A stretch of DNA of 64,000 nucleotides from an uncultured delta proteobacterium. Lineage in GTDB: Bacteria; Desulfobacterota; Binatia; Binatales; Binataceae. Positions 1-64,000 of this stretch are shown here, one piece after another. How positions within the stretch are numbered: position 1 is the first letter of the stretch; every line of letters begins with the position of its first letter. The notes under the pieces are model-generated. The model saw only the letters and a list, made by a program, of their open reading frames with translations, made no database searches and was not told where the DNA came from. A program made the position numbers and the translations under genes. The stretch spans positions 67,049-131,048 of the forward strand of contig CAWFGH010000012.1 of the NCBI GenBank assembly GCA_963815255.1, in the 5' to 3' direction.

Positions 1-785
1 CCGCCAGTCTCGGCGAACGGCGTCGCGCCGTTCATCATAAAGACCGCGGCGGTCAGGTTGTCGGCGGTGCCGCGCGCGTTGGCCGCCTCGATCAGGGCCT
101 TGCAGGCCGCCGCCGCCTCGTCGAGGCGCAGGAGATGCTCGAGTTCGTGCTCCTCGAGCACGTTGTAAAGTCCGTCGCTGCAGACCAGCACGCGGTCGCC
201 CTGGAGGAGCGCTATCGAGATCCGGTCCACCGACACGATCAGGTCGTGGCCGAGCGAGCGGTTGAGCGCCGAGCGCTCGGGATGATTGCGCGCGCGCGCC
301 GCGCTCATCAGGCCCATCCGCACGCGCTCGGCAATCACCGTGTGATCCTTGGTGAGCTGCGAGATACGGCCGCGGCGCACCAGGTACAACCGGCAATCGC
401 CCACGTGCGCCGCGCTAAGCCGCCCACCCTCGACCACCGCCGCGGTCAGTGTGGTGCCCATCCGGCGCAGCTCGGGCACCACGAGCGCGCGGTTGTGGAT
501 CTCGATATTGGCGCGCTGCACGGCGCGCTGCAGACGCTTGGCCGCGCCCCATGCGGGCGGGCTCTCGCGGTAACCGTCGATCGTGATATCGACCGCCATT
601 CGGCTGGCGATCTCGCCGCCTTCATAGCCGCCGATCCCGTCGGCGACCACGAACAACGCCGTCTGCGGACCGTCGATGAAGTGGCCGCAGGCGTCCTCAT
701 TTCCCGGCCGATCGGTGCCAGGGTCGGAAAGCAGGGCGAGATCGAAGTCAGCTCGCGGGGCGCCCGGACCGGTCGATTCGGCCAT
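1..785 (-). CDS. PP2C-family Ser/Thr protein phosphatase (3' end runs off the window)
   Basis: Absent from ORF track because no stop lies in the window. Minus-strand frame from ATG (complement of 783-785) reads MAESTGPGAPRADFDLALLSDPGTDRPGNEDAC..FVVADGIGGYEGGEIAS..VGDCRLYLV..VCSDGLYN..RGTADNLTAAVF, i.e. the PP2C metal-binding motifs (NED, DGxGG, SDG, DNxT). Confidence 0.85.
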   Translation of the reverse strand, partial: MAESTGPGAPRADFDLALLSDPGTDRPGNEDACGHFIDGPQTALFVVADGIGGYEGGEIASRMAVDITIDGYRESPPAWGAAKRLQRAVQRANIEIHNRALVVPELRRMGTTLTAAVVEGGRLSAAHVGDCRLYLVRRGRISQLTKDHTVIAERVRMGLMSAARARNHPERSALNRSLGHDLIVSVDRISIALLQGDRVLVCSDGLYNVLEEHELEHLLRLDEAAAACKALIEAANARGTADNLTAAVFMMNGATPFAETG

Positions 786-895
786 GCAACTCTCAGCCCG
801 GCGACCGCACGAGACCCCGCTCCCGCGCTATCCGTCCGCGCGGACGTGGCGCGGAGCACGCACGCATCCCGCGGGGACGCGTGCCTATAGCGAGA

Positions 896-1168
896 TCATG
901 GATTGCGCGCGCCACGCAATTCCCGCTCGGCGTTGAGCCAGTCGCCGAGATCGTTGCCATGAGTGGCGCCGCGCGCGAGGAAAAGCTCGTAGGCGCGCAG
1001 CCGTATGGTTTCGATGTTCGTTTCGCTATCGGGCCGGGCCGTACCCGCACCGTTACCGTTGTGCGCTGGCATGCCGTTGGATTCCTGCACCGCCGCCGCC
1101 ACTTCTTTGGCGGCGCTCTTCGACCGCCGCCGTACCGTCGTCCCGTTCCCCTTTCTTACCGTAGCCAT
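896..1168 (-). CDS. DUF2934-like small protein
   Basis: 90-aa ORF ending ..IRLRAYELFLARGATHGNDLGDWLNAERELRG, the characteristic DUF2934 C-terminal motif; basic disordered N-terminus. Confidence 0.6.
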   Translation of the reverse strand: MATVRKGNGTTVRRRSKSAAKEVAAAVQESNGMPAHNGNGAGTARPDSETNIETIRLRAYELFLARGATHGNDLGDWLNAERELRGARNP

Positions 1169-1435
1169 TGCTTAAAAAAACCTCCTTGAAAAAAACGGAG
1201 AGCAACGTTCCTGTTAACGGATACCGTGTGTTCAGCGCAGGGCCAAGAGGGCGCCAGTCATTTCATAACACGCCGGCCGTCCGTTCTTGCGTGGAGATCG
1301 GACGGCCGCTCAAAATACGCGCCACTCATGAATTGAAGGGCCGGCGGACCGCAGGGACAGGCGGCCCGCCGGCCAGCACACGGGGATCGATGCCTGGTCC
1401 TACCTCGTAATCGGGCGCTCAACTGCCTCGGTCAT

Positions 1436-2386
1436 TTAGAATATGACGCCGGTTTCGACCAGGCCTCGAACCTGCGAGTTATTAATGCCCTCCTTGCCGA
1501 ACACAGCGCCGGGCGCGTAGCTATTCGCTTGCACGTATGAAACCTCACCCCGGAAGAAAAATTGCTTGTACTGGAAAGTCGGCGTCAGCGTCAGAGAGAA
1601 GGCGTCGCTGCCGACTCCATACAAGAGGTTCGCGGCGCTGCCCTTAGGCGAATTCTCATTCCCAGTGGTGCCAATATATTCGGCGCGTCCGGCCACTGAA
1701 ATCATATCGGTGATAGCGTAACTCGCGAGAATTGCTCCACTTAAGGTCTGGGTTGATTTTCGGACCCCGATCTCCGGGTTGAACGGGATATTGGTTTCCT
1801 GGAACCAGGGTGTAATGACAAAGGGCGCATTACTGTACGTGTAGATCGCGTTGTAGATCTGGCCGTTGTTGTTGAGCAGCGGTGTCGCGAAATTGGTGGA
1901 TGCCGCAAAGCCGGCATTACCGCCGCCGACGATGCTCAAAGTATTTTGGGGATTTATCGTCCATGCCAACGACCCGTCAACCCAAGTGTAGCTGTGCGAG
2001 TAGAAGCCATTGTTCCAGCTCACCGATGCGGCGAGCGGTCCATAGGTATAGTTGAGCTGCAGGCCGCGATTGATGATGTTCTCCTGATTCCACAGCAGCC
2101 CGCGCTCGATATTCATGTTTTCGAAAGTGAAGGTGTACTCAGCCCCAAAGAGCGTCGGGAGATTGCCGGCTTCGATTGAAAAGCTGTCGGTCGGAGCGAT
2201 CTTGATATAGGCTTCCGGCAGGACCCCAAACAGTCTGTCTACCGATTTTGTCATGTTGATATAGGGATTGCCGACGATGGGAAAACTATAACCTCCCACT
2301 TGCAGATAGTATTGAATCAAGCCGTCAGCCTTCTGGATGATGGCCATCAGCGTTGCTGACGTCGATTCGGTTGTAGGGGTCGCCAA
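1436..2386 (-). CDS. outer-membrane beta-barrel porin, barrel portion (no signal peptide; probably the 3' half of a frame-disrupted gene)
   Basis: Alternating Gly/aromatic-rich beta-strand pattern and a terminal ..VETGVIF (C-terminal Phe typical of OMPs). The only start is a TTG at 2386, and there is no signal peptide. Confidence 0.6.
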   Translation of the reverse strand: MATPTTESTSATLMAIIQKADGLIQYYLQVGGYSFPIVGNPYINMTKSVDRLFGVLPEAYIKIAPTDSFSIEAGNLPTLFGAEYTFTFENMNIERGLLWNQENIINRGLQLNYTYGPLAASVSWNNGFYSHSYTWVDGSLAWTINPQNTLSIVGGGNAGFAASTNFATPLLNNNGQIYNAIYTYSNAPFVITPWFQETNIPFNPEIGVRKSTQTLSGAILASYAITDMISVAGRAEYIGTTGNENSPKGSAANLLYGVGSDAFSLTLTPTFQYKQFFFRGEVSYVQANSYAPGAVFGKEGINNSQVRGLVETGVIF

Positions 2387-2807
2387 CTACGGCGCGGTTC
2401 TGAAACAATCCGAGCCCACTTACGACGCCATTGACGTCGAAGTCGAAGAGAGTGGCGATCGGAGCGGGCAAGTCCGAGAGAAATGGCACATACTTCGGAA
2501 GATTGATTTCGTTGGGCGAGGCCATCACTAGCGGCCCCGTCATCGCGGGCGTTGAGAGCGGTGGCACCGGAGTGGCCGCGGCGACAGGCGCCGCCGGAGA
2601 ACCGGCAGCCGCGGGAGCCGCGCCTGCCGGAGCGGGCGCTGCCGGAGCGGCCGTCGCTGGAGCGGTGCTCGGAGTTCCGGGCGCCGCTGCGCCGGAGCTA
2701 TCGGCCCACGCGTTATGTTCACAAGTGATCATGACGGTCAGGAGCAGTACCGAAACGACGCTTCCGACAGCCCATCGTCCCCCGCGATTTCCCATGTTCA
2801 ACCTCAT
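2325..2807 (-). CDS. porin N-terminal portion: signal peptide + Ala/Pro-rich linker + first strands
   Basis: MRLNMGNRGGRWAVGSVVSVLLLTVMITCEHNAWA signal-like segment, then a long A/P-rich low-complexity run, then ..FDFDVNGVVSGLGLFQN. Overlaps the barrel ORF by 62 nt in another frame. Confidence 0.55.
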   Translation of the reverse strand: MRLNMGNRGGRWAVGSVVSVLLLTVMITCEHNAWADSSGAAAPGTPSTAPATAAPAAPAPAGAAPAAAGSPAAPVAAATPVPPLSTPAMTGPLVMASPNEINLPKYVPFLSDLPAPIATLFDFDVNGVVSGLGLFQNRAVVGDPYNRIDVSNADGHHPEG

Positions 2808-3030
2808 CTCCCTTGTTCAGTGCGCCCGCTAGATGATCGGGCGCAAAGAAGCCACTACACGTTAGGTGTCAGGGCCGTCCAATCAAGTTCTATGCCGTCA
2901 AAGCGCGATCGCTGTTCCTGCGATTCGTCAATGTTTTCCGTCGTCACACCATGATCTGGCGCCGCGATGCTGACCAGCGGGGCGGCATCTGCCGCTTCGG
3001 CGGTCAGCAATATGCAGTGCGATGCAATGC

Positions 3031-3080
3031 AAAATAAGGCGGGCGCCGGGACGCGCCTCTCGCGCGTCCCGGCGCCCGCC
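3031..3080 (-). terminator. Rho-independent terminator downstream of the APC permease gene
   Basis: Perfect 18-19 bp GC-rich inverted repeat (ggcgggcgccgggacgcg / cgcgtcccggcgcccgcc, 3038-3080). On the minus strand it is followed by TTATTTTG. Confidence 0.7.
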
Positions 3081-3106
3081 TGATGTCTCAGGTTGTTCCT
3101 TCTCTC

Positions 3107-4780
3107 TTAGGCCGGTTTGGAGACCGGTTTGGCCATCAGCACTGTCTCCTTACCCTTGCGGCGCGAATTGCGCTTGAAATAGACCGCGCCATAGACGCCC
3201 CAGACGATTGCGACTCCGACTGCGATCAGTGGCTCCTTGACGCTGCCAAGGCCTTCGATCGGTCCGATGATGTAAAACGCCATACAGGCGAAGTTCGCGA
3301 GCGCGCCGAAGACTGGCACCACCATGTGCTTGAAGCCGTGGAAGTCGTCATGCTCGCGGAAGGCCACGATACAGATGATGTTGGTCAGCCCGTAGAGCAT
3401 GAAAGTGCCGAAGTTCGAAACCAGTGTCACCAGGGCGAGGCCGTTGGGCAGTGCCGACAGTGACGCATTCGAGCTCATCCCGATCGCATACCAGAAGTTA
3501 TGCGGGAGCGTCGCGATCGTCTTGTCATCGGGCGCGGCCGAGCCCGCGAAGAAGAACAGCGCCGCGTATGCGCCAAGCACGGCGGAAATCGTAGCCAGCG
3601 CCCAGATGGCGCGATGCGGCGTCAGGTTGTCGCCGTGCAAGAAACCGAAGTGCTCGGGCACTTCTTCGTCGCGGCCCATCGCGTAGGTCACGCGCGCGCC
3701 AGTATTGATGCACGAGAGCGTTGTCCCGATCAGGGCGAGAAAGACGGTCAGCGCTTCGAGCAGCATGAAGCCCTGGCCATGCCCGCCCATCATCGCGTTG
3801 CCGATGATCACCATCATGTCGCCGATCGGAGCGGCCGAGCCCTTCGCGTCGGCGAGGCTGTATGCACTGTTCATGAAGTAGTTCGCCGCGAAGTATTCGA
3901 TGAGGTACATGAACAGGCATTGGATCGTGATCGAGAGCAGAACGCCGCGCGGGATGTCCCGCTTGGGATCCTTGGCCTCTTCACCGAGCGAGGTGATCGA
4001 CTCGAATCCCACCAGCAGCAGGATTGCGATGGTCATCTGCAGCATCAGCCAGTTGAAGTTGTGCGGCAGGACGACCGACCAGCCGTTGGGATGCGCCGGC
4101 GCGGGCCCGCTGAGTGCGTAGTGCAGGACTTTCTTGGTGCCGTCCAAGGCAAAGCCCATCGAGCCTTCGGGATGGCCAAGCCGGTACGAGATCGCGAGCG
4201 CGGAGAAAAACAGCAGCGCTGCTATCTGGATGATGTTGATGGCGAGGTTGACATTCGTCGATCCGTTGACGCCGCGATATGCGATATACGAGACGGCGTA
4301 GGCGAAAATGATCGCTACCAGCGCCATGAATACCGGACCGGGCACGCCTGCGTTCATCGCCCCCGGGACCAGAGTGCCTAAGATGTAGCCGATCATGACG
4401 CCCATGGTGGCGACCATCACGCCCGGATACACCCAATAGTAGAGATGCGAGGCCCATCCGGTTATGAACTTCGCAATACGGGCGAAGCGATAGGCGTGAG
4501 TGGTGTTCAGAAAGGCCCGCTCCGCGAACAGGTACGAGCTGCCCGCGCCCGGATAGAGCTTGGCCAGCTCCGAGTAAGATAATGCGGTGGCATAGGCGAG
4601 CAGGATTGCGGCAAAAATCCCCGCCCACATCGCCATGCCTGACGGAAAGGCGTAGCCCGCCTGAACCACAAACGTGATCCATAGAAACGCGCCCGGCGCG
4701 ATCAACGCCATCGCGTTGACCGTCACTCCGGTCAGTCCCAGGGTGGGCTGCATCTTGGGTTTTTCTGGTGCTCCGGCCAT
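3107..4780 (-). CDS. APC-superfamily amino acid/polyamine permease
   Basis: 557-aa highly hydrophobic ORF with about 12 predicted TM segments. N-terminus ..TLGLTGVTVNAMALIAPGAFLWITF and overall layout are typical of APC family permeases. Confidence 0.75.
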   Translation of the reverse strand: MAGAPEKPKMQPTLGLTGVTVNAMALIAPGAFLWITFVVQAGYAFPSGMAMWAGIFAAILLAYATALSYSELAKLYPGAGSSYLFAERAFLNTTHAYRFARIAKFITGWASHLYYWVYPGVMVATMGVMIGYILGTLVPGAMNAGVPGPVFMALVAIIFAYAVSYIAYRGVNGSTNVNLAINIIQIAALLFFSALAISYRLGHPEGSMGFALDGTKKVLHYALSGPAPAHPNGWSVVLPHNFNWLMLQMTIAILLLVGFESITSLGEEAKDPKRDIPRGVLLSITIQCLFMYLIEYFAANYFMNSAYSLADAKGSAAPIGDMMVIIGNAMMGGHGQGFMLLEALTVFLALIGTTLSCINTGARVTYAMGRDEEVPEHFGFLHGDNLTPHRAIWALATISAVLGAYAALFFFAGSAAPDDKTIATLPHNFWYAIGMSSNASLSALPNGLALVTLVSNFGTFMLYGLTNIICIVAFREHDDFHGFKHMVVPVFGALANFACMAFYIIGPIEGLGSVKEPLIAVGVAIVWGVYGAVYFKRNSRRKGKETVLMAKPVSKPA

Positions 4781-5055
4781 TCTCTTCTCCTTGGTGCGAA
4801 CCAGTCCGCGGCGTCAGATGCGACGCTCGGAGACAAAATCGCCCTGTCGTATTCGCGCAGCCAACCGCAAGAAGGGTGCCATGCAAAATGCAACTTTAGT
4901 GCTATGCAAAATACGACTTTTTGGCTGTGCGCCGTCGTCGGTGATGCCCACGCAGTGGGCATCCGCTCATCGATTGGTCACTCAATGCTGCAAGCTTGGA
5001 CGGCGGAAGCACGCCTTCGCCGCAGTTGGGCGGAAATGGATGAGTAGGCAGATGC

Positions 5056-5094
5056 GAAGAGTCGGGGCGCGGCGATGCCGCGCCCCGACTCTTC
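5056..5094 (-). terminator. terminator-like hairpin downstream of the cyclase-family gene
   Basis: Perfect 18-bp stem gaagagtcggggcgcggc / gccgcgccccgactcttc with a 3-nt loop, 25 nt after the stop at 5119. No clear U-tract. Confidence 0.45.
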
Positions 5095-5118
5095 AGAAAT
5101 CGAACTGAGGAGCGAACG

Positions 5119-6087
5119 CTACTTTATCGCTACCGCGTTGGGTGGCGACGCGATCCCGCCCTCCACATTGAGCGGACACGAGACCAGCATGAAGTCGTAC
5201 TGGCGGTCCTGATGACAATCGGTGGCGAGGTCGTCCAGCACGAACTGTTCACCCAGCGGCAGGCCGAGCAACGACAGCGTGCGATAGTGGAGCGCGCCTT
5301 CGTTGCGGAAATCCCACGGCCACTGCTCGACCGCAGGGCAATCGGTGCCGATCGCGGCGACCCGGCTGTCCCACATCCACGCCACCATCTCGCGCGTGTC
5401 CTCGATGCCGCAGGCTTTGAGCTTGTTCATCGGGGCCATCGCCGTCTTCTGCGCGGGCGTCGATTTGACGTAGGCCTGCATCCACCCGGTGCGCAGAAGC
5501 AGCACGCTGCCGGGCTTGAGCGAGCTGCCCTGCGCCTTGAGCGCGTCCTTCAGATCCTGCAGTGAGTAGCGCTCGGGTTCGAGCGGATTGACCGGCCGTC
5601 CCGCGTCTGCGCGGAACTTGAAAAGGTCGACCAGGTGGCCCTTGCCGACGAACTTGTCGGCCCAGCTATGGATGCTCAGGCGGCCGGCCTTCACGTCGTC
5701 GGAGGTCTTGCCGTTATAGAAGGCCTGATGTTTCAGGTTGCCGACGTGGCCGAGCCCGTCCCACTGGGCACCCTCCTGAGTGTTGTAGTTGTCGAGCATG
5801 TCGTCGAAGCCCAGCAGGCCGTAGGACTCGAAGCTCGAGAGCACGTGCTTGGCGGGCTTGCGTTCGAACAGTGGGGGGTTGGCGTAATTCAATCGCGTGT
5901 CGAGGCGAAAAATCCTGCCCTTCTTGACCATTCGGGCCGCCTCGATAACGCCCTCCGGAGTCAGGAAGTTGAGGCATCCGAGGTCATCTTCGTCGCCGAA
6001 CACGCCCCAGCACGAATCCGGCGGCGCACCTTTCTTGACCGGCAGTTCGGAGAACCTGGGCAGCTTTGCGAAATCGACTTTGGCCAT
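5119..6087 (-). CDS. cyclase-family protein (kynurenine-formamidase-like fold)
   Basis: MAKVDFAKLPRFSELPVKKGAPPDSCWGVFGDEDDLGCLNFLTPEGVIEAARMVKKGRIFRLD is the typical N-terminus of putative-cyclase family proteins. The start was moved to the internal ATG at 6087, which follows AGGAAGG; the upstream part of the ORF is Arg-rich junk. Confidence 0.7.
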   Translation of the reverse strand: MAKVDFAKLPRFSELPVKKGAPPDSCWGVFGDEDDLGCLNFLTPEGVIEAARMVKKGRIFRLDTRLNYANPPLFERKPAKHVLSSFESYGLLGFDDMLDNYNTQEGAQWDGLGHVGNLKHQAFYNGKTSDDVKAGRLSIHSWADKFVGKGHLVDLFKFRADAGRPVNPLEPERYSLQDLKDALKAQGSSLKPGSVLLLRTGWMQAYVKSTPAQKTAMAPMNKLKACGIEDTREMVAWMWDSRVAAIGTDCPAVEQWPWDFRNEGALHYRTLSLLGLPLGEQFVLDDLATDCHQDRQYDFMLVSCPLNVEGGIASPPNAVAIK

Positions 6088-6428
6088 GACAGTCACCTTC
6101 CTCGCGTGAGCATGGCCTGTTCGGCCACGCAGTTTAAGCGGGCGCCTTCCGATGCGGAGCCGGAACCCGACAGAGTTCGGTGGGAGCCCGCGGATGAGCG
6201 ATTCACGCCCCGATCGTTCGTCTAACAGGGAAGGTCGTGTCAAGTCTCGCCGCGTGCGTCGCCGGGACGATGAAGGCCGCTGGCTGACAGTCTGGGATGC
6301 ACTTGGGCGGACCGCACGGATACGACCGCCCGCGGCGCATCGGCGTGCCCTTCATGTGCCGATTTTCGGTATCGCGAGCCGTCGGCTATCGTATTCGCCA
6401 ACATGTGGAGCGAGGACAAGGGGTAGAG

Positions 6429-7628
6429 GTGCGAAGGCTTGGGAGAGCGCTTGGGGCGGCCGCGGTCGCCGGATGGCTCGGCGTGCTGCTGCTCGTGGTC
6501 TTGAGCGCGTCCTGCGGTCATCAGGGCTTTCTCACCGGCACCGAGGTGACGCCGACGCCCAGTCCCACGTCGAGTTCGACCGCGAGCGCGGGACCGACCG
6601 CAACCCCAACGCAAGGGCTGGTGTTCGCGACCAACAATGGCGACGGCAAGCTCAGCGAATTCAGCCGCGACCTGACCAGCGGCGCGCTCACACTAATCGG
6701 CACAACCGCGGTCGGCGCGGCGTCGGGGCCCACCGGGCTTGCGCTGAGTTCCTCCAACGGCTTTCTCTACGTCGCCAACTCGGCCGATCATCTTATCCGC
6801 GAGTTTAGCGTCGACACCTCCACTGGCGCACTGGCCGGGATCGGCTCGGTGAGCGACGGTGCGGCCAGTTCGCCGCAACGGATCGCGATCGATTCGTCGG
6901 GCAGCTTTCTGTACGTCACCGACGGCGCCGGCGGCACGATCTCGCAATACACCATCGCCTCCGACGGCACGCTCACCTCTATAGGCTCGTTCATCGACGC
7001 CGGCATCGTCGTGCAGCCGATGGGAATCGCGGCGGCGCCGGGCGGGGGCGCGATGTACGTCGCGGATTTCGGTTCCGGCTTGGTGATCTCGCTGAGCATC
7101 CAGGCCGGCGGGACGCTGGCGCTGGTCAACACTGTGGCGAGCCTGGGGACGGCCGGTCCCGGACAGCCGCTGGGAATCGTGGTCGATCCTACGGGCAATT
7201 TTGTCTACGTTGCCGACCGCGCAGGCGGCGTGGTGTCGGCATTTTCGGTCGGCGCGGGCAACGCGCTGACTTTTTTGGCCAGCTACCCGACCGCGGCCCT
7301 TACTCGCAAGACGTTTGATCTTGCGCTCGCCGACAACGCGGCGGCGCTCTTCCTCTACGCGACCAACGGAACGATCAACACCGTTTCGGATTTTATCGTG
7401 AGTACCGGAGTACTGTCGCTGCAGAGCGCGACCGGCGGGCTGAGCGGGCCGGAGGGAATCGTCAGCGACCCCACTGGGAGTTTCGTCTACGTGGCAAACA
7501 ATGCCACCGGCCAGGTCCTGGGTTATCAGGTAGGCGCGGCGGGAGCGCTTAGTTCGATCGGCACCTTCAATACCGAGAGCCCGGCCAATCCAGCCAGCTT
7601 CCCCGCGTTTCTTGCGATCACGCAGTAG
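6429..7628 (+). CDS. secreted/lipoprotein beta-propeller repeat protein (lactonase / YVTN-like)
   Basis: Signal/lipobox-like LLLVVLSASC, then repeated blades (..GPTGLALSSSNGFLYVANSADHLIREFSV.., ..PQRIAIDSSGSFLYVTDGAGGTISQY.., ..PLGIVVDPTGNFVYVADRAGGVVSAF.., ..PEGIVSDPTGSFVYVANNATGQVLGY..). GTG start at 6429 after AAGGGG is an inference; the ORF opens at 6297. Confidence 0.7.
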   Translation: MRRLGRALGAAAVAGWLGVLLLVVLSASCGHQGFLTGTEVTPTPSPTSSSTASAGPTATPTQGLVFATNNGDGKLSEFSRDLTSGALTLIGTTAVGAASGPTGLALSSSNGFLYVANSADHLIREFSVDTSTGALAGIGSVSDGAASSPQRIAIDSSGSFLYVTDGAGGTISQYTIASDGTLTSIGSFIDAGIVVQPMGIAAAPGGGAMYVADFGSGLVISLSIQAGGTLALVNTVASLGTAGPGQPLGIVVDPTGNFVYVADRAGGVVSAFSVGAGNALTFLASYPTAALTRKTFDLALADNAAALFLYATNGTINTVSDFIVSTGVLSLQSATGGLSGPEGIVSDPTGSFVYVANNATGQVLGYQVGAAGALSSIGTFNTESPANPASFPAFLAITQ

Positions 7629-7739
7629 GCGTAGTGAAGAAGGGCCGTTCACGAGCGGCCCTACATCAGAAAGCGAATCGTTCCGTTGTAGGCGCCGCTT
7701 GCGAGTGGCCCTCTCTGCGTGGCTGTGAAAGCGGCCTGC

Positions 7740-8876
7740 TTAGGTAAACGGGAGCGCTTTGGCGGGCTGCGTGACTCCCTTCTGGCGCGCGCGGATCAGC
7801 AGGTCTCGCAGCTTGGCGGGGTTGATCGGCTTCTTGAACAGCGCGCCCTCCAGCCCTTTCAGCCGGCTGCGCATCAGGATGTGGTCGCGGTCGTAGTTGT
7901 ACGCGGTCATCAGGATGACCGGCAGATGCGGCATCTCTTCCTTCACGCGGGTGTAGAACTCGTAGCCGTCCATTTCGGGCATCACGACGTCGGAGATGAC
8001 CGCGTCGACGCGCACGTTTCGCAGGATGCCGAAGGCGGTGCTGGGACGGATAGCAGTGTAGACCTGGCAGCGCTCGGCGCGCAGCACGTCGGCGAGCGAG
8101 CTCACGACCGAGAGGTCGTCGTCGAGCACCAGCACCGACATACCGGCCAGCGGCCAGTCGCATCCGTTCCTCGACGCGTCGGGCACCGTTGCGCGCTCTT
8201 CAGCCTCGGCGCCACTGGGCGCGAGATCGGCCATCTTCTTGCCCGCCAGGTAGTCGCGGGTTACGTAGATGCCCTTGCGGGTCATCTCGTCGAGCCGGCG
8301 CACGATGCCCTGTACGCGCCGGATACCGGTGCGGATCGAATCGAGCCGCTCGTGCTCGACCACCAGTTCGGCGTCGGAGAGATGGGCCTCGACGCAACGC
8401 GCGAGCAGGTCGAGGTTGTTGGTGATGGCTTCCAGCGGATTGTAGATCTCGTGCGCGAGGCTGACCGCGATTTCCCCGGCCGTCGCGAGCTGCTCGCGAT
8501 GGCGCATCATGCGGATGTCGCGGGCGAAGCCGATGGAACCGGCCACCGTCCCGTCCTTCTCGTAGATGATCGAGCCCGAGATCGCGACCGGGATCAGCTC
8601 GCCCGCCTTGCAGCGGAGCACGGTCTCGAAGTTGGAGATGCGCCCCGAATCCTCGCTGGCGGCGCGCATCGCCTTCATCACGCGGCGCGCTTCCTCCAGC
8701 GAGGGGTAGATGGTGGTGATTTTCTGGCCGACGATTTCCTCGGCGGAGTAGTGCAGATTTTTGCGCGCTCCGTCGTTGTAGAAAATGATCGTGCCGTCAC
8801 GGTCGACCGCGATGATGATGTCAGGGGAGCTTTCGACCAGGCTTTGGAGATAGTTATGGTCCAATGATGACAACAT
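7740..8876 (-). CDS. PAS - HisKA - receiver (REC) protein lacking a recognisable HATPase domain
   Basis: N-terminal PAS (..SSPDIIIAVDRDGTIIFYNDGA..), an H-box (SLAHEIYNPLEAI), and a C-terminal REC (VLVLDDD.., ISDVVMPEMDG, LMTAY, FKKP). No N/G1/G2 boxes lie between HisKA and REC. Confidence 0.8.
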   Translation of the reverse strand: MLSSLDHNYLQSLVESSPDIIIAVDRDGTIIFYNDGARKNLHYSAEEIVGQKITTIYPSLEEARRVMKAMRAASEDSGRISNFETVLRCKAGELIPVAISGSIIYEKDGTVAGSIGFARDIRMMRHREQLATAGEIAVSLAHEIYNPLEAITNNLDLLARCVEAHLSDAELVVEHERLDSIRTGIRRVQGIVRRLDEMTRKGIYVTRDYLAGKKMADLAPSGAEAEERATVPDASRNGCDWPLAGMSVLVLDDDLSVVSSLADVLRAERCQVYTAIRPSTAFGILRNVRVDAVISDVVMPEMDGYEFYTRVKEEMPHLPVILMTAYNYDRDHILMRSRLKGLEGALFKKPINPAKLRDLLIRARQKGVTQPAKALPFT

Positions 8877-9302
8877 GATGGGTTACCGCGGAAGTTCAAT
8901 CCCTTTCCGCCAGGACGCGGCACGCCGGGCGGCAGGCTTTGGATTTCATTTTTTGTTCAGCGCGAGGCGATATGGTTTGTGGCACGCGGCCGAAAGTCTT
9001 CGGCGCGCGGCCTTTGTACTAAATATAACCTCGATCGGCAGTTCGAAGCGGAGTGCGCGCGGCTTGAGGTCCCCCGAGACCGAAAATCATCTTCGTCCCC
9101 TCCTCCGTCCGCACAACCACCGCAGCGTAGGTCTCGCATGCATCATACTTTGCCATCCCCAGCGCAGTGCTTCTCACATTTTCAGTTAAAAAGCACGCGA
9201 CCCACGGCGTTGTCGCCACCGCAGGCATCTGGACCCTGGATGCCGTCCCGACCTGTTGGTTAGTATATCCCTCGCTGAAGTGCAATGCATCTGCCCATAG
9301 GG

Positions 9303-9352
9303 AATAAACACTCAACAGGGGTGGATAAACCCTCAACAGGAGTTAATAAACA
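9303..9352. repeat. 20-bp-period direct repeats ATAAAC(A/C)CTCAACAGG x2 plus a third ATAAACA
   Basis: ggaATAAACACTCAACAGGggtggATAAACCCTCAACAGGagttaATAAACA read directly. Contains ggtggataa, which is TTATCCACC on the other strand. Confidence 0.8.
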
Positions 9353-9564
9353 TCCGACAAGTGCCAAAAACGGACATCGGGACAGACATAGAGAAAGCGC
9401 GCGGTCCAATCGGGTCGGAAAGGCGCCCGCTAAGCCGCTCATTCTTTATTTCCCTCCGCGCGTTTTTTGCGGTGTCGACAAAATGCGGGGAAAGAGATCC
9501 ATCGCTTCGCGGAGATCCTTCGCTGATGCTCAGGATGACGGCAGGGGCGTTTTCGCCGTCATCG

Positions 9565-9605
9565 TGAACGAAGGTTGCTGAACGAAGGTTGTCGAACTGA
9601 AGGAT
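9565..9605. repeat. 14-bp tandem repeat TGAACGAAGGTTG(C/T) x2 plus a degenerate third copy
   Basis: tgaacgaaggttgc tgaacgaaggttgt cgaactgaaggat read directly. Confidence 0.8.
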
Positions 9606-9646
9606 CGACGCGGAGCGATTTTTTGTGTCCAGGTCTTCTGCACAAA

Positions 9647-9709
9647 CCTGTGTCGATGCGAAACTTGTATCGACGCAAACTTGTATCGATCCTAACTTGT
9701 ATCCATGCC
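9647..9709. repeat. 16-17 bp tandem repeat AACTTGTATCGA x3, plus a degenerate leading copy
   Basis: cctgtgtcgatgcg aaacttgtatcgacgc aaacttgtatcgatcc taacttgtatccatgcc read directly. Confidence 0.8.
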
Positions 9710-9918
9710 ATGCCCCCGCCGTATAAACTACGGGAGGCACTGCTTCGGGGGGATAAGCACATCGTCAAGCGGCCGCGCGGCTCAAGGATGCCGGCGGAAT
9801 AAACCGCTGCGCGGGCGAGTCCTGCAACTGGTGCTGGTGCCAGCGGCTTAAGGCAGCAGTTTTTCAGTTGCCATAGCATCGCGCTTACACTTACAATTTG
9901 TGCTGGAGAGCATCTTAA

Positions 9919-11229
9919 ATGGCAGAACCTCTTAGCTTCGAAACGCTCGCGAGCCGCGAGTATGTGCTTTCCAGCGCGGAAAATTTCGTTCTGTATGTGT
10001 TGCTGGAAGCGATCGCGCAAGGCACCGGCGGCGCAGGCGGCGGCTCGCGGCTGCCATTGAACCTGGGCCTGGTAATCGACCGCTCGGGTTCGATGTACGA
10101 TGAGCGGCGGCTGGAATTCGTGATCGAGGCGGTCAAATTTCTTGCCGAGAACGTAGCGCCCGAGGACAAGGTTGCGATCGTCGCCTTCGCCGATCGCGCC
10201 AAGGTGATCGTCGGCTCCGACGAGATCCACGACAAGGGTGCCGTGCGGCGCGCGATCGAAGATATCGATCTGCTCGAGATCGGCGGCGGCACCCAGATGG
10301 CGTTGGGGATGCGTGCGGCGATCGATGAGGTCAAGAAAAATCTCGCGCCCAACCGGCTCAACCGCGTCCTGGTGCTCACCGACGGGCAGACTTACGAGGA
10401 GACCGCGTGCATCGATCTCGCCAATCAGAACCGCGATCAGATGTCGTTCTCCGCGATGGGCGTGGGCGTTGAGTTCAACGAGAAGCTGCTGATGCGGATC
10501 TCGCAGGATTCGCACGGCAAGTATCACTTCATCGGCGACCCGGCGGAAATTCCCGGCATCTTCGAAGACGAGCTGGCGGGCCTGCGCGCGGTCAGCGTGC
10601 GCAACGGACGAATCGAAGTCACACTCGCGCAAGGCGTGCAGGTGCGCGAGGCCTTTCGCGCCAGTCCCGAAATTTACTCTCTCGGCGCGCCGCTGGTCGG
10701 CGATGACCGCCATATCAGTTACGAGATCGGCGACCTCGAAGCCGGCGTGCCCGGCTCCGTGCTGCTGACCCTCGTGCTGCCGCCGCGCAAGCCCGGACCG
10801 GTGCGCATCCTGCAATCGAACCTGCGCTACGAGGTGCCGGGCGTTGGCGAACAGAGCCTGGGCCGCGACCTCACTGTCGAGTACACGCTCGACCGCACGC
10901 TCACCGGCAAGGTCAACGGGCGCGTTATGAACCTGGTTGACCAGGTCTCGATCGCCAAGATGCAGTCGCGCGCCGAAGAAGAGCTCAAGGCGGGCAATGT
11001 GGATCGCGCGACGCGTCTTTTGAGCAATGCGATCCAGGGCACCCAGCGCCTGGGCAACGTCAAGGCGACGCAGGCGCTGGTCGGCCTGATGGACCAGGTC
11101 AAGAAAACCCAGACGCTGCAGACCAAGGCGGCCAAGACCACGCTGTTGCAGGCTCAGGCCGTAGTGCGCAAAACCCAGATGCTCGATCCGGACGCTCTGA
11201 AGGATTTTTCCAAACCCGACCAGGGATAA
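9919..11229 (+). CDS. von Willebrand factor type A (vWA) domain protein
   Basis: MIDAS motif LVIDRSGSM, ..VAIVAFADRAKV.., ..GGGTQMALGM.., ..VLVLTDGQT... The C-terminal half is beta-rich and is followed by a helical Thr/Gln/Lys-rich tail. GGAGAG lies 8 nt before the ATG. Confidence 0.85.
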   Translation: MAEPLSFETLASREYVLSSAENFVLYVLLEAIAQGTGGAGGGSRLPLNLGLVIDRSGSMYDERRLEFVIEAVKFLAENVAPEDKVAIVAFADRAKVIVGSDEIHDKGAVRRAIEDIDLLEIGGGTQMALGMRAAIDEVKKNLAPNRLNRVLVLTDGQTYEETACIDLANQNRDQMSFSAMGVGVEFNEKLLMRISQDSHGKYHFIGDPAEIPGIFEDELAGLRAVSVRNGRIEVTLAQGVQVREAFRASPEIYSLGAPLVGDDRHISYEIGDLEAGVPGSVLLTLVLPPRKPGPVRILQSNLRYEVPGVGEQSLGRDLTVEYTLDRTLTGKVNGRVMNLVDQVSIAKMQSRAEEELKAGNVDRATRLLSNAIQGTQRLGNVKATQALVGLMDQVKKTQTLQTKAAKTTLLQAQAVVRKTQMLDPDALKDFSKPDQG

Positions 11230-11300
11230 CTATTAAATCTCCCCATGGAGTCGGTCTAAGATGGCGACGCCGTGAAGCCGGCCAGTGAGGTGCTGAGAAG

Positions 11301-11942
11301 ATGATCAAGTGCAGCGAGTGCGGCTACGAAAATATCGATGGGCTTGACTACTGCGACGGATGCGGCGCGAAGCTGAACGCTGCGGCCCCGGCGCAGGCGG
11401 GCGAGAGCGGCGCTGCCGCGTCCGAAGCTGCCGCGCATCCCGCTCCGGCCGAAGCCGCGGCTGAAGCGCCGGCCGAGGCTCCGGCGACACCGCCTCCATC
11501 CGAAACGCCGACCGGCGAAATCAAGCCGCCCGCCGAGGCGAACGCCGCGGCAGCGGCTGCCGCGCCGGCCGCCGAGGCGCCGGCCGCGGCGGCAGGAGCG
11601 ACGGCACGCGCCAAGCTGCAAGTCGTACGCGGCGGACGCAAGGGCCAGGAGTTCCCGCTCGAGGACGGCAACAACCTCGTCGGTCGATGGGATCCCGAGA
11701 CCGGCGCATTTCCCGAGGTCGACCTCGATCAGGACGATCCCGAGGCCAAGATCTCACGCAAGCACGCGCTGATCCGCTTCGAGGCCGGCAAGATCACGGT
11801 CGAGGATATCGGCAGTCTCAACGGCACCTACGTCAATCGCCAACCGCGCCTGATGCCTGGCAACCCGGTCGAGCTAAAGACGGGTGACGAGATAATTATC
11901 GGCAAAACATTTCTCAAGTTGATCGTCGAGCCGGTTTCCTAG
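11301..11942 (+). CDS. zinc-ribbon + FHA domain protein
   Basis: N-terminal CSECGYEN..YCDGCG (CxxC..CxxC), an Ala/Pro/Glu-rich linker, and a C-terminal FHA (..NLVGRWD..EVDLDQDDPEAKISRKHALIRF..ITVEDIGSLNGTYVN..). Confidence 0.85.
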   Translation: MIKCSECGYENIDGLDYCDGCGAKLNAAAPAQAGESGAAASEAAAHPAPAEAAAEAPAEAPATPPPSETPTGEIKPPAEANAAAAAAAPAAEAPAAAAGATARAKLQVVRGGRKGQEFPLEDGNNLVGRWDPETGAFPEVDLDQDDPEAKISRKHALIRFEAGKITVEDIGSLNGTYVNRQPRLMPGNPVELKTGDEIIIGKTFLKLIVEPVS

Positions 11943-12045
11943 GGCTGGGGCGCGTGAGATGCCGCACCGAGGCCCGGTTGGGGAGCCGGGCCTTTGCTGT
12001 CTCGGCGCCAGCTTCGCCAGCATGGATAGATAAGTTTAAGTCATT

Positions 12046-14004
12046 ATGAAACCGGGCGAACAGCTTCCCGCCGGTCAGATGCTCGATGGCCGTTACCGCG
12101 TGCACAAGGTGCTCGGCCAGGGCGGGATGGGACGGGTCTATCTCGCCAACGACACGCGGTTAGCTAACCGGCCCGTCGCCGCCAAGGAAATGATCATCGG
12201 CGACGGGATCGCGGAGAAGAAGGCGATCGAGGACTTCGCGCGCGAGGCCCGCGTGCTCGCCGCGCTCGCGCATCCGGGCATCCCCAACGTCATCGACTAC
12301 TTCGCCGAGAACAACCGCCACTACCTCGTGATGGAGTTCGTGGCGGGCGGCGATTTGCAGGGCATGCTCGACAAGCTGGGGCCCAAAGGCAAGTTGCCCG
12401 AGACGCGGGTGCTGCGATGGGCGCGCCAGATGCTCGACGTGCTCAGTTTTCTGCACAGCCAGACGCCGCCGATCATCTATCGCGACCTCAAGCCCGGCAA
12501 CATCATGATCGACAAGGATGGCCGTGCGATGCTGATCGATTTTGGCATCGCACGATTCCTGCCGCCGGGCGGCCGCGGCACGCAAATCGGCTCGGTCGGC
12601 TACGCGCCGCCCGAGCAGTACATGGGCAAGGTCGAGCCGCGCTCGGACCTCTATTCGCTGGCCGCCACGATGCATCATCTGCTGAGCGGCCGCGACCCGC
12701 AGCTCGAGCCGCCATTCAGCTTTCCGCCGCTGCGCGATCTGAGCCCCGAAGTTTCGATAAAGACCGCCGAGGTCGTGATGCGCGCGCTCGACAAGGACGT
12801 TGAAAAACGCCCGGCCTCGGCGCGCGACATGATGCATGCGCTGCCCGACCCCGGTCCCGAGCCCAAGGCCTCGGGCGTGCTGGGTTCCAGCGCCGGCAAT
12901 GCCGCGCCGATCGCCTCGATGCGGACCGTGGTGCTCGACCGTCCACAATCAGTGGGCTCGCCGGGTTTGAGCGTTCAGCCGCCCCCCGCAAGCGGCAGGC
13001 GTCTTGGCGCGACGCCATCCGTGGGCAGCGGGGGCGCGTCCGCGAATCCGTCGCTCACGAATATGCCGACGGTGGTTTTGAGCCGCCCTGGAGCTTCCGG
13101 ATTTGCGGCACCTGCCGAATCTGCCGGCAGTTCCGGAGCTACCGGCAAGTCCGGAAAGTCCCGAAGTGCTGGGCTTGCCGGATCCGCCGGACCTATCTCC
13201 GCCGCGCCTCCCGCTCCGTCACGATTGGCAGCGCCGCCGACACTCACGTCGAGCACGGCGGCGGGCGTCGCCAAGGTGAAGTCGCTGGCGCGGTCGGCGC
13301 GGGCGATGGCGCAGCGGGCGGCGGCGAAAATAGAAGCACAACAATCGCTGTTCACGAGACCGGCTGAAGTCCCTTCTGTCTCCTCCACCGCGAAGACGCA
13401 GGACTTGACTGGCAAGGCCAAGGCGGTGGCGCAGGCGGCGCCAGTCGCCGCACCCTCGAAGAGCGAATCGATCTCGAAAAACGTGCGCGCTCAAAATGTT
13501 CCCTCGGGTACAAATGCGGGGTCATCAAAGGCCGCGGCGTCGGCGGGCAAGCCGTCGGTCGCATCTTCGAGCATGTCTTCTTCGAACATTGGTTCTTCGA
13601 GCATGCCTTCCGGGGCGAGGCCCGCGATCGGTAAGAAGGGCGCGCAAAACGGTGCCGCGCCGATGACCTCGAATGCGCAAACCGAAGCGGGCGCATGGTT
13701 AATCGCGAGCGGCAGCGCGCCGCGTTTCGGGTTGATACAGAGCCGCACGATTGTCGGACGCGCGCTCGGCGGCGAGGAGCCCGATATCGATCTCGGCCAG
13801 CTCAAGGGCATCGCCGATCGCGTGTCGCGCCGCCATGCCGAGATCATCAAGCACGGCACGGAGTATTTCATCCGCGATCTTGGGAGCCTCAACGGCACCT
13901 ACATCACCGGCCGCGGGCGGCTCGGACGCGATCAACTCTACAAGCTCAAGGATCGCGACCAAGTGGTGTTCGGCAGTGCTAAACTGGAGTTTCGAAAGGG
14001 CTAA
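12046..14004 (+). CDS. Hanks-type Ser/Thr protein kinase with C-terminal FHA domain
   Basis: Kinase motifs GQGGMGRVY, VAAKEM, IIYRDLKPGNIMI, DFGIAR and GYAPPEQ. A Ser/Ala-rich linker of about 300 aa follows. C-terminal FHA (..TIVGRA..VSRRHAEIIKHGTEYFIRDLGSLNGTYI..). Confidence 0.9.
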   Translation: MKPGEQLPAGQMLDGRYRVHKVLGQGGMGRVYLANDTRLANRPVAAKEMIIGDGIAEKKAIEDFAREARVLAALAHPGIPNVIDYFAENNRHYLVMEFVAGGDLQGMLDKLGPKGKLPETRVLRWARQMLDVLSFLHSQTPPIIYRDLKPGNIMIDKDGRAMLIDFGIARFLPPGGRGTQIGSVGYAPPEQYMGKVEPRSDLYSLAATMHHLLSGRDPQLEPPFSFPPLRDLSPEVSIKTAEVVMRALDKDVEKRPASARDMMHALPDPGPEPKASGVLGSSAGNAAPIASMRTVVLDRPQSVGSPGLSVQPPPASGRRLGATPSVGSGGASANPSLTNMPTVVLSRPGASGFAAPAESAGSSGATGKSGKSRSAGLAGSAGPISAAPPAPSRLAAPPTLTSSTAAGVAKVKSLARSARAMAQRAAAKIEAQQSLFTRPAEVPSVSSTAKTQDLTGKAKAVAQAAPVAAPSKSESISKNVRAQNVPSGTNAGSSKAAASAGKPSVASSSMSSSNIGSSSMPSGARPAIGKKGAQNGAAPMTSNAQTEAGAWLIASGSAPRFGLIQSRTIVGRALGGEEPDIDLGQLKGIADRVSRRHAEIIKHGTEYFIRDLGSLNGTYITGRGRLGRDQLYKLKDRDQVVFGSAKLEFRKG

Positions 14005-14021
14005 ACGCCCAAGGGCCAAGT

Positions 14022-16220
14022 GTGATGATAACGTGCCCCGAGTGCGGTCAGGCGGCTGCCGACGACGCCAGATTTTGTGACCGCTGCGGCCAGGGACTGG
14101 CGAAGTCAGCCGCGCCCAGGGTCGAATACGCGATCGCGGCGCTGGAGCCGGGTGCTTTAGTGCGTGGCGAATTCCGGATCGTCGAGGTGATCGGCCGCTC
14201 GACGATGGAAAATCGCTATCGGGCCGAGCGGACGCGCAATGGCGCCGGTCCCGAGCGCGTGCAGTTGCGTGAGCGGCCACGCCCGACGCCCGCCGAGAGC
14301 GCGCACGCTGAGAGCGCGCACGAGGAAGCGCCGGCCGGCTCGTCGGGCAACCAAGCGTCGCCGCACGAAGATCCGTCCGGGCCTCATGCCAAGACCGCCG
14401 AACTGAAACGTCCCGCCGCGCCATCGCCCGCCGATACAACCACTGCCGCGAGCGCTACTGCGGCCGGCGTCGAGAGCGCATCGGAGGTGGCCGCGCGTGC
14501 AGGCTCCAACGGCGCCAGCGTCGCGCCCCAGCCAGCCGCTGCCGCGCCTGATGCGCAAGAGACTGCAGCAGCCGTCAACGAGGGTGGGCATAACGAGGTC
14601 GCGCAGGCGCCGGCCGCAGGCGCGCGGGCCTCGGGCGCGACCGAGCCGCTGACCTTGGATGAAACGATGGCGCGTAGCGAATCCGCGCCGGCGACGCATC
14701 ATGAGTCATCGGCCGCGTCGCCGCCCGCTCCCGAAGCCGCGGCGAGCGAGAGCGCCGCTAAAGAGAGCCAGGTGCGCGACGACTCGCGCGAAAATTTAAG
14801 CGAAAATTCACGCGAAAATGTGCAAGACCTGGGCGATCTGTTCGGGCGCGTACTCGCGCTTTCGCTCACCGTCAACCATCCGGCCTTCCAGCGCGCGACC
14901 GAGGGCTTCGCCGACGACGGGCGCGTGTACCTGGTCTATCCCGACGAGCCGCTCGTCCTGCTTTCGCAGCGCCGCGGCGGACTCAAGATGAGCGAGGGCG
15001 AGGCGGTCGGAATCGCAATCCAGGTTTGCCAGGCGGTGTCGTTCCTGAATCGGCGCGGCCTGCGCCTCAACGACATCTGCCCGCAATCGATCGCGTATGG
15101 TCCCGGCGGACGAGTGAAGCTCCTGGGACTCGACTACGTCAGCAACGACAACGAGCTTCAGAGCGATCCAATTCCCAACGACGGTTACACCGCGCCCGAG
15201 GTTTATCGCGGCAAACGCGTCGACAAACGCGCGGACGTGTTCTCGATTGGTGCGCTGCTGTACAGTTGTCTTACGGGCGAACGGCTCGAATCCGAGAGCT
15301 GGCGCGAAGAGGCGGGTCCCGTGCGTTTCTATCCGCCGCACGTGGTCTCGCCCGAACTGGAGCAGGTGGTGCGCCGCGCGCTGCTGTTCGATCCGCAGGG
15401 GCGATGGCCGACCGTGGATGCGCTCAAGGCGGAGCTGGTCAGGCTGAATGCGACGATACGGATTCGCGCCGCCGCGATGACCGACGTCGGGATGGTCCGC
15501 GAGCATAACGAAGACGCGGCGATGGCGGTCGAGTTTGTGCGCCAGAGCCTGGTCGATCCGTCCGAGAACTATCTCTACGTGGTCGCCGACGGGATGGGCG
15601 GTGCGGAAGCGGGCGAGGTCGCCAGCGCAATTGCTGTCGGCGCGATTCGTAACTATGTTGATAGCGGGCTCGGCAGCGCGGAAGCCCAAAATCCGAGTCA
15701 ACTGTTAACGGCGGCGCTCGAGGAGGCCAACCGCAAGATCATCGAGTACCAGGCGGCGCATCCCGAGTCCCGCGGCATGGGCTCGACCGCCGTGGCGGTG
15801 CTTATCGTGCCGCCGGAAGGAGCTGTGGCATGGGTTGGCGACAGCAGAGTCTACTTGTCCGACGCTTCGGGCCTCCGCCAATTGACCCGCGATCATTCTC
15901 TAGTGCAGCGGCTTATTGAAATCGGCCAGATCACGCCCGAAGAGGCGCGCCATCACGAACACAAAAACGTGATCACGCGCTCCCTCGGCGCGCGCCAGAG
16001 CGGACCGGCTGGCGCCGAGGGGATGCCGCTTCGGCTCAAGCGCGGCGACCGCGTGATGCTCTGCAGCGACGGGCTGACCGCTCATGTAGAGGACAAGACT
16101 ATCGGCGAAGTCCTGCGCCGCCATGACGATCCGTATGCGGCGGCGCGCGAACTGGTGGTGGCTGCGAATGCGGGGGGTGGAACAGATAACGTCACGGTTA
16201 TTGTTGTGTTTGCTGACTGA
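14022..16220 (+). CDS. zinc-ribbon / degenerate kinase-like (pseudokinase) / PP2C phosphatase fusion protein
   Basis: N-terminal CPECG..FCDRCG. The kinase-like fold lacks the G-loop (IGRSTMENRY), has Arg where the VAIK Lys is expected (VQLRER), has LRLNDICPQS in place of HRDLKPxN, and GLD in place of DFG, but keeps GYTAPEV. C-terminal PP2C (REHNEDA, VADGMGGAEAGE, VGDSRVY, CSDGL, GGTDNVTVIVV). The start could be GTG 14022 or ATG 14025. Confidence 0.85.
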   Translation: MMITCPECGQAAADDARFCDRCGQGLAKSAAPRVEYAIAALEPGALVRGEFRIVEVIGRSTMENRYRAERTRNGAGPERVQLRERPRPTPAESAHAESAHEEAPAGSSGNQASPHEDPSGPHAKTAELKRPAAPSPADTTTAASATAAGVESASEVAARAGSNGASVAPQPAAAAPDAQETAAAVNEGGHNEVAQAPAAGARASGATEPLTLDETMARSESAPATHHESSAASPPAPEAAASESAAKESQVRDDSRENLSENSRENVQDLGDLFGRVLALSLTVNHPAFQRATEGFADDGRVYLVYPDEPLVLLSQRRGGLKMSEGEAVGIAIQVCQAVSFLNRRGLRLNDICPQSIAYGPGGRVKLLGLDYVSNDNELQSDPIPNDGYTAPEVYRGKRVDKRADVFSIGALLYSCLTGERLESESWREEAGPVRFYPPHVVSPELEQVVRRALLFDPQGRWPTVDALKAELVRLNATIRIRAAAMTDVGMVREHNEDAAMAVEFVRQSLVDPSENYLYVVADGMGGAEAGEVASAIAVGAIRNYVDSGLGSAEAQNPSQLLTAALEEANRKIIEYQAAHPESRGMGSTAVAVLIVPPEGAVAWVGDSRVYLSDASGLRQLTRDHSLVQRLIEIGQITPEEARHHEHKNVITRSLGARQSGPAGAEGMPLRLKRGDRVMLCSDGLTAHVEDKTIGEVLRRHDDPYAAARELVVAANAGGGTDNVTVIVVFAD

Positions 16221-18580
16221 TGGCGAATACGGGCACATCCGGCGCTCTGTCTAACGAGCCGCTCGCCTCCGGCACGGTTCTGCAAAATCGCTACGAGATC
16301 GAGCGCCTGCTCGGCGGCGGCGGGATGGGGATGGTCTACCTGGCGCATGACCATCGCCTGGCCAACCGCCCCTGCGCGGTCAAGGAGATGGTCGACCACT
16401 TCATCGACCAGCAGCAGCGGATCGAAGCCAACGATTACTTCGCCCGCGAAGCCGACACGCTCGCGCAGCTCAAGCACGCCGCCATCCCCGCGATCACCGA
16501 CCGCTTCGACGATCAAAACCGCCACTACCTGGTGATGGAGTACGTCGAGGGCCGCAACCTCGAAGAAGAGATTGCGGCACGCGGCGGCCCACTGCCCGAA
16601 GGCCTGATAATCGACATCGCGCGCCAGCTTTGCGACGTGCTCGCCTACCTGCACGGTTCCACGCCGCCCGTGGTCTACCGTGACATGAAGCCGTCGAACG
16701 TGATGCTGACGCCCAAGGGACGGGTGGTGCTGGTCGACTTCGGCATCGCGCGCCTGTTCAAAAGCGCGCGCAAGGGCACGATGATCGGCACGCTCGGCTT
16801 CGCGCCGCCCGAGCAATACCAGGGCGTGGTCGATCCGCGGAGCGACATCTATTCGCTCGGTGCGACGCTGCACTACGTCCTCACCGGACGCGACCCCGAG
16901 AAATTTCCGCCCTTCAGCTTTCCCCCGATACGCGACCTGCGCCCTGAGGTCTCGACCAACCTCGCGGGCGCAATCGATCACGCGCTCGCCTACCAGGCCG
17001 ACGCGCGACCCGCGAGCATCCAGGATTTCCGCGACATGCTGCTCTACGGCAAGGGCCTGGGCGAAAGCCGCGGAGCGCCGGGGGTCAGCTCGCACGGCGG
17101 CACCGCCGGCCTCGCGCTGCCGCCCGACGTCGCCGAGGCGATCGCGCCGCCGCGTCGCCGCCGTCGCCGCAAGCATCGCGCGGTGGCCTTGTTGGCATTT
17201 TTCGGGATCGTGGCCGGCGGCGCATTCGGCGCCACCTACGTCTATAACAACCCGCAATTGCAGCAGCGCCTCGGCGTCAAATCGTTCGTCGACAGCCTGC
17301 CCTGGAAGGTCCAGGAGCGCCTGAACTCCGCCGAGACTCATCCGCTGGATTTCCAGCGCATGACGCTCCAACTCTCAACTCGCTCGGGCACGCCGCTCAG
17401 TTCGCCGCGCGCGAGCTTCACCAATATCGAGTTGGCCAACAACCAGTATTTGCAGTGGAACGCCTCGTTCGCGAACCGCCTGGCCGGGCTCAAGGGACAG
17501 GACGAGAAGATTGAGGCGCGCTTCTTTTCACCCTCGGGCCTGCAAATCGCCTCCAGCACCGCGAGCCGGTTTGTGGGACCGGGAGAGAGCACGGCCGATT
17601 TCAGCGGAGTTGCACTGATGCCCGATCTCGGCGCATTGCCGGCGGGCAATTACAAGGTCGGTATCTACGTCAACGACCAGCCGATCTCCGACCAGGCGTT
17701 CGCCGTCAGCCAGGATGTCACCGCGCTGAGGGCGGCCGAGGCCGCCAACGAAGCCGAGAGGGCGCGCGAGACGGCGGACAAGGCCAAGGCGCATGACGAG
17801 GCCGAGCGCCTCGCGATGCTCGAGGCGCGCCGGCGCAAGCCCCTTCAATTAGCCGGAATCGAATTCGTCAACAGCACGAAGTCCGGCACGCCTCTGGCGG
17901 GGCCGGCGACGACCTTCAACGCGACCAAGGTGCTGTTCGTCAACTGGCGCATAACCTTCGAGAATCGGCTTTACAATCTCGATACCGGCCAATACCGGGT
18001 TGACGCCGCGTATCTCGCGCCCGACGGGCACACCTTAGGCAGCGTCGACGACATCCGCATCGTGCCGCCGTCGTCGCGGAGCGCGACCTTCAGCGGGAGG
18101 GTCGGTAACTCGGCCGGCGGCGCATTTCTGCCCGGGCAGTACACGGTCGATTTTTATCTCAACGGGCAAAAAATAGCGCAGAAGAATTTTCGCGTGCTGG
18201 CGGATACGTCGCAGCCCTATCCGGCCTCGCTCGGTAGCGCGTCGGGCGCGGCCAGCGGCGGCAGCACCGGAGCGATCGACGTTCCGACGCTCGCCACCGG
18301 ACGTATCGACGGGCTGGCGGGGGCGACCAACATCCCGGTGGAGTTGCGGTTGCGCCCGCAGCCCAACGGCTTCCTGCACGGAGAGATGGTGATTCATGAG
18401 GCCGGCTACGGCGCCACGCCGATCCAGGGCTTTATTCGCGGCAACCACGTCGTCTTCCAGGTGCCATACGGCGCCAAGACGTTGAACTTTGACGGCCGGC
18501 GCACTTCCGATCAGCTTAACGGCACTTTCTTTTCAACGCCTACCGGCGAGAGCGGTACCTGGAACACCGTCACTAATTGA
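16220..18580 (+). CDS. transmembrane Hanks-type Ser/Thr protein kinase with repeat-containing extracytoplasmic domain
   Basis: GGGGMGMVY, CAVKEM, VVYRDMKPSNVM, DFGIAR, GFAPPEQ. An RRRRRRK stop-transfer segment is followed by a TM helix (AVALLAFFGIVAGGAFGATYVY). The roughly 420-aa C-terminal region has an internal duplication. The start overlaps the upstream stop (TGATG). Confidence 0.9.
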   Translation: MANTGTSGALSNEPLASGTVLQNRYEIERLLGGGGMGMVYLAHDHRLANRPCAVKEMVDHFIDQQQRIEANDYFAREADTLAQLKHAAIPAITDRFDDQNRHYLVMEYVEGRNLEEEIAARGGPLPEGLIIDIARQLCDVLAYLHGSTPPVVYRDMKPSNVMLTPKGRVVLVDFGIARLFKSARKGTMIGTLGFAPPEQYQGVVDPRSDIYSLGATLHYVLTGRDPEKFPPFSFPPIRDLRPEVSTNLAGAIDHALAYQADARPASIQDFRDMLLYGKGLGESRGAPGVSSHGGTAGLALPPDVAEAIAPPRRRRRRKHRAVALLAFFGIVAGGAFGATYVYNNPQLQQRLGVKSFVDSLPWKVQERLNSAETHPLDFQRMTLQLSTRSGTPLSSPRASFTNIELANNQYLQWNASFANRLAGLKGQDEKIEARFFSPSGLQIASSTASRFVGPGESTADFSGVALMPDLGALPAGNYKVGIYVNDQPISDQAFAVSQDVTALRAAEAANEAERARETADKAKAHDEAERLAMLEARRRKPLQLAGIEFVNSTKSGTPLAGPATTFNATKVLFVNWRITFENRLYNLDTGQYRVDAAYLAPDGHTLGSVDDIRIVPPSSRSATFSGRVGNSAGGAFLPGQYTVDFYLNGQKIAQKNFRVLADTSQPYPASLGSASGAASGGSTGAIDVPTLATGRIDGLAGATNIPVELRLRPQPNGFLHGEMVIHEAGYGATPIQGFIRGNHVVFQVPYGAKTLNFDGRRTSDQLNGTFFSTPTGESGTWNTVTN

Positions 18581-18620
18581 GCCTTGCCGGCAGAGCGGAA
18601 CCGCGGTCGCCGCGTATCGG

Positions 18621-18703
18621 TTATTCACACAACTGATCCAATACACTTGCGGCTAGTTCCTGTACGCTTGCAGTTATCCAATACTTTCGCGGTTATCCAA
18701 TAC
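18621..18703. promoter_or_regulatory. cluster of three ATCCAATAC motifs (two as GTTATCCAATAC, 19 bp apart) plus a TTATTCACA box
   Basis: ATCCAATAC at 18636-18644, 18676-18684 and 18695-18703, in the roughly 200-bp gap before the FHA membrane gene. The same 9-mer recurs at 47065-47073. Confidence 0.5.
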
Positions 18704-18788
18704 GCTCAGCATCTATATTCAGCATCAATCCACGCGGCGCGCTTGAACGCATCAGCGCCACGCGCAATGCTTTGTGACCGGACCCGCT

Positions 18789-19661
18789 ATGGCGAGTAAC
18801 GTCTCTCAGGAAAAGCTGCTCTTTTACGCCGCCGCGGGCGGCTTGGGCGGGTTCGCGGCCTGGGGCGTGCAGGAGTCGGTGGCCGGTATCCGCAACTATC
18901 TTGTGCGCGACGCGGCGACGGGCCTGGTCATCGGCCTGTTCATCTGCGCCTTTCTCGCTTCGATCGAGGCGCTTAGCGTGGGCCAATGGCGCCAGGCTCT
19001 GCGCGGGATCAAGAGCGGCGCGATCTTCGGCGCAATCGGCGGCGCCGCGGGCCTGATCGGCGGAGAGATCCTGTTCGACATTCTGCACGGCTTTGTCGGG
19101 CGCGTAGTCGGATGGGCCCTGCTGGGAGTGGCGGTAGGGTTGGGCGTCGGATGGGCGTCGGGATCGGCCGCGCGCAAGCGCAACGGCGCGCTCGGCGGGC
19201 TTATCGGCGGCGCGCTGGGCGGCCTCTGCTATCAGACCCTGACCACCACTTTTCCGCAATTCTTCGGACGCGCGATCGCGATCATCGTGCTCGGCATGCT
19301 GATCGGATTTTTCATCGGACTGGTCGGCGAGTTGCTTAAGCGCGGCTGGCTGATGGTGATCCGCAGCCAGAGCCGCAACGCGCGCGAGGGACGCGAATAT
19401 CCGCTGACCAAGCCGGTCACGATCATCGGACGCGCCGAGGAGAGCGATATCGGCCTCTTTGGCGATCAGGCCGTGCTGGCCCATCACGCGATCATCCGGC
19501 GCGAGGGGCGCGACTTCGTCGTCAGCCCGGCCGGCGGCGGGCAGGTGTTGATCAACCGCCGCCCGGTGACGGGCCGCCAGGCGTTACGCAGCGGCGACCG
19601 CGTCGAAGTAGGAGGGACACTCTTTATTTTTCGCGAACGCGCACAAGCCGCGCAGAGTTGA
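18789..19661 (+). CDS. multi-pass glycine-zipper membrane protein with C-terminal FHA domain
   Basis: Five to six Gly-rich hydrophobic segments (GGLGGFAAWGV, GAIFGAIGGAAGLIGG, VGWALLGVAVGLGVGWASG, GGLIGGALGGL, IIVLGMLIGFFIGLVG), then an FHA (..VTIIGRAEESDIGLFGDQAVLAHHAIIRREGRDFVV..). The ORF opens at GTG 18774; ATG 18789 was chosen. Confidence 0.8.
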   Translation: MASNVSQEKLLFYAAAGGLGGFAAWGVQESVAGIRNYLVRDAATGLVIGLFICAFLASIEALSVGQWRQALRGIKSGAIFGAIGGAAGLIGGEILFDILHGFVGRVVGWALLGVAVGLGVGWASGSAARKRNGALGGLIGGALGGLCYQTLTTTFPQFFGRAIAIIVLGMLIGFFIGLVGELLKRGWLMVIRSQSRNAREGREYPLTKPVTIIGRAEESDIGLFGDQAVLAHHAIIRREGRDFVVSPAGGGQVLINRRPVTGRQALRSGDRVEVGGTLFIFRERAQAAQS

Positions 19662-19671
19662 GCGGGCCGAG

Positions 19672-20469
19672 TTGAGGAGCGTCGTGAAGCTGCGCGCCGC
19701 TGGTTCGAAACTGCTCGCCGCCGCGCTGGCGGCGATGGCGGCGGCGCTCGTGGCCGCGTGCGCGACCACCGTTCAGCAGGAAATCGCCGCGGAACCGCCG
19801 ACCGCGATCGAGACGCTCTCCTACTTCCCGTTCCAGGTTAAGGGCTATCAGAACAGCTATCCGCGGCGCCGAATCCTGGTGCTGATGCCGGTCGACACGC
19901 GCGATTTCAAGGACGCCGGCGGCCAGAGCCATGCGCCCGCCGACGGCAATCCCGCAACCGGCGTGATGCTGGGGCCCGACGGCGCAGTGGTGCAGCGCGT
20001 GTATAGCTCGCCGCTCGGGCCAATCGTGCAGGGCGCGATCGTGCGCGCGGCCGACGAGGCCGGGATGCTGGCGACGGCCTCCAACGATACGTTGGAAGCC
20101 GCGCTCAAGGAGACCAACGAGGATTACGTCCTGGCGAGCAGGGTCACCCGATGCTGGGTGAACAAGCATACCGGTACGGATGTCAACGCGCCGCCCAGCG
20201 CGGGCCCGGGCTGGTTCACTACCGCCGACGTCGCCCTCGACGTGACCATCTACAAGTCTCCGTTCAACGTAGCCTTCTGGCAGGGCGAGAGCGGCGCAAC
20301 CTACAACGATCCTCCCGCCGACAATGGCAGCGGGATGGGCGACGACGTTCCGATCTATGATCGGCCGAGCGAGGTTCTGTCGGTGGCGCTGACGCGGGCG
20401 GTGGCCGGAATTTTCAAGCGCGAAGCGCTGCACGAACTGGTCGTGCAGGACACGTCTCGTATTCACTGA
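19672..20469 (+). CDS. lipoprotein of unknown function
   Basis: Signal peptide with lipobox (LAAMAAALVAAC). No family recognised by eye. Begins about 10 nt after the upstream stop. The start is uncertain: TTG 19672, or GTG 19684 just after GAGGAG. Confidence 0.65.
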   Translation: MRSVVKLRAAGSKLLAAALAAMAAALVAACATTVQQEIAAEPPTAIETLSYFPFQVKGYQNSYPRRRILVLMPVDTRDFKDAGGQSHAPADGNPATGVMLGPDGAVVQRVYSSPLGPIVQGAIVRAADEAGMLATASNDTLEAALKETNEDYVLASRVTRCWVNKHTGTDVNAPPSAGPGWFTTADVALDVTIYKSPFNVAFWQGESGATYNDPPADNGSGMGDDVPIYDRPSEVLSVALTRAVAGIFKREALHELVVQDTSRIH

Positions 20470-20504
20470 TTCTTGCCGCCACGAGCGCAGCGGCATTGCG
20501 GAAA

Positions 20505-20546
20505 GCGGCGGGGGTCGCGCGCCTTCAGGCGCGCGGCCCCCGCCGC
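20505..20546. terminator. bidirectional terminator-like hairpin between the convergent lipoprotein and ku genes
   Basis: 19-bp stem gcggcgggggtcgcgcgcc / ggcgcgcggcccccgccgc (one G-U position) with a 4-nt loop. Confidence 0.55.
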
Positions 20547-20666
20547 TCGATCTTCAGGTCGCGGCGATCGCCGCGACCAAGCCGCGTTGCGGCCCGTCGG
20601 GCCGCGACGCGCAGACGCGCACCGACCGGGATGCGCGGCGAGGCCTCGCCGCGCATCCCGGTCGTG

Positions 20667-21644
20667 CTACTTCTTGCCTCCGGCGCGGCGGCGCTCGCCG
20701 CCGCCCGCGCGCCCCGCGCGGGCGTGCGCCTTGGCGCCGCCGGTGCCGGTCGCCTTGGCCGCCTCGGCTTCGCCGGCGGCCTCGGCGCTGGCTTCAGCGC
20801 CGGACTCGGCCTCGCGGTCAGTCTTGCGGTCAGTGCCACGCTCCTGGGCGCTCGCCGCGCTGGCTGCGCCACGCTTTTCGAGCGAGGCCTTGAGCGCCGC
20901 CATCAGATCGATCACCTGGCCGCGGCGCGGCTCTTCGTGGGCCTCGGTCACTTGCTGGCCGGCGATCTTCTGCTGCGCCGCCTCTTCGACCTTCTCGCGG
21001 AAAGTGTCGTGGTACTTCGAGAGATCGATTTTCTTGCTGGTCAGCTCGCCTATCAGCCGTTCGGCCAGGGTCAGTTCGCTCTCCTTGGCGGCCTCGTTGG
21101 TCGCGCGGTCGATCTCTTCGATCGGACGCACCTCGTCGGCGTAGTAGATCGTGTGCATCATCAAGCCTTTCTCATAGGGCCGCAGCACCACGACGTGCTC
21201 TTTGCCGCGGAGCGTGAAACGTCCGAGGGCGACGCGTTCGGTCTTGGTCATCGCGTCGGTGAGCAGCCGATAGGCCTTCGCGGAGGCCTGCTCACATCCA
21301 AGGTAGTACGAGGTCTCGAAATAAATCGGATCGATCTGTTCCAGCGGGACGAACTCGGTGATCTCGATCGAATGGTCGCCGCCGTGCGTTTCGAGAGCTT
21401 TCAACTCTTCGTCGGTGAAAGTGACGTAACGGCCCTTGGCGACCTCGTAGCCGCGCACCAGTTCGCTGCGGTCGATAATCGCGTCGTCGACCGGACAGTA
21501 GATTTTCTGCTGGATACGGCTTAAGTCCTTGGCGTGCAGCAGGTTGAAGCTAACCGCTTTCGAGCGTGTCGCCGGGAACAGGCGCACAGGAATCGAAACC
21601 AGGCCAAAGGAGATGTTGCCGTTGCCGACGGGACGTGATGCCAT
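20667..21644 (-). CDS. ku: Ku protein (NHEJ DNA end-binding)
   Basis: MASRPVGNGNISFGLVSIPVRLFPATRSKAVSFNLLH..YEVAKGRYVTFTDEELKALE is a canonical bacterial Ku, with a Lys/Arg/Ala-rich C-terminal tail. The start was moved to ATG 21644, which follows GGGAGG. Confidence 0.92.
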   Translation of the reverse strand: MASRPVGNGNISFGLVSIPVRLFPATRSKAVSFNLLHAKDLSRIQQKIYCPVDDAIIDRSELVRGYEVAKGRYVTFTDEELKALETHGGDHSIEITEFVPLEQIDPIYFETSYYLGCEQASAKAYRLLTDAMTKTERVALGRFTLRGKEHVVVLRPYEKGLMMHTIYYADEVRPIEEIDRATNEAAKESELTLAERLIGELTSKKIDLSKYHDTFREKVEEAAQQKIAGQQVTEAHEEPRRGQVIDLMAALKASLEKRGAASAASAQERGTDRKTDREAESGAEASAEAAGEAEAAKATGTGGAKAHARAGRAGGGERRRAGGKK

Positions 21645-21744
21645 CTGAAGAACCTCCCGATAATCCCAGCTTAGCGGTAGGGTCGCGGCGGAGGCCATAG
21701 CGATCCGGACAAAAAAACCGCCTGGCGAAGACGGGGCGAAAACA

Positions 21745-24480
21745 ATGCCGCTCGAAGAATACCGGCGCAAACGCAGCGCCGAGCGCACGCCCGAGCCATT
21801 CGGCGAATCGCCTCGGGTGGGAGGCCGGAGCGGCGGGATGTTCGTCGTGCAGAAGCACGCGGCCACCAGGCTCCATTACGATTTCCGTCTCGAGATGGAA
21901 GGTGTGCTTCGCTCGTGGGCAATTCCCAAGGGACCGTCGCTCAATCCCGCGGACAAACGGCTCGCCGTGATGGTCGAGGACCATCCGATCGAGTACGGCG
22001 ACTTCGAAGGCATCATCCCTGAGGGCAACTATGGCGCCGGCGAGGTGATCGTGTGGGACCGCGGCGTGTATCGCGTGACCGATCCGCCGGACGACGTGGC
22101 CGGCGCCGTGCGCGCGGGCAAGCTCGATATCGAGCTGTTCGGATTCAAGCTGAGAGGCGGCTACGCGATGGTGCGGACGAGCGGGCGCAATCCGCACTCA
22201 CGTCAGGCCGGTAACGAAAAATCCCAGTGGCTGCTGATCAAGCGCAACGACGGATTTGCCTCGGCCGATATCGATATCGTGGAAAGCCGGCCGCGCTCGG
22301 TGCTATCCGGTCTCACGCTCCAGGAGCTGCCGGGCGCATCCGGCCTCGCTTCGGGCATCGTCGCCGAACTCCAGAGGCTGCGCGCGCCACAACTCAAGGG
22401 GCCGCTTGCGCCCGCGCAATTCCCATTCGCGCTCGCGAGGCTGGTGACCGAGCTGGTCGAAGGCGCCGAGTGGCTATACGAGATCAAATACGACGGCGTG
22501 CGCGCGCTCGCGATCCGCGACGGCAGCGCGGTGCGGATTTTCGGCCGCAGCGGTCTAGAGGCCACCGCCAACTATCCCGAAGTCGTGCTCGCGCTCAGCA
22601 AACTGCCGTTTGCGCGCTTCGTGCTCGACGGTGAGATTATCGGGTTCGATCCCGACGGACGGCCGAGCTTTCAGGCCTTGCAGAGGCGTATCCAGGCGCA
22701 CGATCGCGGCCAGATCGCGGCGATGGCGCTCGCTCATCCGGCTCCGTACTACGTTTTCGATCTATTGGCCTTCGATCGCTTCGATCTCCGCGGCCTCGCT
22801 CTCGAAACGCGTAAGGAATTGTTGCGGCTGATGATCCGGGACGAGGGACTGCTCCGCTATTCCGACTTTCACACCGGCAACGGGCGCGCGTTTTACGACG
22901 CGGTCGCTGAGCTCGGGCTGGAGGGCGTGATCGCCAAGCGCGTGAACTCCCCGTACCAGGCCGGCCGCGGAGGCGGATGGCTCAAAATCAAGTGCCCGCG
23001 CGTCGGGCAGTTCGTGATCGGTGGATGGACCGAGCCGGGCGGGTCGCGCACGCATTTCGGCGCGCTGCTCGCCGGCCAGTACGAGGCGCCGGGCGTGCTG
23101 CGCTTCGTTGGGCGCGTCGGCACCGGCTTTGACGACGAGCGGTTGCGCACGATCGCCGCGAAGCTGCGCGAGCGCGCGGTCGACGCGTCGCCATTTCGGC
23201 GACGCCGCGAAGGCGAACCGGTGATTCCAGCTGGCGCGCATTTCTGCAAGCCGGATTTGGTATGCGAGGTGCGATTCACTGAATGGACCGAAGACGGCGT
23301 GCTGCGCAATCCAAGCTTCCTCGGCCTGGTGGCCGACGCGGATCCGGCCCAATGTGCATATCAGGGCCCGGGCGCACCAGGCGCCGAGGCGGCAGACGAT
23401 CTTGACGCAATCGTATCTTCACCTCCCCTTGTCCAAGGGGAGGTCGCCGCGAAGCCTCGCGAGCGGCGGGAGAGGTCGGAATTCGAGGGTCTGAATCGTG
23501 AAAGCCACAATGACGTCCCCCCAACCCTCTCGTTGTCCAAGGAGAGGGGAAAACAGTTGCAGGTGAAACCCGCCGTTCACGAATCGCATCCCGTGCAAAT
23601 CACGCACGCGGACAAGGTTTTCTGGCCGGCGGAGGGCTATACCAAGGGTGACTTGATTGAATACTACGAGACTATCGCGCCGTGGATGCTGCCCTACTTG
23701 AAAGATCGCCCGGTGATGCTGACGCGCTATCCCGACGGTATCGAGGGCAAGAGCTTTTTCCAGAAAGACGCGCCGGGTTACGTGCCGCAGTGGATCCGCC
23801 GCGTGAAGGTCTATTCCGAGGATTCCCAACGCGAGATTTCCTACTTCATTCTGGAGAGCGCCGAGGCTCTCAAATACATCGCCAACATGGGCGCGATCCC
23901 GATCCATATCTGGTCATCGCGGGTGCCGAACCTCGGCAGTCCCGACTGGCTATTGTTCGATATCGATCCCAAGGGTTCGACCACAACTCACGCCGTGCGA
24001 GTCGCGCAGGAGACGGCCGCGGTGCTGCGGAACGCCGGGATGCGACCATATGTGAAGACCTCGGGGCAGGCCGGAATTCACGTAGTGGTCGGGCTGAAAA
24101 CGGGTTACACCTATGAGCAGGCGCGGATGTTCTCCGAGGCGGTGGCGCGAGTGGTGGTGGCGCGGATGCCGGATATAGCCACCGTGCTGCGCACTCCGGC
24201 CGCGCGCAAGGGTAAGGTTTATATCGATTATCTGCAACTGGGACAGGGCAAAACGATCGCAGCGCCGTTCGCGGTGCGTCCGCAGCCCGGCGCGCCGGTA
24301 TCCGCGCCGCTTAAATGGAACGAGCTAAGAAGCGACCTCGACCCGCGCAAGTTCAATATCAAGACGATGCCGCCGCGGATGAAACGTCTGGGCGAGGATC
24401 CGTTCCTCGGCGCGCTAACGGATCAGCAGGAGATCGAGCCGGCGCTGCCGAAGGTCGAATCGATGCTGCACGAGAAATAG
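21745..24480 (+). CDS. ligD: multidomain ATP-dependent DNA ligase LigD (phosphoesterase - ligase - polymerase/primase)
   Basis: N-terminal 3'-phosphoesterase (FVVQKHAATRLHYDFRLEMEGVLRSWAIPKGPS). Ligase core (EIKYDGVRAL adenylation Lys motif). C-terminal LigD polymerase domain (..ITHADKVFWP..YYETIAPWMLPYLKDRPVMLTRYPDGI..). Divergent from ku. Confidence 0.93.
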   Translation: MPLEEYRRKRSAERTPEPFGESPRVGGRSGGMFVVQKHAATRLHYDFRLEMEGVLRSWAIPKGPSLNPADKRLAVMVEDHPIEYGDFEGIIPEGNYGAGEVIVWDRGVYRVTDPPDDVAGAVRAGKLDIELFGFKLRGGYAMVRTSGRNPHSRQAGNEKSQWLLIKRNDGFASADIDIVESRPRSVLSGLTLQELPGASGLASGIVAELQRLRAPQLKGPLAPAQFPFALARLVTELVEGAEWLYEIKYDGVRALAIRDGSAVRIFGRSGLEATANYPEVVLALSKLPFARFVLDGEIIGFDPDGRPSFQALQRRIQAHDRGQIAAMALAHPAPYYVFDLLAFDRFDLRGLALETRKELLRLMIRDEGLLRYSDFHTGNGRAFYDAVAELGLEGVIAKRVNSPYQAGRGGGWLKIKCPRVGQFVIGGWTEPGGSRTHFGALLAGQYEAPGVLRFVGRVGTGFDDERLRTIAAKLRERAVDASPFRRRREGEPVIPAGAHFCKPDLVCEVRFTEWTEDGVLRNPSFLGLVADADPAQCAYQGPGAPGAEAADDLDAIVSSPPLVQGEVAAKPRERRERSEFEGLNRESHNDVPPTLSLSKERGKQLQVKPAVHESHPVQITHADKVFWPAEGYTKGDLIEYYETIAPWMLPYLKDRPVMLTRYPDGIEGKSFFQKDAPGYVPQWIRRVKVYSEDSQREISYFILESAEALKYIANMGAIPIHIWSSRVPNLGSPDWLLFDIDPKGSTTTHAVRVAQETAAVLRNAGMRPYVKTSGQAGIHVVVGLKTGYTYEQARMFSEAVARVVVARMPDIATVLRTPAARKGKVYIDYLQLGQGKTIAAPFAVRPQPGAPVSAPLKWNELRSDLDPRKFNIKTMPPRMKRLGEDPFLGALTDQQEIEPALPKVESMLHEK
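23422..23549. repeat. copy of the intergenic palindromic repeat family A, embedded in frame in the ligD ligase-polymerase linker
   Basis: cctccccttgtccaaggggaggtcgccgcgaagcctcgcgagcggcgggagaggtcgg closely matches the reverse complement of 29178-29240 (cctctccttgtccaagtccaaggagaggccgccgcgagcatcgcgagcggcgggagaggtcag). A second palindrome, ccctctcgttgtccaaggagaggg, is also present. Confidence 0.75.
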
Positions 24481-24520
24481 TGCGTCGCGTGACGTCGCAA
24501 TAGTCTGAGAGTTACACGGC

Positions 24521-25078
24521 ATGAGCAGGAAAATCATAGTGCGATGGCGCGACTGGTCCGGCAAGGGCATCGAGCATCTTGTCTTGCACGAAGGTCCTGA
24601 CGAGATTGTCGCAGACGCCGCCATCCTCGGTACGGCCGAAGATGAGGTCTTCGCCGCCCGGTACCGGATCCTCTGTGACAAATCATGGCGGGTAAGAAAG
24701 GCCGAGATTGTTCAGATCGGCGGAGGCAGCGCGCTCGAACTCGCAAGCGATGGCGCCGGGAACTGGGCCGACGGGTCAGAGGCGCCGATGCCACAACTCG
24801 CAGGCGCCATTGATATCGACATCTCGATCACCCCATTCACTAACACACTGCCTATTCGCCGGTTGCATCTGCAAACCGGGCAGTCCGGGGAGATTCTCGT
24901 GGTATATGTTCAATTGCCCGGGCTCACCGTTACGACCGATCGGCAGCGCTATACGTGTCTCGAGTCCGACCGGCGCTATCGCTACGAATCGTTGGACAGC
25001 GACTTCACTCGCGACATCGAGGTGGACGGCGACGGGCTGGTCGTGATCTATCCGGGCCTGTTCCGCAGGGTGCTGTAA
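24521..25078 (+). CDS. putative glycolipid-binding domain protein (DUF1089-like)
   Basis: 185-aa ORF; ..VRWRDWSGKGIEHLVLH.. and ..ITPFTNTLPIRRL.. resemble that family from memory. Lies 40 nt downstream of ligD. Confidence 0.5.
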   Translation: MSRKIIVRWRDWSGKGIEHLVLHEGPDEIVADAAILGTAEDEVFAARYRILCDKSWRVRKAEIVQIGGGSALELASDGAGNWADGSEAPMPQLAGAIDIDISITPFTNTLPIRRLHLQTGQSGEILVVYVQLPGLTVTTDRQRYTCLESDRRYRYESLDSDFTRDIEVDGDGLVVIYPGLFRRVL

Positions 25079-25105
25079 AATCGCAGAATTTTTGGGTGAA
25101 GCTCT

Positions 25106-25244
25106 CTTCTTTCTGTCATCCCGAGCGAGTCTGCGAGTCGAGGGACCCCGGATCCTTGCTGCGAGACACTCGCGATGCTCGCCGAAAAGGATCGGGGTCC
25201 TTCGACTCCGCTCGCAGACTCGGTTCGCTCAGGATGGCAGAAGA
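25106..25244. repeat. imperfect palindromic extragenic element of about 140 bp (repeat family B)
   Basis: The left arm ctgtcatcccgagcgagtctgcgagtcgagggaccccggatcc mirrors the right arm ggatcggggtccttcgactccgctcgcagactcggttcgctcaggatggcag. A partial related copy (gatccttcgctgatgctcaggatgacggcag) lies at about 9509-9545. Confidence 0.75.
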
Positions 25245-25364
25245 GGCACTCGCTGGTTACGTTCCGTAGCTTTCTGGCTAAATTTACAAACTCTCAGCAT
25301 GACAAGTCTTGCAGGATGACAAGTCTTGCCTATGACTTATTAAATGAGACGTTACACTAGTTAG

Positions 25365-26330
25365 TCACTCGCCGTCGAAGCCGTGCAGCTCGCGCACGAC
25401 GTACAGTGGGCGGCCTTTGACCTCGTTGTAGACGCGCCCCATGTACTCGCCCAGGATGCCGAGCGTGATGAGCTGGATTCCGCCGAGGAATAGCAGCACC
25501 ACCATCAACGAGGTGTAGCCCGGGACGTCGACATCGTGGAACACCTTCCTTACCGCGAGCACCATCGCATAGAGAAACGCCAAGGCTGAAATCGTGAAGC
25601 CGAAGTAGCTCCAGACCTTGAGCGGGAACGAGCTGAACGAGGTAATCCCGTCCATCGCGAAGTTCCACAGCCGCCAGTAATTCCACTTGGTGCCGCCGGC
25701 CTGGCGCTCCTCGCGCTGGTAATAGATGGCGGTCTGCTTGAAGCCGACCCACGCGAACAGTCCCTTCATGAAACGCGTGCGCTCCGGCAGCCGGACCATC
25801 ACGTCGACCACGCGGCGGTCGAGCAGGCGGAAGTCGCCGGTGTCGCGCGGGATCGGCACGTCGGCGATAACCTCGAACACGCGGTAGAAAAAGTGCGCCG
25901 TGGTGCGCTTGAGCCAGGTGTCGCCCGGCCGATGCTTGCGGGTCGCGTAGACCACGTCGTAGCCCTCGCGCCACAGTGCCACCATCTGCTCGATAAGCTC
26001 GGGCGGATCCTGCAGGTCGGCGTCGAGCGGCACGGCAGCGCGTCCGCGCGCATGGTCTAGGCCGGCGCTGAGTGCGATATCCTTGCCAAAGCTGCGCGAG
26101 AGGCTGATTACCTTGATCGCCGGATTGCGCGCGCGATGCTCGAGCAGACCGGCCAGGGTTTCGTCGGTACTGCCATCGTTGACGACCACGATTTCGTAGC
26201 TGAGCCCGAGGCGCTCCATCACCTTGCCGAGGCGCTCGAAGAGGCGATCGAGCACCGCCGTCTCGTTGAACATCGGCACGATTATGGAGAGTTCAGGGGC
26301 GGCCTCGACCGCCGCCATCGATGCGGTCAC
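25365..26330 (-). CDS. family 2 glycosyltransferase (polyprenyl-phosphate sugar transferase, ArnC/GtrB-like)
   Basis: LSIIVPMFNETAVLDRLFERL..YEIVVVNDGSTDET.., DADLQDPPE, and two C-terminal TM helices. Confidence 0.85.
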   Translation of the reverse strand: MTASMAAVEAAPELSIIVPMFNETAVLDRLFERLGKVMERLGLSYEIVVVNDGSTDETLAGLLEHRARNPAIKVISLSRSFGKDIALSAGLDHARGRAAVPLDADLQDPPELIEQMVALWREGYDVVYATRKHRPGDTWLKRTTAHFFYRVFEVIADVPIPRDTGDFRLLDRRVVDVMVRLPERTRFMKGLFAWVGFKQTAIYYQREERQAGGTKWNYWRLWNFAMDGITSFSSFPLKVWSYFGFTISALAFLYAMVLAVRKVFHDVDVPGYTSLMVVLLFLGGIQLITLGILGEYMGRVYNEVKGRPLYVVRELHGFDGE

Positions 26331-26423
26331 CGGCCCGCGCCCGCAGCGGGTTCCAGATCCGTCGGCTCGAGCGCGCGCTTCATCGCCGCCCCGCGGATGC
26401 GCGCCGCTGCTCGCGCCGGACGC

Positions 26424-28049
26424 TCATCTGGGTGCGACGCCATCCGCGCCGCGCACCGCGAACAGATCGTAGTAGGTGGTTCCCACGCGTGGATAGCGCT
26501 TGATCGGATTCAGGCATGGCCCCCCGGCTGCGGCCCATCGCCGCTCTTCGCGGTCATCGATCATGAGATAATCGGCCACGCGATGCGCCGCAAGCCACCC
26601 GCAAAGGCCCTCGCCCGCGACAGGCCGGGCCGGCAGCGGGATAAACCCGGCACCGGCATAAAAAGCCACCCGCGTGTCGGACCCCGCCACGGTCGCCGGC
26701 GCGCCGCCCCGCCGGGCGATCTCTTCGCCGGCGTAACGCATCCCGCGCTGATCGTAGCCGAGCGGGAACAGCGTGCGCGGTAGCAGCGCGATCGCGATCA
26801 CGGCCACGACCGCCGGGCCCGATAGCATCCGTCCCAGCGGTGAGTGAGTCAGCGCCAGGCGCGCGTCGAGCCATCCTGCCGCCTCGACCAGCCCGATCAC
26901 GACCCATCCGAACGTAAACGGCACCACGTGAAGCATCAGGCGCGGCCCTGTGTCGGTCAACACGAACCCCGCGAAGTACATTACGACCAGCGCGGCGAGC
27001 ATCGCCTCCGCCCATCGCGCCGCGATCATCCTGCCATCGGCCCACAGCCCGATAATCAGTCCCGCACAGAGCAACGGGCCGAGCGCCTGCACGAACGCGT
27101 AGCACGAGCCGAAAAGGTCGCGCGCGACTTTTTTCAGGTAGGCCGCCGGGTCGAGCCTGAGCGCGGTCAGCCATGAAGTCGCCGGCCGATAGCCCATCTC
27201 GCGCCAATGCTCTAGCTGACCCATTGTCGAGCCGGTCGCCTCCATCGTGACAACGCCGAGCTCGCGGCCGACCGTCCAATGGCCCGTGTACGCGCGCATC
27301 CAGAGCAGGTATGGAGCGGCGACCAGCAAAAATGTCGCAACGAGGACGGCGGCCGCGCTGAGGCCCCATCCCAAAGTCCATCGCCGCCATATCAATGCGC
27401 CGCCGGTAAGGATGATCACGCCCAACACGGGAACGCCGATTCCCTCGGTGCGATATAGGTAGGCGAGTCCGCAGAGCATCGCGGCAGCGGCAACGCTCGC
27501 GACACGTTTGCCTTCCGCGCCGCGGACCAGGAACCACAACGCCGCCGTCACCAACGTGATGTATCCGGCTTCGGTACGCACCGAGGCCGAGAAGCCGGCG
27601 AGCGCCGGATGGATCGCGGCGAGCGCCGCCGCGCCCGCCGCCACGCCGCGGCGGCCATAGACCTCGCGCATCAGGTAATAAAGGAGCACGACGCCCGCCG
27701 TACCGAAGACCATCGACAGTAGCTCGCCCGCGAGTTCCCAGTTCGGAATCGCGTGGTAGGTTATCGCGATGAGCCACGGGTAAAGCGGCGAGAACACCCA
27801 GGCCAGCGCGCTTTGCGCCCGTCCGGCGTAAAACTCGCGCGCCATCGCGATATACGCTACGCCGTCAGCCGAGATGCAGTAGCTCGTGAGAACGAGGTAG
27901 AGACGGATCAACGCCGCCGCGGCCACGAGCGTGCCGACTACGCGGCGCTCGGAGTAGCGCGACAGCCATCGCGTAAAGCGATCGGCGCCGGCCGAGCCTT
28001 CGGGATAACTTTGCGCAAGCGAGGCGCCGCGAGCCACAAGCCCCATCAC
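26424..28049 (-). CDS. family 39 (ArnT/PMT-like) membrane glycosyltransferase
   Basis: 541-aa polytopic membrane ORF with ..YCISADGVAYIAMAREFYAG.. near the N-terminus, typical of the dolichyl/undecaprenyl-phosphate-sugar dependent GT-C fold. Adjacent to the GT2 gene. Confidence 0.7.
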   Translation of the reverse strand: MMGLVARGASLAQSYPEGSAGADRFTRWLSRYSERRVVGTLVAAAALIRLYLVLTSYCISADGVAYIAMAREFYAGRAQSALAWVFSPLYPWLIAITYHAIPNWELAGELLSMVFGTAGVVLLYYLMREVYGRRGVAAGAAALAAIHPALAGFSASVRTEAGYITLVTAALWFLVRGAEGKRVASVAAAAMLCGLAYLYRTEGIGVPVLGVIILTGGALIWRRWTLGWGLSAAAVLVATFLLVAAPYLLWMRAYTGHWTVGRELGVVTMEATGSTMGQLEHWREMGYRPATSWLTALRLDPAAYLKKVARDLFGSCYAFVQALGPLLCAGLIIGLWADGRMIAARWAEAMLAALVVMYFAGFVLTDTGPRLMLHVVPFTFGWVVIGLVEAAGWLDARLALTHSPLGRMLSGPAVVAVIAIALLPRTLFPLGYDQRGMRYAGEEIARRGGAPATVAGSDTRVAFYAGAGFIPLPARPVAGEGLCGWLAAHRVADYLMIDDREERRWAAAGGPCLNPIKRYPRVGTTYYDLFAVRGADGVAPR

Positions 28050-28241
28050 GTCCCCGTATCCTATTCGTTCGGGACGCGAGGGCGAACTGCCGCGGGGCGA
28101 TTGCAGCGCCGGCCTAGCCGCGCGCAGACGTCGGCAATCGCCTGTTGACGGCGTGCGAGCCGCTGGTGCGTGGCCTGCGACCTGAGGCGGGCCCGCCGAG
28201 GGCCCGCCTCGAAGTCGCCAGGAAAGTGTGTTTTGCGGACG

Positions 28242-28442
28242 CTAGCGGCGCAATACCTTGGCGGCCTGAAGTCCTTTGGGCCCCTGGGCGACCTCGAACT
28301 GGACTTCCTCACCCTGCTCCAGCGAGCGGAAACCATTGCCGTCGATGGAAGTGTAGTGGACGAATACCTCCTGCCCGTCTTCCATAGTAATGAAGCCGTA
28401 GCCCTTCTTGGAACTAAACCACTTGACTACACCGTTAGACAT
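28242..28442 (-). CDS. cold-shock protein (CspA family)
   Basis: MSNGVVKWFSSKKGYGFITMEDGQEVFVHYTSIDGNGFRSLEQGEEVQFEVAQGPKGLQAAKVLRR with RNP1/RNP2 motifs. GGAGG precedes the ATG at 28442; the longer ORF in the track is an artefact. Confidence 0.95.
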   Translation of the reverse strand: MSNGVVKWFSSKKGYGFITMEDGQEVFVHYTSIDGNGFRSLEQGEEVQFEVAQGPKGLQAAKVLRR

Positions 28443-28624
28443 TCCCCCGAGACCTCCTAGCCCGTAACCGTTCCTTCTCGTGACTGGCCCGCAGGGGCCT
28501 CCTCCCCATATCCCCGTATCGGTATACCGGCGCGCATATACCATAACGACGCGCCTCAGACCAAGCGGAATGAGGTACTTTTGCGAGATTTTGTCGAACG
28601 GGCTATTGAGGGCGACTGGAGTAG

Positions 28625-28915
28625 CTAACCGCGCCAGAAACGCGGCCGGGCGTGGATATGGCAATGGTCGGGAATCTGACGCATCACGCCATCGATAACG
28701 AACTTGTCATCGCCGAATTTGGCGCGCGCCACGGCCGAGAGCGCATCGATCATGAGGGAGCGTTCGGCCTCGGTCGCGGTCGCGCGATGCTCTCCGAGCA
28801 CCGCCATCGGCGTGTCACACGAGTCGCAATCAAGAATGGTAAATGCCACGGGATGGGTGAAGCGGGCGTAATGCTGGGTGTACTCGCGCAATTCGCAGAG
28901 TTCGCACTTGTCCAT
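28625..28915 (-). CDS. Cys/His-rich small hypothetical protein
   Basis: 96-aa ORF with CELCE..CDSCD..HCHIH, suggesting metal binding. Coding-like composition; family not recognised. Confidence 0.5.
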   Translation of the reverse strand: MDKCELCELREYTQHYARFTHPVAFTILDCDSCDTPMAVLGEHRATATEAERSLMIDALSAVARAKFGDDKFVIDGVMRQIPDHCHIHARPRFWRG

Positions 28916-29035
28916 GGCTCAAGACTTAGCGGCTGGCGATTCACGCGACAAGAGAGCTATGGCAGGTACCTATTCATTCACTGTAAGGTCAAAGGATAGT
29001 TACCTTTGCACTACTGGCATCGACCCTTCTGATTA

Positions 29036-29240
29036 CCCTTCTTGGACAAGAGAGCTTTGCATAACCGCGACGATCCCTTCTGGCCCTCTCCTTGTCCAAA
29101 GAAGAGGGTTGGGGAGAGGTGCGGTGGTCGCTTTACGAAACCCGCTCGAAGAGCCTGTGCCCCAGCGGAATTTGGACTGACCTCTCCCGCCGCTCGCGAT
29201 GCTCGCGGCGGCCTCTCCTTGGACTTGGACAAGGAGAGGC
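29036..29240. repeat. composite palindromic extragenic repeat (family A), two inverted sub-copies
   Basis: Contains ttggacaagagagctttgcataaccgcgacgatcccttctggccctctccttgtcc, which is homologous to the reverse complement of 49310-49373. Also contains cctctccttggacttggacaaggagagg. Confidence 0.75.
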
Positions 29241-29264
29241 TATGAGAGCGCCCGCGCCCAAATC

Positions 29265-29588
29265 CTAATGCGCAGCGGGAGCCGCCGCCGGACTGGCCAT
29301 CGCTGCCGGACTAGCTGCGGGACTGGCCATCTCCGCCGGACTGGCCATCGCCCCTGGGCTCGCCATGGCTGCGGCCTTCGCTTTTTTGCGGCAGGTATAG
29401 ACACTGCTCTTGGAGATCTTCATGTCCTTGGCGACTTCGGCGACTTTCTTGCCGGCCTGAAGTTCCGTCATCACCGCCGCGCAATCCACCTTCTTATGGC
29501 TGGCGGCATAAGCCTTGGACACGCCGAACTGAAGGCTTAGCGCGATCGCGACTGCAAGTGAGGTAGCCAGAGCTGATGTTTTCTTCAT
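29265..29588 (-). CDS. small secreted protein with HTH-like segment and C-terminal (A)MASPA repeats
   Basis: Signal peptide MKKTSALATSLAVAIALSLQFGVSKAYA; KVAEVAKDMKISKSSVY resembles a helix-turn-helix; tail AMASPGAMASPAEMASPAASPAAMASPAAAPAAH. Confidence 0.5.
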   Translation of the reverse strand: MKKTSALATSLAVAIALSLQFGVSKAYAASHKKVDCAAVMTELQAGKKVAEVAKDMKISKSSVYTCRKKAKAAAMASPGAMASPAEMASPAASPAAMASPAAAPAAH

Positions 29589-29687
29589 GATGTTCCCCCG
29601 CGCATTAAAGTGCCGTTCAAAATCCCTCGCAGTATGTCAAAAATGTAAAAATCCTAAAAGAGCCCCGGGCGGTTAGAATTCGCCCGG

Positions 29688-30704
29688 TTAGAACTCGATC
29701 ATCACTTTGCTCTGATTGGTCGGCAGTGCGAGCGCCGCGAAGGCCTTGGGCAGATCGTCAATTCCCATCGTGTGCGTGATCATCGGCGCGGTGGCGACAC
29801 GGCCGGACGCGAGCGCCGCGATTGCCATCTCGACCTCCGCGCGCTCCATCCCGAGCGAAAACCGCATGTCGAGCTCTTTGCTCATTGCCGTTATCGGCGC
29901 AAAACCATCGTCTTCGGTGCAGACTCCGATTATCACGACGCGGCTCGAGCGCTGCGCGTAGGCGATCGCCTCGGCCATCGCGCCCGGTGCGCCGATACAC
30001 TCGAAGATCACCTGCGGCCCCGCACCCGTGAGCGACTCGACCTTCCCCGCTGGATTGTGCATCCGCGGATCGACGGCCGCGTCAGCACCCATCGTAAGCG
30101 CCAGGCGGCGGCGAGGCTCGCTCAGTTCGGAGACGACAATTGCGCGCGCGCCGGCGAAGCGCGCCCACAGCATCGTGGCGATTCCGATCGGTCCCGCGCC
30201 CATTACCACGCAGCTCTCGCCCGCCTGGAAGCCTGCGCGATGCAGCCCATGCAGTCCCACCACCAACGGCTCGACCGTGGCGGCCTCGCGAAAGCTCATC
30301 CTCGGCGGCATCTTGAACACGCTCGCCGGCCGGGTTTTCATCAGCTCCGCGTAAGCGCCCGGGACCTCGCCGAAGCCGACCAGCTTGACCTCGCGGCAGC
30401 GCTGCGCCTCGCCGACGCGGCACGACTCGCAGCGGCCGCATCCGACGTACGACATCGCCACGACCGGGTCGCCGCGCTCGAAGCCCTCGACGCCATCGCC
30501 GAGCGTCTCGACCACGCCTGAGAATTCGTGGCCGAGGATGGTTCCCGGCGGCATGCGGAAATTGCGCCCCGCGGCGTGCAGGTCGGAGCCGCAGATGCCG
30601 CAGGCTTTCACTCGCACCACGAGTTCGCCCGGACCGGCAATCGGATCGGGAACCTCGGCGACCTCCAGCGGAGCGCCGGGCGCCCGGTACACGCACGCCT
30701 TCAT
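29688..30704 (-). CDS. Zn-dependent medium-chain alcohol/polyol dehydrogenase
   Basis: [43 protein letters not shown].., structural-zinc Cys cluster GCGRCESC, and Rossmann motif VMGAGPIG. The ATG overlaps the upstream stop (ATGA). Confidence 0.88.
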   Translation of the reverse strand: MKACVYRAPGAPLEVAEVPDPIAGPGELVVRVKACGICGSDLHAAGRNFRMPPGTILGHEFSGVVETLGDGVEGFERGDPVVAMSYVGCGRCESCRVGEAQRCREVKLVGFGEVPGAYAELMKTRPASVFKMPPRMSFREAATVEPLVVGLHGLHRAGFQAGESCVVMGAGPIGIATMLWARFAGARAIVVSELSEPRRRLALTMGADAAVDPRMHNPAGKVESLTGAGPQVIFECIGAPGAMAEAIAYAQRSSRVVIIGVCTEDDGFAPITAMSKELDMRFSLGMERAEVEMAIAALASGRVATAPMITHTMGIDDLPKAFAALALPTNQSKVMIEF

Positions 30705-31504
30705 TTGCTTCGTGTGCTCGGGAACGTGGGCGCGCGCCGTTCCTTGAGAGCCGCCACGCCCTCGTGCAGGTCGTCGCTGAAAAATCCCAACATCTCGAGC
30801 GCGAGAGACGCGTCGAAGGCCGGCCCGAACATCCGGAGCCAGTTGTTGAGCGCGCGCTTGGTGAAGCGCAGCGCTTGCTGCGGTCCGCGGGCGAGCTTTT
30901 GCGCGACCTCCATCGCCTTGGCCATCAACTGATCGGCCGGCACGCAGAGGCTGACCAGGCCGACGCGCTCGGCCTCCTTGCCGTCGATGAAATCGGCGGT
31001 GAGCAGGTAGTACTTGGCCTTGGCCATCCCGCACAGCAGCGGCCAGATGATCACCGCATGGTCGCCGGCGCCCACGCCGAGGCGGATATGGCCGTCGGTG
31101 ATGCGCATGTTCTCCGACGCGATCGAGATGTCCGCCATGAAAGCGACCGCGAGGCCGGCGCCCACGGCGACGCCGTTAATCGCCGAGATTATCGGCTTGT
31201 CGAGGTTGATCATGTTGTAGACGATGTCGCCGGCCTCGCGCCACGCCTGCCCGATGTTGGCGGCGCTGCCCGCCATCCGCTCGATCATCTCGAGGTCGCC
31301 GCCGGCCGAGAACGCGCGCCCCTTGCCCGTGATCACCACCACGCGGGTCTCGGCGTCCTCGTCGATATCCTTCCACACCCGGCTCAACTCCCAGTGCAGG
31401 CGGTTGTTGGTGGCGTTGAGAACGTCGGGACGGTTGATCGTGATGAGCAAAATCCCGTCGTCGCGGCGCTCGAATAGCAGATGCTGATATTCCTCGTATT
31501 TCAT
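30701..31504 (-). CDS. enoyl-CoA hydratase/isomerase (crotonase) family protein
   Basis: [62 protein letters not shown]. The ATG at 31504 follows GGAGG. Confidence 0.88.
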
Positions 31505-31629
31505 CGGGAGCCTCCGAATCGATTGGCTGGTGTCTTCCTTAGCGCAGGTCGCGCGTTTCCTCAAAGCGCCGCGGCGCTTGGGGAAAATCGAAAGGGCGCG
31601 ATCCAGCGGACCGGCGCGCGCTCAGACTG

Positions 31630-32925
31630 TCACGAGGGGCTCAGAGTCGCGCGGGTGAGAGAAGTCGTGGCCTGCACTGTCGGCAGGAATCGCCCCTTGA
31701 ACGCCTCGGCGGAAAGATTCGCGAACGTGGCGAGCCGCGAGAGCGCCGGCTCCTCGAAGTCCTGCGGCTCGAGCCTGGTCATGTACGAGCGAGCGACCTC
31801 GTACGACTCGGTGCTGACGTCGACCAGGCGCACCCTGATCCGTCCGGTGGCCGGATCGACGAGCGCCGCGAAATCGACCGGCGTCACGCGCCCGCCGGCG
31901 ATGGCGATGAGCGCGCCCGAACCTCCGCTCAGCAGATAGCGCACCGCGCCATAGCCGAGCGTGCGCGTATATTCGGCGTCGAACGGCAGCGGCTTAGCGC
32001 AGCGCAACTCGTAGCCGATATCCTTGGTGACCACGGTCGCGCCGATCCCGAGTTGCTTGAGCGCCGTGCGCACGCGGTCGCGTAGCAGGTAGCCGAGCGG
32101 GATGTCCGCGATGTGCACGTGGCCGTACGCGTCGGCCTCGGACCCCGGCGCGTTGGGCAGAGTGCCGGGGTCCATCCGCTCGGCGATACCTTCGGCGACG
32201 ACCGCCACGCCGTCGTCATAGCCCTCGGCGCGGCGCTTGATTATTGCGCCCACGATCGTATCGACGACCAGCGAAAGGTCAAAACTCTCGCCGTGAAACT
32301 CCTCCAGGATGACCGCCAGCGTCGCGCCGGAGGACTTGCACATGCTGAGCGCGAGCGAACCGGACTTCCGGCCCATCGAGATCGCCAGGTACCATCTGCC
32401 GGTGGTGCGCGCGTCGACCATCAGCGATTCGACGATCGTGGTGCCGACGGCGCGCGCGGTTTCGAAGCCGAAGGTCGGCGCGTTCTCGGGCAGCGGCAGA
32501 TCGTTGTCGATCGTTTTCGGCACCGTCACCACGCCGATTTCTCCGCGCGTGCGCTCGGCGATCCTGAACGCGCCGTACGTCGTATCGTCACCGCCGATGC
32601 AGACGAGATAACGGATGCCCAGCGTTTTGAGCGCTTCGATCGTGCGCGTAAGGCTCGCCTCGTCGCGCGCCGGATTGGTGCGCGAGGTACGCAGGACCGA
32701 ACCGCCGGTGGAATGGACCTGGCTCACCTCGTCGAGCTTGAGTTCGACCACGTGCGAGGTATTGCCTTCGGCGAGCCATCGATAGCCGTCGCGCAGGCCG
32801 ACCACCCGCAGCCCGCAGTTGATCGCCTCGATCGCGGCCGAAGAAATTACCCCGTTGATGCCGGGGGCGGGGCCGCCACCCACCAGGATTCCGAGGGTGG
32901 CCTGCTTATCGCCGTCGCGCTGCAT
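31630..32925 (-). CDS. pfk: 6-phosphofructokinase, probably pyrophosphate-dependent (PFP type)
   Basis: LGILVGGGPAPGINGVI.., IGGDDTT (Asp rather than Gly) and VPKTIDNDL (Lys rather than Gly). These are the residues usually used to distinguish PPi- from ATP-dependent PFKs. Confidence 0.85.
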   Translation of the reverse strand: MQRDGDKQATLGILVGGGPAPGINGVISSAAIEAINCGLRVVGLRDGYRWLAEGNTSHVVELKLDEVSQVHSTGGSVLRTSRTNPARDEASLTRTIEALKTLGIRYLVCIGGDDTTYGAFRIAERTRGEIGVVTVPKTIDNDLPLPENAPTFGFETARAVGTTIVESLMVDARTTGRWYLAISMGRKSGSLALSMCKSSGATLAVILEEFHGESFDLSLVVDTIVGAIIKRRAEGYDDGVAVVAEGIAERMDPGTLPNAPGSEADAYGHVHIADIPLGYLLRDRVRTALKQLGIGATVVTKDIGYELRCAKPLPFDAEYTRTLGYGAVRYLLSGGSGALIAIAGGRVTPVDFAALVDPATGRIRVRLVDVSTESYEVARSYMTRLEPQDFEEPALSRLATFANLSAEAFKGRFLPTVQATTSLTRATLSPS

Positions 32926-32985
32926 GGTTGAAAAATCTCCGCGGCGGTTAGCGTTCGCCGGACGCTGGGTCGTGGACGGCCGCGT

Positions 32986-33912
32986 TCAACGCGCGGACGC
33001 GCCCGCGTAAATATCCATGATCGTGCCGAGCAGCTTGATCGCTTCGGCGCGCGGGCGCTGGAACGAGTTGCGCCCGATGATCGAGCCGAAACCGCCGCCG
33101 GCCTTGATCGCGCGCACTTCATCGAGCAGCTTTTCGTCGCTGACCTTCGGACCGCCCGAGAAGATCACGATCCGCCGGCCGTCGAAGCAGCTCTGCACGA
33201 CGTTAGCGACGCGCGCGGCCTGCGTATCCAGCGGTACGTGGTTGGCCTCGTAGGTCTTCTTGGCTTCGGGCTGCTCGATATGCGCGGTCGGAAGCTTGAC
33301 CTTGATAATGTTGGCGCCGAGTTGCGCCGCGATCTGCGCCGCGTATGCGACCACGTCGATCGCGGTCTCGCCCTCCTTGCTGATGCCCGAGCCGCGTGGG
33401 TACGACCACACTACCACCGCCAGGCCGTGGTCCTTGGCCTCTTCGGCGATCTCGCGCAACTGCTCGTACATCCGCACGCACGCAGCCGAACCGGGATAGA
33501 TGGTGAAGCCGACTGCGGCGCATCCAAGGCGCAGCGCGTCCTTCACGCTGCCGGTGACGGCGGGCTCGGGGTCAGGCGAGTCGTGCAGCAGATCATGGTT
33601 GTTGAGCTTGAGGATGAGCGGGATTTCGCCGGCGAACTCAGCCGCGCCCGCCTCCAGGAAGCCCAGCGGCGCCGCGTAGGCGTTGCATCCGGCGTCGCAG
33701 GCGAGCGCGAAATGGTAGCGCGGATCATAGGCCGGCGGATTGGGCGCGAAGCTGCGCACCGGGCCATGCTCGAAGCCCTGGTCCACGGGCAGGATAACGA
33801 ACGTTCCGGTGCCGGCGAGCCGCCCGTGATTGATTATCCGGGCAAGATTGGTCAGCACGCCCGCGTTCTCCGACCGGTAGAAATCCAGAATTTCCCTGGC
33901 TCGCTTGGTCAT
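32986..33912 (-). CDS. class I fructose-bisphosphate aldolase (FbaB/DhnA type)
   Basis: ..GRLAGTGTFVILPVDQGFEHGP.. and ..IIKVKLP.. closely parallel E. coli FbaB ([27 protein letters not shown]). Confidence 0.8.
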   Translation of the reverse strand: MTKRAREILDFYRSENAGVLTNLARIINHGRLAGTGTFVILPVDQGFEHGPVRSFAPNPPAYDPRYHFALACDAGCNAYAAPLGFLEAGAAEFAGEIPLILKLNNHDLLHDSPDPEPAVTGSVKDALRLGCAAVGFTIYPGSAACVRMYEQLREIAEEAKDHGLAVVVWSYPRGSGISKEGETAIDVVAYAAQIAAQLGANIIKVKLPTAHIEQPEAKKTYEANHVPLDTQAARVANVVQSCFDGRRIVIFSGGPKVSDEKLLDEVRAIKAGGGFGSIIGRNSFQRPRAEAIKLLGTIMDIYAGASAR

Positions 33913-33991
33913 AACCGCCTCCGATTCACAATTCGATATTGCTCAGATAGGACGCTCCGCGTGCAAAAACGCGGCACGTTCGCGCCAAGAA

Positions 33992-34996
33992 CTATAGCAT
34001 CTCCATGGCGCAGCGGGCCGCTCCTATCAGCCCCGCCGCCGGATTGAGCGAGACCCGCACCGGGATCCTTGCCAGCACTTTATCGAGTCGGCCCTTGGCG
34101 AGAAAGGCGCGCACGAATCCGCCCGCGGTAAGCGTCGCGAGAATTTTGGGCGCGATTCCGCCGCCGACATAAACGCCGCCCAGCGCCATGAACTTCAACG
34201 CCAGGTTGGACGCCTCGGCGCCGTAAATATCGACGAAGATTCGGAGCGCCTCGATGCATCGCGGGTCGCGGCCCTTGAGCGCATTTTCACTGATCACCGC
34301 CGCCGCGTCGTTGGCGCCGGCAAATTCGTCGGCCAGCCATTGCGGCTCGGCGTCGGGCCCGCGCGATTTGAGAAACTTGTAGATGTTGACCAGTCCCGGC
34401 CCCGACAGCACGCGCTCGAAGCTTACGTGATCGAACTCGCCGCTTAGATATTCCAGCAGTTCGATTTGTTCGGGCCCGCGCGGCGCGAAGTCCGAGTGTC
34501 CGCCCTCGGTGGCGAGCGAGCGCCAGCGGCCGTCCTCGAGCGGGACCAGTCCCGCCTCGCCGAGACCCGTGCCGGCAGCGATAACCGCAATGGGCGCGCG
34601 CGAGACCGGCGGATCGCCCGCCTGCAGCACCGCCATTTCGTTCTCCTGGAGCTGGAGCATCCCGTAGGCGGTCGCCTCGAGATCGTTGATCAGCCGCGCC
34701 CCGGGCACGCCGAGCGCGCGCGCCAGCGCCCGCTCTTCCATCGTCCACGGAACATTGGTCGCGTGACTGACGCCGCCGATGATCGGTCCGGGCACGCCGA
34801 AGCAGGCCGCGTCGATCGCCCATGCGCCGCTTAGAAAGTCGCTTGCGACCTCTTCCAGCGTTTTGAAATCGCGCGTCGCGTAGAGCTTTTCACGCAGCAA
34901 GACCGGCGTTCCGCCCTCGACGCGGAAAAGACCCAGCAGGGTCTTGGTGCCGCCGATATCTCCCGCCAAAACCGCAGCTTTGGTCCGCACGGCCAT
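33992..34996 (-). CDS. glk: glucokinase
   Basis: AVLAGDIGGTKTLLGLF.. ATP-binding N-terminus, ..LINDLEATAYG.., ..GVYVGGGIAPK.. typical of bacterial Glk. Confidence 0.85.
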   Translation of the reverse strand: MAVRTKAAVLAGDIGGTKTLLGLFRVEGGTPVLLREKLYATRDFKTLEEVASDFLSGAWAIDAACFGVPGPIIGGVSHATNVPWTMEERALARALGVPGARLINDLEATAYGMLQLQENEMAVLQAGDPPVSRAPIAVIAAGTGLGEAGLVPLEDGRWRSLATEGGHSDFAPRGPEQIELLEYLSGEFDHVSFERVLSGPGLVNIYKFLKSRGPDAEPQWLADEFAGANDAAAVISENALKGRDPRCIEALRIFVDIYGAEASNLALKFMALGGVYVGGGIAPKILATLTAGGFVRAFLAKGRLDKVLARIPVRVSLNPAAGLIGAARCAMEML

Positions 34997-34998
34997 CG

Positions 34999-36012
34999 CT
35001 ATCCGCCTTCAACCTTTAACTGCTCCGCCAGCGCAACTTCCTCGACGCTGCCGATATAGACCGGCACGCGCTCGTGGATGCTGGAGGGGACGAAATCGAG
35101 CACGCGCCCGCGTCCAGTGGAGCCTGCGCCGCCGGCCTGCTCGGCAAGCATCGAGAGCGGCGCGACCTCGTACATCAGGCGCAGCTTGCCCTTGCTCTGG
35201 CTGCCGGCGCTGACCTCGCCGGGATAGAAAAAAATTCCGCCAGTCAGCAGGCAACGATGGAAATCGCCGACGAACGCACCGCAGTAGCGCAACGAGTAGC
35301 CGCCGCCCTTGTCTTTCGGTCCGGTCAGCCGCTCCAGCAGCGCGCGTGCCCCCGGATGCCATCGCGCGGCGTTGGCCTGGTTGACCGCGTAGGTTTTGCC
35401 GTGCGCCGGCATCCGGATTTTCTCGCGCCACAGCACGAACTCGCCGACCTCCCGCTCCAGCACGAACGCGTTGACGCCGTCGCCCGCCGTCCAGACCAGT
35501 ATCGTGGCCGGCCCATAGAGCGCGTAGCCCGCTATTATCTGCTCGGTGCCGGGCCCGAGCGCGTCTGCGATGTCGTCGCCGTGGCCGGGCTTGCGCCGGC
35601 GCAGCGCAAAGATCGTCCCGAGCGAGCCGTTGACGCCAGTGTTGGAGGAACCGTCGAGCGGATCGTACAGCAACGCATAGGTGTCGCGCGGGTGCTGAGT
35701 TCTGGAGTGCCGCGGCTCTTCTATCTCCTCCGAAATCAGCGTGCATATCGGATGGCCGCCGGCGAACGAATCGAGGAACACGTTGTTAGACCAGGTGTCG
35801 AGTTTTTCGACCTTTTCGCCTTGCACGTTGGTCGCGCCGCTTAACCCCAGCTCTCCCTTGAGCGCCGCGATGGCGAGCTCGTTGGAGATTCGTTTGACGG
35901 CCAACGCCACCTGTCCCAGCGTCGCGCTCAATCCCGGGTCGATTCGGGGGCGGGCGCTGCGCAGATAACGGTCCAGGGTGATCATCGATGCGTCAGCCGA
36001 CGGGTTACCCAT
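34999..36012 (-). CDS. fbp: class 1 fructose-1,6-bisphosphatase
   Basis: ..TNVQGEKVEKLDTWSNN.., ..LLYDPLDGSSN.., ..LRYCGAFVGDFHR.., ..GGIFFYPG.., ..GKLRLMYEVAPL... The ATG at 36012 follows GGAGG. Confidence 0.9.
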   Translation of the reverse strand: MGNPSADASMITLDRYLRSARPRIDPGLSATLGQVALAVKRISNELAIAALKGELGLSGATNVQGEKVEKLDTWSNNVFLDSFAGGHPICTLISEEIEEPRHSRTQHPRDTYALLYDPLDGSSNTGVNGSLGTIFALRRRKPGHGDDIADALGPGTEQIIAGYALYGPATILVWTAGDGVNAFVLEREVGEFVLWREKIRMPAHGKTYAVNQANAARWHPGARALLERLTGPKDKGGGYSLRYCGAFVGDFHRCLLTGGIFFYPGEVSAGSQSKGKLRLMYEVAPLSMLAEQAGGAGSTGRGRVLDFVPSSIHERVPVYIGSVEEVALAEQLKVEGG

Positions 36013-36231
36013 ATTTGCCTCCGGTTGGCGATTGCGATAAATGTGCGTTGAACCCCCCGGTCGCCTGCACTGTGTCAGCGGCGTCATCGTGCTCGACTTT
36101 TAGGATCGTTGATCACCCTCGCCACGTCTGGAATTCGCGCGGGTCAACGAAGCGTATTTGAGGCTAACGCAATCCGGCGGACCTGCCTAGGGTAAATATG
36201 CCGCCGCGGCGCGCGCGAATCCACATCGCGC

Positions 36232-37575
36232 TCAGGATTTGTTCCGCATCGTCACGAACTCCTCAGCCGCGGTCGGATGAATTCCGATCGTCGCGTCGAA
36301 TTGCGCCTTGGTGGCGCCGCATCTGAGCGCGATCGCGAGCCCCTGGATGATCTCGCCCGCGTCAGTGCCCACCATGTGGCATCCCACCACCCGATCGGTT
36401 TCGCGATCGACCACCAGTTTCATGAAACTGTGCTCGTCGCGCCCGCTGACCGTATTTTTGAGCGGCCGGAAGCTCGCCTTGTAGACGTCGACTGCGCCAT
36501 AGCGCTCGCGCGCCTCGGCCTCCGTGAAACCCACGGTACCGATACGGGGCTCGCTGAAAACGGCGGTCGGCACATTTTTGTAGTCAGGGGTCTGTGGATT
36601 TCCGTGGAATAGGGTTTCGGCAACCGCCTGGCCCTCGGCGATCGCTACCGGCGTAAGCTGCATGCGGTTGGTGCAATCGCCGACCGCGTATATGTTCGGT
36701 ACCGACGAGCAGGAATAGGCATCCACGACGACCGCGCCCTCGTAATCGAGCTTGACCCCGGCCCGTTCCAGTCCAAGGTTGTGTGTGTTGGGGGTTCTTC
36801 CGGTCGCAAACATGATCAGGTCGGCTTCCAGCGCGCTGCCGTCGTCGAGCGTCGCACGAATGCCGTGCGGGAGCTTTTCGATCCGCGCGACCTGGCGATT
36901 GAAGCGAAGGTCGATTTCCCGCCTGCCCATCTCGGCCGCCACCGCGCGCCGAACGTCTTCGTCGAAGCCGCGCAGGAACAGTTCGCCGCGATGCACCAAG
37001 GACACTTTCGCGCCGAGGCCGTGGAAGATTCCCGCGAATTCGAGTCCGATGTAACCGCCGCCGACGATTATCACGCGGGAGGGAAATTGCGGCAGAAAAA
37101 ACGCCTCGTTCGAGGTGATCGCCAGTTCGCCGCCGGGGATCGATGGCGTCGAGGGCCATCCTCCGGTCGCGACCAGGATGTAGCGGGCGGTATAGCGCTC
37201 GCTTCCGACCACGACCGTGTGCGCGTCGGCGATCGTCGCCCGCGCGCGCACGATGCGCGCTCCATTGTCGGTGAGGACTTTCTCGTAGATGCCGTTGAGA
37301 CGTGCGATCTCGAGGTCTTTGTTGGCGATCAGCGTTTGCCAGTTGAAGCTGCGCTCACCGATCGTCCAGCCGAACCCGGCCGAATCGTCGAACACGTCGC
37401 TGAATTCGGAGGCATAAACGAGAAGCTTTTTCGGGATGCATCCGACGTTGACGCAGGTGCCGCCGAGATAGCGCTCCTCGGCCAGCGCGACCTTGGCGCC
37501 GAATTGCGCCGCCATCCGGCTCGCGCGCACACCGCCCGAGCCGCCGCCGATCGTAAAAAGGTCATAGTCGTACAT
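36232..37575 (-). CDS. gor: glutathione-disulfide reductase (pyridine nucleotide-disulfide oxidoreductase class I)
   Basis: MYDYDLFTIGGGSGGVRASRMAAQFGAKVALAEERYLGGTCVNVGCIPKK with the redox-active CxxxxC; C-terminal ..IGIHPTAAEE.. dimerisation motif. The upstream part of the ORF was discarded. Confidence 0.85.
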   Translation of the reverse strand: MYDYDLFTIGGGSGGVRASRMAAQFGAKVALAEERYLGGTCVNVGCIPKKLLVYASEFSDVFDDSAGFGWTIGERSFNWQTLIANKDLEIARLNGIYEKVLTDNGARIVRARATIADAHTVVVGSERYTARYILVATGGWPSTPSIPGGELAITSNEAFFLPQFPSRVIIVGGGYIGLEFAGIFHGLGAKVSLVHRGELFLRGFDEDVRRAVAAEMGRREIDLRFNRQVARIEKLPHGIRATLDDGSALEADLIMFATGRTPNTHNLGLERAGVKLDYEGAVVVDAYSCSSVPNIYAVGDCTNRMQLTPVAIAEGQAVAETLFHGNPQTPDYKNVPTAVFSEPRIGTVGFTEAEARERYGAVDVYKASFRPLKNTVSGRDEHSFMKLVVDRETDRVVGCHMVGTDAGEIIQGLAIALRCGATKAQFDATIGIHPTAAEEFVTMRNKS

Positions 37576-37637
37576 GGAACTGGGACCTTCCTCCTCGCGC
37601 TCGCGATCGCTTGGGAAGCGGACGCCGCGGTAATCGA

Positions 37638-38711
37638 TCAGACCAACTCGATCGCGAAGGCGGTTTGCGCGACCACCCGCCCGATCACCGCCGCCTCGAG
37701 AATGCCGCCGGCCTGCAACTCGGCGAGCAGCGGCAGCGCCTGCGATTCGGGCAGCGCGATCAACAAGCCGCCCGAGGTCTGCGGATCGAAAAAGATTTCC
37801 GCCATCTCGGACGCGACCTCGTCGGAAATTCTGGCGCGCGCGCCATAAAACTCGCGATTGCGGCGTCCGCCGCCGGGAATCATCCCCTCGCGGCAGCAAT
37901 CCAGCGCACCGGGCAACAGCGGGAGATCGGATTCCTCGATCCGCAGCGTCACGCCGCTGCCGTCGGCCATCTTGCTCGCGTGGCCGGCCAGGCCGAAGCC
38001 GGTGATGTCAGTCGCGGCATGGACCTCGTGACGGAGCATCGCGCGCGCCGCCTCCGCGTTGAGCGTGGTCATCGAACGCACCGCCGCCTCGTAGTGCTCG
38101 ATGGCCAGGTGGTCGCGCTTGAACGCGGTCATCAGGACGCCGGTGCCGAGCGGCTTGGTGAGTAGCAGGGCGTCGCCGACGCGCGCGCCAACATTGCGCA
38201 CGATACGCCGCGGATCGATCACGCCTGTCACCGCCATCCCATATTTCACTTCCTCGTCGGCGACGCTGTGTCCGCCAACGATCACGACGCCGGCCTCGCG
38301 CGCTTTCTCCGCGCCGCCGCGCAGAATTTCTCCGAGCATCTCGCCCGGCAATCCGGTCTGCGGCCAGCACACGATATTGAGCGCGGTCTTCGGCGTTCCG
38401 CCCATCGCGTAAACGTCCGAGAGCGAGTTGGCGGCCGAGATCTGGCCGTAGGTGAACGGGTCGTCGACCACCGGGGTGAAAAAGTCGACCGTGTTGACGA
38501 CGGCGATCTCGTCGGTCAGACGATACACGCCGGCGTCGTCGCCGGTGGTGATACCGACGAGCAGGTCGGGATGGCTTCCCGGGTCGAACCGGCTAAGCGC
38601 GGCTGCGAGGTCCTCCGGACCCAGCTTGCCGGCTCAACCCGCCGCCTTGCAGCGCGCGGTCAGGCGGATAAGCTCGCCGCGCGTCGCATTATTGCTGCGC
38701 TGTTCAGGCAT
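37638..38711 (-). CDS. selD: selenide, water dikinase SelD, selenocysteine-containing (in-frame UGA at 38634-38636)
   Basis: The ORF track shows only 37638..38528 (..VDFFTPVVDDPFTYGQISAANSLSDVYAMGG..). Reading the same frame upstream from ATG 38711 gives MPEQRSNNATRGELIRLTARCKAAG-U-AGKLGPEDLAAALSRFDPGSHPDLLVGITTGDDAGVYRL. The UGA sits where the catalytic Cys/Sec of the glycine-rich SelD loop lies (E. coli GAGCGCK). Confidence 0.85.
38602..38636 (-). promoter_or_regulatory. UGA (Sec) codon plus candidate bacterial SECIS hairpin
   Basis: On the minus strand, UGA is followed by gccggcaa, then GCUGGGUCC-GGA-GGACC-ucg-CAGC (9 bp with a 3-nt bulge). The apical loop lies about 20 nt after the UGA. 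Confidence 0.55.
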
Positions 38712-38748
38712 CGTCGGTTATTTTGGCGCAAGCCCGGCCGCAGCGCCA

Positions 38749-40692
38749 TCACGGGCTCGCGCGCAGGCGGCGGGCGTCGCCGACCCGCGTGGTCACGCCT
38801 GAGTGGTCGAAATAATCCAGCAGCGCGATCGCGAACTTGCGCGACGCGCCCAGCAGGTCGCGAAAGGTCGCGGCGGTTATCTCGGGCGCGGTCTTCAGAT
38901 GGTCGAGCAGGCGCTGGCGCGCGGCCTCCATCGCCTCGCGGCTGAAATAGAGATCGGTCGCGATTTTGACCACCCGGCCCTCGCGCTCGAGCGCACCGAG
39001 CAGCGTGCGCATCCGCGCGAGTTCCGAGGGCGGCAGCTTGAGTTCTTCGGCGAGCTGTTTGAGGTCGGGCGGATGGAACTGCGCGCTCGCGAGCGCCGCG
39101 GCGAGCCGCTCGCCGAGCCGGCCCTCGTCGCCGCCGAGCTTGACCCGATGCGACTTGAGGCGCAGCACGCTTTCCTCGCGCACGAGATCGGATTCGCGCG
39201 CCAGCCTGTCCACCAGCGCACGAAACGCGCGCGCGCTGACCTCGTACGGCAGCCGCTCGCGCAACGCTTCCATCTCGAGCCCCGGCGAGAGCGGCTCGGC
39301 CTGATGATGCGCCGCGAGCGCGGCCATCGCGAAGCGCTTTAGCTCCTCCCATTTGCCCCCGGTGGTGTAGCCCTCTTCGTCGCCGAGCGAGAGCTTGACG
39401 AAGCGGCGATCCTTGAGCGCCTCGTCGGCCTCGCGCGCGGGGGCGTTGAGCAGTTGCGCGACGCGCGCCGCGGTCACAGCGAAGCTCTCCTGCAAATCGA
39501 TCAGCGCTTCGACGGTCGCGGGCGCGAGCGCACCTTCGAGAGCGCCGAGATGTTTGAGGTAAGCCTCCAAGGGCTTCCGCACGCGCCGCCCCAGCGGGTT
39601 GAGCACGACGCCGCCGCCGAGCGTGCGCCGGCTGGTCTCGTCGCGGATGACGAAGCGATCGCCCGCGAGCGCGACCATCGGCTCGTTCAGCACGAGCTGC
39701 ACCAGCGCGCTCTTTTTCGGTGCGATTTCGCCCGGCGCCTCGAGCACGATCGCGCGGCCGATAGTCTCGGCGGTGCCGATGAACAGCCGCACGCGGTCGT
39801 TGTTCTTCAGCGGGCGCTTGGCGGCCGGCCGAATCTCCAGCCGCGCATCGAATCGCGTGGTCGTCAGCTCGAGCCGGTCGTCGGCGACCACGTCGCCGCG
39901 CTTAAGCTCCATCCGCTCGGCGCCGCTTAAGTTGAGCGCGACACGCTGGCATAGCCCCGCGCGCTCGACCGGCTCGGAATGGACCTGGATCGAACGCACC
40001 CGGACCTCGCCGCCCGCGGGCAGCACGCGGAGCTTCTGGCCGATGCGCACCTCGGCGCCCATCGCGGTCCCGGTTACCACGGTGCCGTGGCCCTTGATGG
40101 TGAACGCGCGGTCGAGCGGGAGGCGGAACAGCCCGGTCGCCCGGCGCGCCTCGAAGCCCTCGAGTTGGCGCGCGATCGCTGCGCGCAATTCGTCCAAGCC
40201 CGTGCCGGTTATCGACGAAACCGCGACGATCGGCGCGCCCGCCAGACGCGTGCCGTCGGCCAGCAGTTCGATCTCGTCGCGCACTTCACCAAGGCGCGCG
40301 GCGTCGGCGAGGTCGGCCTTGGTGATGACGAAGATGCCGATCGTGATGCCGAGCAGATGTAGGATGTCCAGATGCTCCTCGCTCTGTGGCATCACCCCGT
40401 CGTCGGCGGCGACGGTGAACAGCACCAGGTCGATTCCGTGCGCGCCGGCCAGCATGTTGCGGATGAAACGCTCGTGGCCGGGGACGTCAACCACGCCCGC
40501 GCGCGTGCCGTCGGGCAAGGTGAAATAGGCGAAGCCCAGGTCGATCGAAATCCCGCGTTCCTTTTCTTCCTTGAGGCGATCGGTGTCCTGCCCGGTGAGC
40601 GCCTTAATCAACGCTGTCTTGCCGTGATCGATATGGCCGGCAGTGCCGATGATGGCATGGGTGACGGCGTGATGGGTGACGGTGGCGGCCAT
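38749..40692 (-). CDS. selB: selenocysteine-specific translation elongation factor SelB
   Basis: [43 protein letters not shown].. GTPase, plus a long winged-helix C-terminal extension. Ends 37 nt upstream of selD. Confidence 0.9.
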
Positions 40693-40867
40693 GGCGCGAA
40701 GCAGTGATCGAGCTTACTCCGCGCGGCGCCCTCGCAAAAAGAGCGGCGCGTTTGCGCCAAGGGGAACCCGGCTCCCTCCACGCGGGTTAATGCGTAGGCC
40801 GCCGCTCGCTTATATAAATAGGCGCAGGAGTGGCGCGCGCGCAGGCCAGGATCGCGGAGATCAAACC

Positions 40868-41353
40868 ATGAGTGAATCGAATCGAACACCGTACATAAGA
40901 ACCGCGGTGCCCTCGGATGGCGAGGTTATAGTCGCGATGGCGGCCGAGTTGGCGGCCGCGGTGGAAGATCCAACCCCGGACCTCGACGTTGCGCGTTTCG
41001 TGCGCGACGGCTTCGGCCCCGATCGATGGTTCGAATGCCTCGTTGGCGAAATCGATGGTGAGCCGGTCGGCTTCGCACTGATTTGCCGCGGTTTCGAAGC
41101 ACATACCGGAAAACGGCGGCTCTGGCTCGGCGATCTTTACGTGCGGACCGCCGCGAGGCGGAGCGGGGCCGGGCGCGCACTGATGGCGGCGGTAGCAAGC
41201 CGCGCGATCGATCTCGATTGCGAGGCCGTGTACTGGGAACTGTGGCGTCCCAACACGCTCGGGAAGGCGTTCTACGAAGGGCTGGATGCGGAGGAGACCG
41301 GCGACCTGGCGGTGATGCGTCTCGCCGGCGACCGCCTCGCGGCAATGGCGTAG
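40868..41353 (+). CDS. GNAT-family N-acetyltransferase
   Basis: MSESNRTPYIRTAVPSDGEVIVAM.., ..LGDLYVRTAARRSGAGRALMAAV.. (the Q/RxxGxG/A acetyl-CoA motif). ATG at 40868 chosen inside a longer ORF. Confidence 0.75.
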   Translation: MSESNRTPYIRTAVPSDGEVIVAMAAELAAAVEDPTPDLDVARFVRDGFGPDRWFECLVGEIDGEPVGFALICRGFEAHTGKRRLWLGDLYVRTAARRSGAGRALMAAVASRAIDLDCEAVYWELWRPNTLGKAFYEGLDAEETGDLAVMRLAGDRLAAMA

Positions 41354-41711
41354 TCTCGATGAAGCAAGGTGAAACTTGATGAAAGGAAAGAGGAGAATCG
41401 TCGGTCTGGGGAAGCCCAACGGACGGGCCCGGTAGGGGGGAGAGAACCGGGCCCGCCCATCCAAGTGAGCTCAGGAACGTTTCTTACTGAAGCAGGTTCT
41501 GTGCCTTGCCGTCGCTTGGTGAAAGCGCCCAAAAATAGCGGAAATTTGGATTGTCGTTTATACCTCTGGTAATTTTGGGTTGGTAGCTATTACCAGCTCA
41601 TTGTAAAATTTGCAATTCTCCCACTGGAGGAATTGCAAGAAGCGGCGCCCACGCCCTTCGCTCTAAGGGCGGGGCCGCTGGCCCTGTTCCTAGGTCCGCC
41701 GCCCGTCCGCG

Positions 41712-42089
41712 TTACTTGTCTTTGATTTGGTTCATGTATGTCGCCAGATCGAAATAGTCGCGCCAGGCTTTGATCTTGCCCCCGATGATCTCGAACACGC
41801 CCGCCACTGGCACCACCACCGGACGGCCGTTGACGATGAACGAATCGACGCGCTCGTTGAACACCGTCGCGCCCGCCGACGCCGTCGAGAGAATCTTGAA
41901 CTCGATCTTCGTGGTCCCGGGCATGAAGCCGTCGATAGTCTTGCGAATCGCGGCTTTTCCCTTGGCGGCCGCGAGCGGGATGTTGTGGTAGACCGCGTCG
42001 TCGGTGAAGAACTCCATCACCTTGTCGATGTTGAGGGTCTCCCAGGTCTTGCAGAACTCGCTCACCACTCGTTCGTTTTCGTTGGCCAT
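41712..42089 (-). CDS. SnoaL/limonene-1,2-epoxide-hydrolase-like (NTF2 fold) protein
   Basis: MANENERVVSEFCKTWETLNIDKVMEFFTDDAVYHNIP....GGKIKAWRDYFDL is typical of that fold family. AAGGAG precedes ATG 42089. Confidence 0.65.
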   Translation of the reverse strand: MANENERVVSEFCKTWETLNIDKVMEFFTDDAVYHNIPLAAAKGKAAIRKTIDGFMPGTTKIEFKILSTASAGATVFNERVDSFIVNGRPVVVPVAGVFEIIGGKIKAWRDYFDLATYMNQIKDK

Positions 42090-42141
42090 CGTTGGGTCTC
42101 CTTGATTGGATTCTTTTTGGATTGGATTCATCTTCTGAGCT

Positions 42142-42651
42142 TCAGGGCTTGTCCGCTTCCTCATCCAGGTAAAAGCGGTCGTCGTCCTTGTTATAGCCGA
42201 ACAGCTCGGCGAAGCGGCCCCATCCGACTATCGTCGCGAACATCCGCTCCGGCCGCTCATCCGGCAGCAGCATCGCGAGATGTTCGAGTATCACTTCCTT
42301 GGAGAGCGAGTGATCTTCCCGGCCGCGCAGCAGGCGCACGAAGTAGCTGAACAGCGAATGTTTCTGGAGCTGTTCCCGGATGATGCGCTTGCGCGTATTC
42401 ATGTCGGCGGCAAGAAACTCGCGCCCCAGCGGCTCCAGCACCACGTCGCCGGCCGGAGTCGAGACCAGCCCCAGGATTTCCGCCGCCTTCATCACCTTGA
42501 GCAGGTCGGAAAATTTGAAGCTCAGGTCGCGCGCGATCTTGTAGCCGTCTTCGCGCCCACCGCGATCCTCGAGCATCTCGAGCAGGCCGAAGACCCAGGG
42601 AAGCTGGGCGTCGGGAATCGGATGAATCAATGGCGAAGACGGCGAAGCCAT
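42142..42651 (-). CDS. AAA-associated domain protein (accessory domain of NitT/TauT-type ABC ATPases, here a separate ORF)
   Basis: MASPSSPLIHPIPDAQLPWVFGLLEMLEDRGGREDGYKIARDLSFKFSDLLKVMKAAEILGLV... Its start overlaps the ATPase stop (TGATG). The family assignment is from memory of PF09821-like sequences. Confidence 0.55.
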   Translation of the reverse strand: MASPSSPLIHPIPDAQLPWVFGLLEMLEDRGGREDGYKIARDLSFKFSDLLKVMKAAEILGLVSTPAGDVVLEPLGREFLAADMNTRKRIIREQLQKHSLFSYFVRLLRGREDHSLSKEVILEHLAMLLPDERPERMFATIVGWGRFAELFGYNKDDDRFYLDEEADKP

Positions 42652-43409
42652 CAAGCGCGCTCCTCGATCAGCGAGAAGACTCTGTCGGTAAGCTGGTTGA
42701 AGGACTCGCCCCGCCGGTCGCGCGGGCGCTGGAGTTCCACCTTGATGTCGCCCACCAGCCGCCCGGGCCCGGTCGAGAGCACCAGGATGCGGTCGGCGAG
42801 TTCGACTGCCTCCTCGATGATGTGGGTGACCATGATGATGGTCTTGACCGGGCTGTCTGCCGCCTGCCACAAGTCGAGCAACTCCTCGCGCAGCCCAATC
42901 GCGGTCAGTGCGTCGAGCGCCGAGAACGGCTCGTCCATCAGCAGCACCGCCGGCTCGACCGCCAGCGCTCGCGCGAGCCCCACGCGCTGGCGCATCCCGC
43001 CCGAAAGCTCGCGCGGGTAGGCTTCCTCGAAACCGTCGAGGCCGACCTTGTCGATATAATGTGTCACCAGGCGCTCGCGCTCGGCCGGAGCGACGCGGCG
43101 CGCCTCCAGGCCCAGCTCGATGTTGGCCTTCACGCTGAGCCACGGCAGCAGGGCGAAGGACTGAAAGACCATCGCGCACTCGGGATTGATGTCGTCGACC
43201 TGCTGGCCGTTGTAGAGCACCTGACCCGAGGTCGGCGGCACGATGCCGTTGATGATTCTGAGCAGCGTTGACTTGCCGCATCCCGACGGTCCGACGATCG
43301 CGATGAACTCGCCACGCTCGACGCTGAACGATATCTCGTTGAGCACGCGCAGGCTGCCTTTGGCATGCTGGTAGCTCTTTGAGACCTGTTTGAGCTCGAG
43401 CAGGGCCAT
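42651..43409 (-). CDS. ABC transporter ATP-binding protein (NitT/TauT nitrate/sulfonate/bicarbonate-type)
   Basis: Walker A GPSGCGKST, signature LSGGMRQRV, Walker B LLMDEPFSALD, H-loop MVTHI. Confidence 0.9.
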   Translation of the reverse strand: MALLELKQVSKSYQHAKGSLRVLNEISFSVERGEFIAIVGPSGCGKSTLLRIINGIVPPTSGQVLYNGQQVDDINPECAMVFQSFALLPWLSVKANIELGLEARRVAPAERERLVTHYIDKVGLDGFEEAYPRELSGGMRQRVGLARALAVEPAVLLMDEPFSALDALTAIGLREELLDLWQAADSPVKTIIMVTHIIEEAVELADRILVLSTGPGRLVGDIKVELQRPRDRRGESFNQLTDRVFSLIEERA

Positions 43410-43466
43410 GGATCGGATGGGTCGGAATCACACATCGTCGATGCTCAACTGGGTCAGTCGAAAAGA

Positions 43467-45212
43467 TCAGTCGAACCTGTAGCGTTCGGTTGCCAGGTTA
43501 TACAGCCGGCGCCATACGAGCCGGTTAAGGCTTACCACTACCACGACCATCGAGAGCAGGCTAAGCAGGATCATCAGGTTGTTGCCGGTCTCGTAAGTCG
43601 CGGCGTCGAGCAGCGCTCCCAGGCCCAGGACCTTGTAGGTGTGCCCGCGATAGACGAAGTACTCCGACAGGATCAGCGCGTTCCATCCGCCGCCCCACGC
43701 CGTGATGCTCCCGGTGACGATCGAGGGCACCAGTGCCGGCACGTCGAGCTTGCGCCAGGTGGCCCATCGGCTCAGGCGATAGGCGCGCGCGAACTCCTTT
43801 AGCTCCTCGGGAATCTGGTTGACCCCGGCCAGCAGGTTGAACAGCAGGTACCACTGCATCCCGGTAAGGATCAGCAGAATCGAGGCGAGATTCATCCCGC
43901 CGGTGATCCGGATCACGAACACCACGATCACCGGGAAGAGCGCGGTGGCCGGCATCGAGCCGACGATCTCCGCGATCGGAGAGATCCATCGCTTGAAGCG
44001 TGGACTGTTGATTGCGGCGAGCGCGCAGGGCAGCGTCCAACCGAGCGAAATCGCATACGCGACCACCATCCGGATCGTCGAGGCCGCGGTCGCCGCAGGA
44101 ATCTCGCGGACCGCGGGCGGCCACGGCGTGAGCAGGACGTGCAGCAGTGCGTCGAGTCCGCGGATTATCGCGTAGATGAAAAGCGCGGTGAAGGCGACCA
44201 ACGCGGCGGTGCCGGCGAAACGCGCGACACGGGCCAGACGCTCGCTCGCGCGCGTCCCAAGCGGCGGGATGGCGCCGAGCAGGCCTTGCACAGTGACCAC
44301 CAGGGGACGCACGACCAGATGCACCGCGTGATAAACGCTGGGGCCCAGCATCCCTATCGCATGCAACATTCCCAGCGAACGTTCAGCCTCGGCGCCGGAG
44401 GTGAACTCGTAACGGAATTTTTCCGCCCACACCGAGAGCGGCTGCCACACCACCAGGTCCATCGCGACGATTATCAAGAGCAGCGCGAGCAGGCCGAGCG
44501 CCATCTCACTGTTGCGGCCGCGGTTGGCGGCTTCCATCAGAAAGCTGCCGAGGCCCGGCAGCCGGTAGGTCGAGGGTCCGGCCGTGATGATCTCGCAGGC
44601 GATGAGGAAGTACCATCCCGCCACCCACGACAGGATCGAGTTATAGACCAGCTTGGGCACGCACGCGGGGAGCGAGAGCTTGCGAAACCGCAGCCATCCG
44701 CTGGCGCCGAAGGCTTCCAGCGCTTCGCGCGAATCGTCGGGGATGGTCCGGATGGATTCGAACACGCCGAGCGCGAGATTCCACGCCTGGCTGGTGAAGA
44801 TCAGGAATACCGCCGCCATCTCGACGCCGAGACGGCTGCCGTGCGCGAGCGCAACGAAAAAATAGACCGCCGCGGGAAAGAAACCGACCACCGGCACTGA
44901 TTGCGCGATGTCGATCGCCGGGATCATCACGCGCTCCCACAACCGCCCGCGCGCCGCCATCATTCCATAGGCGATCGAGAAGACCAGCGCGAGCACGTAC
45001 GCGACCAGCATCCGGTTGAACGAGCACCACGCGTAGTAAGGCAGATGGCTCGCCGACACGCTCAGCTTCGGCCCGTGCAGCACCGGCACGTAGCTGCGGA
45101 AACCGAAAAATAGCGCGAGCAGGGCCGCCACGATCAGAATCGAGACCGCCCCACCGAAGATTCTCCGCGAATTCGTCGCTTGCTCCATCGCCGGCGCCAA
45201 GCTTTCCAGCAT
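43467..45212 (-). CDS. ABC transporter permease with two fused permease domains
   Basis: Polytopic protein of about 580-610 aa. Two copies of the EAA-like region (..EALEAFGASGWLRFRKLSLPA.. and ..EFARAYRLSRWATWRKLDVPA..). Start uncertain: 45212, 45188 or 45305. Confidence 0.8.
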   Translation of the reverse strand: MLESLAPAMEQATNSRRIFGGAVSILIVAALLALFFGFRSYVPVLHGPKLSVSASHLPYYAWCSFNRMLVAYVLALVFSIAYGMMAARGRLWERVMIPAIDIAQSVPVVGFFPAAVYFFVALAHGSRLGVEMAAVFLIFTSQAWNLALGVFESIRTIPDDSREALEAFGASGWLRFRKLSLPACVPKLVYNSILSWVAGWYFLIACEIITAGPSTYRLPGLGSFLMEAANRGRNSEMALGLLALLLIIVAMDLVVWQPLSVWAEKFRYEFTSGAEAERSLGMLHAIGMLGPSVYHAVHLVVRPLVVTVQGLLGAIPPLGTRASERLARVARFAGTAALVAFTALFIYAIIRGLDALLHVLLTPWPPAVREIPAATAASTIRMVVAYAISLGWTLPCALAAINSPRFKRWISPIAEIVGSMPATALFPVIVVFVIRITGGMNLASILLILTGMQWYLLFNLLAGVNQIPEELKEFARAYRLSRWATWRKLDVPALVPSIVTGSITAWGGGWNALILSEYFVYRGHTYKVLGLGALLDAATYETGNNLMILLSLLSMVVVVVSLNRLVWRRLYNLATERYRFD

Positions 45213-45380
45213 AACGTTCCGGCACGCAGGCTCAAGCGTCAGGTGCGCGATGGTACCTTCGAACTGAGCCTGAAGTCCGTCGCCGCCCGACCAAAGAATC
45301 CGCAAGACTTAACTCCGCAAGACGCTTACGATCGCGGAGTCCGAACAACAGATTCGATCGCAGGAGGGAGCACCACAACG

Positions 45381-46013
45381 ATGAAGCTTTATGTATTTCC
45401 CCCGTCACCCAGGGCGATGAAGGTCATCGCTCTCGCCGAGCATCTCCAGATCGAACACGAGACGCAGTTGGTCGATCTGATTAAAGGCGATCAGATGAAG
45501 CCCGAGTTCACCGCGCTCAACCCCAACCAGCGCATGCCGGTACTCGAAGACGACGGGTTCGTGCTGTGGGAGTCCAACTCGATTCTGCAGTATCTCGCGC
45601 TAAAGAAGCCGGCCGGGGCGGCGCTGTGGCCGTCCGACCCGCGGCGTCAGGCCGACGTAAGCCGATGGATGTTTTGGGAAGCGTGCCACTGGGCGCCCGC
45701 CTGCGGAACTCTGGCTTTCGAGCGGGTGGTCAAGAAATTGCTGGGGCAGGGCGACGCGGACCCAGCCGTGGTCGCCAAAGGCGAGCAGGAATTTCGCCGG
45801 GTAGGCGGAATTCTCAATGGCGCGCTCAAGGGCCGCAAATGGCTTGCCGGCAACGATCTGACGCTCGCCGATTTCGCAGTAGGACCGTTCATGGCGCTCG
45901 CGCAGATCGCGCAATACCCGGTCGCCGGGTTGACCGAGATCGCGCGCTGGTGGGAGGGATTTGCGGCGCTGCCCGGGATGAAGAAGGCGCTCGCGCCGTT
46001 GCAGCAAAGATAA
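45381..46013 (+). CDS. glutathione S-transferase
   Basis: MKLYVFPPSPRAMKVIALAEHL..LNPNQRMPVLEDDGFVLWESNSILQYLA is a classical GST N-terminal domain. The ATG at 45381 follows GGAGGGAG. Confidence 0.85.
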   Translation: MKLYVFPPSPRAMKVIALAEHLQIEHETQLVDLIKGDQMKPEFTALNPNQRMPVLEDDGFVLWESNSILQYLALKKPAGAALWPSDPRRQADVSRWMFWEACHWAPACGTLAFERVVKKLLGQGDADPAVVAKGEQEFRRVGGILNGALKGRKWLAGNDLTLADFAVGPFMALAQIAQYPVAGLTEIARWWEGFAALPGMKKALAPLQQR

Positions 46014-46040
46014 GCGGACGCGCGGCAGTTTGCGGATCGC

Positions 46041-46080
46041 GGGGCCGGACGCGCCGATCGCGCATCCGGCCCTGATTTTC
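46041..46080 (+). terminator. Rho-independent terminator after the GST gene (possibly bidirectional)
   Basis: gggccggacgcgc / gcgcatccggccc 13-bp stem (one mismatch), followed by TGATTTTCT. Confidence 0.6.
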
Positions 46081-46087
46081 TCTCGCG

Positions 46088-47014
46088 CTACGAGGGCTCG
46101 ACGGTGGCGGCCGCCACTAACGCGGCGGCGCTTTGAATCTGCCCGAAATGAATCTTGCCCAGATCGAATTCCTCGAGCGCCTTGATCATGCTGTTCAGCG
46201 CGGCGCGGCAGGTCGGCAGGTTCTTGCGCGCGCGGCTCAGCGGATTGCATCGCGCGGCGATATAATTCTTCAGGTAGGGATGAATCAGGCCGCGCTTTTT
46301 GCCGCGTGCGACCAGCGCGGTCAGCACTTCGTCGGCGCGTGCGACCAGCGCGGCGCGTTCCTCGCGCTCCTCGATGGCTTCGCGCAGCGTTTTCGCCAGG
46401 AAGCCGTCGACTCGGCTCAGCAGCGGCGCGTACACGCCGCCAGAGAAACGCTTCGTCCTGTCATACAGGATGCCGAGCGTGATGAAGTGGGCACGCTCGA
46501 ACTCAAACGCGAAGTCCTTTTCGATCGCGCGCGGGGCCGTTTCCAGCCGCGCACGGTACATCCGAATCACCTCCAGCGCCTTGTCCTTGAGGTTGTGCAC
46601 CTTCTCGGTGTTGAGCGCGAGAATCTGGTAGGCGACCTCAGGGTCGGGAATCACGATCGCCGGAATGGTTTTCGCGCCGAGCTTGGTGGCGGCGGCGCGG
46701 CGATGGTTGCCGTTGGGAGTCCAGTAGCCGCCGTCCGCGCGCACCACGACCACCGGCTCGGTGAAGCGGCGGAGCTTCTTCATCACTTCGCCGAGGCGCT
46801 TGAGATGGGCCGGGCTGAGATCGCGCTGGAACGGCGTTCCCTGGAGCATCGCGGCCGGAATTAGCGCGAAGATTTGCCAATGCGCGCCGAGCGGCTCCTG
46901 GTAGGCGGCCAGCGCTGCACCGCCGTCGGACTCGATCGCCTCGGCGAGCGCGTCAATCACAGCCGGCCGCTTTGCGCCGGCCGGAAAAGTGGCTATTTCA
47001 GGATGATCGGTCAC
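46088..47014 (-). CDS. ParB-fold N-terminal domain protein (DndB/DGQHR-like motifs)
   Basis: ..TPFQRDLSPAHLKRL.. and ..YWTPNGNHRRAAATKLGAKTIPAIV.. resemble the QR and DGQHR-type motifs of ParB/DndB-like proteins. GTG start at 47014. Confidence 0.6.
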   Translation of the reverse strand: MTDHPEIATFPAGAKRPAVIDALAEAIESDGGAALAAYQEPLGAHWQIFALIPAAMLQGTPFQRDLSPAHLKRLGEVMKKLRRFTEPVVVVRADGGYWTPNGNHRRAAATKLGAKTIPAIVIPDPEVAYQILALNTEKVHNLKDKALEVIRMYRARLETAPRAIEKDFAFEFERAHFITLGILYDRTKRFSGGVYAPLLSRVDGFLAKTLREAIEEREERAALVARADEVLTALVARGKKRGLIHPYLKNYIAARCNPLSRARKNLPTCRAALNSMIKALEEFDLGKIHFGQIQSAAALVAAATVEPS

Positions 47015-47020
47015 AGTATG

Positions 47021-47073
47021 CTAATTGATGGCAAGTGACTAATTCATGGCAAGTGACTAATTTCATCCAATAC
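47021..47073. promoter_or_regulatory. tandem 17-bp direct repeat ATGGCAAGTGACTAATT x2 (18-bp period) plus an ATCCAATAC motif, immediately upstream of the ParB-like gene
   Basis: ctaattg ATGGCAAGTGACTAATT c ATGGCAAGTGACTAATT t c ATCCAATAC, read directly at 47021-47073. Starts 7 nt from the GTG start. Confidence 0.6.
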
Positions 47074-47092
47074 TCAGTTGTGTCCATGCACC

Positions 47093-47140
47093 CCCTCACC
47101 CTCGTCCTCTCCCCCAAGTGGGCGAGGGCATGGGGAGGAG
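47093..47140. repeat. solo copy of repeat family C (same sequence type as the DUF559-element termini)
   Basis: ccctcaccctcgtcctctcccccaagtgggcgagggc versus ccctcacccacaccctctcccacatatatgtgggcgagggc at 54971-55011. Confidence 0.65.
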
Positions 47141-47144
47141 ACTT

Positions 47145-48212
47145 TTATCGTGCACCCAGGGCGCGCACAGCCGGTATCACGTGCGCCGCGAAACGTTCCA
47201 TCGTCGCCATCACGTCGCGATGCGGTATCAGGCCGCCGGCGTTGAACCAGCATACGAGCTGATCGATCGCGCTGTGCTGGTAGACGTCGTTGATGCGCGC
47301 GATACACTCCTCGGGTGGTCCGTAAACCGCCATCGTCTCGTCGACCGTCTCGTAGGTCATCGCTGCCGCGCGCTCGCGCACCTGTTCGAGATAGGCGTAG
47401 GAGCCCTCGTACTGGCCGCGACCGCCGAGCAGCGCCTGTTCGCCGATCGTGCGGAAGTAGTGCAGCAGGCTCCGCTCGGCTTCGGCGCGCGCGGCGGCGC
47501 GGCTGGCGTGCGGGCAGACGAAAAACAGCGCCGCGACGTCGCCCGCATGCGCGGGGCGCGCGCCGGTTTTGAGCGCCGCGCGGTAGGCGCGGATGTGCTC
47601 GTAGAAGCCGGGCACCGGGTTGATGGGTGAGGCGACCAGCACGTCGTAGCCCTTGCGGCCGGCGAACTCGGCAGTTTCGGGGCTGTTGGCGGCGATACGG
47701 ATCGGTGGATGCGGCTTCTGGAGCGGCCGTGGTTCCACCGCTATATCGGCGACCTGGTAAAAACGGCCCTTGTAGGTGACGCGCTCCTCGGTCCACGCGC
47801 GCACGATTATCTCCAGCGCCTCCTCGAAGCGCTCGCGGCTCTCGTCGCGCGCCATCCCGAAACCCTGGAAGTGCACCGCGATCGTGCCGCGCCCCACGCC
47901 GTACTCCAACCGCCCGCCGGTCAACAGGTCGGCGGTGGCCGCTTCCTCGGCGGCACGCAGCGGATGATGGAACGGGAGCAGCGTCACCGCGGTGCCGAGC
48001 CGGATGCGCCGGGTGCGCTGCGCGACGGCGACCGCGACCATCAGCGGCGACGGCATGATCGAAAAGTTTCGGAAGAAATGCAGTTCGGCCAGCCACGCGA
48101 CGTCGAAGCCGAGTTGGTCGGCGAGCACGATCTGCTCGATCGTTTCCTGGTAGCGTGCAGGCTCGGATTGCTCCGCGGCGCAGGGCAGCTGGTAGAAAAG
48201 TCCGAACTTCAC
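47145..48212 (-). CDS. LLM-class (luciferase-like) flavin-dependent oxidoreductase
   Basis: MKFGLFYQLPCAAEQSEPARYQETIEQIVLADQLGFDVAWLAELHF.. and overall TIM-barrel LLM pattern. Confidence 0.85.
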   Translation of the reverse strand: MKFGLFYQLPCAAEQSEPARYQETIEQIVLADQLGFDVAWLAELHFFRNFSIMPSPLMVAVAVAQRTRRIRLGTAVTLLPFHHPLRAAEEAATADLLTGGRLEYGVGRGTIAVHFQGFGMARDESRERFEEALEIIVRAWTEERVTYKGRFYQVADIAVEPRPLQKPHPPIRIAANSPETAEFAGRKGYDVLVASPINPVPGFYEHIRAYRAALKTGARPAHAGDVAALFFVCPHASRAAARAEAERSLLHYFRTIGEQALLGGRGQYEGSYAYLEQVRERAAAMTYETVDETMAVYGPPEECIARINDVYQHSAIDQLVCWFNAGGLIPHRDVMATMERFAAHVIPAVRALGAR

Positions 48213-48358
48213 GAATCACCCTCCTTCGCGGCGCACTCCTTCGCGCCCACTCCTTCGCAGTGCCGACCGCGCGGCATGCCGGCGCACTCGCGCGGCTGAG
48301 AGCTTCATTGCACACCGCTTGGCCCCCGGCAACCGGCGTCGCCCCGCGCTGCGCATTG

Positions 48359-48421
48359 GCAGGCGGCTGCTATGCAGGTGCGGCGGCTGCTATGCTGGTG
48401 GGGACGGCTGGTACGCCGATG
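48359..48421. repeat. 20-bp tandem direct repeat (GGCGGCTGCTATGC(A/T)GGTG x2 plus a degenerate third copy)
   Basis: aggcggctgctatgcaggtg cggcggctgctatgctggtg gggacggctggtacgccgatg read directly. Ends 5 nt before the ATG at 48426. Confidence 0.75.
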
Positions 48422-48425
48422 AACG

Positions 48426-48731
48426 ATGGAAAAGATCAACCTCAACGACGTCTTGCGCCTCGCGCGGATGGGCGAGGACGAGCTGAGCGCGCTGGTCGCG
48501 CAACTGGAGTATTACCCCGCCGACGCGCCGACGCGCTCGCCGCTGCCGCGCGATCTGATGCTGCTGGACATCGCGATCAACCTGCGCGCGATCTCGCTCA
48601 AGGGTGGCCCGGTGAGCGCCGAGCCGCAATGGCTTGAGCTGGCCAACCGGCCCGAGCTGAGCGAGACCGCCAACCTGGTCAACGAGATTTCAGATTCCAG
48701 CATGGCGCTCGGCCTGCGCGTGCGCCGCTGA
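48426..48731 (+). CDS. hypothetical protein
   Basis: 101-aa ORF with coding-like composition; no family recognised. Confidence 0.35.
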   Translation: MEKINLNDVLRLARMGEDELSALVAQLEYYPADAPTRSPLPRDLMLLDIAINLRAISLKGGPVSAEPQWLELANRPELSETANLVNEISDSSMALGLRVRR

Positions 48732-48767
48732 AGACTACGCCGCGTCCGCGGCGTTAACCAAGTCAAT

Positions 48768-49151
48768 CTAGCGGTAGCTCACGATCTCGAGCAGATTGCC
48801 GTCGGGATCAAGGAAGTAGAGGCAATCGTGATCGCCCCAGTCAATTGGCCGCGCGCTTTCGACGCCGGCGTTGGTGAAGCGCTCCTTGGCGGCGGCGAAA
48901 TCGGCGCGGCTCACGCGAAAGGCATGATGGCCCCGGCCGAGCGGATGTGAAATCCGAGCCTGGCGCTCGGCCGGCGAAATCGGCGGACGCGCGACGTGGA
49001 AGAGCGCGAGGTTCTGTCCGCCGCAATCCAGCAGCACCTGGTCGCCGAGATGGGTTACCATGCTGAGCCCGAGGACTTCGGTGTAGAAGCGCTCGGCGAG
49101 CGCGAGGTCGCTGACCTCGATTCCGAAATGATCGAGCCGCTCGAGTTTCAT
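48768..49151 (-). CDS. VOC-family (glyoxalase/bleomycin-resistance/dioxygenase) protein
   Basis: MKLERLDHFGIEVSDLALAERFYTEVLGL..HHAFRV..LYFLDPDGNLLEIV. Confidence 0.85.
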   Translation of the reverse strand: MKLERLDHFGIEVSDLALAERFYTEVLGLSMVTHLGDQVLLDCGGQNLALFHVARPPISPAERQARISHPLGRGHHAFRVSRADFAAAKERFTNAGVESARPIDWGDHDCLYFLDPDGNLLEIVSYR

Positions 49152-49196
49152 CCTTCACTACCTACTACTTTTTCCGAGACTTGTCGTTTCTTATTG

Positions 49197-49373
49197 TCCC
49201 CTTTGGGGAGAGAGTTTTGCATAACCCAGCCGTTCGGCGTCCCTTCACCCTCTCCTTGGAGGTCAAGGAGAGGTTAGAAGATGCCAGCGCATGGGTTGTG
49301 CGAAGCTCCCCGACAAGGAGAGGGGCCAGAAGGGTGGTCGCTTTGTGCAAAGCTCTCTTGGACAAGGAGAGGG
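49197..49373. repeat. composite palindromic extragenic repeat (family A), two inverted sub-copies
   Basis: Forward copy ggggagagagttttgcataacccagccgttcggcgtcccttcaccctctccttgg, and inverted copy ..ccccgacaaggagaggggccagaagggtggtcgctttgtgcaaagctctcttggacaaggagaggg. Homologous to 29036-29240. Confidence 0.75.
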
Positions 49374-49384
49374 TAATCGCCTCG

Positions 49385-50611
49385 CTAACCCAGGTCGCGC
49401 AGCAGCACGCCGGTTAGGTATTCGCCCTCGGGATGACCCAGCAGCACCGGATGGTCGGGGCCGGGGCCGAGGCGCGCGAGCAGGCGCATCCGGCGCCCCG
49501 AACGGCCCTCGGCGATACGCATCGCGCGGACAAAATCCTCGCCGCAAAAATGCGACGAGCAACTGAAGGTCATCAGAAAGCCGCCCGGGCTGAGCGCGCG
49601 GAGTGCGAGCGCGTTGAGCTCAACGTAGAGATGCTCGGCGCGCCGCGCATCGGCGCGGCTGCGCGCAAAAGGCGGCGGATCCAGCACGATCAAATCGAAA
49701 AGTTCGTCGCGTCTGCCCAGGTATTCGCCTGCCTCGCCGTGCACGAAGCGGACGGCGCCCGACGGATATCCGTTGAGCTCCAGGTTGCGCCGCGCACAAT
49801 CGAGCGCATGCGTGGAAGTGTCGACCGCGACGATCTCTTTCGCTCCGCCCTTAAGCGCGTTCAGCGCGAAGCCTCCGGTGTAGCAGCACAGATCGAGCAC
49901 GCGAGCGCCCGCGGCCAACGCGCCAAAGCGTGCGCGATTCTCCCGCTGATCGAGGAACGCGCCGGTTTTCTGGCCGCGCTCCAGGTCGACAGTCATCGAT
50001 AGCCCGTTCTCGCGCACGCGGTTCTCGTTCATCACGGCTTCGCCGGCGGGCGCTCCAGCAACTACGCCCACGCGATCGTCGAGTCCCTCCTGCCGGCGCA
50101 CGGCGCCCTGGCTACGCTCGAGAATTGCGCGCGGCGAGATCAACTGATTCAGATGCTCGACGATTTCCGCGCGCATCCGCTCTGCGCCCGCGGTCAGCAA
50201 CTGCATCACGGCAACCTCGCCGTAGCGATCCACGACCACGCCCGAGAGGCCGTCGCCGTCGCCGTTGAGTATCCGGTAACAATTCGTGTCGGCACCGACG
50301 ACGCGCTCGCGCAGCTTCGACGCGCGCTCGATACGCCAGCGGACGATTTCGGCAGGAGCGGGTTCGCCGCCGAGCGCGAGCATCCGCACCGCGATCGTGG
50401 TCGCCGGATTGTAATAGCCGTGCCCAATCGTCGCGCCGGCTGCGTCGAGGACCCACACGCGCGCGCCGGGCTCGATTGCGCCGGGCTCGACGCGATCGAT
50501 CGCCTGCGAGAAGACCCAGGGGTTGCCGCCGCGTACCGGACCATCGCGGCCCTTTTTGAGGAAGACCCGCCCCGGCGTTGTCGACGCGCCGTTCGGTCGA
50601 GAGCTTTTCAA
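49385..50611 (-). CDS. class I SAM-dependent rRNA methyltransferase (RlmI-like, PUA + MTase)
   Basis: ..GNPWVFSQAIDRVEP.. N-terminal PUA-like region, ..VLDLCCYTGGFAL.. SAM motif I, ..DLIVLDPPPFA.. motif IV. Confidence 0.8.
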   Translation of the reverse strand: MKSSRPNGASTTPGRVFLKKGRDGPVRGGNPWVFSQAIDRVEPGAIEPGARVWVLDAAGATIGHGYYNPATTIAVRMLALGGEPAPAEIVRWRIERASKLRERVVGADTNCYRILNGDGDGLSGVVVDRYGEVAVMQLLTAGAERMRAEIVEHLNQLISPRAILERSQGAVRRQEGLDDRVGVVAGAPAGEAVMNENRVRENGLSMTVDLERGQKTGAFLDQRENRARFGALAAGARVLDLCCYTGGFALNALKGGAKEIVAVDTSTHALDCARRNLELNGYPSGAVRFVHGEAGEYLGRRDELFDLIVLDPPPFARSRADARRAEHLYVELNALALRALSPGGFLMTFSCSSHFCGEDFVRAMRIAEGRSGRRMRLLARLGPGPDHPVLLGHPEGEYLTGVLLRDLG

Positions 50612-50639
50612 TTTTTCAACTTTCTAACGGCTCAAGTTT

Positions 50640-51191
50640 TCAACTGTCCGTGGACGGCCATCGCGGCTCGCCCGCGCGCTTGAAGGTGCCGCTGCGCCCG
50701 CCCGATTTACCGACCAACCGGATCGCGTCGATCGTCATCGCGCGATCGATCGCCTTGGCCATGTCATAGATCGTAAGGGCCGCGGCGCTTAACGCGACCA
50801 ACGCTTCCATCTCGACGCCGGTGCGTGCCGCAGTCGCCGCACGAGCCTGGATATGGAGCGTCGCGTGGGCCGGGTCGGGGCGGAATTCGATCTCGACGAC
50901 CTCCAGCGGTATCTGATGGCAGAGCGGGATTAACTCATGCGTGCGCTTGGCCGCCATTATTCCGGCCAGGCGCGCCGCCGCCAGCGCCTCGCCCTTTTTG
51001 AGCGTACCGCCGACGATCGCGTCGAGCGTCGCCGGCTCCATCTTGACCGCGCCGCGCGCGAGCGCCTCGCGCCGCGTCACCGCTTTTTCGCCGACGTCGA
51101 CCATCCGCACGCGGCCGCGGCGGTCCAGATGCGTGAGCGTGCCGCGCTCAGCGGGATCGGAACGTTTGGTGGTCGGCTTCTTGCGTGGCAT
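50640..51191 (-). CDS. moaC: cyclic pyranopterin monophosphate synthase MoaC
   Basis: [61 protein letters not shown]. Confidence 0.92.
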
Positions 51192-51330
51192 CGGGGGCGG
51201 CGGCTAAGAGCTTATGTTGACGCGATGCGCCGGTACAATAAAGCGCTACAATATACGGCACGAAACGCACGAATCGAACAATGACGTACCGCGCGCGGCC
51301 CCGATGGGCGCGCGATTTCGCAAAGACACG

Positions 51331-51370
51331 CGATAACAAAAGTCGATAACAACAAAAGTCGATAACAAAT
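51331..51370. repeat. three direct TCGATAACA(A) repeats immediately upstream of the trxB start codon
   Basis: gcGATAACAAAAgTCGATAACAAcaaaagTCGATAACAAatagATG read directly. Confidence 0.75.
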
Positions 51371-51372
51371 AG

Positions 51373-52314
51373 ATGGCAGACGAAACCTATCGCCTCGTGA
51401 TTCTCGGTTCCGGCCCCGCCGGCCTTACTGCCGCGCTCTACGCGGCGCGCGCCAATCTCGCCCCGCTGCTGATCGAGGGCCATCAGCCCGGCGGCCAACT
51501 CACCATCACCACCGAGGTCGAGAACTACCCCGGCTTTGAGCACGGCATCCAGGGTCCCGAGATGATGGACGTGTTCCGGCGCCAGGCCGAGCGCTTCGGC
51601 ACGAAATTCGTCGTTGGCGAAGTCACTGCGATTGACTTGCGCAAGCGGCCGTTCGAGCTGACCGCGGGCACAAAGACTATTGGCGCCGACGCGCTCATCG
51701 TCGCGACTGGGGCTTCGGCCAAGCTGCTCGGGATTGAATCGGAAAAGCGACTGATGGGCTACGGGGTGAGCGCGTGCGCGACCTGCGACGGCGCGTTTTT
51801 CAAGAACAAGGAGGCTGTGGTAGTGGGCGGCGGCGATACCGCGATGGAAGAGGCGACGTTTCTCACGCGCTTTTGTAGCAAGGTGACGATCGTGCATCGG
51901 CGCAGCTCCCTTCGCGCGTCCAAGATCATGCAGGACCGCGCGGCCGCCAATCCGAAGATCGCTTTCATCTGGAACTCCGTGATCGAGGAAATTTTCGGCG
52001 AGCAGAACACCGGAGTGAGCGGCGTGCGGCTTAAAAATGTCAGGACCGGAGCGGTCAGCGACTTCCGCACCGACGCCGTGTTCGTCGCGATCGGCCATCA
52101 GCCCAATACTCACCTGTTCGAGGGCCAACTCGAAATGGACGAAGTCGGCTACCTGAAAGTCCGCAACGGATCGACCTATACCAACGTCGATGGCGTGTTC
52201 GCGGCTGGCGACGTCGCCGACAAGGTCTATCGCCAGGCGGTGACCGCGGCAGGCACTGGATGCATGGCGGCGATCGACGCGGAGCGCTGGCTCGAAGCGC
52301 ACGAGGTGCTCTGA
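51373..52314 (+). CDS. trxB: thioredoxin-disulfide reductase
   Basis: [20 protein letters not shown].., redox-active CATCDG, and [15 protein letters not shown] motif. Confidence 0.93.
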
Positions 52315-52367
52315 ATTCTGCGTAACGGGGAAACAGCCGAGGTGTCTGCGGTGCGGAACCGCATCGG

Positions 52368-53348
52368 ATGAGCCCGGGACGCAACCTTCTGATCGCGATC
52401 GCGGGCATGTTGGTGCTCACGGCAGGCGGCACCGTTGGCTACATGGCGGTCGAGCATATGTCAGCGCTCGACGCGCTCTACATGACCATCATCACCATCT
52501 CCACCGTCGGCTACGAAGAGGTGAAGCCGCTCGGCACGGGTGGACGGATCTTCACGATGGGGCTGATCGTGACCGGCGTCGGCACCGCGTTCTACATCTT
52601 CGCAGCCGTCACCCAGTTCGTGGTCGAAGGTCAGTTGCGCGCCGCGTTCGGGAGGGTTGCGATGAAGCACAAGATCGAAAAACTCGAAGGCCACGTCGTG
52701 ATTTGCGGGTTCGGCAGGATGGGCCGTGTGGTGGCCGAGGAAGTGATGCGCAGCGGCGGCCAGGCGGTGGTGATCGAGCGCGACCCGGCGCGTGAAGCCG
52801 AGCTGGCTGCCTCCGGCCTGCTCTACGTGATCGGATCGGCGCTGGCGGATAGCGTGCTGGAGGAGGCGGGCCTGCCGCGGGCGCGTGCAATCGTGGTCGT
52901 CACTGCCTCCGACGCCGACAACGTGTTTATCACGCTTTCGGCCCGCGCGATGAACCCCAGCATCCACATCCACGCGCGCGGCGAGACGGAGGTCGGCTTG
53001 CAGCACCTGCGGATGGCGGGGGCGGACCAGGCCGTTGCGGCCTACCAGTGGGGCGCGCTGCGGCTGGCGGCCGCCGTCATGCGCCCGTCGGTAGTCGATT
53101 TTCTGGAGCTGTCGTTTCCGGGGCGCGGCGCGGAGATCGACCTGGAGGAGATTCGCGTGGCCCCGGGCAGCGCGCTCGTCGGCCAGTCGATCACCGCGGT
53201 CGAGCAGAGCTCGACACGGCTGCGGATCGTCGCGCTCAAGCGCGGCGACGCTCCGAGCACGTTGATTCCCGATCCCGTAACCCGTATCGAGGCGGGCGAT
53301 TTCCTGGTCGCGATCGGCGACCGCGACACCTTGCGCCGGCTGGGTTAG
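52368..53348 (+). CDS. 2-TM potassium-channel-like protein with RCK (TrkA-N/TrkA-C) domain
   Basis: TM1, pore helix and filter ALYMTIITISTVGYEEV, TM2, then a Rossmann fold VVICGFGRMGRVVA and a C-terminal TrkA-C-like domain. Confidence 0.8.
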   Translation: MSPGRNLLIAIAGMLVLTAGGTVGYMAVEHMSALDALYMTIITISTVGYEEVKPLGTGGRIFTMGLIVTGVGTAFYIFAAVTQFVVEGQLRAAFGRVAMKHKIEKLEGHVVICGFGRMGRVVAEEVMRSGGQAVVIERDPAREAELAASGLLYVIGSALADSVLEEAGLPRARAIVVVTASDADNVFITLSARAMNPSIHIHARGETEVGLQHLRMAGADQAVAAYQWGALRLAAAVMRPSVVDFLELSFPGRGAEIDLEEIRVAPGSALVGQSITAVEQSSTRLRIVALKRGDAPSTLIPDPVTRIEAGDFLVAIGDRDTLRRLG

Positions 53349-53455
53349 TGACGCGTAAACGGCCCCGATGCCGGCCCGTGCACCCGTCTTCCTTGAGTCG
53401 CGCCTTTGAATCGCGCCTTTGAATCACGGCCTTCATCCTGCCAAGATTTGCCCAC

Positions 53456-54217
53456 ATGGAAGGGGGAAACGGAACGCAAGCCGAGCCGCGCAAGCCGACC
53501 GGCGAGCTCAAGGCGCCCACCGGCGATCTTGGCCCGATCCCCGCGAGCGCGTCGCCGCGGCGGTGGCGCCGGATCGATATCCGGCTCTCCGAGCTTATCG
53601 TTTTCTTGGTGGCGACGATCGGCGCGGTCGCGCTGGGCTTGGGGATCACTCAGTACTTCACCGAGCATCCATACATCCTCGCCTACCTGATCGCGTATGC
53701 CGGGTTCCGTCTCGCCGACGTGATGGTGCGCGAGGATTTCGAGCCGCCGCCGGACGCTGCGCTGCTTTCGGGATCGATCCTGCGCCAGTTGCCGGTGCTG
53801 CTGGTCTTCGCGGCGGCGCCGTTCGAGCGGACCTACATCTATGGCGGTGAAGTGGCGCGATGGATACAGGCGATGGGCTTGCTGATGGAACTGCTGGGTC
53901 TGTGGCTGGCGCTCGGAGCGCGCATCCAGCTCGGCTTTTTCAGCTCGACGCCGGAATCCGGCGGTCCGCGCATCCTGGTGCGCAACGGTCTTTACGGCAC
54001 GATTCGCCATCCGATCTGGCTCGGCGAGTTCCTGGTGGTCTTCGCCTGGTCGCTCGAGTTCGGTGCACCGATCACGGGGGCGCTGACGGCGATCTTCGGG
54101 ATCGTGATGGGCCGGATGCGCGCCGCGACGGAAGAGGCGGAGATGCTGGAGCAGTTCGGCGACCGGTACGCGCGCTACCTTCAGGAGACCGAATGCTTCA
54201 TTCCCGGCATCTGGTAG
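53456..54217 (+). CDS. isoprenylcysteine carboxyl / phospholipid methyltransferase family membrane protein
   Basis: ..LVRNGLYGTIRHPIWLGEFLV.. and ..EEAEMLEQFGDRYARYLQETECFIPGIW are typical of ICMT/PEMT-family enzymes. Confidence 0.75.
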   Translation: MEGGNGTQAEPRKPTGELKAPTGDLGPIPASASPRRWRRIDIRLSELIVFLVATIGAVALGLGITQYFTEHPYILAYLIAYAGFRLADVMVREDFEPPPDAALLSGSILRQLPVLLVFAAAPFERTYIYGGEVARWIQAMGLLMELLGLWLALGARIQLGFFSSTPESGGPRILVRNGLYGTIRHPIWLGEFLVVFAWSLEFGAPITGALTAIFGIVMGRMRAATEEAEMLEQFGDRYARYLQETECFIPGIW

Positions 54218-54480
54218 ACGGGATGATCGTGAGCTGGAATGGGATCCCTCACCCATGGGATTTCTATCCGGAGTCTCCCCGTCACCATTGCTGACTGAGC
54301 CTCCCCTGCTGTCTAATCCCGGTTTCTGTCTGAGCCTTGCCCGCATGTCGCCCGAGTCTCGGTTTGCCGTCAAAGCCCGGTTGCTGTCTGACCCGTCACT
54401 AAGAGGCGAAAGATTCCGCCGCGTCCGCGCGAGGCTCCCGCGCCCGCATTTCGCCTGAGCTCATTTCCTGTCAGAGCCGG

Positions 54481-55020
54481 TTTCTTTCTGAGCCCTCGCC
54501 CGCATTTTTTGCGGGAGAGGGTGTGGGTGAGGGTCCCTTTAAATATTCCGATTGCGGTGGTCACTCGCCATCGCTTCGCTTCAACTCGCGCAGAATTTGA
54601 TCCAGGACTGCATACGTTTCTTTCAGGACTTGATCGTTCCAGAAGCGCACACCAGGAATCCGCGGCTAGTCATATATGCGTCCGCTTTCGGTCCGCTTCG
54701 ACCTGCTCCAGATGCTGCCCGCCGTCGAGCTCGATCACGAGCCGCCGTTCAAGGCAACAGAAGTCTGCGATATACCGCCCGATTCGATATTGGCGTCTGA
54801 ATTTTGCGCCAAGTTGGCGGCCGCGCAATCGCATCCAGAGCTCCAGCTCGGCCGTGGTTTGATTGCGCCGTAACTGCCGCGCGCGATCGAGTAAAGGAGC
54901 CCGCATCATGGAGATGGAAGCATAATGTTGGCTGGATGTCGTGATGTAGCAGGTAGGAATTTTTTAGGGACCCTCACCCACACCCTCTCCCACATATATG
55001 TGGGCGAGGGCTCAGAAAAA
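54481..55020. mobile_element. MITE-like cassette: roughly 60-bp terminal inverted repeats (family C) enclosing a decayed DUF559 gene
   Basis: Left end tttctttctgagccctcgcccgcattttttgcgggagagggtgtgggtgagggtccct. The reverse complement of the right end is tttttttctgagccctcgcccacatatatgtgggagagggtgtgggtgagggtccct. The inner 24 bp are identical (54515-54538 versus 54966-54989). Confidence 0.7.
54561..54909 (-). pseudogene. DUF559 (Vsr-like endonuclease fold) gene with two frameshifts near the 3' end
   Basis: The ORF 54670..54909 reads ..RARQLRRNQTTAELELWMRLRGRQLGAKFRRQYRIGRYIADFCCLERRLVIELDGGQHLEQVEADRKRTHI*. The expected continuation is split over two other frames (YMTSRGFLV, then VRFWNDQVLKETYAVLDQILRELKRSDGE*). 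Confidence 0.75.
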
Positions 55021-55260
55021 AACGACGTTAAAAGGGAAACGAGCTCAGGCAACCTATGGGCGAGGGCTCAGAAAAAAAAGCCAAACGATCTCAGACAGCG
55101 AGTGCGCGAGCGCTCAAAAGTGAAGTGCTAATTACTCGTAATTTGGGCAGAGGCTCAGAAAAAGGCGGGCTCAGAAAAGGAGACGATCTCACAGCTGTGG
55201 GCGACGCCTCGACAGGGAAGAGCCAATTACTAGCGAGCGCACTCCAGCGTCACCAGGACT

Positions 55261-58200
55261 CTAACGCAGCATCACCGACGCCGGGGCGAGCGTGTGCTCA
55301 ACCGCGGCGACGAACTCGTCGGTCGGCGCGACGCGATAGCTGTCGCCGAGCAGAAAGATCGCCTCGTGCGCATCATCCAACGCCAGATGCAAATAGGTTA
55401 TCGCGCGCCCGCTATGGCGTCCGAGCACCGCCTTCAGTTCCTCCAGCGCGCCGTTGGCCAGACGCTCGCGCGGCGCCGTGATATGCACCTCGCGCACCGC
55501 GTCGATCAGCGCCGTGCCGAGCGGCCGCATCTCGTCGAGGATCACCTGCGCGCGCTCGTCGTCGACGTCCAGCTTGCCGCGCGCCACCACCGGTTCGTCG
55601 CCCATGATCAGCGCTTCGTGCTTCTGATAGGTCTCCGGCCATGCGATCACTTCCACCGCGCCCTCGCGGTCCTCCAGCGAGAACGTCGCATAGCGCTTGC
55701 CGGCCTTGTTGTTCTTGAGCTTGGCCGCCTGCACCACGCCCGCGATGCGCACCTGGCTGCCGTCGGGCAGCGAGGTCAAATCCGCGGTCGAGACGCCGCC
55801 GAGCCGGCGCAGCTCGCGGTCGTATTTGTCGAGCGGATGCGCGGTGATGTAGAAGCCGAGCGCCTCCTTCTCGTTGCGGAGCATCTCTTTCTGATCCCAC
55901 TCCGCTACCGGATCGCGCGGCGGCGGCAGCGCCTGGGGCCGCGCGGCGGCGCCGAATAATCCGTGCTGGCCCTTGGCTGTGTCGCTCTCGGACTTCTGCG
56001 CGACCTTGAGCGCGTCCTCGACGATCGCCATGAGCGGCGCGCGCGAGGGTGAGATCGAATCGAACGCCCCGCACTTGATCAGCGCTTCGAGTACGCGGCG
56101 GTTGACCAGCTGGGTGCCGACGCGCAGACAGAAATCCAGCACGTCCTTGAACGGGCCGCCGCTTAGGCGCACCGAGATCATCGCCTCGGCGCTCTTGCTG
56201 CCCACGCCGCGGATCGCGCCCAGGCCGAAGCGGATCGCGTCGCCCGAGACCGTGAACTTCACTCCGCTGTGGTTGACGTCGGGCGGCAGCAACGCGATAC
56301 GCATCTCGCGGAGCGCGGCGATGTTCTTGTAGGACTTGTCGACGTCGTCCATGTCGAGCGACATCAGCGCCGCCATGAACTCGTGCGGATAGTGCGCCTT
56401 CAAGTACGCAGTGGTGTAAGTAGTCAGCGCGTAGGCGGCGGCGTGCGAGCGATTGAAGCCGTAGGAGGCGAAGGTTTCGATCTTCTCGAAGATCGATTTG
56501 GCCAGCGCGGGCTCAAGACCGTTTTTCTTCGCGCCGTCGAGAAAGCGTGCGCGCTCGCGCTCCATTTGCGCCTTGTTCTTCTTGCCCATCGCGGCGCGCA
56601 GGATGTCGGCTTCCTCCAGCGTGTAGCCGGCCAGCGCCTGCGCCGCGCGCATCACCTGCTCCTGGTAGATGATCACGCCGTAAGTGTCGCGCAGCACCGG
56701 CTCGAGCAGTTGATGGTCGTACTCGACCGGCTCCTTGCCGTGCTTGCGCTTGATGAACGGATCGACCATCCCGGAGTCCAGCGTGCCGGGGCGGAACAGC
56801 GAGATAGCCGCGATCACGTCCTCGAAATTCGAGGGCTTGAGCTCGGTCAGGAAACGGCGCATCCCCGACCCTTCCATCTGGAATACGCCGACCGTGTCGC
56901 CGCGCGCGAGCAATTTGTAGCTATCGGGGTCGTCGAGCGGCAAGCGGTTCAAATCCGGCGGCTCCTTGCCGCCGGCGCGCACCAGGTTGAGCGTCTCCAC
57001 TATGAGGGTCAGGTTCTTCAGCGCGAGGAAGTCGAATTTGATGAGGCCGATCTCCTCGACCCCCTTCATCGAGTACTGCGTAATCGCCATCGCGCCGTCG
57101 ATGCGTTCCTTGTCAGCGTAAAGCGGAACGACCTCGGCCAGCGGAACGTCGGAGATGACCACGCCGGCCGCGTGGCGCGAGGCATGACGCAGCAGCCCCT
57201 CGAGCTTGAAGGCGTACTCGAAAAGATCGGGATGGCTCTCGCGTTCCGCCCTAAGCCGCGGCTCCATCTCGAGCGCCGCGCTTAATGGGAAGTCGCGGCC
57301 CTGCTTGGGCGTCGGATAGAGCTTGACGATGCGATCGGTCTCGGCGAACGACAGCCCGAGCACGCGGCCGACGTCGCGGATGGCCTGTTTGCCCTTGATC
57401 GTGCCGAAGGTGATGATCTGCGCGACCCGGTCGGCGCCGTATTTCGCGCGCACGTAGTTGAGCACCTCGTCGCGCCGCTCGAAGCAGAAGTCGACGTCGA
57501 TATCGGGCATCGACTTGCGTCCCGGGTTGAGCCATCGCTCGAACAGCAGCTTGTGCTCGATCGGGTCGACCTCGGTTATCCTGAGCGCGTAGGAGACCAG
57601 GCTGCCGACCACCGAGCCGCGGCCCGGTCCGACCGGGATACCCTGACTGCGGGCGTAGTCGATAAAGTCGGCGACGATCAGCATGTAGCCCGAAAAACCC
57701 ATCTCGCGGATGACCGGCAATTCGCGGCCGAGACGCTCGTAGTAGGGCGCCTCGTCGAATTCGCCGCGGCGCGCGTGTATTTCAGCGAGCCGCGCGCCGA
57801 GCCCCGCTTTCACCCGCGCTTCGAGTACCTGGTCGAGATCGTCGGGCGGCGCGTCCTGGTAAATCGGGAAATGAAACTTGCCGAACTCGAACTCGAAGTC
57901 GACCCGCCGCGCGATCTCCATCGTGTTGCGGAATTCCTCGGACTCCGCGCCGAACGCCTTGGCCATCTCCTCGGGCGTCTTGACGTAAAGCTCGTCGGTA
58001 TCGAAGCGCCATCGCGATTCGTCGGCGAGCGTCTTGCCGGTCTGGATGCAGAGCAGGACTTCATGGGCGCGCGCGTCGCCGCGATGCAGGTAGTGGCAGT
58101 CGTTGGTGGCGACCAGCGGCAGGCCGGCGGTGCGGCCGATCTCGCGTAGCGCGTCGTTGAGCGGCGCGTGCAGTCGATTGTCCTGCAGTTCGAGGTAGAA

Positions 58201-58722
58201 GCGGTCCTTGAAAATGCGCGCGTAGCTCTCGGCCGCCTCGCGCGCCTTGTCGATCCGCCCCGCGCGGAGCCATCGCGCAACCTCTCCCGAGAGACATCCC
58301 GAGAGCGCGATGATGCCCTCGTTGAGCTCGGTGAGAATTTCCTTGTCGATGCGCGGCTTGTAGTAGAGCCCCTCCTGGTAGGCCGCGCTCAGCAGGCGGC
58401 AGAGATTGCGATAGCCGGTGCGCGAGGCGGCGAGCAGGATCAGATGGAAGTTGCCGCCGCCGTCGAAATCGTCGCCCTTGGGCACCTGTGAGCGATCGGT
58501 GCGCTTGCCCGGCGCGACGTAGGCCTCGCATCCGATGATCGGCTTGATCCCGTGTTGGGTGGCTTTGCTGAAGAACTCGACCGCGCCGAACATGTTGCCA
58601 TGGTCGGTGATAGCCATCGCGGACATGCCGGAGGCATGCGCGTGCTCGAGCAGCGGTTCGATCTTATTGGCGCCATCGAGCAGGCTGTACTGAGTATGAA
58701 CGTGGAGATGGGCAAAGCTCAT
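55261..58722 (-). CDS. dnaE: DNA polymerase III alpha subunit
   Basis: MSFAHLHVHTQYSLLDGA.. PHP domain, ..GPGRGSVVGSLVSYAL.., ..PDIDVDF.. and an OB-fold C-terminus; 1153 aa from ATG 58722. Confidence 0.95.
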   Translation of the reverse strand: MSFAHLHVHTQYSLLDGANKIEPLLEHAHASGMSAMAITDHGNMFGAVEFFSKATQHGIKPIIGCEAYVAPGKRTDRSQVPKGDDFDGGGNFHLILLAASRTGYRNLCRLLSAAYQEGLYYKPRIDKEILTELNEGIIALSGCLSGEVARWLRAGRIDKAREAAESYARIFKDRFYLELQDNRLHAPLNDALREIGRTAGLPLVATNDCHYLHRGDARAHEVLLCIQTGKTLADESRWRFDTDELYVKTPEEMAKAFGAESEEFRNTMEIARRVDFEFEFGKFHFPIYQDAPPDDLDQVLEARVKAGLGARLAEIHARRGEFDEAPYYERLGRELPVIREMGFSGYMLIVADFIDYARSQGIPVGPGRGSVVGSLVSYALRITEVDPIEHKLLFERWLNPGRKSMPDIDVDFCFERRDEVLNYVRAKYGADRVAQIITFGTIKGKQAIRDVGRVLGLSFAETDRIVKLYPTPKQGRDFPLSAALEMEPRLRAERESHPDLFEYAFKLEGLLRHASRHAAGVVISDVPLAEVVPLYADKERIDGAMAITQYSMKGVEEIGLIKFDFLALKNLTLIVETLNLVRAGGKEPPDLNRLPLDDPDSYKLLARGDTVGVFQMEGSGMRRFLTELKPSNFEDVIAAISLFRPGTLDSGMVDPFIKRKHGKEPVEYDHQLLEPVLRDTYGVIIYQEQVMRAAQALAGYTLEEADILRAAMGKKNKAQMERERARFLDGAKKNGLEPALAKSIFEKIETFASYGFNRSHAAAYALTTYTTAYLKAHYPHEFMAALMSLDMDDVDKSYKNIAALREMRIALLPPDVNHSGVKFTVSGDAIRFGLGAIRGVGSKSAEAMISVRLSGGPFKDVLDFCLRVGTQLVNRRVLEALIKCGAFDSISPSRAPLMAIVEDALKVAQKSESDTAKGQHGLFGAAARPQALPPPRDPVAEWDQKEMLRNEKEALGFYITAHPLDKYDRELRRLGGVSTADLTSLPDGSQVRIAGVVQAAKLKNNKAGKRYATFSLEDREGAVEVIAWPETYQKHEALIMGDEPVVARGKLDVDDERAQVILDEMRPLGTALIDAVREVHITAPRERLANGALEELKAVLGRHSGRAITYLHLALDDAHEAIFLLGDSYRVAPTDEFVAAVEHTLAPASVMLR

Positions 58723-59750
58723 CGGGAACGTAACCTCCTCCTCGCAACAACCACCGTCGCCGGCGGGAGGCCGCCGCCTTTGGCGGCGGCCTCCCGCCGG
58801 CTGGCCCGCCACGCGGCCTGGATTCTGGCCGCGCTACGCGGCCGGAATCCAGGCCGCGCTTTCCGAAGCGCCGCTACGCGCGCGCAACGCGCGTAGCGGC
58901 CATGCGCCAGCGGCGCGTCGCGCCGCTGGCAGTGCGTCGCCCGAGCGGGACGCGCGCGTCGCGCGCGCGTCCCGCTCGGGCGCGCGGCGCGCGTCAGCCC
59001 TTCTTCTGGCCGCCGCCCTTGTCGGCGGCGGCTTCTTTGGCGCTCGCCCTCCTTGGCAACGCCCTTGGCGCCTTCCTTGGCGCCCGCCTCGGCGGCGGCG
59101 CCCGCCGCTGGTGCGGCTGCCGCACCTTCGGCACCTTCGGCGCCTTCGACTGGCGCGGCCTCGGCTGCGGCGGCGACCGGCGCCTCGGCGACGGTCGGCG
59201 GCAGCACAGTGACCACCGGGTAATCGGTATCGAAAATCGGCTTGAGGTTGCCGGGGAAGGTTACCGCGGAGACATGGATCACGTCATGGATGTTGAGCCC
59301 GCTCACGTCGACCTCGACCGCGTCGGGAATCTCCAAGGGCAGACATTCGACCTCGACCTCGCGCACCAGCGGCTGCAGGATGCCGCCCTCGGCGACGCCG
59401 GGCGCCTTACCGACGAAGCGCAGGGGTACCTCGACTCGGATCGGCTGCGTGAGATCGACCTCGTAGAAATCGGCATGGACGAAGGCCCCACTGACCGGCG
59501 CGCGTTGAATCTCCTTGACGATGACGTGGCGGTCGTTGAGCTCGGGCGAACTCGATTTGAGCCGCATCAGGCGCTGGCGGGCGCTGGCCGAGACGCGCGA
59601 GCGCAGCTCTACGCTGCTGATCGCGATCGGGGTGGCCTGGGTCTTGGGTCCGTAGAGAACCGCCGGGATACGGCCTTCGTGGCGCAGTCGACGGCGGCGG
59701 CTCTTGGGCCGCGTCTCTCTGATTTCGGCGGCCAGTTCGACAGTCTCCAT
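58719..59750 (-). CDS. rplY: 50S ribosomal protein L25 / general stress protein Ctc. The literal ORF is given; the last 270 nt or so are probably not coding.
   Basis: METVELAAEIRETRPKSRRRRLRHEGRIPAVLYGPK.. and a beta-barrel Ctc C-domain, then an Ala/Glu/Gly/Lys tail. After ..AKGVAKEGE the literal frame runs Arg-rich through the hairpin array to 58719. The adjacent frame gives ..AKEAAADKGGGQKKG* with a stop at 58993-58995. Confidence 0.8.
   Translation of the reverse strand: METVELAAEIRETRPKSRRRRLRHEGRIPAVLYGPKTQATPIAISSVELRSRVSASARQRLMRLKSSSPELNDRHVIVKEIQRAPVSGAFVHADFYEVDLTQPIRVEVPLRFVGKAPGVAEGGILQPLVREVEVECLPLEIPDAVEVDVSGLNIHDVIHVSAVTFPGNLKPIFDTDYPVVTVLPPTVAEAPVAAAAEAAPVEGAEGAEGAAAAPAAGAAAEAGAKEGAKGVAKEGERQRSRRRQGRRPEEGLTRAARPSGTRARRARPARATHCQRRDAPLAHGRYARCARVAALRKARPGFRPRSAARIQAAWRASRREAAAKGGGLPPATVVVARRRLRSR
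58760..58980. repeat. array of five consecutive perfect GC-rich hairpins
   Basis: H1 58760-58800: 19-bp stem, 3-nt loop. H2 58813-58857: 13-bp outer and 7-bp inner stems. H3 58870-58900: 13-bp stem, 5-nt loop. H4 58906-58930: 11-bp stem. H5 58940-58980: 19-bp stem, 3-nt loop. All verified base by base. Confidence 0.9.
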
Positions 59751-59852
59751 CACGTCCTCACTTAAATATTGGTCGGCTTGAATATCGGCGTAAATCATTC
59801 GGGATGAATCAGTTCGGCGCAAATCGGATCGGAAATCGGTTTAACCCGTCTC

Positions 59853-60812
59853 TCAATTGAAAAGCGAGCTGACCGACTCTTCATTATGTATGCGCCGGAT
59901 GGCTTCCGCTATAAGGCTCGCGACCGACAGCACTTTGAGCGAGCCGAGTTCCGCCTGCGCCTTGGCGCGCAGCGGGATAGTGTTGGTGGTGATCACTTCC
60001 TTGATATTCGACTTGTTCAGGCGCTCGCAGGCCGGGTCGGACAGGATCGGATGGGTCGCGCAGGCCAGCACTTCGTTCGCGCCGGCGTTCATCACCACCT
60101 TGGCCGCCTCGGTAATCGTGCCGGCGGTATCGATCATGTCGTCGACCAGCAGCGCCGAGGAGTCGCGCACTTCGCCGACCAGTTGCATCTCGGCCACCTC
60201 GCTCGCGCGCGGGCGGCGTTTGTCGATGATCGCGAGGTTGGCGTTGAGCCGCCGCGCAAACGCGCGCGCCCGCTCCACGCCGCCGGCGTCGGGCGAGACC
60301 ACCGAGACGCGGCGGCCCTCCAGGCGCTTGCGCAGGTACTGGATCAGCACCGGCATCGCGTACAGGTTGTCGACCGGGATATTGAAGAAGCCCTGGATCT
60401 GGCCGGCGTGGAGATCGACGGTGAGCACGCGCGAGGCGCCGGCGGCGGTGACGACGTCGGCGACCAGCTTGGCGCTGATCGGCACGCGCGGGGCGACCTT
60501 ACGGTCCTGGCGCGAATAGCCGAAATAGGGAATCACCGCGCTGATGCGTTTGGCCGAGGCGCGCCTGAGCGCGTCCATCAGCAACAGCAGTTCCATCAGG
60601 TTGTCGTTGGGCGGAGTGCAGATCGACTGGAGCACGAAGCAATCGCCGCCGCGCACGTTCTCGCGCACCTCGACCATCACCTCGCCGTCCGGGAAGCGGC
60701 CGACTTCGGCCTCGCCCAGCCGCACGCCGAGATGCTCACACACCTCGCGCGCCAGCGCCGGATTGGAGCTGCCGGTGAAGATCTCCAGTTCGTCTTTCGC
60801 CCGCTCAGGCAT
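59853..60812 (-). CDS. prs: ribose-phosphate pyrophosphokinase
   Basis: ..[16 protein letters not shown].., ..[13 protein letters not shown].., ..[14 protein letters not shown].., ..[12 protein letters not shown]... Confidence 0.93.
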
Positions 60813-60925
60813 CGAGGCCCCTCCGGCCACGCCAAAATCGCGACTCTTCTCTCATCGTGTCCCCGCCGTCGTCACTCGCGTTCACGCCGATTTTCCCGCA
60901 CTCCCGCGAGCGGCCAAAAAATTGA

Positions 60926-61001
60926 TGGCTGGGCGGGAAGGATTCGAACCTTCGAATGCCAGGTCCAAAGCCTGGTGCCTTACCAGCTTGGCGACCGCCC
61001 A
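60926..61001 (-). tRNA. tRNA-Gln (anticodon UUG), CCA encoded
   Basis: Minus strand: TGGGCGG TC GCC AAGCTGGTAA GGC A CCAGG CTTTGGA CCTGG CATTC GAAGG TTCGAAT CCTTC CCGCCCA G CCA. The cloverleaf folds by hand and parallels E. coli tRNA-Gln. Confidence 0.9.
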
Positions 61002-61332
61002 GCACGGGCCGTGTCCCTTCCATCCGCTCATACTGAAGGGCCATCGAGCATAGCACAGGCCCATGACGCGGGCCGCTCGCGCTGAGGTTCGGCGCACCGC
61101 CGAGCCGTCCGCCGCCGCCGGGTCATTCGATCAAGCTGTGACGCGAAACTGTTGCCAGCGGATCGGCCCAAACTATTGGCCGCAGCGCGCGGCGCGCGGC
61201 GGCTTTGTGACAGGGATGTTAATTGATGGTGTTTTTGGGTGTCAATCGCGGCTTTCGACTAATTCCACAAGTTGCGGTATTGGGCAAAGGATCTACCGGT
61301 GGCAGGATGGGCGGCCCGCATTGCGGTATAAT

Positions 61333-62247
61333 TCAAAAAAGCGAATTTACGACGTAATATCGTGCCTGTGGATGATTCTGACGCATCATGCTAGCGGCTT
61401 GATCAGCCGCCTTCGCGCTGGGGAAAATTCCAAAGACCGCGCCTCCGCTGCCCGACATCGACGCACCCTCCGCTCCGGCCGCAAGCAGCGCCGAGCGGAG
61501 TTGCGCGATTTCCGGATATCGCGCCATCGCCGCCGCCGCCAGATCGTTTTGAAGCATCGCGGGTCTGATTGCTCCCGAGGCAATGGCGTGCAGATGCTCC
61601 GTTGGCGCGGCGCCGCTCCATTGTTCGGGCGAGAGCGCGCGGAAGACCTCGGCGGTCGAAACCTCGACCGGCGGCACCGCGATTACCATCCATAATGGAG
61701 CTTGCCATAGTGGCGCGCGCTCGCCCGACGCATCGATTTCAAGCGGCGCGATACGCTCGCCCACGCCGCCGACGTGCGCGACATGCGGATCGAGGAAAAA
61801 CGGGACGTCGGCGCCGAGTGCGAGCGCGACCTGGGCAAGCCGCGACAGGTCGTCGACACGGCATAACGCGGCCATCATGCGTAGCACCGCGCCGGCATCG
61901 CTCGAGCCGCCGCCGAGGCCCGCCCCTACCGGAATTTCCTTGCGCAAATCGATCGCGACCTCGCGCGGACGATGAATCTCGGTGCCGAACTCGCCGAGGA
62001 ACGCGTCGGCGGCGCGCCATGCCAGGTTTTTTTCGCCCGCGGGGATATCGGTGCAATCGCAATGCAGAGCGATCGTCGTATCGGCGGCGCTTCGCGGTTC
62101 CACGCGAATTTCCACCCGCACTTGGTCGCACAGCGAGACCGGGACAAAAACCGAATCGAGCTCGTGATAGCCGTCGGCCCGCCGCCCGACGACGCGCAGG
62201 AAGAGATTTATCTTGGCCGGGGCCGGCTCAGCGAGCAGCTTGACCAT
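61333..62247 (-). CDS. ispE: 4-(cytidine 5'-diphospho)-2-C-methyl-D-erythritol kinase
   Basis: ..APAKINLFLRVVGRRADGYHELDSVF.., GHMP motif ..PVGAGLGGGSSDAGAV.., ..MSGSGGAVFG... Confidence 0.9.
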   Translation of the reverse strand: MVKLLAEPAPAKINLFLRVVGRRADGYHELDSVFVPVSLCDQVRVEIRVEPRSAADTTIALHCDCTDIPAGEKNLAWRAADAFLGEFGTEIHRPREVAIDLRKEIPVGAGLGGGSSDAGAVLRMMAALCRVDDLSRLAQVALALGADVPFFLDPHVAHVGGVGERIAPLEIDASGERAPLWQAPLWMVIAVPPVEVSTAEVFRALSPEQWSGAAPTEHLHAIASGAIRPAMLQNDLAAAAMARYPEIAQLRSALLAAGAEGASMSGSGGAVFGIFPSAKAADQAASMMRQNHPQARYYVVNSLF

Positions 62248-62321
62248 GCTTGCATTCCTGAAATCATCGGAAGGTGAGACTGCGCCACGGGCAAAGTGAC
62301 GCTGCACGTCCGCGCCGTTGG

Positions 62322-62735
62322 CTAGTGCGCGTGCGGCGGCGCGCTGCCGCCCAGGGTTGCCCGCAGCCTTCGATGGACGTGGCGGTTGTCGCGCTGGATT
62401 ATCACGATGAAGCCGACCAGCGTCAGCACCACGCCGGCCAGCACCAGCGCCTGCCCGGTGAGAAACGTCGCGTGATAGAAGTCCATCCGCGCGGTCGCGT
62501 AGGAGACTTGGCGCTGAGCGTTGGTGAACGGCGCCAGCACTTCGCGGTCGGTGTGCGGGTCGAGTTCGTCGAAGCTGCGGTAGGCCTCGTCGGCCGCGAC
62601 GTCCGTGGTGCCGACGACGATACGGCTATATTCCTGGGTGCGGGCGCGGCCGATTTCCCAATTGAACGCCCCGAGCACGATCAACGCGAGTCCGGTCACG
62701 ATTCGCCAGTCGGTGTAAACGTCAGGCAGTTTCAT
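62322..62735 (-). CDS. two-TM membrane protein of unknown function
   Basis: Hydrophobic segments IVTGLALIVLGAFNW and LTGQALVLAGVVLTLVGFIVII flank a soluble loop. No family recognised. Confidence 0.45.
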   Translation of the reverse strand: MKLPDVYTDWRIVTGLALIVLGAFNWEIGRARTQEYSRIVVGTTDVAADEAYRSFDELDPHTDREVLAPFTNAQRQVSYATARMDFYHATFLTGQALVLAGVVLTLVGFIVIIQRDNRHVHRRLRATLGGSAPPHAH

Positions 62736-62844
62736 CAGTATTTGGCTGCACAATATGCGCACTGCGGGCTCAAGACAACAAGGCAGGAAACAACCTTGAA
62801 CAGGCTGACGCGCCGTGCCGCGTGCGGCCTCAAATGCCTTTTAA

Positions 62845-63942
62845 TTGCGCCTGCGTTGCTCCAGCGGTTATCATCAATCCAGCAAACAGGGTAACCTTAC
62901 AGATCCGGTGGATAACACGCGTCTGAACTCACTGCTGGAGCGTTTTGCGGCTCGCGATCGCCTGGCCTTGGCTCGGCTGATCACGCTGGTCGAGAACCGC
63001 GCTGCCGTGGTCAGCACCGTGATGGAACGCATTTATTCCCGGGTCGGCCACGCCTACATTATCGGGGTGACCGGGGCGCCCGGCGCGGGCAAATCGACGC
63101 TCGTCAACCGCCTCATCGCCAAGTATCGCGCGCAGCGCAAGGAAGTCGGCGTGCTCGCGATCGATCCCTCGAGCCCCTTTTCCGGCGGCGCGGTGCTCGG
63201 CGACCGCGTGCGCATGACCGACCATTACCGCGACTCCGGCGTTTACATCCGCAGCCTCTCGACCCGTGGCAGTCATGGCGGACTGAGCCGCGCCGCGCGC
63301 GAGGTCGTAAAGCTGCTCGACGCCTTCGGCTTCGACATCATCATCATCGAGACCGTCGGCGTCGGCCAGACCGAGCTTTCGGTGATGGACCTTGCCGATA
63401 CCACCGTGGTCGTGACGGTGCCCGAGGGCGGCGACGGCGTGCAGGTGATGAAGGCCGGGCTGAATGAGATCGCCGACCTGTTCGTGGTCAACAAGGCCGA
63501 CCGCGAGGGCGCCGATCGGGTCAAGGCGGAACTCGAGCTGGGTGTACATCTGGGCCGCCAGGACGCCGGATGGCTGCCGCCGGTGGTGCTGACGCAGGCG
63601 GCGGCCGACCAGGGCATCGACGCGCTGATGGCGGCGATCGCGCGCCACGCCGAGTATGTCGCGGCCCATCGCAGTCCCGAGCGCGAGCGTGAGCGGCGGA
63701 CGCGCGAATTCGTCGAGGTGCTGAGCGCCGAGATGGAAGAGCGGGCCGCGCGCGCGGTCAAAAGCGGTGGCGTCAACGGCGTGGTCAGCGAAGTCCGCGC
63801 CGGAAGCCTCAATCCGTACACCGCGGCGCGCCGCGTGATCGAGGATCGCAAGGCGCTGGGCGAACTGCTCGCGGAAGGATCGGCGGCAGGATCTGCGGGA
63901 GGATCGCCGGAAGGATCGGCGGTCACGGCGCAACGCGATTAG
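62845..63942 (+). CDS. meaB: methylmalonyl-CoA mutase-associated GTPase MeaB (ArgK)
   Basis: ..IGVTGAPGAGKSTLVN.. P-loop, ..AIDPSSPFSGGAVLGDRVRM.., ..IIETVGVGQ.., ..VVNKADR... The true start may be GTG 62908. Confidence 0.88.
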   Translation: MRLRCSSGYHQSSKQGNLTDPVDNTRLNSLLERFAARDRLALARLITLVENRAAVVSTVMERIYSRVGHAYIIGVTGAPGAGKSTLVNRLIAKYRAQRKEVGVLAIDPSSPFSGGAVLGDRVRMTDHYRDSGVYIRSLSTRGSHGGLSRAAREVVKLLDAFGFDIIIIETVGVGQTELSVMDLADTTVVVTVPEGGDGVQVMKAGLNEIADLFVVNKADREGADRVKAELELGVHLGRQDAGWLPPVVLTQAAADQGIDALMAAIARHAEYVAAHRSPERERERRTREFVEVLSAEMEERAARAVKSGGVNGVVSEVRAGSLNPYTAARRVIEDRKALGELLAEGSAAGSAGGSPEGSAVTAQRD

Positions 63943-64000
63943 CCGCATATACGATGGCGACGCGAAACAACAAATCACATCAGGGTGCCGCGGCCGGACG

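Follow-up and report, generated by a model that had tools for sequence, protein, structure and literature searches.

A conserved Binataceae gene cluster that may encode an ArnA/ArnB-type threonine-phosphorylation switch

Introduction

[quoted passage not shown] The output of ArnAB is disputed (PMC10470591 versus PMC12852372); in Saccharolobus, SisArnA/ArnB repress DNA-damage-response genes (PMC10470591). Another described arrangement is the TerY-P-type triad, defined in PMC10542128, of a vWA protein, a PP2C phosphatase and a Ser/Thr kinase with zinc ribbons. Stress or anti-phage defence switches of this kind are known from ter loci, from CoCoNuT systems and from the stand-alone TerY-P defence system.

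Here we analyse a seven-gene locus from the Binataceae, a group of uncultured soil bacteria. We propose, with moderate confidence, that it is a bacterial ArnA/ArnB-type Thr-phosphorylation switch that is wired to the cell envelope in this family.

Organisation and conservation of the locus

The window, which is the whole 64-kb stretch of DNA that was analysed, carries seven co-directional ORFs at 9919-20469 on the + strand, with intergenic gaps from g1 to g7 of 71, 103, 17, -1, 193 and 10 nt. The ORFs and Pfam assignments agree with the gaps and domains given in the initial annotation of this DNA.

9868-9897, + strand: sigma-70-like promoter candidate TTGCCA-18-TACAAT, 22 nt upstream of the g1 start codon
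9919-11229, + strand: g1, 436 aa, Pfam VWA (7.8e-18)
10918-11175, + strand: Thr-rich C-terminal helical domain of g1 (aa 334-419), candidate multi-site phospho-acceptor
11301-11942, + strand: g2, 213 aa, Pfam zinc ribbon and FHA (2.6e-15)
12046-14004, + strand: g3, 652 aa, Pfam Pkinase (4.5e-39) and FHA (7.5e-14)
14022-16220, + strand: g4, 732 aa, zinc ribbon, weak Pkinase (1.1e-10) and PP2C
16220-18580, + strand: g5, 786 aa, Pfam Pkinase (1e-37)
18743-18771, + strand: conserved non-coding block CTTGAAC-N17-AATGCT, just upstream of g6
18774-19661, + strand: g6, 295 aa, Pfam FHA/YscD-like domain
19672-20469, + strand: g7, 265 aa, no Pfam family
20667-21866, - strand: Ku, directly after g7
21745-24480: LigD, downstream of g7, with Ku

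The promoter candidate upstream of g1 is a weak one; it is the sole sigma-70 consensus match in 8800-21000, and shuffled sequence gives a mean of 2.0 matches. The CTTGAAC-N17-AATGCT block, whose columns are invariant or nearly so in seven aligned relatives, the remainder of the g5-g6 spacer being unconserved, may serve the g6-g7 pair as an internal promoter or operator.

The genes co-occur in related genomes, as the initial annotation had anticipated. Strict g1-g7 order is kept in 52 of the 59 Binataceae loci with enough upstream sequence, five more being consistent with it, and persists at g7 identities as low as 46%. It is confirmed that the seven-gene arrangement stays together across the family far beyond chance. 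Conservation in these loci is highest for g1 (median identity 82%), and g6 is the second most conserved gene (74%).

An ArnB-type vWA protein and its ArnA-type neighbour

The g1 protein is cytoplasmic. Strands at its N-terminus precede a vWA domain whose MIDAS is complete (aa 47-223); a split β-sandwich (aa 225-323), a C-terminal four-helix bundle (aa 334-417) and a disordered tail come after it. The MIDAS residues D54, S56, S58, T125 and D155 are invariant in 28 homologues. Residues 226-436 match no Pfam family at E-values up to 10; Foldseek superimposes the AF2 model of g1 (pLDDT 86.7) over its full length on 4fx5, a bacterial ArnB-type structure (E 3e-29, TM 0.76/0.78), on the ArnAB complex 8s05 (E 1e-25) and on the ArnB paralogue 5a8j (E 4e-22). 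ArnB is also the top PDB sequence match of a g1-family profile (E 3.4e-26), which matches the ArnB C-terminal region weakly (14.7 bits). The model predicts the three-part ArnB fold of vWA, split β-sandwich and Thr-rich C-terminal helical bundle.

The neighbouring g2 is an ArnA/FraH-like reader, in which a zinc ribbon of the form C-x2-C-x10-C-x2-C (aa 3-25) is joined to a canonical FHA domain (aa 108-207) by a linker rich in Ala and Pro that contains the conserved island PTGEI (T71). ArnA (8s05_C, 5a8i_A) aligns with aa 3-186 of g2, spanning zinc finger and FHA domain, at E about 1e-8, and the ArnA zinc finger is the top PDB match for the g2 ribbon alone. The GR, SxxH and SxNG residues of the FHA domain are invariant in 53 homologues. 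We conclude that g1, initially annotated as a vWA protein-interaction module, is not a generic interaction accessory but an ArnB-type protein by fold and profile match, with an ArnA-type protein beside it.

The C-terminal region of g1 is enriched in threonine. In 120 Binataceae sequences Thr makes up 9.8% of the tail against 4.0% of the body, and T-Q-x-hydrophobic motifs average 3.9 per tail and 0 in the body. In g1 itself the tail motifs are T365 (TRLL), T375 (TQRL), T384 (TQAL), T397 (TQTL), T407 (TTLL) and T419 (TQML). T419 and K406 are invariant in 28 sequences from several phyla, and the tail motif outside Binataceae is GTKKLEYGTRKLTQLL. The phosphosites of ArnC sit on the equivalent helices of ArnB (PMC12852372). 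Most of the T-Q-x-L motifs of g1 fall within predicted helices of the AF2 model. FHA domains bind extended peptides, so that recognition of the helical g1 motifs would need an order-to-disorder transition of the kind proposed for ArnB. Alternatively, these threonines could be structural rather than phospho-acceptors.

Kinases, pseudokinase and phosphatase

The g3 protein is a soluble, active Hanks kinase (aa 17-270, with YRD and DFG motifs) linked to a canonical C-terminal FHA domain (aa 568-643) through roughly 290 disordered residues with conserved islands at T294 (TVVL) and T451 (SSTAKTQDL). A single-pass receptor kinase is encoded by g5; its kinase domain (aa 25-275, YRD) precedes a juxtamembrane GT(A/G)(G/D)L island at T295, a poly-Arg stretch with a TM helix (aa about 322-342) and an ectodomain of 440 aa. 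The latter consists of two related β-rich repeats parted by a charged helix and a C-terminal domain of unknown family, and gives no significant Pfam or PDB sequence match. The g3 and g5 kinases form a dedicated paralogous pair, as initially annotated, but they are not nearly identical, sharing 52% identity over 265 aa. Nor is their YRD loop unusual: the Tyr is kept in 37 of 37 g3 homologues, and [Y/F]RD is a signature of the cassette's kinases across phyla.

In g4 a zinc ribbon (aa 2-26) is followed by a pseudokinase (aa about 47-475) and an active-looking PP2C domain (aa 486-731) that clears the NCBIfam Stp1 cut-off (237.9 versus 230). The kinase motifs are degenerate, with DFG replaced by GLD, HRD by LND and the Gly loop eroded. 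In an alignment with active kinases, g4 and the homologues found in Armatimonadota, Eremiobacterota and a MAG labelled Firmicutes have all lost the DFG Asp. Judged by these motifs, g4 is a genuine pseudokinase whose state is conserved across phyla. It contains a disordered, Binataceae-specific insert of about 190 aa, within which EDPxGPxAKTAEL at T125 is the only conserved island. In the g3 linker as in the g4 insert, the sole conserved islands read AKT-x-[DE]-L; g2 and g5 carry comparable T-x-x-L/I islands.

Writers, an eraser and phospho-Thr readers thus do share one locus, with two active Hanks kinases and an intact PP2C fused to a pseudokinase. The readers number two rather than the three initially counted: the pThr-binding residues are invariant in the FHA domains of g2 and g3, whereas in 74 of 74 g6 homologues the phosphate-binding Ser of SxxH is replaced by L, Q, M or F and the S-x-N-G loop is missing.

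The g6-g7 pair

The inner-membrane protein g6 spans the membrane with about six Gly-rich helices (aa about 15-186, read from sequence) and carries at its C-terminus an atypical YscD-like FHA domain (aa 205-288), for which the Pfam family Yop-YscD_cpl (3.9e-11) outscores FHA (1.4e-7). The lipobox Cys30 of g7 is invariant and the protein has no match in Pfam, NCBIfam or PADLOC, in keeping with its initial description as a lipoprotein of unknown family. Foldseek searches with its AF2 model (pLDDT 80) retrieve DUF330/XCC0632, HpaA, FlgT, CsgG, PelC and LptE (E 5e-7 to 1e-4, TM-to-target 0.5-0.6), and the predicted fold is LptE/PelC/DUF330-like. A g6 homologue lies directly upstream of g7 in all 80 loci kept from 120 genome matches, nearly all of them MAGs labelled Binataceae or 'uncultured delta proteobacterium'; g7 is restricted to Binataceae. 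In 15 of 69 loci g5 and g6 are separated by unrelated genes, and two of the 59 informative loci (L029, L031) have g6-g7 without g1-g5 nearby. Three shorter loci (L023, L027, L030) also have g6-g7, and their upstream sequence, 4.4-7.5 kb long, contains no g1-g5. The two genes are a separable pair, and what points to a role for them in the switch is their adjacency.

The membrane components raise the alternative that the locus regulates envelope or cell-wall homeostasis, with g5-g7 as its centre, g1-g2 as accessory adaptors and envelope-biogenesis substrates encoded elsewhere, on the model of the actinobacterial FhaA/FhaB-PstP-PknA/PknB cluster or of outer-membrane-lipoprotein stress sensors. 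The large g5 ectodomain, the polytopic g6, the strong conservation of g6, the constant pairing of g6 with g7 and the predicted resemblance of g7 to envelope lipoproteins (LptE, PelC, CsgG, DUF330/PqiC-like, FlgT) would all suit this reading, as would the matches of g2 to the FhaB/FipA and OdhI models of NCBIfam, which are below threshold. We nevertheless consider it unlikely. No FtsW/RodA, PBP or PASTA was found at the locus, the NCBIfam PknB_PASTA scores being 195-196 against a cut-off of 450; the most conserved gene is g1; and the pThr-binding residues are missing from the FHA domain of g6. The g1-g4 core, moreover, occurs in many phyla without g5-g7, so that the envelope parts appear to be an add-on, not the conserved centre.

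A core cassette in other phyla

The same four components flank g1-family genes in Armatimonadota, Eremiobacterota, Anaerolineae and other MAGs and on a Deinococcus plasmid; a relative on a Trichormus plasmid has no annotated kinase. A zinc-ribbon-FHA gene lies directly 3' of the vWA gene in five of six non-Binataceae contexts, and the Anaerolineae locus instead has an FHA-kinase fusion. Across metagenome loci, members of the close g1 subfamily are accompanied by FHA in 10 of 10 cases, PP2C in 10 of 10 and a kinase in 8 of 10, compared with 2, 0 and 2 of 32 for distant vWA genes (Fisher p = 4.5e-8, 6.8e-10 and 1.5e-5 respectively). The cassettes of other phyla lack g5. We conclude that g1-g4 is the lineage-specific version of a cassette present in many phyla and that g5 is a Binataceae addition; with g6-g7 separable, the initial picture of seven genes as one module gives way to this layered one.

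The core shares its vocabulary of vWA, PP2C, kinase and zinc ribbons with the TerY-P-type triad and might, like it, be a stress or anti-phage defence switch. The Pfam vWA-TerF-like family is listed for many g1 homologues and matches g1 below threshold (24.1 bits, cut-off 29.4), the module kinases match PADLOC kinase models, and cassette relatives reside on Deinococcus and cyanobacterial plasmids. The kinase matches are, however, those of generic Hanks kinases, and no PADLOC model matches g1, g2, g6, g7 or the PP2C domain. The zinc ribbons are carried here by the FHA protein and the phosphatase, not by the kinase C-terminus, and the 64-kb window holds no ter, restriction or effector genes. Family-wide synteny, the high identity of g1 and a GC content equal to that of the flanks are the reverse of what a mobile and rapidly evolving defence island would show. 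We regard a defence function of this type as improbable.

The co-location of kinase, PP2C, FHA and vWA had initially been likened to the PpkA/PppA/Fha1 pathway, in which case Thr phosphorylation would control a type VI secretion machine encoded elsewhere. This likeness fails on membership: g2, g3 and g6 match TagH (TIGR03354) at 34.8, 27.6 and 15.8 against a cut-off of 120.25, and the vWA domain belongs to a separate cytoplasmic ArnB-type protein rather than to the periplasmic part of a kinase. The window contains no T6SS, cell-division or secretion genes, as originally noted, and the six contexts from other phyla, screened with Pfam, have mutually unrelated flanks with no T6SS family. The T6SS reading is close to refuted.

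The Ku-LigD pair immediately downstream could point to a functional link with DNA-damage signalling. The close relatives all share this arrangement, with Ku and LigD directly after g7, and in two further loci (L042, L044) the distance is 7-10 kb. ArnA is itself a repressor of the DNA-damage response in Saccharolobus (PMC10470591), and the Deinococcus DRA0331-0334 operon has been linked to radiation-responsive kinases (preprint 10.64898/2026.01.23.701218). Against this, Ku is convergent and not co-transcribed, Ku/LigD are missing within 10 kb downstream in most of the more distant Binataceae loci, and no cassette from another phylum adjoins repair genes. A dedicated damage-signalling unit is thus very improbable.

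Discussion

The ArnA/ArnB-type switch offers the best explanation of the locus. The initial finding of 'no identifiable output' is true only as the absence of an enzyme. What is regulated here is most likely the complex of g1 and g2, with g1 as the hub; in the characterised archaeal system ArnA and ArnB together form the phospho-regulated switch. Homology with the solved ArnAB complex suggests that the zinc ribbon of g2 would bind g1 loosely. The soluble g3 and receptor g5 kinases would phosphorylate several Thr residues of g1, located in its C-terminal helices and its tail, as well as the T-x-x-L/I islands that g2, g3, g4 and g5 have in their disordered linkers. Once bound by the two canonical FHA domains, those of g2 and g3, these pThr sites would convert the loose complex into a tight one. 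The switch may be reset by g4, whose zinc ribbon and pseudokinase, as docking domains, would bring its PP2C phosphatase to the complex; docking of this ribbon on g1 is speculative, since it retrieves ArnA only unspecifically (E 0.6-0.9).

The most likely input is a cue from the envelope or the cell exterior, which the large ectodomain of g5 would detect, possibly together with the g6-g7 pair as a putative separate transcription unit. As output, the assembly state of g1-g2 would act on a partner encoded elsewhere, probably affecting gene expression by analogy with ArnAB. In Sulfolobus the phosphatase is a PP2A and the kinases have other architectures, whereas PP2C and Hanks kinases are found here, so that it is the ArnA/ArnB pair alone that is demonstrably homologous between the two systems.

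Organisation and surroundings of the module

The seven co-directional reading frames of the initial annotation, here called g1 to g7, lie on the plus strand at 9919-20469, separated by gaps of 71, 103, 17, -1, 193 and 10 nt, and every one of the domain assignments made for them was confirmed by profile searches against Pfam and NCBIfam.

Domain content of the seven genes, in order.
g1: vWA domain (Pfam)
g2: zinc ribbon and FHA domain (Pfam); 71 nt downstream of g1
g3: kinase with a C-terminal FHA domain (Pfam)
g4: zinc ribbon, weak kinase-like region and PP2C domain, the last above the Stp1/IreP cut-off (NCBIfam)
g5: kinase, transmembrane helix and large C-terminal region (ectodomain)
g6: membrane protein with an FHA/YscD-like domain
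g7: lipoprotein without a family; lipobox Cys invariant

The upstream boundary of the module is a divergent PAS-HisKA-REC gene; on the downstream side stands a convergent Ku gene, with LigD behind it. The module and its flanks have a uniform GC content. Elsewhere the window contains genes of housekeeping function (glycolysis, SelB, DnaE, transporters and one tRNA-Gln). This tRNA-Gln, distant from the module, was the sole match in an Rfam scan of the window; promoter and terminator scans gave no result above background, and no recognisable target genes were found within the window.

Features flanking the module.
7740-8876, minus strand: gene with a PAS domain, a weak HisKA match and a receiver domain, without a HATPase_c match; divergent from g1
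8877-9918: about 1 kb between the PAS-HisKA-REC gene and g1, with short ORFs only and without family matches
20667-24480: Ku and LigD (phosphoesterase-ligase-primase), a divergent pair directly after g7
28050-29687: about 1.6 kb without an ORF of at least 150 aa on either strand and without an Rfam match

The same PAS-HisKA-REC gene is also found upstream of g1 in two distant loci among those fetched for comparison, L042 and L044.

The initial annotation likened the module to the threonine phosphorylation pathway of type VI secretion (PpkA, PppA, Fha1), and the logic of the two is the same, with a kinase, a PP2C, an FHA protein and a vWA domain somewhere. The likeness, however, breaks down wherever membership was examined. 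The FHA protein of that pathway belongs to the TagH family, whereas the FHA proteins here are not TagH/Fha1 (TIGR03354; best score 34.8 bits against a cut-off of 120.25); the vWA domain there is the periplasmic part of PpkA, whereas here it is a separate protein, without a signal peptide or transmembrane helix, and no part of a kinase. As the annotation had itself observed, there are no T6SS, cell-division or secretion genes among the ORFs scanned across the 64-kb window. We consider a pathway of this type an extremely unlikely explanation of the locus.

Conservation of the gene order in Binataceae

Relatives of g7 come almost exclusively from metagenome-assembled genomes (MAGs) of Candidatus Binataceae (phylum Binatota), which places the window in that family. 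For 80 genomic loci retrieved with g7 homologues, the positions of all seven proteins were mapped, and the 59 loci with at least 9.5 kb upstream of g7 were counted as informative. The proposed co-occurrence in related genomes is borne out, with strict g1-g7 order in 52 of the 59; five more are consistent with this order, having insertions that push g1 or g2 off the fetched stretch, frameshifts, or FHA cross-labelling, and g6-g7 stand alone in two. Median identities to the window proteins are 82% for g1, 65% for g2, 55% for g3, 58% for g4, 64% for g5, 74% for g6 and 50% for g7; the vWA protein g1 is thus far more constrained than the other components.

Between g5 and g6 the module has a seam, a spacer that measures about 200 nt in most loci and is occupied in 15 of 69 by 0.6-3.5 kb of unrelated genes. 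These inserted genes were considered as the missing output and rejected, being an unrelated ZIP transporter, GrpB, a fatty-acid desaturase and DUF4153. Directly upstream of g6, a block of about 60 nt (CTTGAAC-N17-AATGCT at 18743-18771 and its surroundings) is invariant or nearly so in seven close relatives; since the rest of the spacer is variable, g6-g7 may have a promoter of their own, and the block is a possible internal promoter or operator for them. The spacer also contains three exact copies of ATCCAATAC within 70 nt (18636-18703), with a fourth at 47065-47073, so that the window has four against 0.12 expected. A role for these repeats as a conserved operator was rejected: none of the 80 related loci has them upstream of g6, not even those at 93-95% protein identity, and they are for this reason taken as strain-specific.

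Solo g6-g7 pairs, with no g1-g5 nearby, are present in L023, L027, L030, L031, L029 and L053, the last two from one MAG, JOPF038, which has two g6-g7 contigs. A shared alternative upstream partner was sought for these pairs and rejected, none being common to the solo loci. In L031 the gene upstream of the pair (5979-7523, minus strand) encodes collagen triple-helix repeats and a Peptidase_S74 domain (endosialidase chaperone), an architecture typical of phage tail fibres.

A vWA protein, a PP2C and a Ser/Thr kinase in one cluster, with zinc ribbons present, are also the domain vocabulary of the TerY-P triads, which raises the alternative of a stress or defence triad of that type. Gao et al. reportedly described TerY-P in 2020 as an anti-phage system. 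As summarised in PMC10542128, the triad was predicted by Anantharaman et al. (2012) to be a phosphorylation-dependent switch. However, g1 is not of the TerY/TerF type (PF10138, 24.1 bits against a cut-off of 29.4), and no PADLOC model matches it; PADLOC returned generic kinase matches only, and none for the vWA, PP2C, FHA or lipoprotein parts. The zinc ribbon/OB fold at the C-terminus of the TerY-P kinase is absent, the C-terminal part being an FHA domain in g3 and an ectodomain in g5; the ribbons are instead on g2 and g4, and FHA readers are integral to the module. There are no ter, restriction or defence neighbours, the flanks being the PAS-HisKA-REC gene, Ku, LigD and housekeeping genes, and the locus is chromosomal, syntenic and highly conserved. 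A TerY-P-type triad is, in our judgement, quite improbable.

Structural similarity of g1 and g2 to ArnB and ArnA

The model of g1 (AF2, built on 28 homologues; pLDDT 86.7) comprises a β-sandwich, formed by strands from residues 5-33 and 225-323 and split by the vWA domain (47-223), followed by a C-terminal four-helix bundle (helices 334-417) and a disordered tail. The top matches to this model in a Foldseek search of the PDB align over about 430-440 columns, and include chains A and B in the structure of the complex between ArnA and ArnB, an archaeal FHA/vWA pair.

Foldseek matches of the g1 model in the PDB.
4FX5, Catenulispora vWA protein: E 3e-29, TM 0.76/0.78
8S05 chains A/B, Sulfolobus ArnAB complex: E 1e-25, TM 0.63-0.72
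5A8J, ArnB paralogue vWA2/ArnE: E 4e-22

At the sequence level, the best PDB match of the g1-family profile is ArnB (8s05_A, E 3.4e-26), with 79 bits from the vWA part; the C-terminal part of ArnB aligns weakly with the profile (14.7 bits). This domain of ArnB has been named ArnB_C (InterPro IPR040929; PMC12852372), and a search for it with residues 226-436 of g1 gave no Pfam match at E values up to 10; the structural match and the weak profile alignment favour a correspondence between the two C-terminal regions. The match between g2 and ArnA spans both zinc finger and FHA domain (aa 3-186, E ~1e-8), and the 23-residue zinc ribbon of g2, taken alone, has the ArnA zinc finger as its top PDB match (KCSECGYENIDGLDYCDGCGAK against KCNLCGYENDDDALFCIKCGAQ). 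We conclude, with high confidence in the homology, that g1 is ArnB-like and g2 ArnA-like. The zinc ribbon of g4 was also considered as specifically ArnA-like, and this was rejected, ArnA being one of many weak zinc-ribbon matches (E 0.6-0.9).

A core cassette in other bacteria

A plain search with g1 returned Binataceae sequences only, all at >82% identity, and leaving the family took a search of 50%-identity representatives together with a profile of distant members. The representatives gave 219 clusters at E <1e-30, most of about 420 aa and aligning end to end with g1. In all six contexts examined from other phyla the vWA gene has a PP2C gene, an FHA domain and one or more kinases beside it; the flanks are otherwise unrelated.

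Gene order around the vWA gene in other phyla.
Armatimonadota, Eremiobacterota and a 'Firmicutes' MAG: kinase / zinc-ribbon-pseudokinase-PP2C / vWA / zinc-ribbon-FHA
Anaerolineae: kinase-FHA / PP2C / vWA / unknown / kinase / zinc-ribbon-kinase
Two other MAGs: PP2C / vWA / zinc-ribbon-FHA / FHA-vWA-FHA / kinase

The FHA-vWA-FHA protein, of 750 aa, is encoded between the zinc-ribbon-FHA gene and the kinase gene (L084, 5147-7402; L085, 9918-12161).

Plasmids carry related sets. That of Deinococcus sp. QL22 has vWA / kinase / FHA / PP2C, the arrangement of D. radiodurans DRA0331-0334, and its vWA protein is 27.8% identical to g1 over 86% of its length (E 1e-27); a Trichormus plasmid has vWA / FHA / PP2C. 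A further 80 metagenome loci were grouped by similarity to g1 and counted only where at least 4 kb of flank was available. In these loci the linkage to FHA, PP2C and kinase genes is specific to the close g1 subfamily.

Neighbours of vWA genes in metagenome loci (close g1 subfamily; more distant vWA; Fisher p).
FHA: 10/10; 2/32; 4.5e-8
PP2C: 10/10; 0/32; 6.8e-10
Kinase: 8/10; 2/32; 1.5e-5

Because g5, g6 and g7 are absent from every other-phylum, plasmid and metagenome cassette seen, we regard them as Binataceae additions. This bears on a regulator of envelope homeostasis centred on g5-g7, which is possible as a physiological context; the conserved core, however, exists without these genes, and we consider such a regulator unlikely as the explanation of the module. 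A DNA-damage module tied to Ku-LigD would fit the synteny of this pair in all close relatives, its presence 7-10 kb away in L042 and L044, and the links of both archaeal ArnA and the Deinococcus operon to DNA-damage responses. The adjacency is nevertheless limited to near relatives and not kept more widely, and this reading appears very unlikely.

Kinases, pseudokinase-phosphatase, FHA domains and envelope components

Both g3 and g5 have kinase domains with an intact Gly loop, catalytic Lys, YRD and DFG. The two had been described as a paralogous pair with near-identical N-lobes; they are indeed related, but at 52% identity over 265 residues. The shared YRD loop is equally real, its Tyr being present in 37 of 37 and 59 of 59 homologues of the two kinases, but it is not unusual: cassette kinases of other phyla mostly have Tyr or Phe at this position, after a PP(I/L)(I/V) motif, which makes [Y/F]RD a family signature and not an oddity. 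The kinase-like region of g4 is a pseudokinase, as was proposed, without the DFG Asp (GLD), with LND in place of HRD and with a degenerate Gly loop. Since the DFG Asp has also been lost in the zinc-ribbon-pseudokinase-PP2C fusions of Armatimonadota, Eremiobacterota and the 'Firmicutes' MAG, the pseudokinase state is ancient. The metal-binding motifs of the g4 PP2C domain are intact.

Two of the three supposed phosphothreonine-reading FHA domains stand. In every homologue of g2 and g3 the five residues that bind pThr are all retained, whereas the g6 domain is without the Ser and the S-x-N-G loop in 74 of 74 homologues and scores higher against the phospho-independent YscD-type model. The transmembrane region of g6 has no Pfam match. 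For the ectodomain of g5 there is no significant sequence match in Pfam or the PDB, the searches giving a spurious PapC_N fragment and a weak DUF6941 match only. The latter (E 0.002) corresponds to the second β-rich repeat of the ectodomain (which spans 17246-18577). In the 'Firmicutes' MAG, possibly by coincidence, DUF6941 is also encoded by a gene of its own (L086, 3732-4154), upstream of the cassette at a distance of a few genes. The AF2 model of g7 (pLDDT 80) resembles DUF330/XCC0632, HpaA, FlgT, CsgG, PelC and LptE, and its predicted fold class is that of periplasmic or outer-membrane-anchored scaffold lipoproteins.

Candidate phosphorylation sites

A cluster of threonines in the C-terminal helices of g1, as in ArnB, was found to be conserved and provides candidate kinase targets. 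In 120 Binataceae sequences the last 110 residues of g1 contain 9.8% Thr against 4.0% elsewhere, with a mean of 3.9 T-Q-x-hydrophobic motifs per tail and none in the body; T419 and K406 (window g1 numbering) are invariant in 28 of 28 aligned sequences, and outside Binataceae the tail ends with a nearly invariant GTKKLEYGTRKLTQLL. Most of the g1 T-motifs lie inside predicted helices, and FHA binding would therefore need phosphorylation-driven unfolding, as proposed for ArnB. In L112-L168, more distantly related vWA genes with no FHA, PP2C or kinase gene beside them encode a related basic motif at the C-terminus, for example SRKRLAYQDYSRR or SRKRIQYENYQDK, with other residues in place of the threonines of GTKKLEYGTRKLT. 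A tail motif of this kind could be ancestral, and its Thr version specific to the phospho-regulated subfamily.

In the other proteins the disordered linkers are poorly conserved (24-46% column identity), and the conserved islands within them all centre on T-x-x-L/I.

Conserved islands in the linkers.
g2: PTGEI (T71)
g3: TVVL (T294)
g3: SSTAKTQDL (T451)
g4: EDPxGPxAKTAEL (T125)
g5: GT(A/G)(G/D)L (T295)

A preference for pT-x-x-(L/I/V) is common among FHA domains. The pattern of islands is the trace that would be expected of a kinase/FHA network, and falls short of proof.

Proposed mechanism and its meaning

In archaea, ArnA contacts the β-sandwich and C-terminal domain of its partner ArnB through the zinc finger; Thr residues in the last two ArnB helices are phosphorylated in succession by the Hanks kinase ArnC, after which binding by the ArnA FHA domain takes the complex from loose to tight, and the phosphatase PP2A opposes this phosphorylation and tightening (PMC6509490, PMC12852372). 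The ArnAB complex represses archaellum and pili genes (PMC10470591). We consider an ArnAB-type switch, taken overall, a reasonably probable explanation of the seven-gene module. In such a switch g1 would be the hub and a substrate of multi-site phosphorylation, and g2 its two-handed reader, loose through the zinc ribbon and tight through the FHA domain; g3 and g5 would act as writers and g4 as eraser, targeted by its own zinc ribbon and pseudokinase. Envelope input would come from the Binataceae-specific ectodomain of g5, probably with g6-g7, and the output would be the state of the g1-g2 complex and its action on a partner whose gene lies elsewhere. Our confidence in the phospho-logic is moderate. 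It is low for the roles assigned to g5-g7, and also for docking of g4 through its zinc ribbon, because ArnA is no specific match for that ribbon.

The module had been described as having no identifiable output, and no enzyme or DNA-binding domain is in fact recognisable as one. Homology to ArnB, however, suggests that the vWA protein is itself likely to be the regulated component, so that an apparently output-less module becomes a recognisable switch. A wider reading is conceivable but doubtful: rather than being peculiar to archaea, ArnA/ArnB would belong, as a single branch, to an ancient cassette spread across prokaryotes, whose ArnB/Sec23-24-like vWA hub has its writing, reading and erasing enzymes encoded in cis, and in which a small zinc ribbon would be the common bacterial docking handle that brings the FHA reader, the pseudokinase-PP2C eraser and, in some lineages, a kinase to the same hub surface. 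In Binataceae this cassette would be plugged into a trans-envelope sensor made of the receptor kinase, the phospho-independent FHA membrane protein and an outer-membrane-type lipoprotein. If the wider reading is true, the output long sought for ArnAB-type switches could be tracked down in genetically tractable carriers of the cassette, such as Deinococcus and cyanobacteria.

Bacteria commonly have signalling clusters of this general kind, and the ArnAB system, the Deinococcus four-gene operon, TerY-P triads and bacterial ArnB-like folds are already known. ArnB-like folds and architecture are described as occurring in bacteria (PMC12852372). Two things were not found in the searched literature. 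One is a defined ArnB-like subfamily of bacteria whose Thr-rich tail is conserved and whose genes are specifically linked, across phyla, with those for an ArnA-like zinc-ribbon-FHA protein, for [Y/F]RD kinases and for a PP2C that is often fused to a pseudokinase. The other is the elaborated Binataceae set of seven genes, which includes a receptor kinase, an FHA membrane protein of atypical type and a lipoprotein confined to the family. Our results correct the stated view of ArnB in bacteria (PMC12852372), in that a bacterial ArnB-like subfamily is tightly and specifically linked, across several phyla, to three partners: an ArnA-like zinc-ribbon-FHA protein, Hanks kinases and PP2C. The reframing of the locus is a solid and testable comparative-genomics result. 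It offers as leads the testable candidate phospho-acceptors in g1 and the linkers, a conserved family of pseudokinase-PP2C fusions, and culturable carriers (Deinococcus, cyanobacteria) suited to a search for the output of such switches. Binataceae are an abundant, uncultured soil lineage, and the module is one of their most conserved signalling systems.

Comparison with known systems

The actinobacterial FhaA/FhaB-PstP-RodA-PbpA-PknA/PknB cluster was considered and rejected as a counterpart: RodA/FtsW, PBP and PASTA domains are absent here (Pfam), and scores stay below the NCBIfam cut-offs for PknB_PASTA (195-196 against 450) and FhaB_Rv0019c (53 against 125). The NCBIfam equivalogs TagH, FhaB/FipA, OdhI, GltG and PknB-PASTA all scored far below their cut-offs.

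ArnA/ArnB of Sulfolobus acidocaldarius and Saccharolobus islandicus resemble g2 and g1 in several respects. The likeness of g1 lies in its three-domain fold, MIDAS and Thr-rich C-terminal helical bundle, and that of g2 in its sequence match and its architecture of zinc finger, linker and FHA domain; g1 and g2 are adjacent, like arnA and arnB. Hanks kinases and a Ser/Thr phosphatase are part of both systems, those of the archaea being ArnC, ArnD and PP2A, and neither system has an enzyme or DNA-binding domain recognisable as output. The present system differs in being bacterial and in having its kinases and phosphatase in the same operon, one kinase with an FHA domain of its own and another a receptor kinase, and in the attached atypical FHA membrane protein and lipoprotein. 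Sequence identity between g1 and ArnB is low outside the vWA domain, and there is no archaellum to regulate here.

The D. radiodurans operon DRA0331-DRA0334 has the same four components, a vWA protein, a kinase, a FraH-like FHA protein and a PP2C. In a recent preprint on the biochemistry of this operon its FHA protein is described as FraH-like and set in a push-pull antagonism with the PP2C; the ArnA paper is cited there for 'modular design', without mention of ArnB (bioRxiv 10.64898/2026.01.23.701218). [quoted passage not shown] The best structural match to g1 is Catenulispora acidiphila Caci_2163 (4FX5), a vWA protein from structural genomics, which the g1-family profile also matches in sequence over its full length.

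Follow-up and report, generated by a model that had tools for sequence, protein, structure and literature searches.

The analysed window is a 64,000-nucleotide stretch from an uncultured soil lineage, and all features described here lie on its forward strand. An open reading frame at 14022..16220, opening with GTG at 14022 and closing with TGA at 16218-16220, is present as the first-pass annotation had reported, and its translation holds every string quoted there. The GTG start is not retained, since homologues begin with MITCPECG, which corresponds to ATG 14025, one codon downstream. The gene thus spans 14025..16220 and encodes 731 residues. In this one protein a predicted four-cysteine zinc ribbon precedes a Hanks-type kinase fold, whose N-lobe is interrupted by an acidic, disordered segment, and the chain ends with an intact Stp1/PstP-type PP2C domain. 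The presence of zinc ribbon, kinase fold and phosphatase in a single polypeptide, as originally proposed, is supported by Pfam, which places zinc ribbon, Pkinase and PP2C models in the same chain.

The fusion gene is embedded in a row of signalling genes. Upstream are a VWA protein that keeps a complete MIDAS motif (DRSGS…T…D; 9919..11229; Pfam VWA), a protein with a FraH-like layout consisting of a zinc ribbon, an Ala/Pro-rich linker and an FHA domain (ZnR-FHA; 11301..11942; Pfam FHA and Zn_Ribbon), and an active Ser/Thr kinase of the Hanks type that ends in an FHA domain (STK-FHA; 12046..14004; Pfam Pkinase, 134.9 bits, and FHA). The latter carries the motifs GQGGMG, AAKEM, YRDLKPGN and DFG, and its gene ends 20 nt ahead of ATG 14025. 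Downstream lie a second active Ser/Thr kinase of this type, which has a single transmembrane helix as well as a large C-terminal region (STK-TM; 16220..18580), and a polytopic membrane protein with a C-terminal FHA domain (18774..19661; Pfam FHA/Yop-YscD_cpl). The order VWA, ZnR-FHA, STK-FHA, fusion gene, STK-TM is kept in 56/56 long loci, with the VWA, ZnR-FHA and STK-TM genes each syntenic in all 56, and the membrane protein gene is adjacent in 52/56. By synteny, the fusion gene is always found between or beside active Hanks kinases and FHA proteins. Its stop codon shares one base with the start of the next kinase gene (TGATG at 16218-16222), an overlap that had been taken to imply stoichiometric co-expression. 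Tight linkage is indeed general, with a gap to the downstream kinase gene of at most 30 nt, overlaps included, in 79 of 89 related loci, but the overlap itself is restricted to the closest relatives (10/89 loci) and was discarded as a family feature.

The predicted N-terminal zinc ribbon (residues 1-26, 14025..14102) has the form CPxC-x10-CxxC, and its four cysteines, C4, C7, C18 and C21, are unchanged across 64 homologues. The Pfam models Zn_ribbon_3, Zn_Ribbon_1 and DZR match it, all slightly under their cut-offs (25.9 bits versus 27 for Zn_ribbon_3 at residues 2-26; 23.7 versus 25 and 22.6 versus 27.3 for the other two). The β1-β3 strands of the kinase N-lobe occupy residues 45-85 (14157..14279), as delineated by the AlphaFold2 model (strands 50-58, 63-71 and 74-85, block-mean pLDDT 80-91), by alignment with active kinases and by invariant positions. 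The αC helix and the C-lobe resume after the insert, at residues 267-477 (14823..15455), and are recognized by Pfam, by alignment with PknB and by Foldseek. The Pkinase model PF00069 matches residues 282-469 with 41.8 bits against a cut-off of 31.7 (E 1.1e-10), covering profile positions 53-259 only. When the insert is spliced out, an alignment with StkP runs from the N-lobe onward. In the AlphaFold2 model the kinase-like region superimposes on PknB with a TM of about 0.65 and an rmsd of 2.5-3.3 Å (Foldseek), so that the middle region is predicted to fold as a kinase, as the first reading had supposed.

The C-lobe landmarks, APE, αF and the subdomain-XI Arg, are all kept. The latter had been assigned to RRALLFDP; its position is held instead by the invariant Arg of QGRW. 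The active site is degenerate. The Gly-rich loop GxGxxG has disappeared, GRSTMENRY standing in place of GQGGMGRVY and GGGGMGMVY of the neighbouring kinases. In the alignment with active kinases the β3 Lys is replaced by Arg (VQLR), and this R82 is invariant in 64 sequences. DFG has become GLD; in the alignment with PknB the DFG Asp is lost, G368 is invariant in 64 sequences, and the nearby Asp of GLD lies two positions past that of the DFG Asp. No Glu is found in the αC segment DLFGRVLALSL, where the MAFFT register of the N-lobe is approximate. LRLNDICPQS had been read as a complete replacement of HRDLKPxN. The catalytic-loop Lys and Asn are indeed replaced, by Cys352 and Ser355, both invariant in 64 sequences, but PknB H-R-D-v-K-p-a-N aligns with L-N-D-i-C-p-q-S, and the HRD Asp is therefore retained as D350. 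The statement that every catalytic element has been lost is thus wrong in this one detail. Since the VAIK Lys and the DFG Asp are the two residues whose loss conventionally defines a pseudokinase, the alignments place the kinase-like domain in this category. The residues that replace the catalytic ones are themselves invariant, with E62, N63, Y65, R82, N349, D350, C352, S355 and G368 unchanged in 64 sequences. The C-lobe shows a mean identity of 79% without indels, compared with 80% for the PP2C domain. The pseudokinase domain is thus under strong purifying selection.

The PP2C (PPM) domain, of the Stp1/PstP/tPphA type (15456..16217), contains all metal- and phosphate-binding residues. The motifs with the Arg and the metal-binding Asp residues, the latter already reported as retained, are intact (RxxNED, ADGMGG, GDSR, CSDGL and GGTDN) and are invariant even at about 30% identity; R492, D497, D522, G523, D606, D682, D721 and N722 do not vary in 44 diverse fusions. 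Pfam PP2C matches residues 492-724 with 54.6 bits (cut-off 20.3), and the NCBIfam model NF033484 (Stp1_PP2C_phos) matches residues 486-729 with 237.9 bits (cut-off 230) over positions 1-231 of its 232-position profile. Matches of the domain in the PDB have E values of 2e-40 to 2e-27, with 2e-40 for the alignment with tPphA. Foldseek retrieved PstP (1txo), tPphA (2xzv/5iti), Stp1 (2pk0) and PppA (6jkv) with target-normalised TM of 0.75-0.81, the AlphaFold2 model giving 0.77-0.80 to PstP and tPphA. Residues 478-512 of this model have a pLDDT below 50. PRK14559 (NF011149) was considered as a family and rejected because only the PP2C part matches (137.2 bits versus a cut-off of 374, profile positions 369-629 of 642). 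Likewise, none of ten distant fusions matches PRK14559 over its full length, the PP2C part alone being recognized.

Between β3 and αC, an acidic insert rich in Ala, Ser, Glu and Pro (pI 4.7) occupies residues 86-266 (14280..14822). It splits the N-lobe as first described, but its length is about 181 aa rather than 210, and varies from 118 to 215 aa in homologues. Its pLDDT is below 50 over residues 96-264 and its mean identity is only 28%. Within this variable segment lies a near-invariant Thr-x-x-Leu motif, EDPSGPHAKTAELK (14367..14408), with Leu at +3 from Thr124. G119, P120, A122, T124 and L127 are invariant in 64 sequences, and the great majority of Binataceae loci of full length carry the motif, some as the variants ARTAEL and SKTQEL. 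FHA domains generally prefer pTxxL, and from its sequence Thr124 is a candidate phospho-acceptor that could be read by an FHA domain. Neither this motif nor the three FHA partners featured in the first-pass annotation. The insert and the motif co-occur with the additional STK-FHA gene, and all are missing from the sister Binatia loci L081 and L082; this co-occurrence may go back to one evolutionary event.

Among the homologues, full-length orthologues make up more than 120 protein clusters. Relatives occur in 159 species genomes, and those listed all belong to Binataceae or other Binatia. The fusion is therefore not a one-off, and is conserved across Binataceae inside a kinase/FHA operon. Farther afield, Acidobacteriota and Chloroflexota have distant fusions of a zinc ribbon, a degenerate kinase and a PP2C domain, and Deinococcus and plasmids of cyanobacteria encode partial counterparts. 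One representative of the distant fusions comes from Blastocatellia bacterium AA13. In these distant fusions the positions of the dead pocket are free to vary, and most lack the HRD Asp. In a Rosetta-stone relative, P0153, the pseudokinase, the PP2C domain, the zinc ribbon and a true active kinase are joined in a single chain, and P0204 is a true kinase-PP2C fusion.

Among the partial counterparts, DRA0334 of D. radiodurans (WP_010889593.1) aligns with the fusion protein from residue 341 onward (BLASTP, 34% identity over 398 aa, E 3e-38). Homology extends from the kinase C-lobe through the PP2C domain; hhalign gives 99.9% when the whole protein is used and 95.9% (E 5.9e-9) when its N-terminal module alone is compared with the pseudokinase C-lobe. 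DRA0334 is encoded in a VWA – STK – ZnR/FHA – PP2C operon (locus L095), DRA0331-DRA0334, which shares with the Binataceae operon a VWA protein, a membrane Ser/Thr kinase and a ZnR/FHA FraH-like protein. In contrast to the fusion protein, it has no detectable zinc ribbon or kinase N-lobe, Pfam Pkinase is not found in it, and the disorder is at its N-terminus instead of within the N-lobe. A preprint reports that its non-catalytic N-terminal module restrains PP2C activity and modulates the interaction with kinases: the PP2C-only construct is the most active, the module stimulates RqkA autophosphorylation, an FHA protein alters the outcome, and no stimulation was seen with the operon's own kinase, DRA0332 (10.64898/2026.01.23.701218). 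These authors name the module KI-FHA, that is, an FHA domain. In the PDB, this region matched no proteins other than protein kinases, which suggests that it should be re-examined as a kinase-like fold.

Taken together, these observations point most to a dead kinase that serves as the docking and regulatory handle of a phosphatase. The zinc ribbon and the dead kinase domain would form a non-catalytic docking and regulatory module of the PP2C domain, which in turn would switch off the signalling of this conserved, membrane-associated operon of Hanks kinases, FHA and VWA proteins. The pseudokinase would bind the two true kinases of the operon or their complexes and thereby place the phosphatase beside their phosphorylated activation loops and phospho-substrates, while an unengaged PP2C domain would be held in check by the pseudokinase. 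Indirect support for docking comes from P0153, with its true kinase in the same chain, and from DRA0334, whose module aligns with the pseudokinase C-lobe and reportedly affects kinase interaction and PP2C activity. The partner kinases could also phosphorylate the Thr of the insert and one of the three FHA domains could read it, so that phospho-dependent recruitment of the phosphatase would provide negative feedback; the Thr motif and the three FHA partners suggest such recruitment rather than simple kinase-kinase docking. The analysis itself establishes the architecture, the fold, the degenerate kinase motifs, the intact PP2C site, the purifying selection, the conserved operon and the homology to DRA0334; which partners are bound, that the Thr is phosphorylated and which way the regulation runs are inferred. 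On balance, and with modest confidence, we favour this picture, in which a pseudokinase with docking and regulatory roles both targets and restrains the PP2C domain and the phosphatase is an operon off-switch, jointly with the prediction that the domain is an active Mn/Mg-dependent Ser/Thr phosphatase. The AlphaFold2 model has a pTM of 0.46 and so does not give domain packing reliably. Some points weigh against the docking reading. The functional data on DRA0334 are those of a preprint, and this relative, of 34% identity, lacks a detectable zinc ribbon and N-lobe and has its module interpreted as an FHA domain by the authors; the co-occurrence of insert and STK-FHA gene could reflect one event; and the invariant residues of the dead pocket (ENRY, R82, ND-C-S) seem to exceed the needs of a passive scaffold.

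The pseudokinase could instead be mainly an allosteric partner that heterodimerizes with the true kinases to switch them on, in the manner of eukaryotic pseudokinases, the PP2C domain being autoinhibited until FHA proteins compete it off, which would make the protein a push-pull regulator. The strong conservation of the kinase-like fold and the constant adjacency of kinase genes are compatible with such a role, but the position equivalent to PknB Leu33, which we take to be the back-to-back dimer interface position by its presumed numbering, is neither hydrophobic nor conserved when aligned by eye (TRN, versus TRL in the neighbouring kinases). The same preprint bears on it in both directions, as its most active PP2C-only construct, the stimulation of RqkA by the module and the effect of the FHA protein would fit, whereas the lack of stimulation of DRA0332 would not (10.64898/2026.01.23.701218). 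We regard this alternative as unlikely overall. A kinase-like domain that is not dead, with WNK-type atypical nucleotide binding, SelO/SidJ-type chemistry or a small-molecule ligand gating the phosphatase, would account for the retention and invariance of D350, the invariance of the substitute residues in 64 sequences and the Asp of GLD two positions after that of DFG. Five of the six canonical elements (G-loop, β3 Lys, αC Glu, catalytic-loop Lys/Asn and DFG Asp) are nevertheless lost together, and the variation of the pocket in distant fusions, together with the usual absence of the HRD Asp, speaks against an alternative active site being conserved throughout the wider family, which leaves this reading highly unlikely.

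The neighbourhood also recalls the TerY-P triad, composed of a VWA protein, a PP2C phosphatase and a kinase with a zinc ribbon (STK-ZnR) (PMC11090510), and the fusion could be the phosphatase component of a similar anti-phage or stress-defence module. VWA, PP2C, Ser/Thr kinase and zinc-ribbon genes do lie side by side here, and the VWA protein has a weak vWA-TerF-like Pfam match, which at 24.1 bits falls below the cut-off of 29.4. The zinc ribbons of the operon are nonetheless carried by the phosphatase and an FHA protein and not by the kinases, which end in an FHA domain or have a transmembrane helix and a C-terminal region, whereas the TerY-P kinase has a C-terminal zinc ribbon. The operon further differs from TerY-P in its three FHA proteins and its core-genome distribution, as its occurrence in 56/56 long loci in a stable context fits a core-genome cluster and not a variable island. 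With PADLOC, the fusion and the two kinases match generic kinase models only, the fusion through its kinase-like region with no match on PP2C, and the VWA and FHA proteins match no family. Membership in a TerY-P or anti-phage system was rejected on these grounds, its remaining chance being slim indeed. Finally, the existence of true kinase-PP2C fusions such as P0204 makes a decayed derivative conceivable, so that the kinase-like region might be a decaying remnant, or even an assembly or gene-calling artefact. The frame is, however, uninterrupted in nearly all full-length related loci from independent assemblies, the C-lobe is conserved like the PP2C domain without indels, and the degenerate motifs are invariant, conservation data by which this last possibility is effectively refuted.

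Beyond this operon, we consider it rather probable that zinc ribbon–pseudokinase–PP2C proteins form a widespread, unrecognised class of bacterial phosphatases that extends over Binatia, Acidobacteriota and Chloroflexota, has more degenerate counterparts in Deinococcus and on plasmids of cyanobacteria, and would use a dead kinase instead of an FHA domain as the kinase-recognition module, the 'KI-FHA' of DRA0334 being a misread kinase C-lobe. A fuller version, in which the Binataceae pocket (ENRY, R82, ND-C-S) would in addition be a ligand or non-canonical site gating the phosphatase and the phospho-Thr of the insert would provide feedback through the FHA proteins, seems distinctly doubtful. Bacterial Hanks-kinase signalling employs few phosphatases for many kinases, and the origin of PP2C specificity is largely a standing question. 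A phosphatase that is targeted or regulated through a degenerate kinase copy of its own would, if confirmed, be one concrete answer to this question, and would parallel in bacteria the pseudokinase scaffolds of eukaryotes and the KAPP of plants. The family is abundant, its sequences are well conserved, its partners are defined (two kinases, three FHA proteins and one VWA protein) and it offers one candidate phosphosite, which makes the hypothesis testable with recombinant proteins. As a domain combination the fusion can already be seen in databases and surveys, and the advance is incremental, without a new principle. Full-text literature searches found no description of a pseudokinase-PP2C fusion, and an Aravind-lab paper on conflict systems mentions inactive kinases in vWA-effector contexts only.

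Several known systems resemble parts of the fusion protein. Genes of PP2C phosphatases adjoin those of their cognate kinases and FHA proteins in the fhaA-fhaB-pstP-…-pknA-pknB and Fha1-PpkA-PppA clusters, and the fusion gene does likewise. The stand-alone enzymes M. tuberculosis PstP, T. elongatus tPphA, S. agalactiae and S. aureus Stp1 and P. aeruginosa PppA belong to the same catalytic-domain family, but are single-domain or membrane-anchored, and none has an N-terminal zinc ribbon and kinase fold. Domain surveys have listed PP2C + Pkinase and PP2C + zinc-ribbon architectures (PMC1262709, BMC Genomics 2005; PMC12088040, PLoS One 2025), the same Pfam combination as in the fusion, with the loss of catalytic motifs unreported. 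As described in the main text of the bSTK Atlas, the bacterial pseudokinases CP1, DYD, ActPs1-3, DLHK and GLW, and likewise MviN, are defined in the same way, by a PF00069-type fold that has lost the VAIK Lys and the DFG Asp; as far as these descriptions go, the fusion resembles ActPs2 in its Lys-to-Arg change, and DLHK in keeping the HRD Asp but neither the DFG Asp nor the HRDxxxxN Asn, while the term PP2C does not occur in that main text (10.1101/2025.01.12.632604). Plant KAPP, which combines a KI-FHA module with PP2C, follows the same logic of a non-catalytic kinase-recognition module placed N-terminal to the phosphatase. The docking module of KAPP is a true FHA domain, whereas the Binataceae protein has a degenerate kinase fold in this place and is provided with FHA domains in trans by three operon partners.

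The open reading frame at 14022..16220 (+) was confirmed, and every sequence string quoted in the first-pass annotation is present in its translation. Homologues of the protein open with MITCPECG, and the real start of the gene is therefore the ATG at 14025, which gives a protein of 731 aa; residues are numbered from this start. The N-terminal zinc ribbon is matched by three Pfam models, each slightly below its cut-off. Pfam assigns residues 282-469 to Pkinase (41.8 bits, cut-off 31.7; profile positions 53-259 only) and residues 492-724 to PP2C, and the C-terminus belongs to the Stp1/IreP PP2C family of NCBIfam (237.9, cut-off 230). The closest solved structures are PknB for the middle region (E ~1e-12) and tPphA, PppA, PstP and Stp1 for the C-terminus (E 2e-40 to 6e-31). 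In an AlphaFold2 model based on 64 homologues, strands β1-β3 at residues 50-85 and the αC helix plus C-lobe are confident, the PP2C domain is present and residues 96-264 are disordered; the packing between domains is not interpretable from this model (pTM 0.46). A Foldseek search with the model gave TM scores of 0.77-0.80 for PstP and tPphA, and of ~0.65 for PknB with an rmsd of 2.5-3.3 Å.

The states of the kinase motifs were read from an alignment to PknB and to the two adjoining active kinases. The Gly-rich loop GxGxxG is replaced by GRSTMENRY, the β3 Lys of VAxK by Arg (VQLR, R82) and DFG by GLD. The αC segment lacks its canonical Glu, and the catalytic loop HRDxKxxN reads LNDiCPqS, where the Lys is changed to Cys and the Asn to Ser. 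It had been claimed that all catalytic elements are lost; this holds for each of these positions, but the Asp of HRD is kept. The APE motif, the αF helix and the subdomain-XI Arg are retained, the latter within QGRW and not in the motif where the first-pass annotation had placed it. As judged from these alignments, the kinase-like domain is a pseudokinase by the usual criterion. Its N-lobe is split by an acidic insert, as first described, with a size of 181 aa (residues 86-266) instead of about 210 aa. Ala, Ser, Glu and Pro abound in the insert, whose pI is 4.7.

A search of a large protein collection revealed more than 120 full-length clusters of fusion orthologues with 57-99% identity; where names are given, these are Stp1/IreP PP2C or "PrpC / serine/threonine protein kinase", and the source is Candidatus Binataceae or Binatales. 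In a scan of species-representative genomes, 159 were found to encode relatives, and the 80 of these that were listed are all Binataceae or other Binatia MAGs. Older delta-proteobacterial labels are attached to the deposits of many of these MAGs. Mean identity to the query is 81% in the zinc ribbon (25-26 aa), 60% in the N-lobe strands (38-42 aa), 28% in the insert (118-215 aa), 79% in the αC helix and C-lobe (211-212 aa) and 80% in the PP2C domain (252-257 aa). The residues now present in the dead active site do not vary themselves (E62, N63, Y65, R82, N349, D350, C352, P353, S355 and G368). Together with the regional identities, they indicate that purifying selection acts on the pseudokinase as strongly as on the fused PP2C domain.

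An exhaustive profile search with residues 267-731 as query added ~40 further 50%-identity clusters with 31-48% identity, whose alignments extend across the kinase-like and PP2C parts. PP2C was matched in all 44 aligned members of this wider family, Pkinase in 37 and zinc-ribbon models in about half. Every member but one has lost the catalytic-loop Lys and shows degeneration of HRD and DFG that takes varied forms; the exception is a 580-aa protein (P0204), a true kinase–PP2C fusion with GxGxxG, VAVK, HRD and DFG intact. Another member, of 859 aa (P0153), combines a pseudokinase, PP2C, zinc ribbons and an active kinase in a single chain. Sources include Blastocatellia (Acidobacteriota) and Ardenticatenales (Chloroflexota), and the Ardenticatenales fusion gene adjoins VWA, ZnR-FHA and kinase genes. 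Matches from PP2C genes on plasmids of Nostocales and other cyanobacteria and in Deinococcus reach into the pseudokinase C-lobe; in two of these proteins Pfam found a PP2C domain only. The Nostocales plasmid genes were covered by tblastn over 86-92% of the query, and one of them (L096:637-2454, plasmid pNsp_h of Nostoc sp. ATCC 53789) adjoins a kinase gene and encodes a protein in which Pfam recognized PP2C alone. The phosphate-binding Arg and all metal-binding residues of the fusion PP2C align with tPphA, and the site is invariant across the 44 fusion proteins, which are only ~30% identical. The earlier statement that the metal-binding Asp motifs are all kept is thus borne out, and the phosphatase is predicted to be active.

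The fusion gene is the fourth of six genes on the + strand. The first encodes a VWA protein whose MIDAS motif is intact (9919-11229), the second a zinc ribbon–linker–FHA protein (11301-11942) and the third an active kinase that carries an FHA domain at its C-terminus (12046-14004). The fifth encodes an active kinase that has a TM helix as well as a large C-terminal region (16220-18580), and the sixth a polytopic membrane protein that ends in an FHA domain (18774-19661). Synteny of genes one to five holds in 56/56 long related loci, and the sixth adjoins them in 52. A gap of at most 30 nt, or an overlap, separates the fusion gene from the downstream kinase gene in 79 of 89 loci. The overlap of stop and start codons noted at first inspection is present here, where the TGA at 16218-16220 shares its last base with the next ATG (TGATG), but it occurs in only 10 of the 89 loci, all but one of them closest relatives.

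Several features of the neighborhood were also observed. Beyond its TM helix, the downstream kinase has a C-terminal half of ~450 aa that lacks a convincing Pfam family; a weak PapC_N match in two stretches may point to an undescribed sensor domain that is repeated internally. The membrane FHA protein carries a Gly-rich polytopic region N-terminal to its FHA domain and is among the best conserved of the cluster (61-100% identity across loci). Downstream of the operon lies a full-length LigD gene (21745-24480, +; 3'-phosphoesterase, ligase and primase-polymerase domains), syntenic only in closer relatives (9/56 loci). An ORF at 7740-8876 (-) encodes PAS and receiver domains and a weak HisKA (23.1 bits, below the cut-off of 26.9); Pfam did not detect HATPase_c in it, and the product is possibly a hybrid histidine kinase that is incomplete or atypical.

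The otherwise weakly conserved, disordered insert harbors a motif with the consensus [E/D]DPxGPx[A/S][K/R]-T-x-[E/D]-L, which is EDPSGPHAKTAELK in this protein (14367-14408). It can also be written EDPxGPxAKTA(E/D)LK, with an invariant Thr and a Leu at +3. G119, P120, A122, T124 and L127 do not vary across the 64 aligned sequences, and the great majority of full-length loci from Binataceae carry the strict or AKT..L form. Four loci missed by the first pattern contain near variants or the motif itself (ARTAEL, SKTQEL, AKTAEL). Many FHA domains prefer pT-x-x-(I/L/V), and the Thr and Leu(+3) fit this preference; the motif is a candidate phosphosite and FHA ligand. Alternatively, it could serve as an acidic ligand for the VWA MIDAS. 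The operon also occurs in two sister loci from Binatia outside the Binataceae (L081:8001-10550 and L082:8001-9623; protein P0127, 574 aa), where both the insert with its motif and the STK-FHA gene are missing. It appears that insert and FHA-bearing kinase were gained or lost together, which fits their working together; their joint absence may also stem from a single evolutionary event.

We infer that the fusion protein serves a membrane-associated Hanks-kinase/FHA/VWA module as its phosphatase arm. In this scheme, the pseudokinase would dock onto the operon kinases or their complexes and restrain the PP2C domain. Once phosphorylated, Thr124 of the flexible insert would become a binding site for FHA domains, through which the phosphatase would be recruited and feedback provided. 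The zinc ribbon, whose pattern MIxCxECG…CDxCG is common to the fusion protein and its ZnR-FHA partner, perhaps aids docking. The two N-terminal ribbons are nearly alike (MITCPECG…FCDRCG, 14025-14102; MIKCSECG…YCDGCG, 11301-11378) and may represent a shared localization or assembly module.

A variant that overlaps with this docking reading, in which the pseudokinase allosterically activates the kinases and PP2C is autoinhibited, seems to us rather unlikely. That the pseudokinase has a non-canonical activity or ligand site is quite improbable: its invariant pocket residues and retained Asp would suit such a role, but the equivalent positions vary freely in distant fusions. Even less probable is a TerY-P-type defence module, as tests of membership in that class came out negative. 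A functionless relic is hardly credible, since the conservation data refute it, and by the same comparison of sequences the pseudokinase is not an assembly artefact either.

The docking reading can be compared with known systems. PP2C proteins with Pkinase or with zinc ribbons already appear in domain surveys (PMC1262709, PMC12088040), and the 2025 survey took the kinase of PP2C + Pkinase proteins as possibly active (PMC12088040). The bacterial kinase Atlas recognizes seven families of pseudokinases, and PP2C is absent from its main text (bioRxiv 10.1101/2025.01.12.632604). We found no description of the zinc-ribbon–pseudokinase–PP2C family, its split N-lobe or its insert motif in the searchable literature, which covers few subscription journals, so this absence weighs little. 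On D. radiodurans chromosome II, an operon comprises VWA (DRA0331), kinase (DRA0332), ZnR/FHA (DRA0333) and PP2C (DRA0334; L095:6272-8122, NZ_OV024759.1 240269-242119) genes. DRA0334 aligns with the fusion protein from the pseudokinase catalytic-loop region to the end of PP2C (34% over 398 aa, E 3e-38; hhalign 99.9% for the whole protein). Its N-terminal piece alone aligns to residues 326-476 of the fusion protein (hhalign 95.9%, E 5.9e-9). The PDB matches of this piece are protein kinases in 41/41 cases (best E 0.001), and Pfam found neither FHA nor Pkinase in it. A preprint (10.64898/2026.01.23.701218) describes aa 210-368 of DRA0334 as a "KI-FHA" docking domain. It reports the highest activity for the construct reduced to PP2C, modulation of both RqkA and DRA0332 by the module, and competition between the module and the FHA protein DRA0333. 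Our comparison suggests that this module is not an FHA domain but a degenerate lobe of a kinase. We take the DRA0334 results as indirect and preliminary, though experimental, support for a docking and regulatory role of the homologous module. In our view, the fusion protein belongs with PP2C phosphatases that are encoded in STK/FHA operons and carry non-catalytic modules for kinase recognition.
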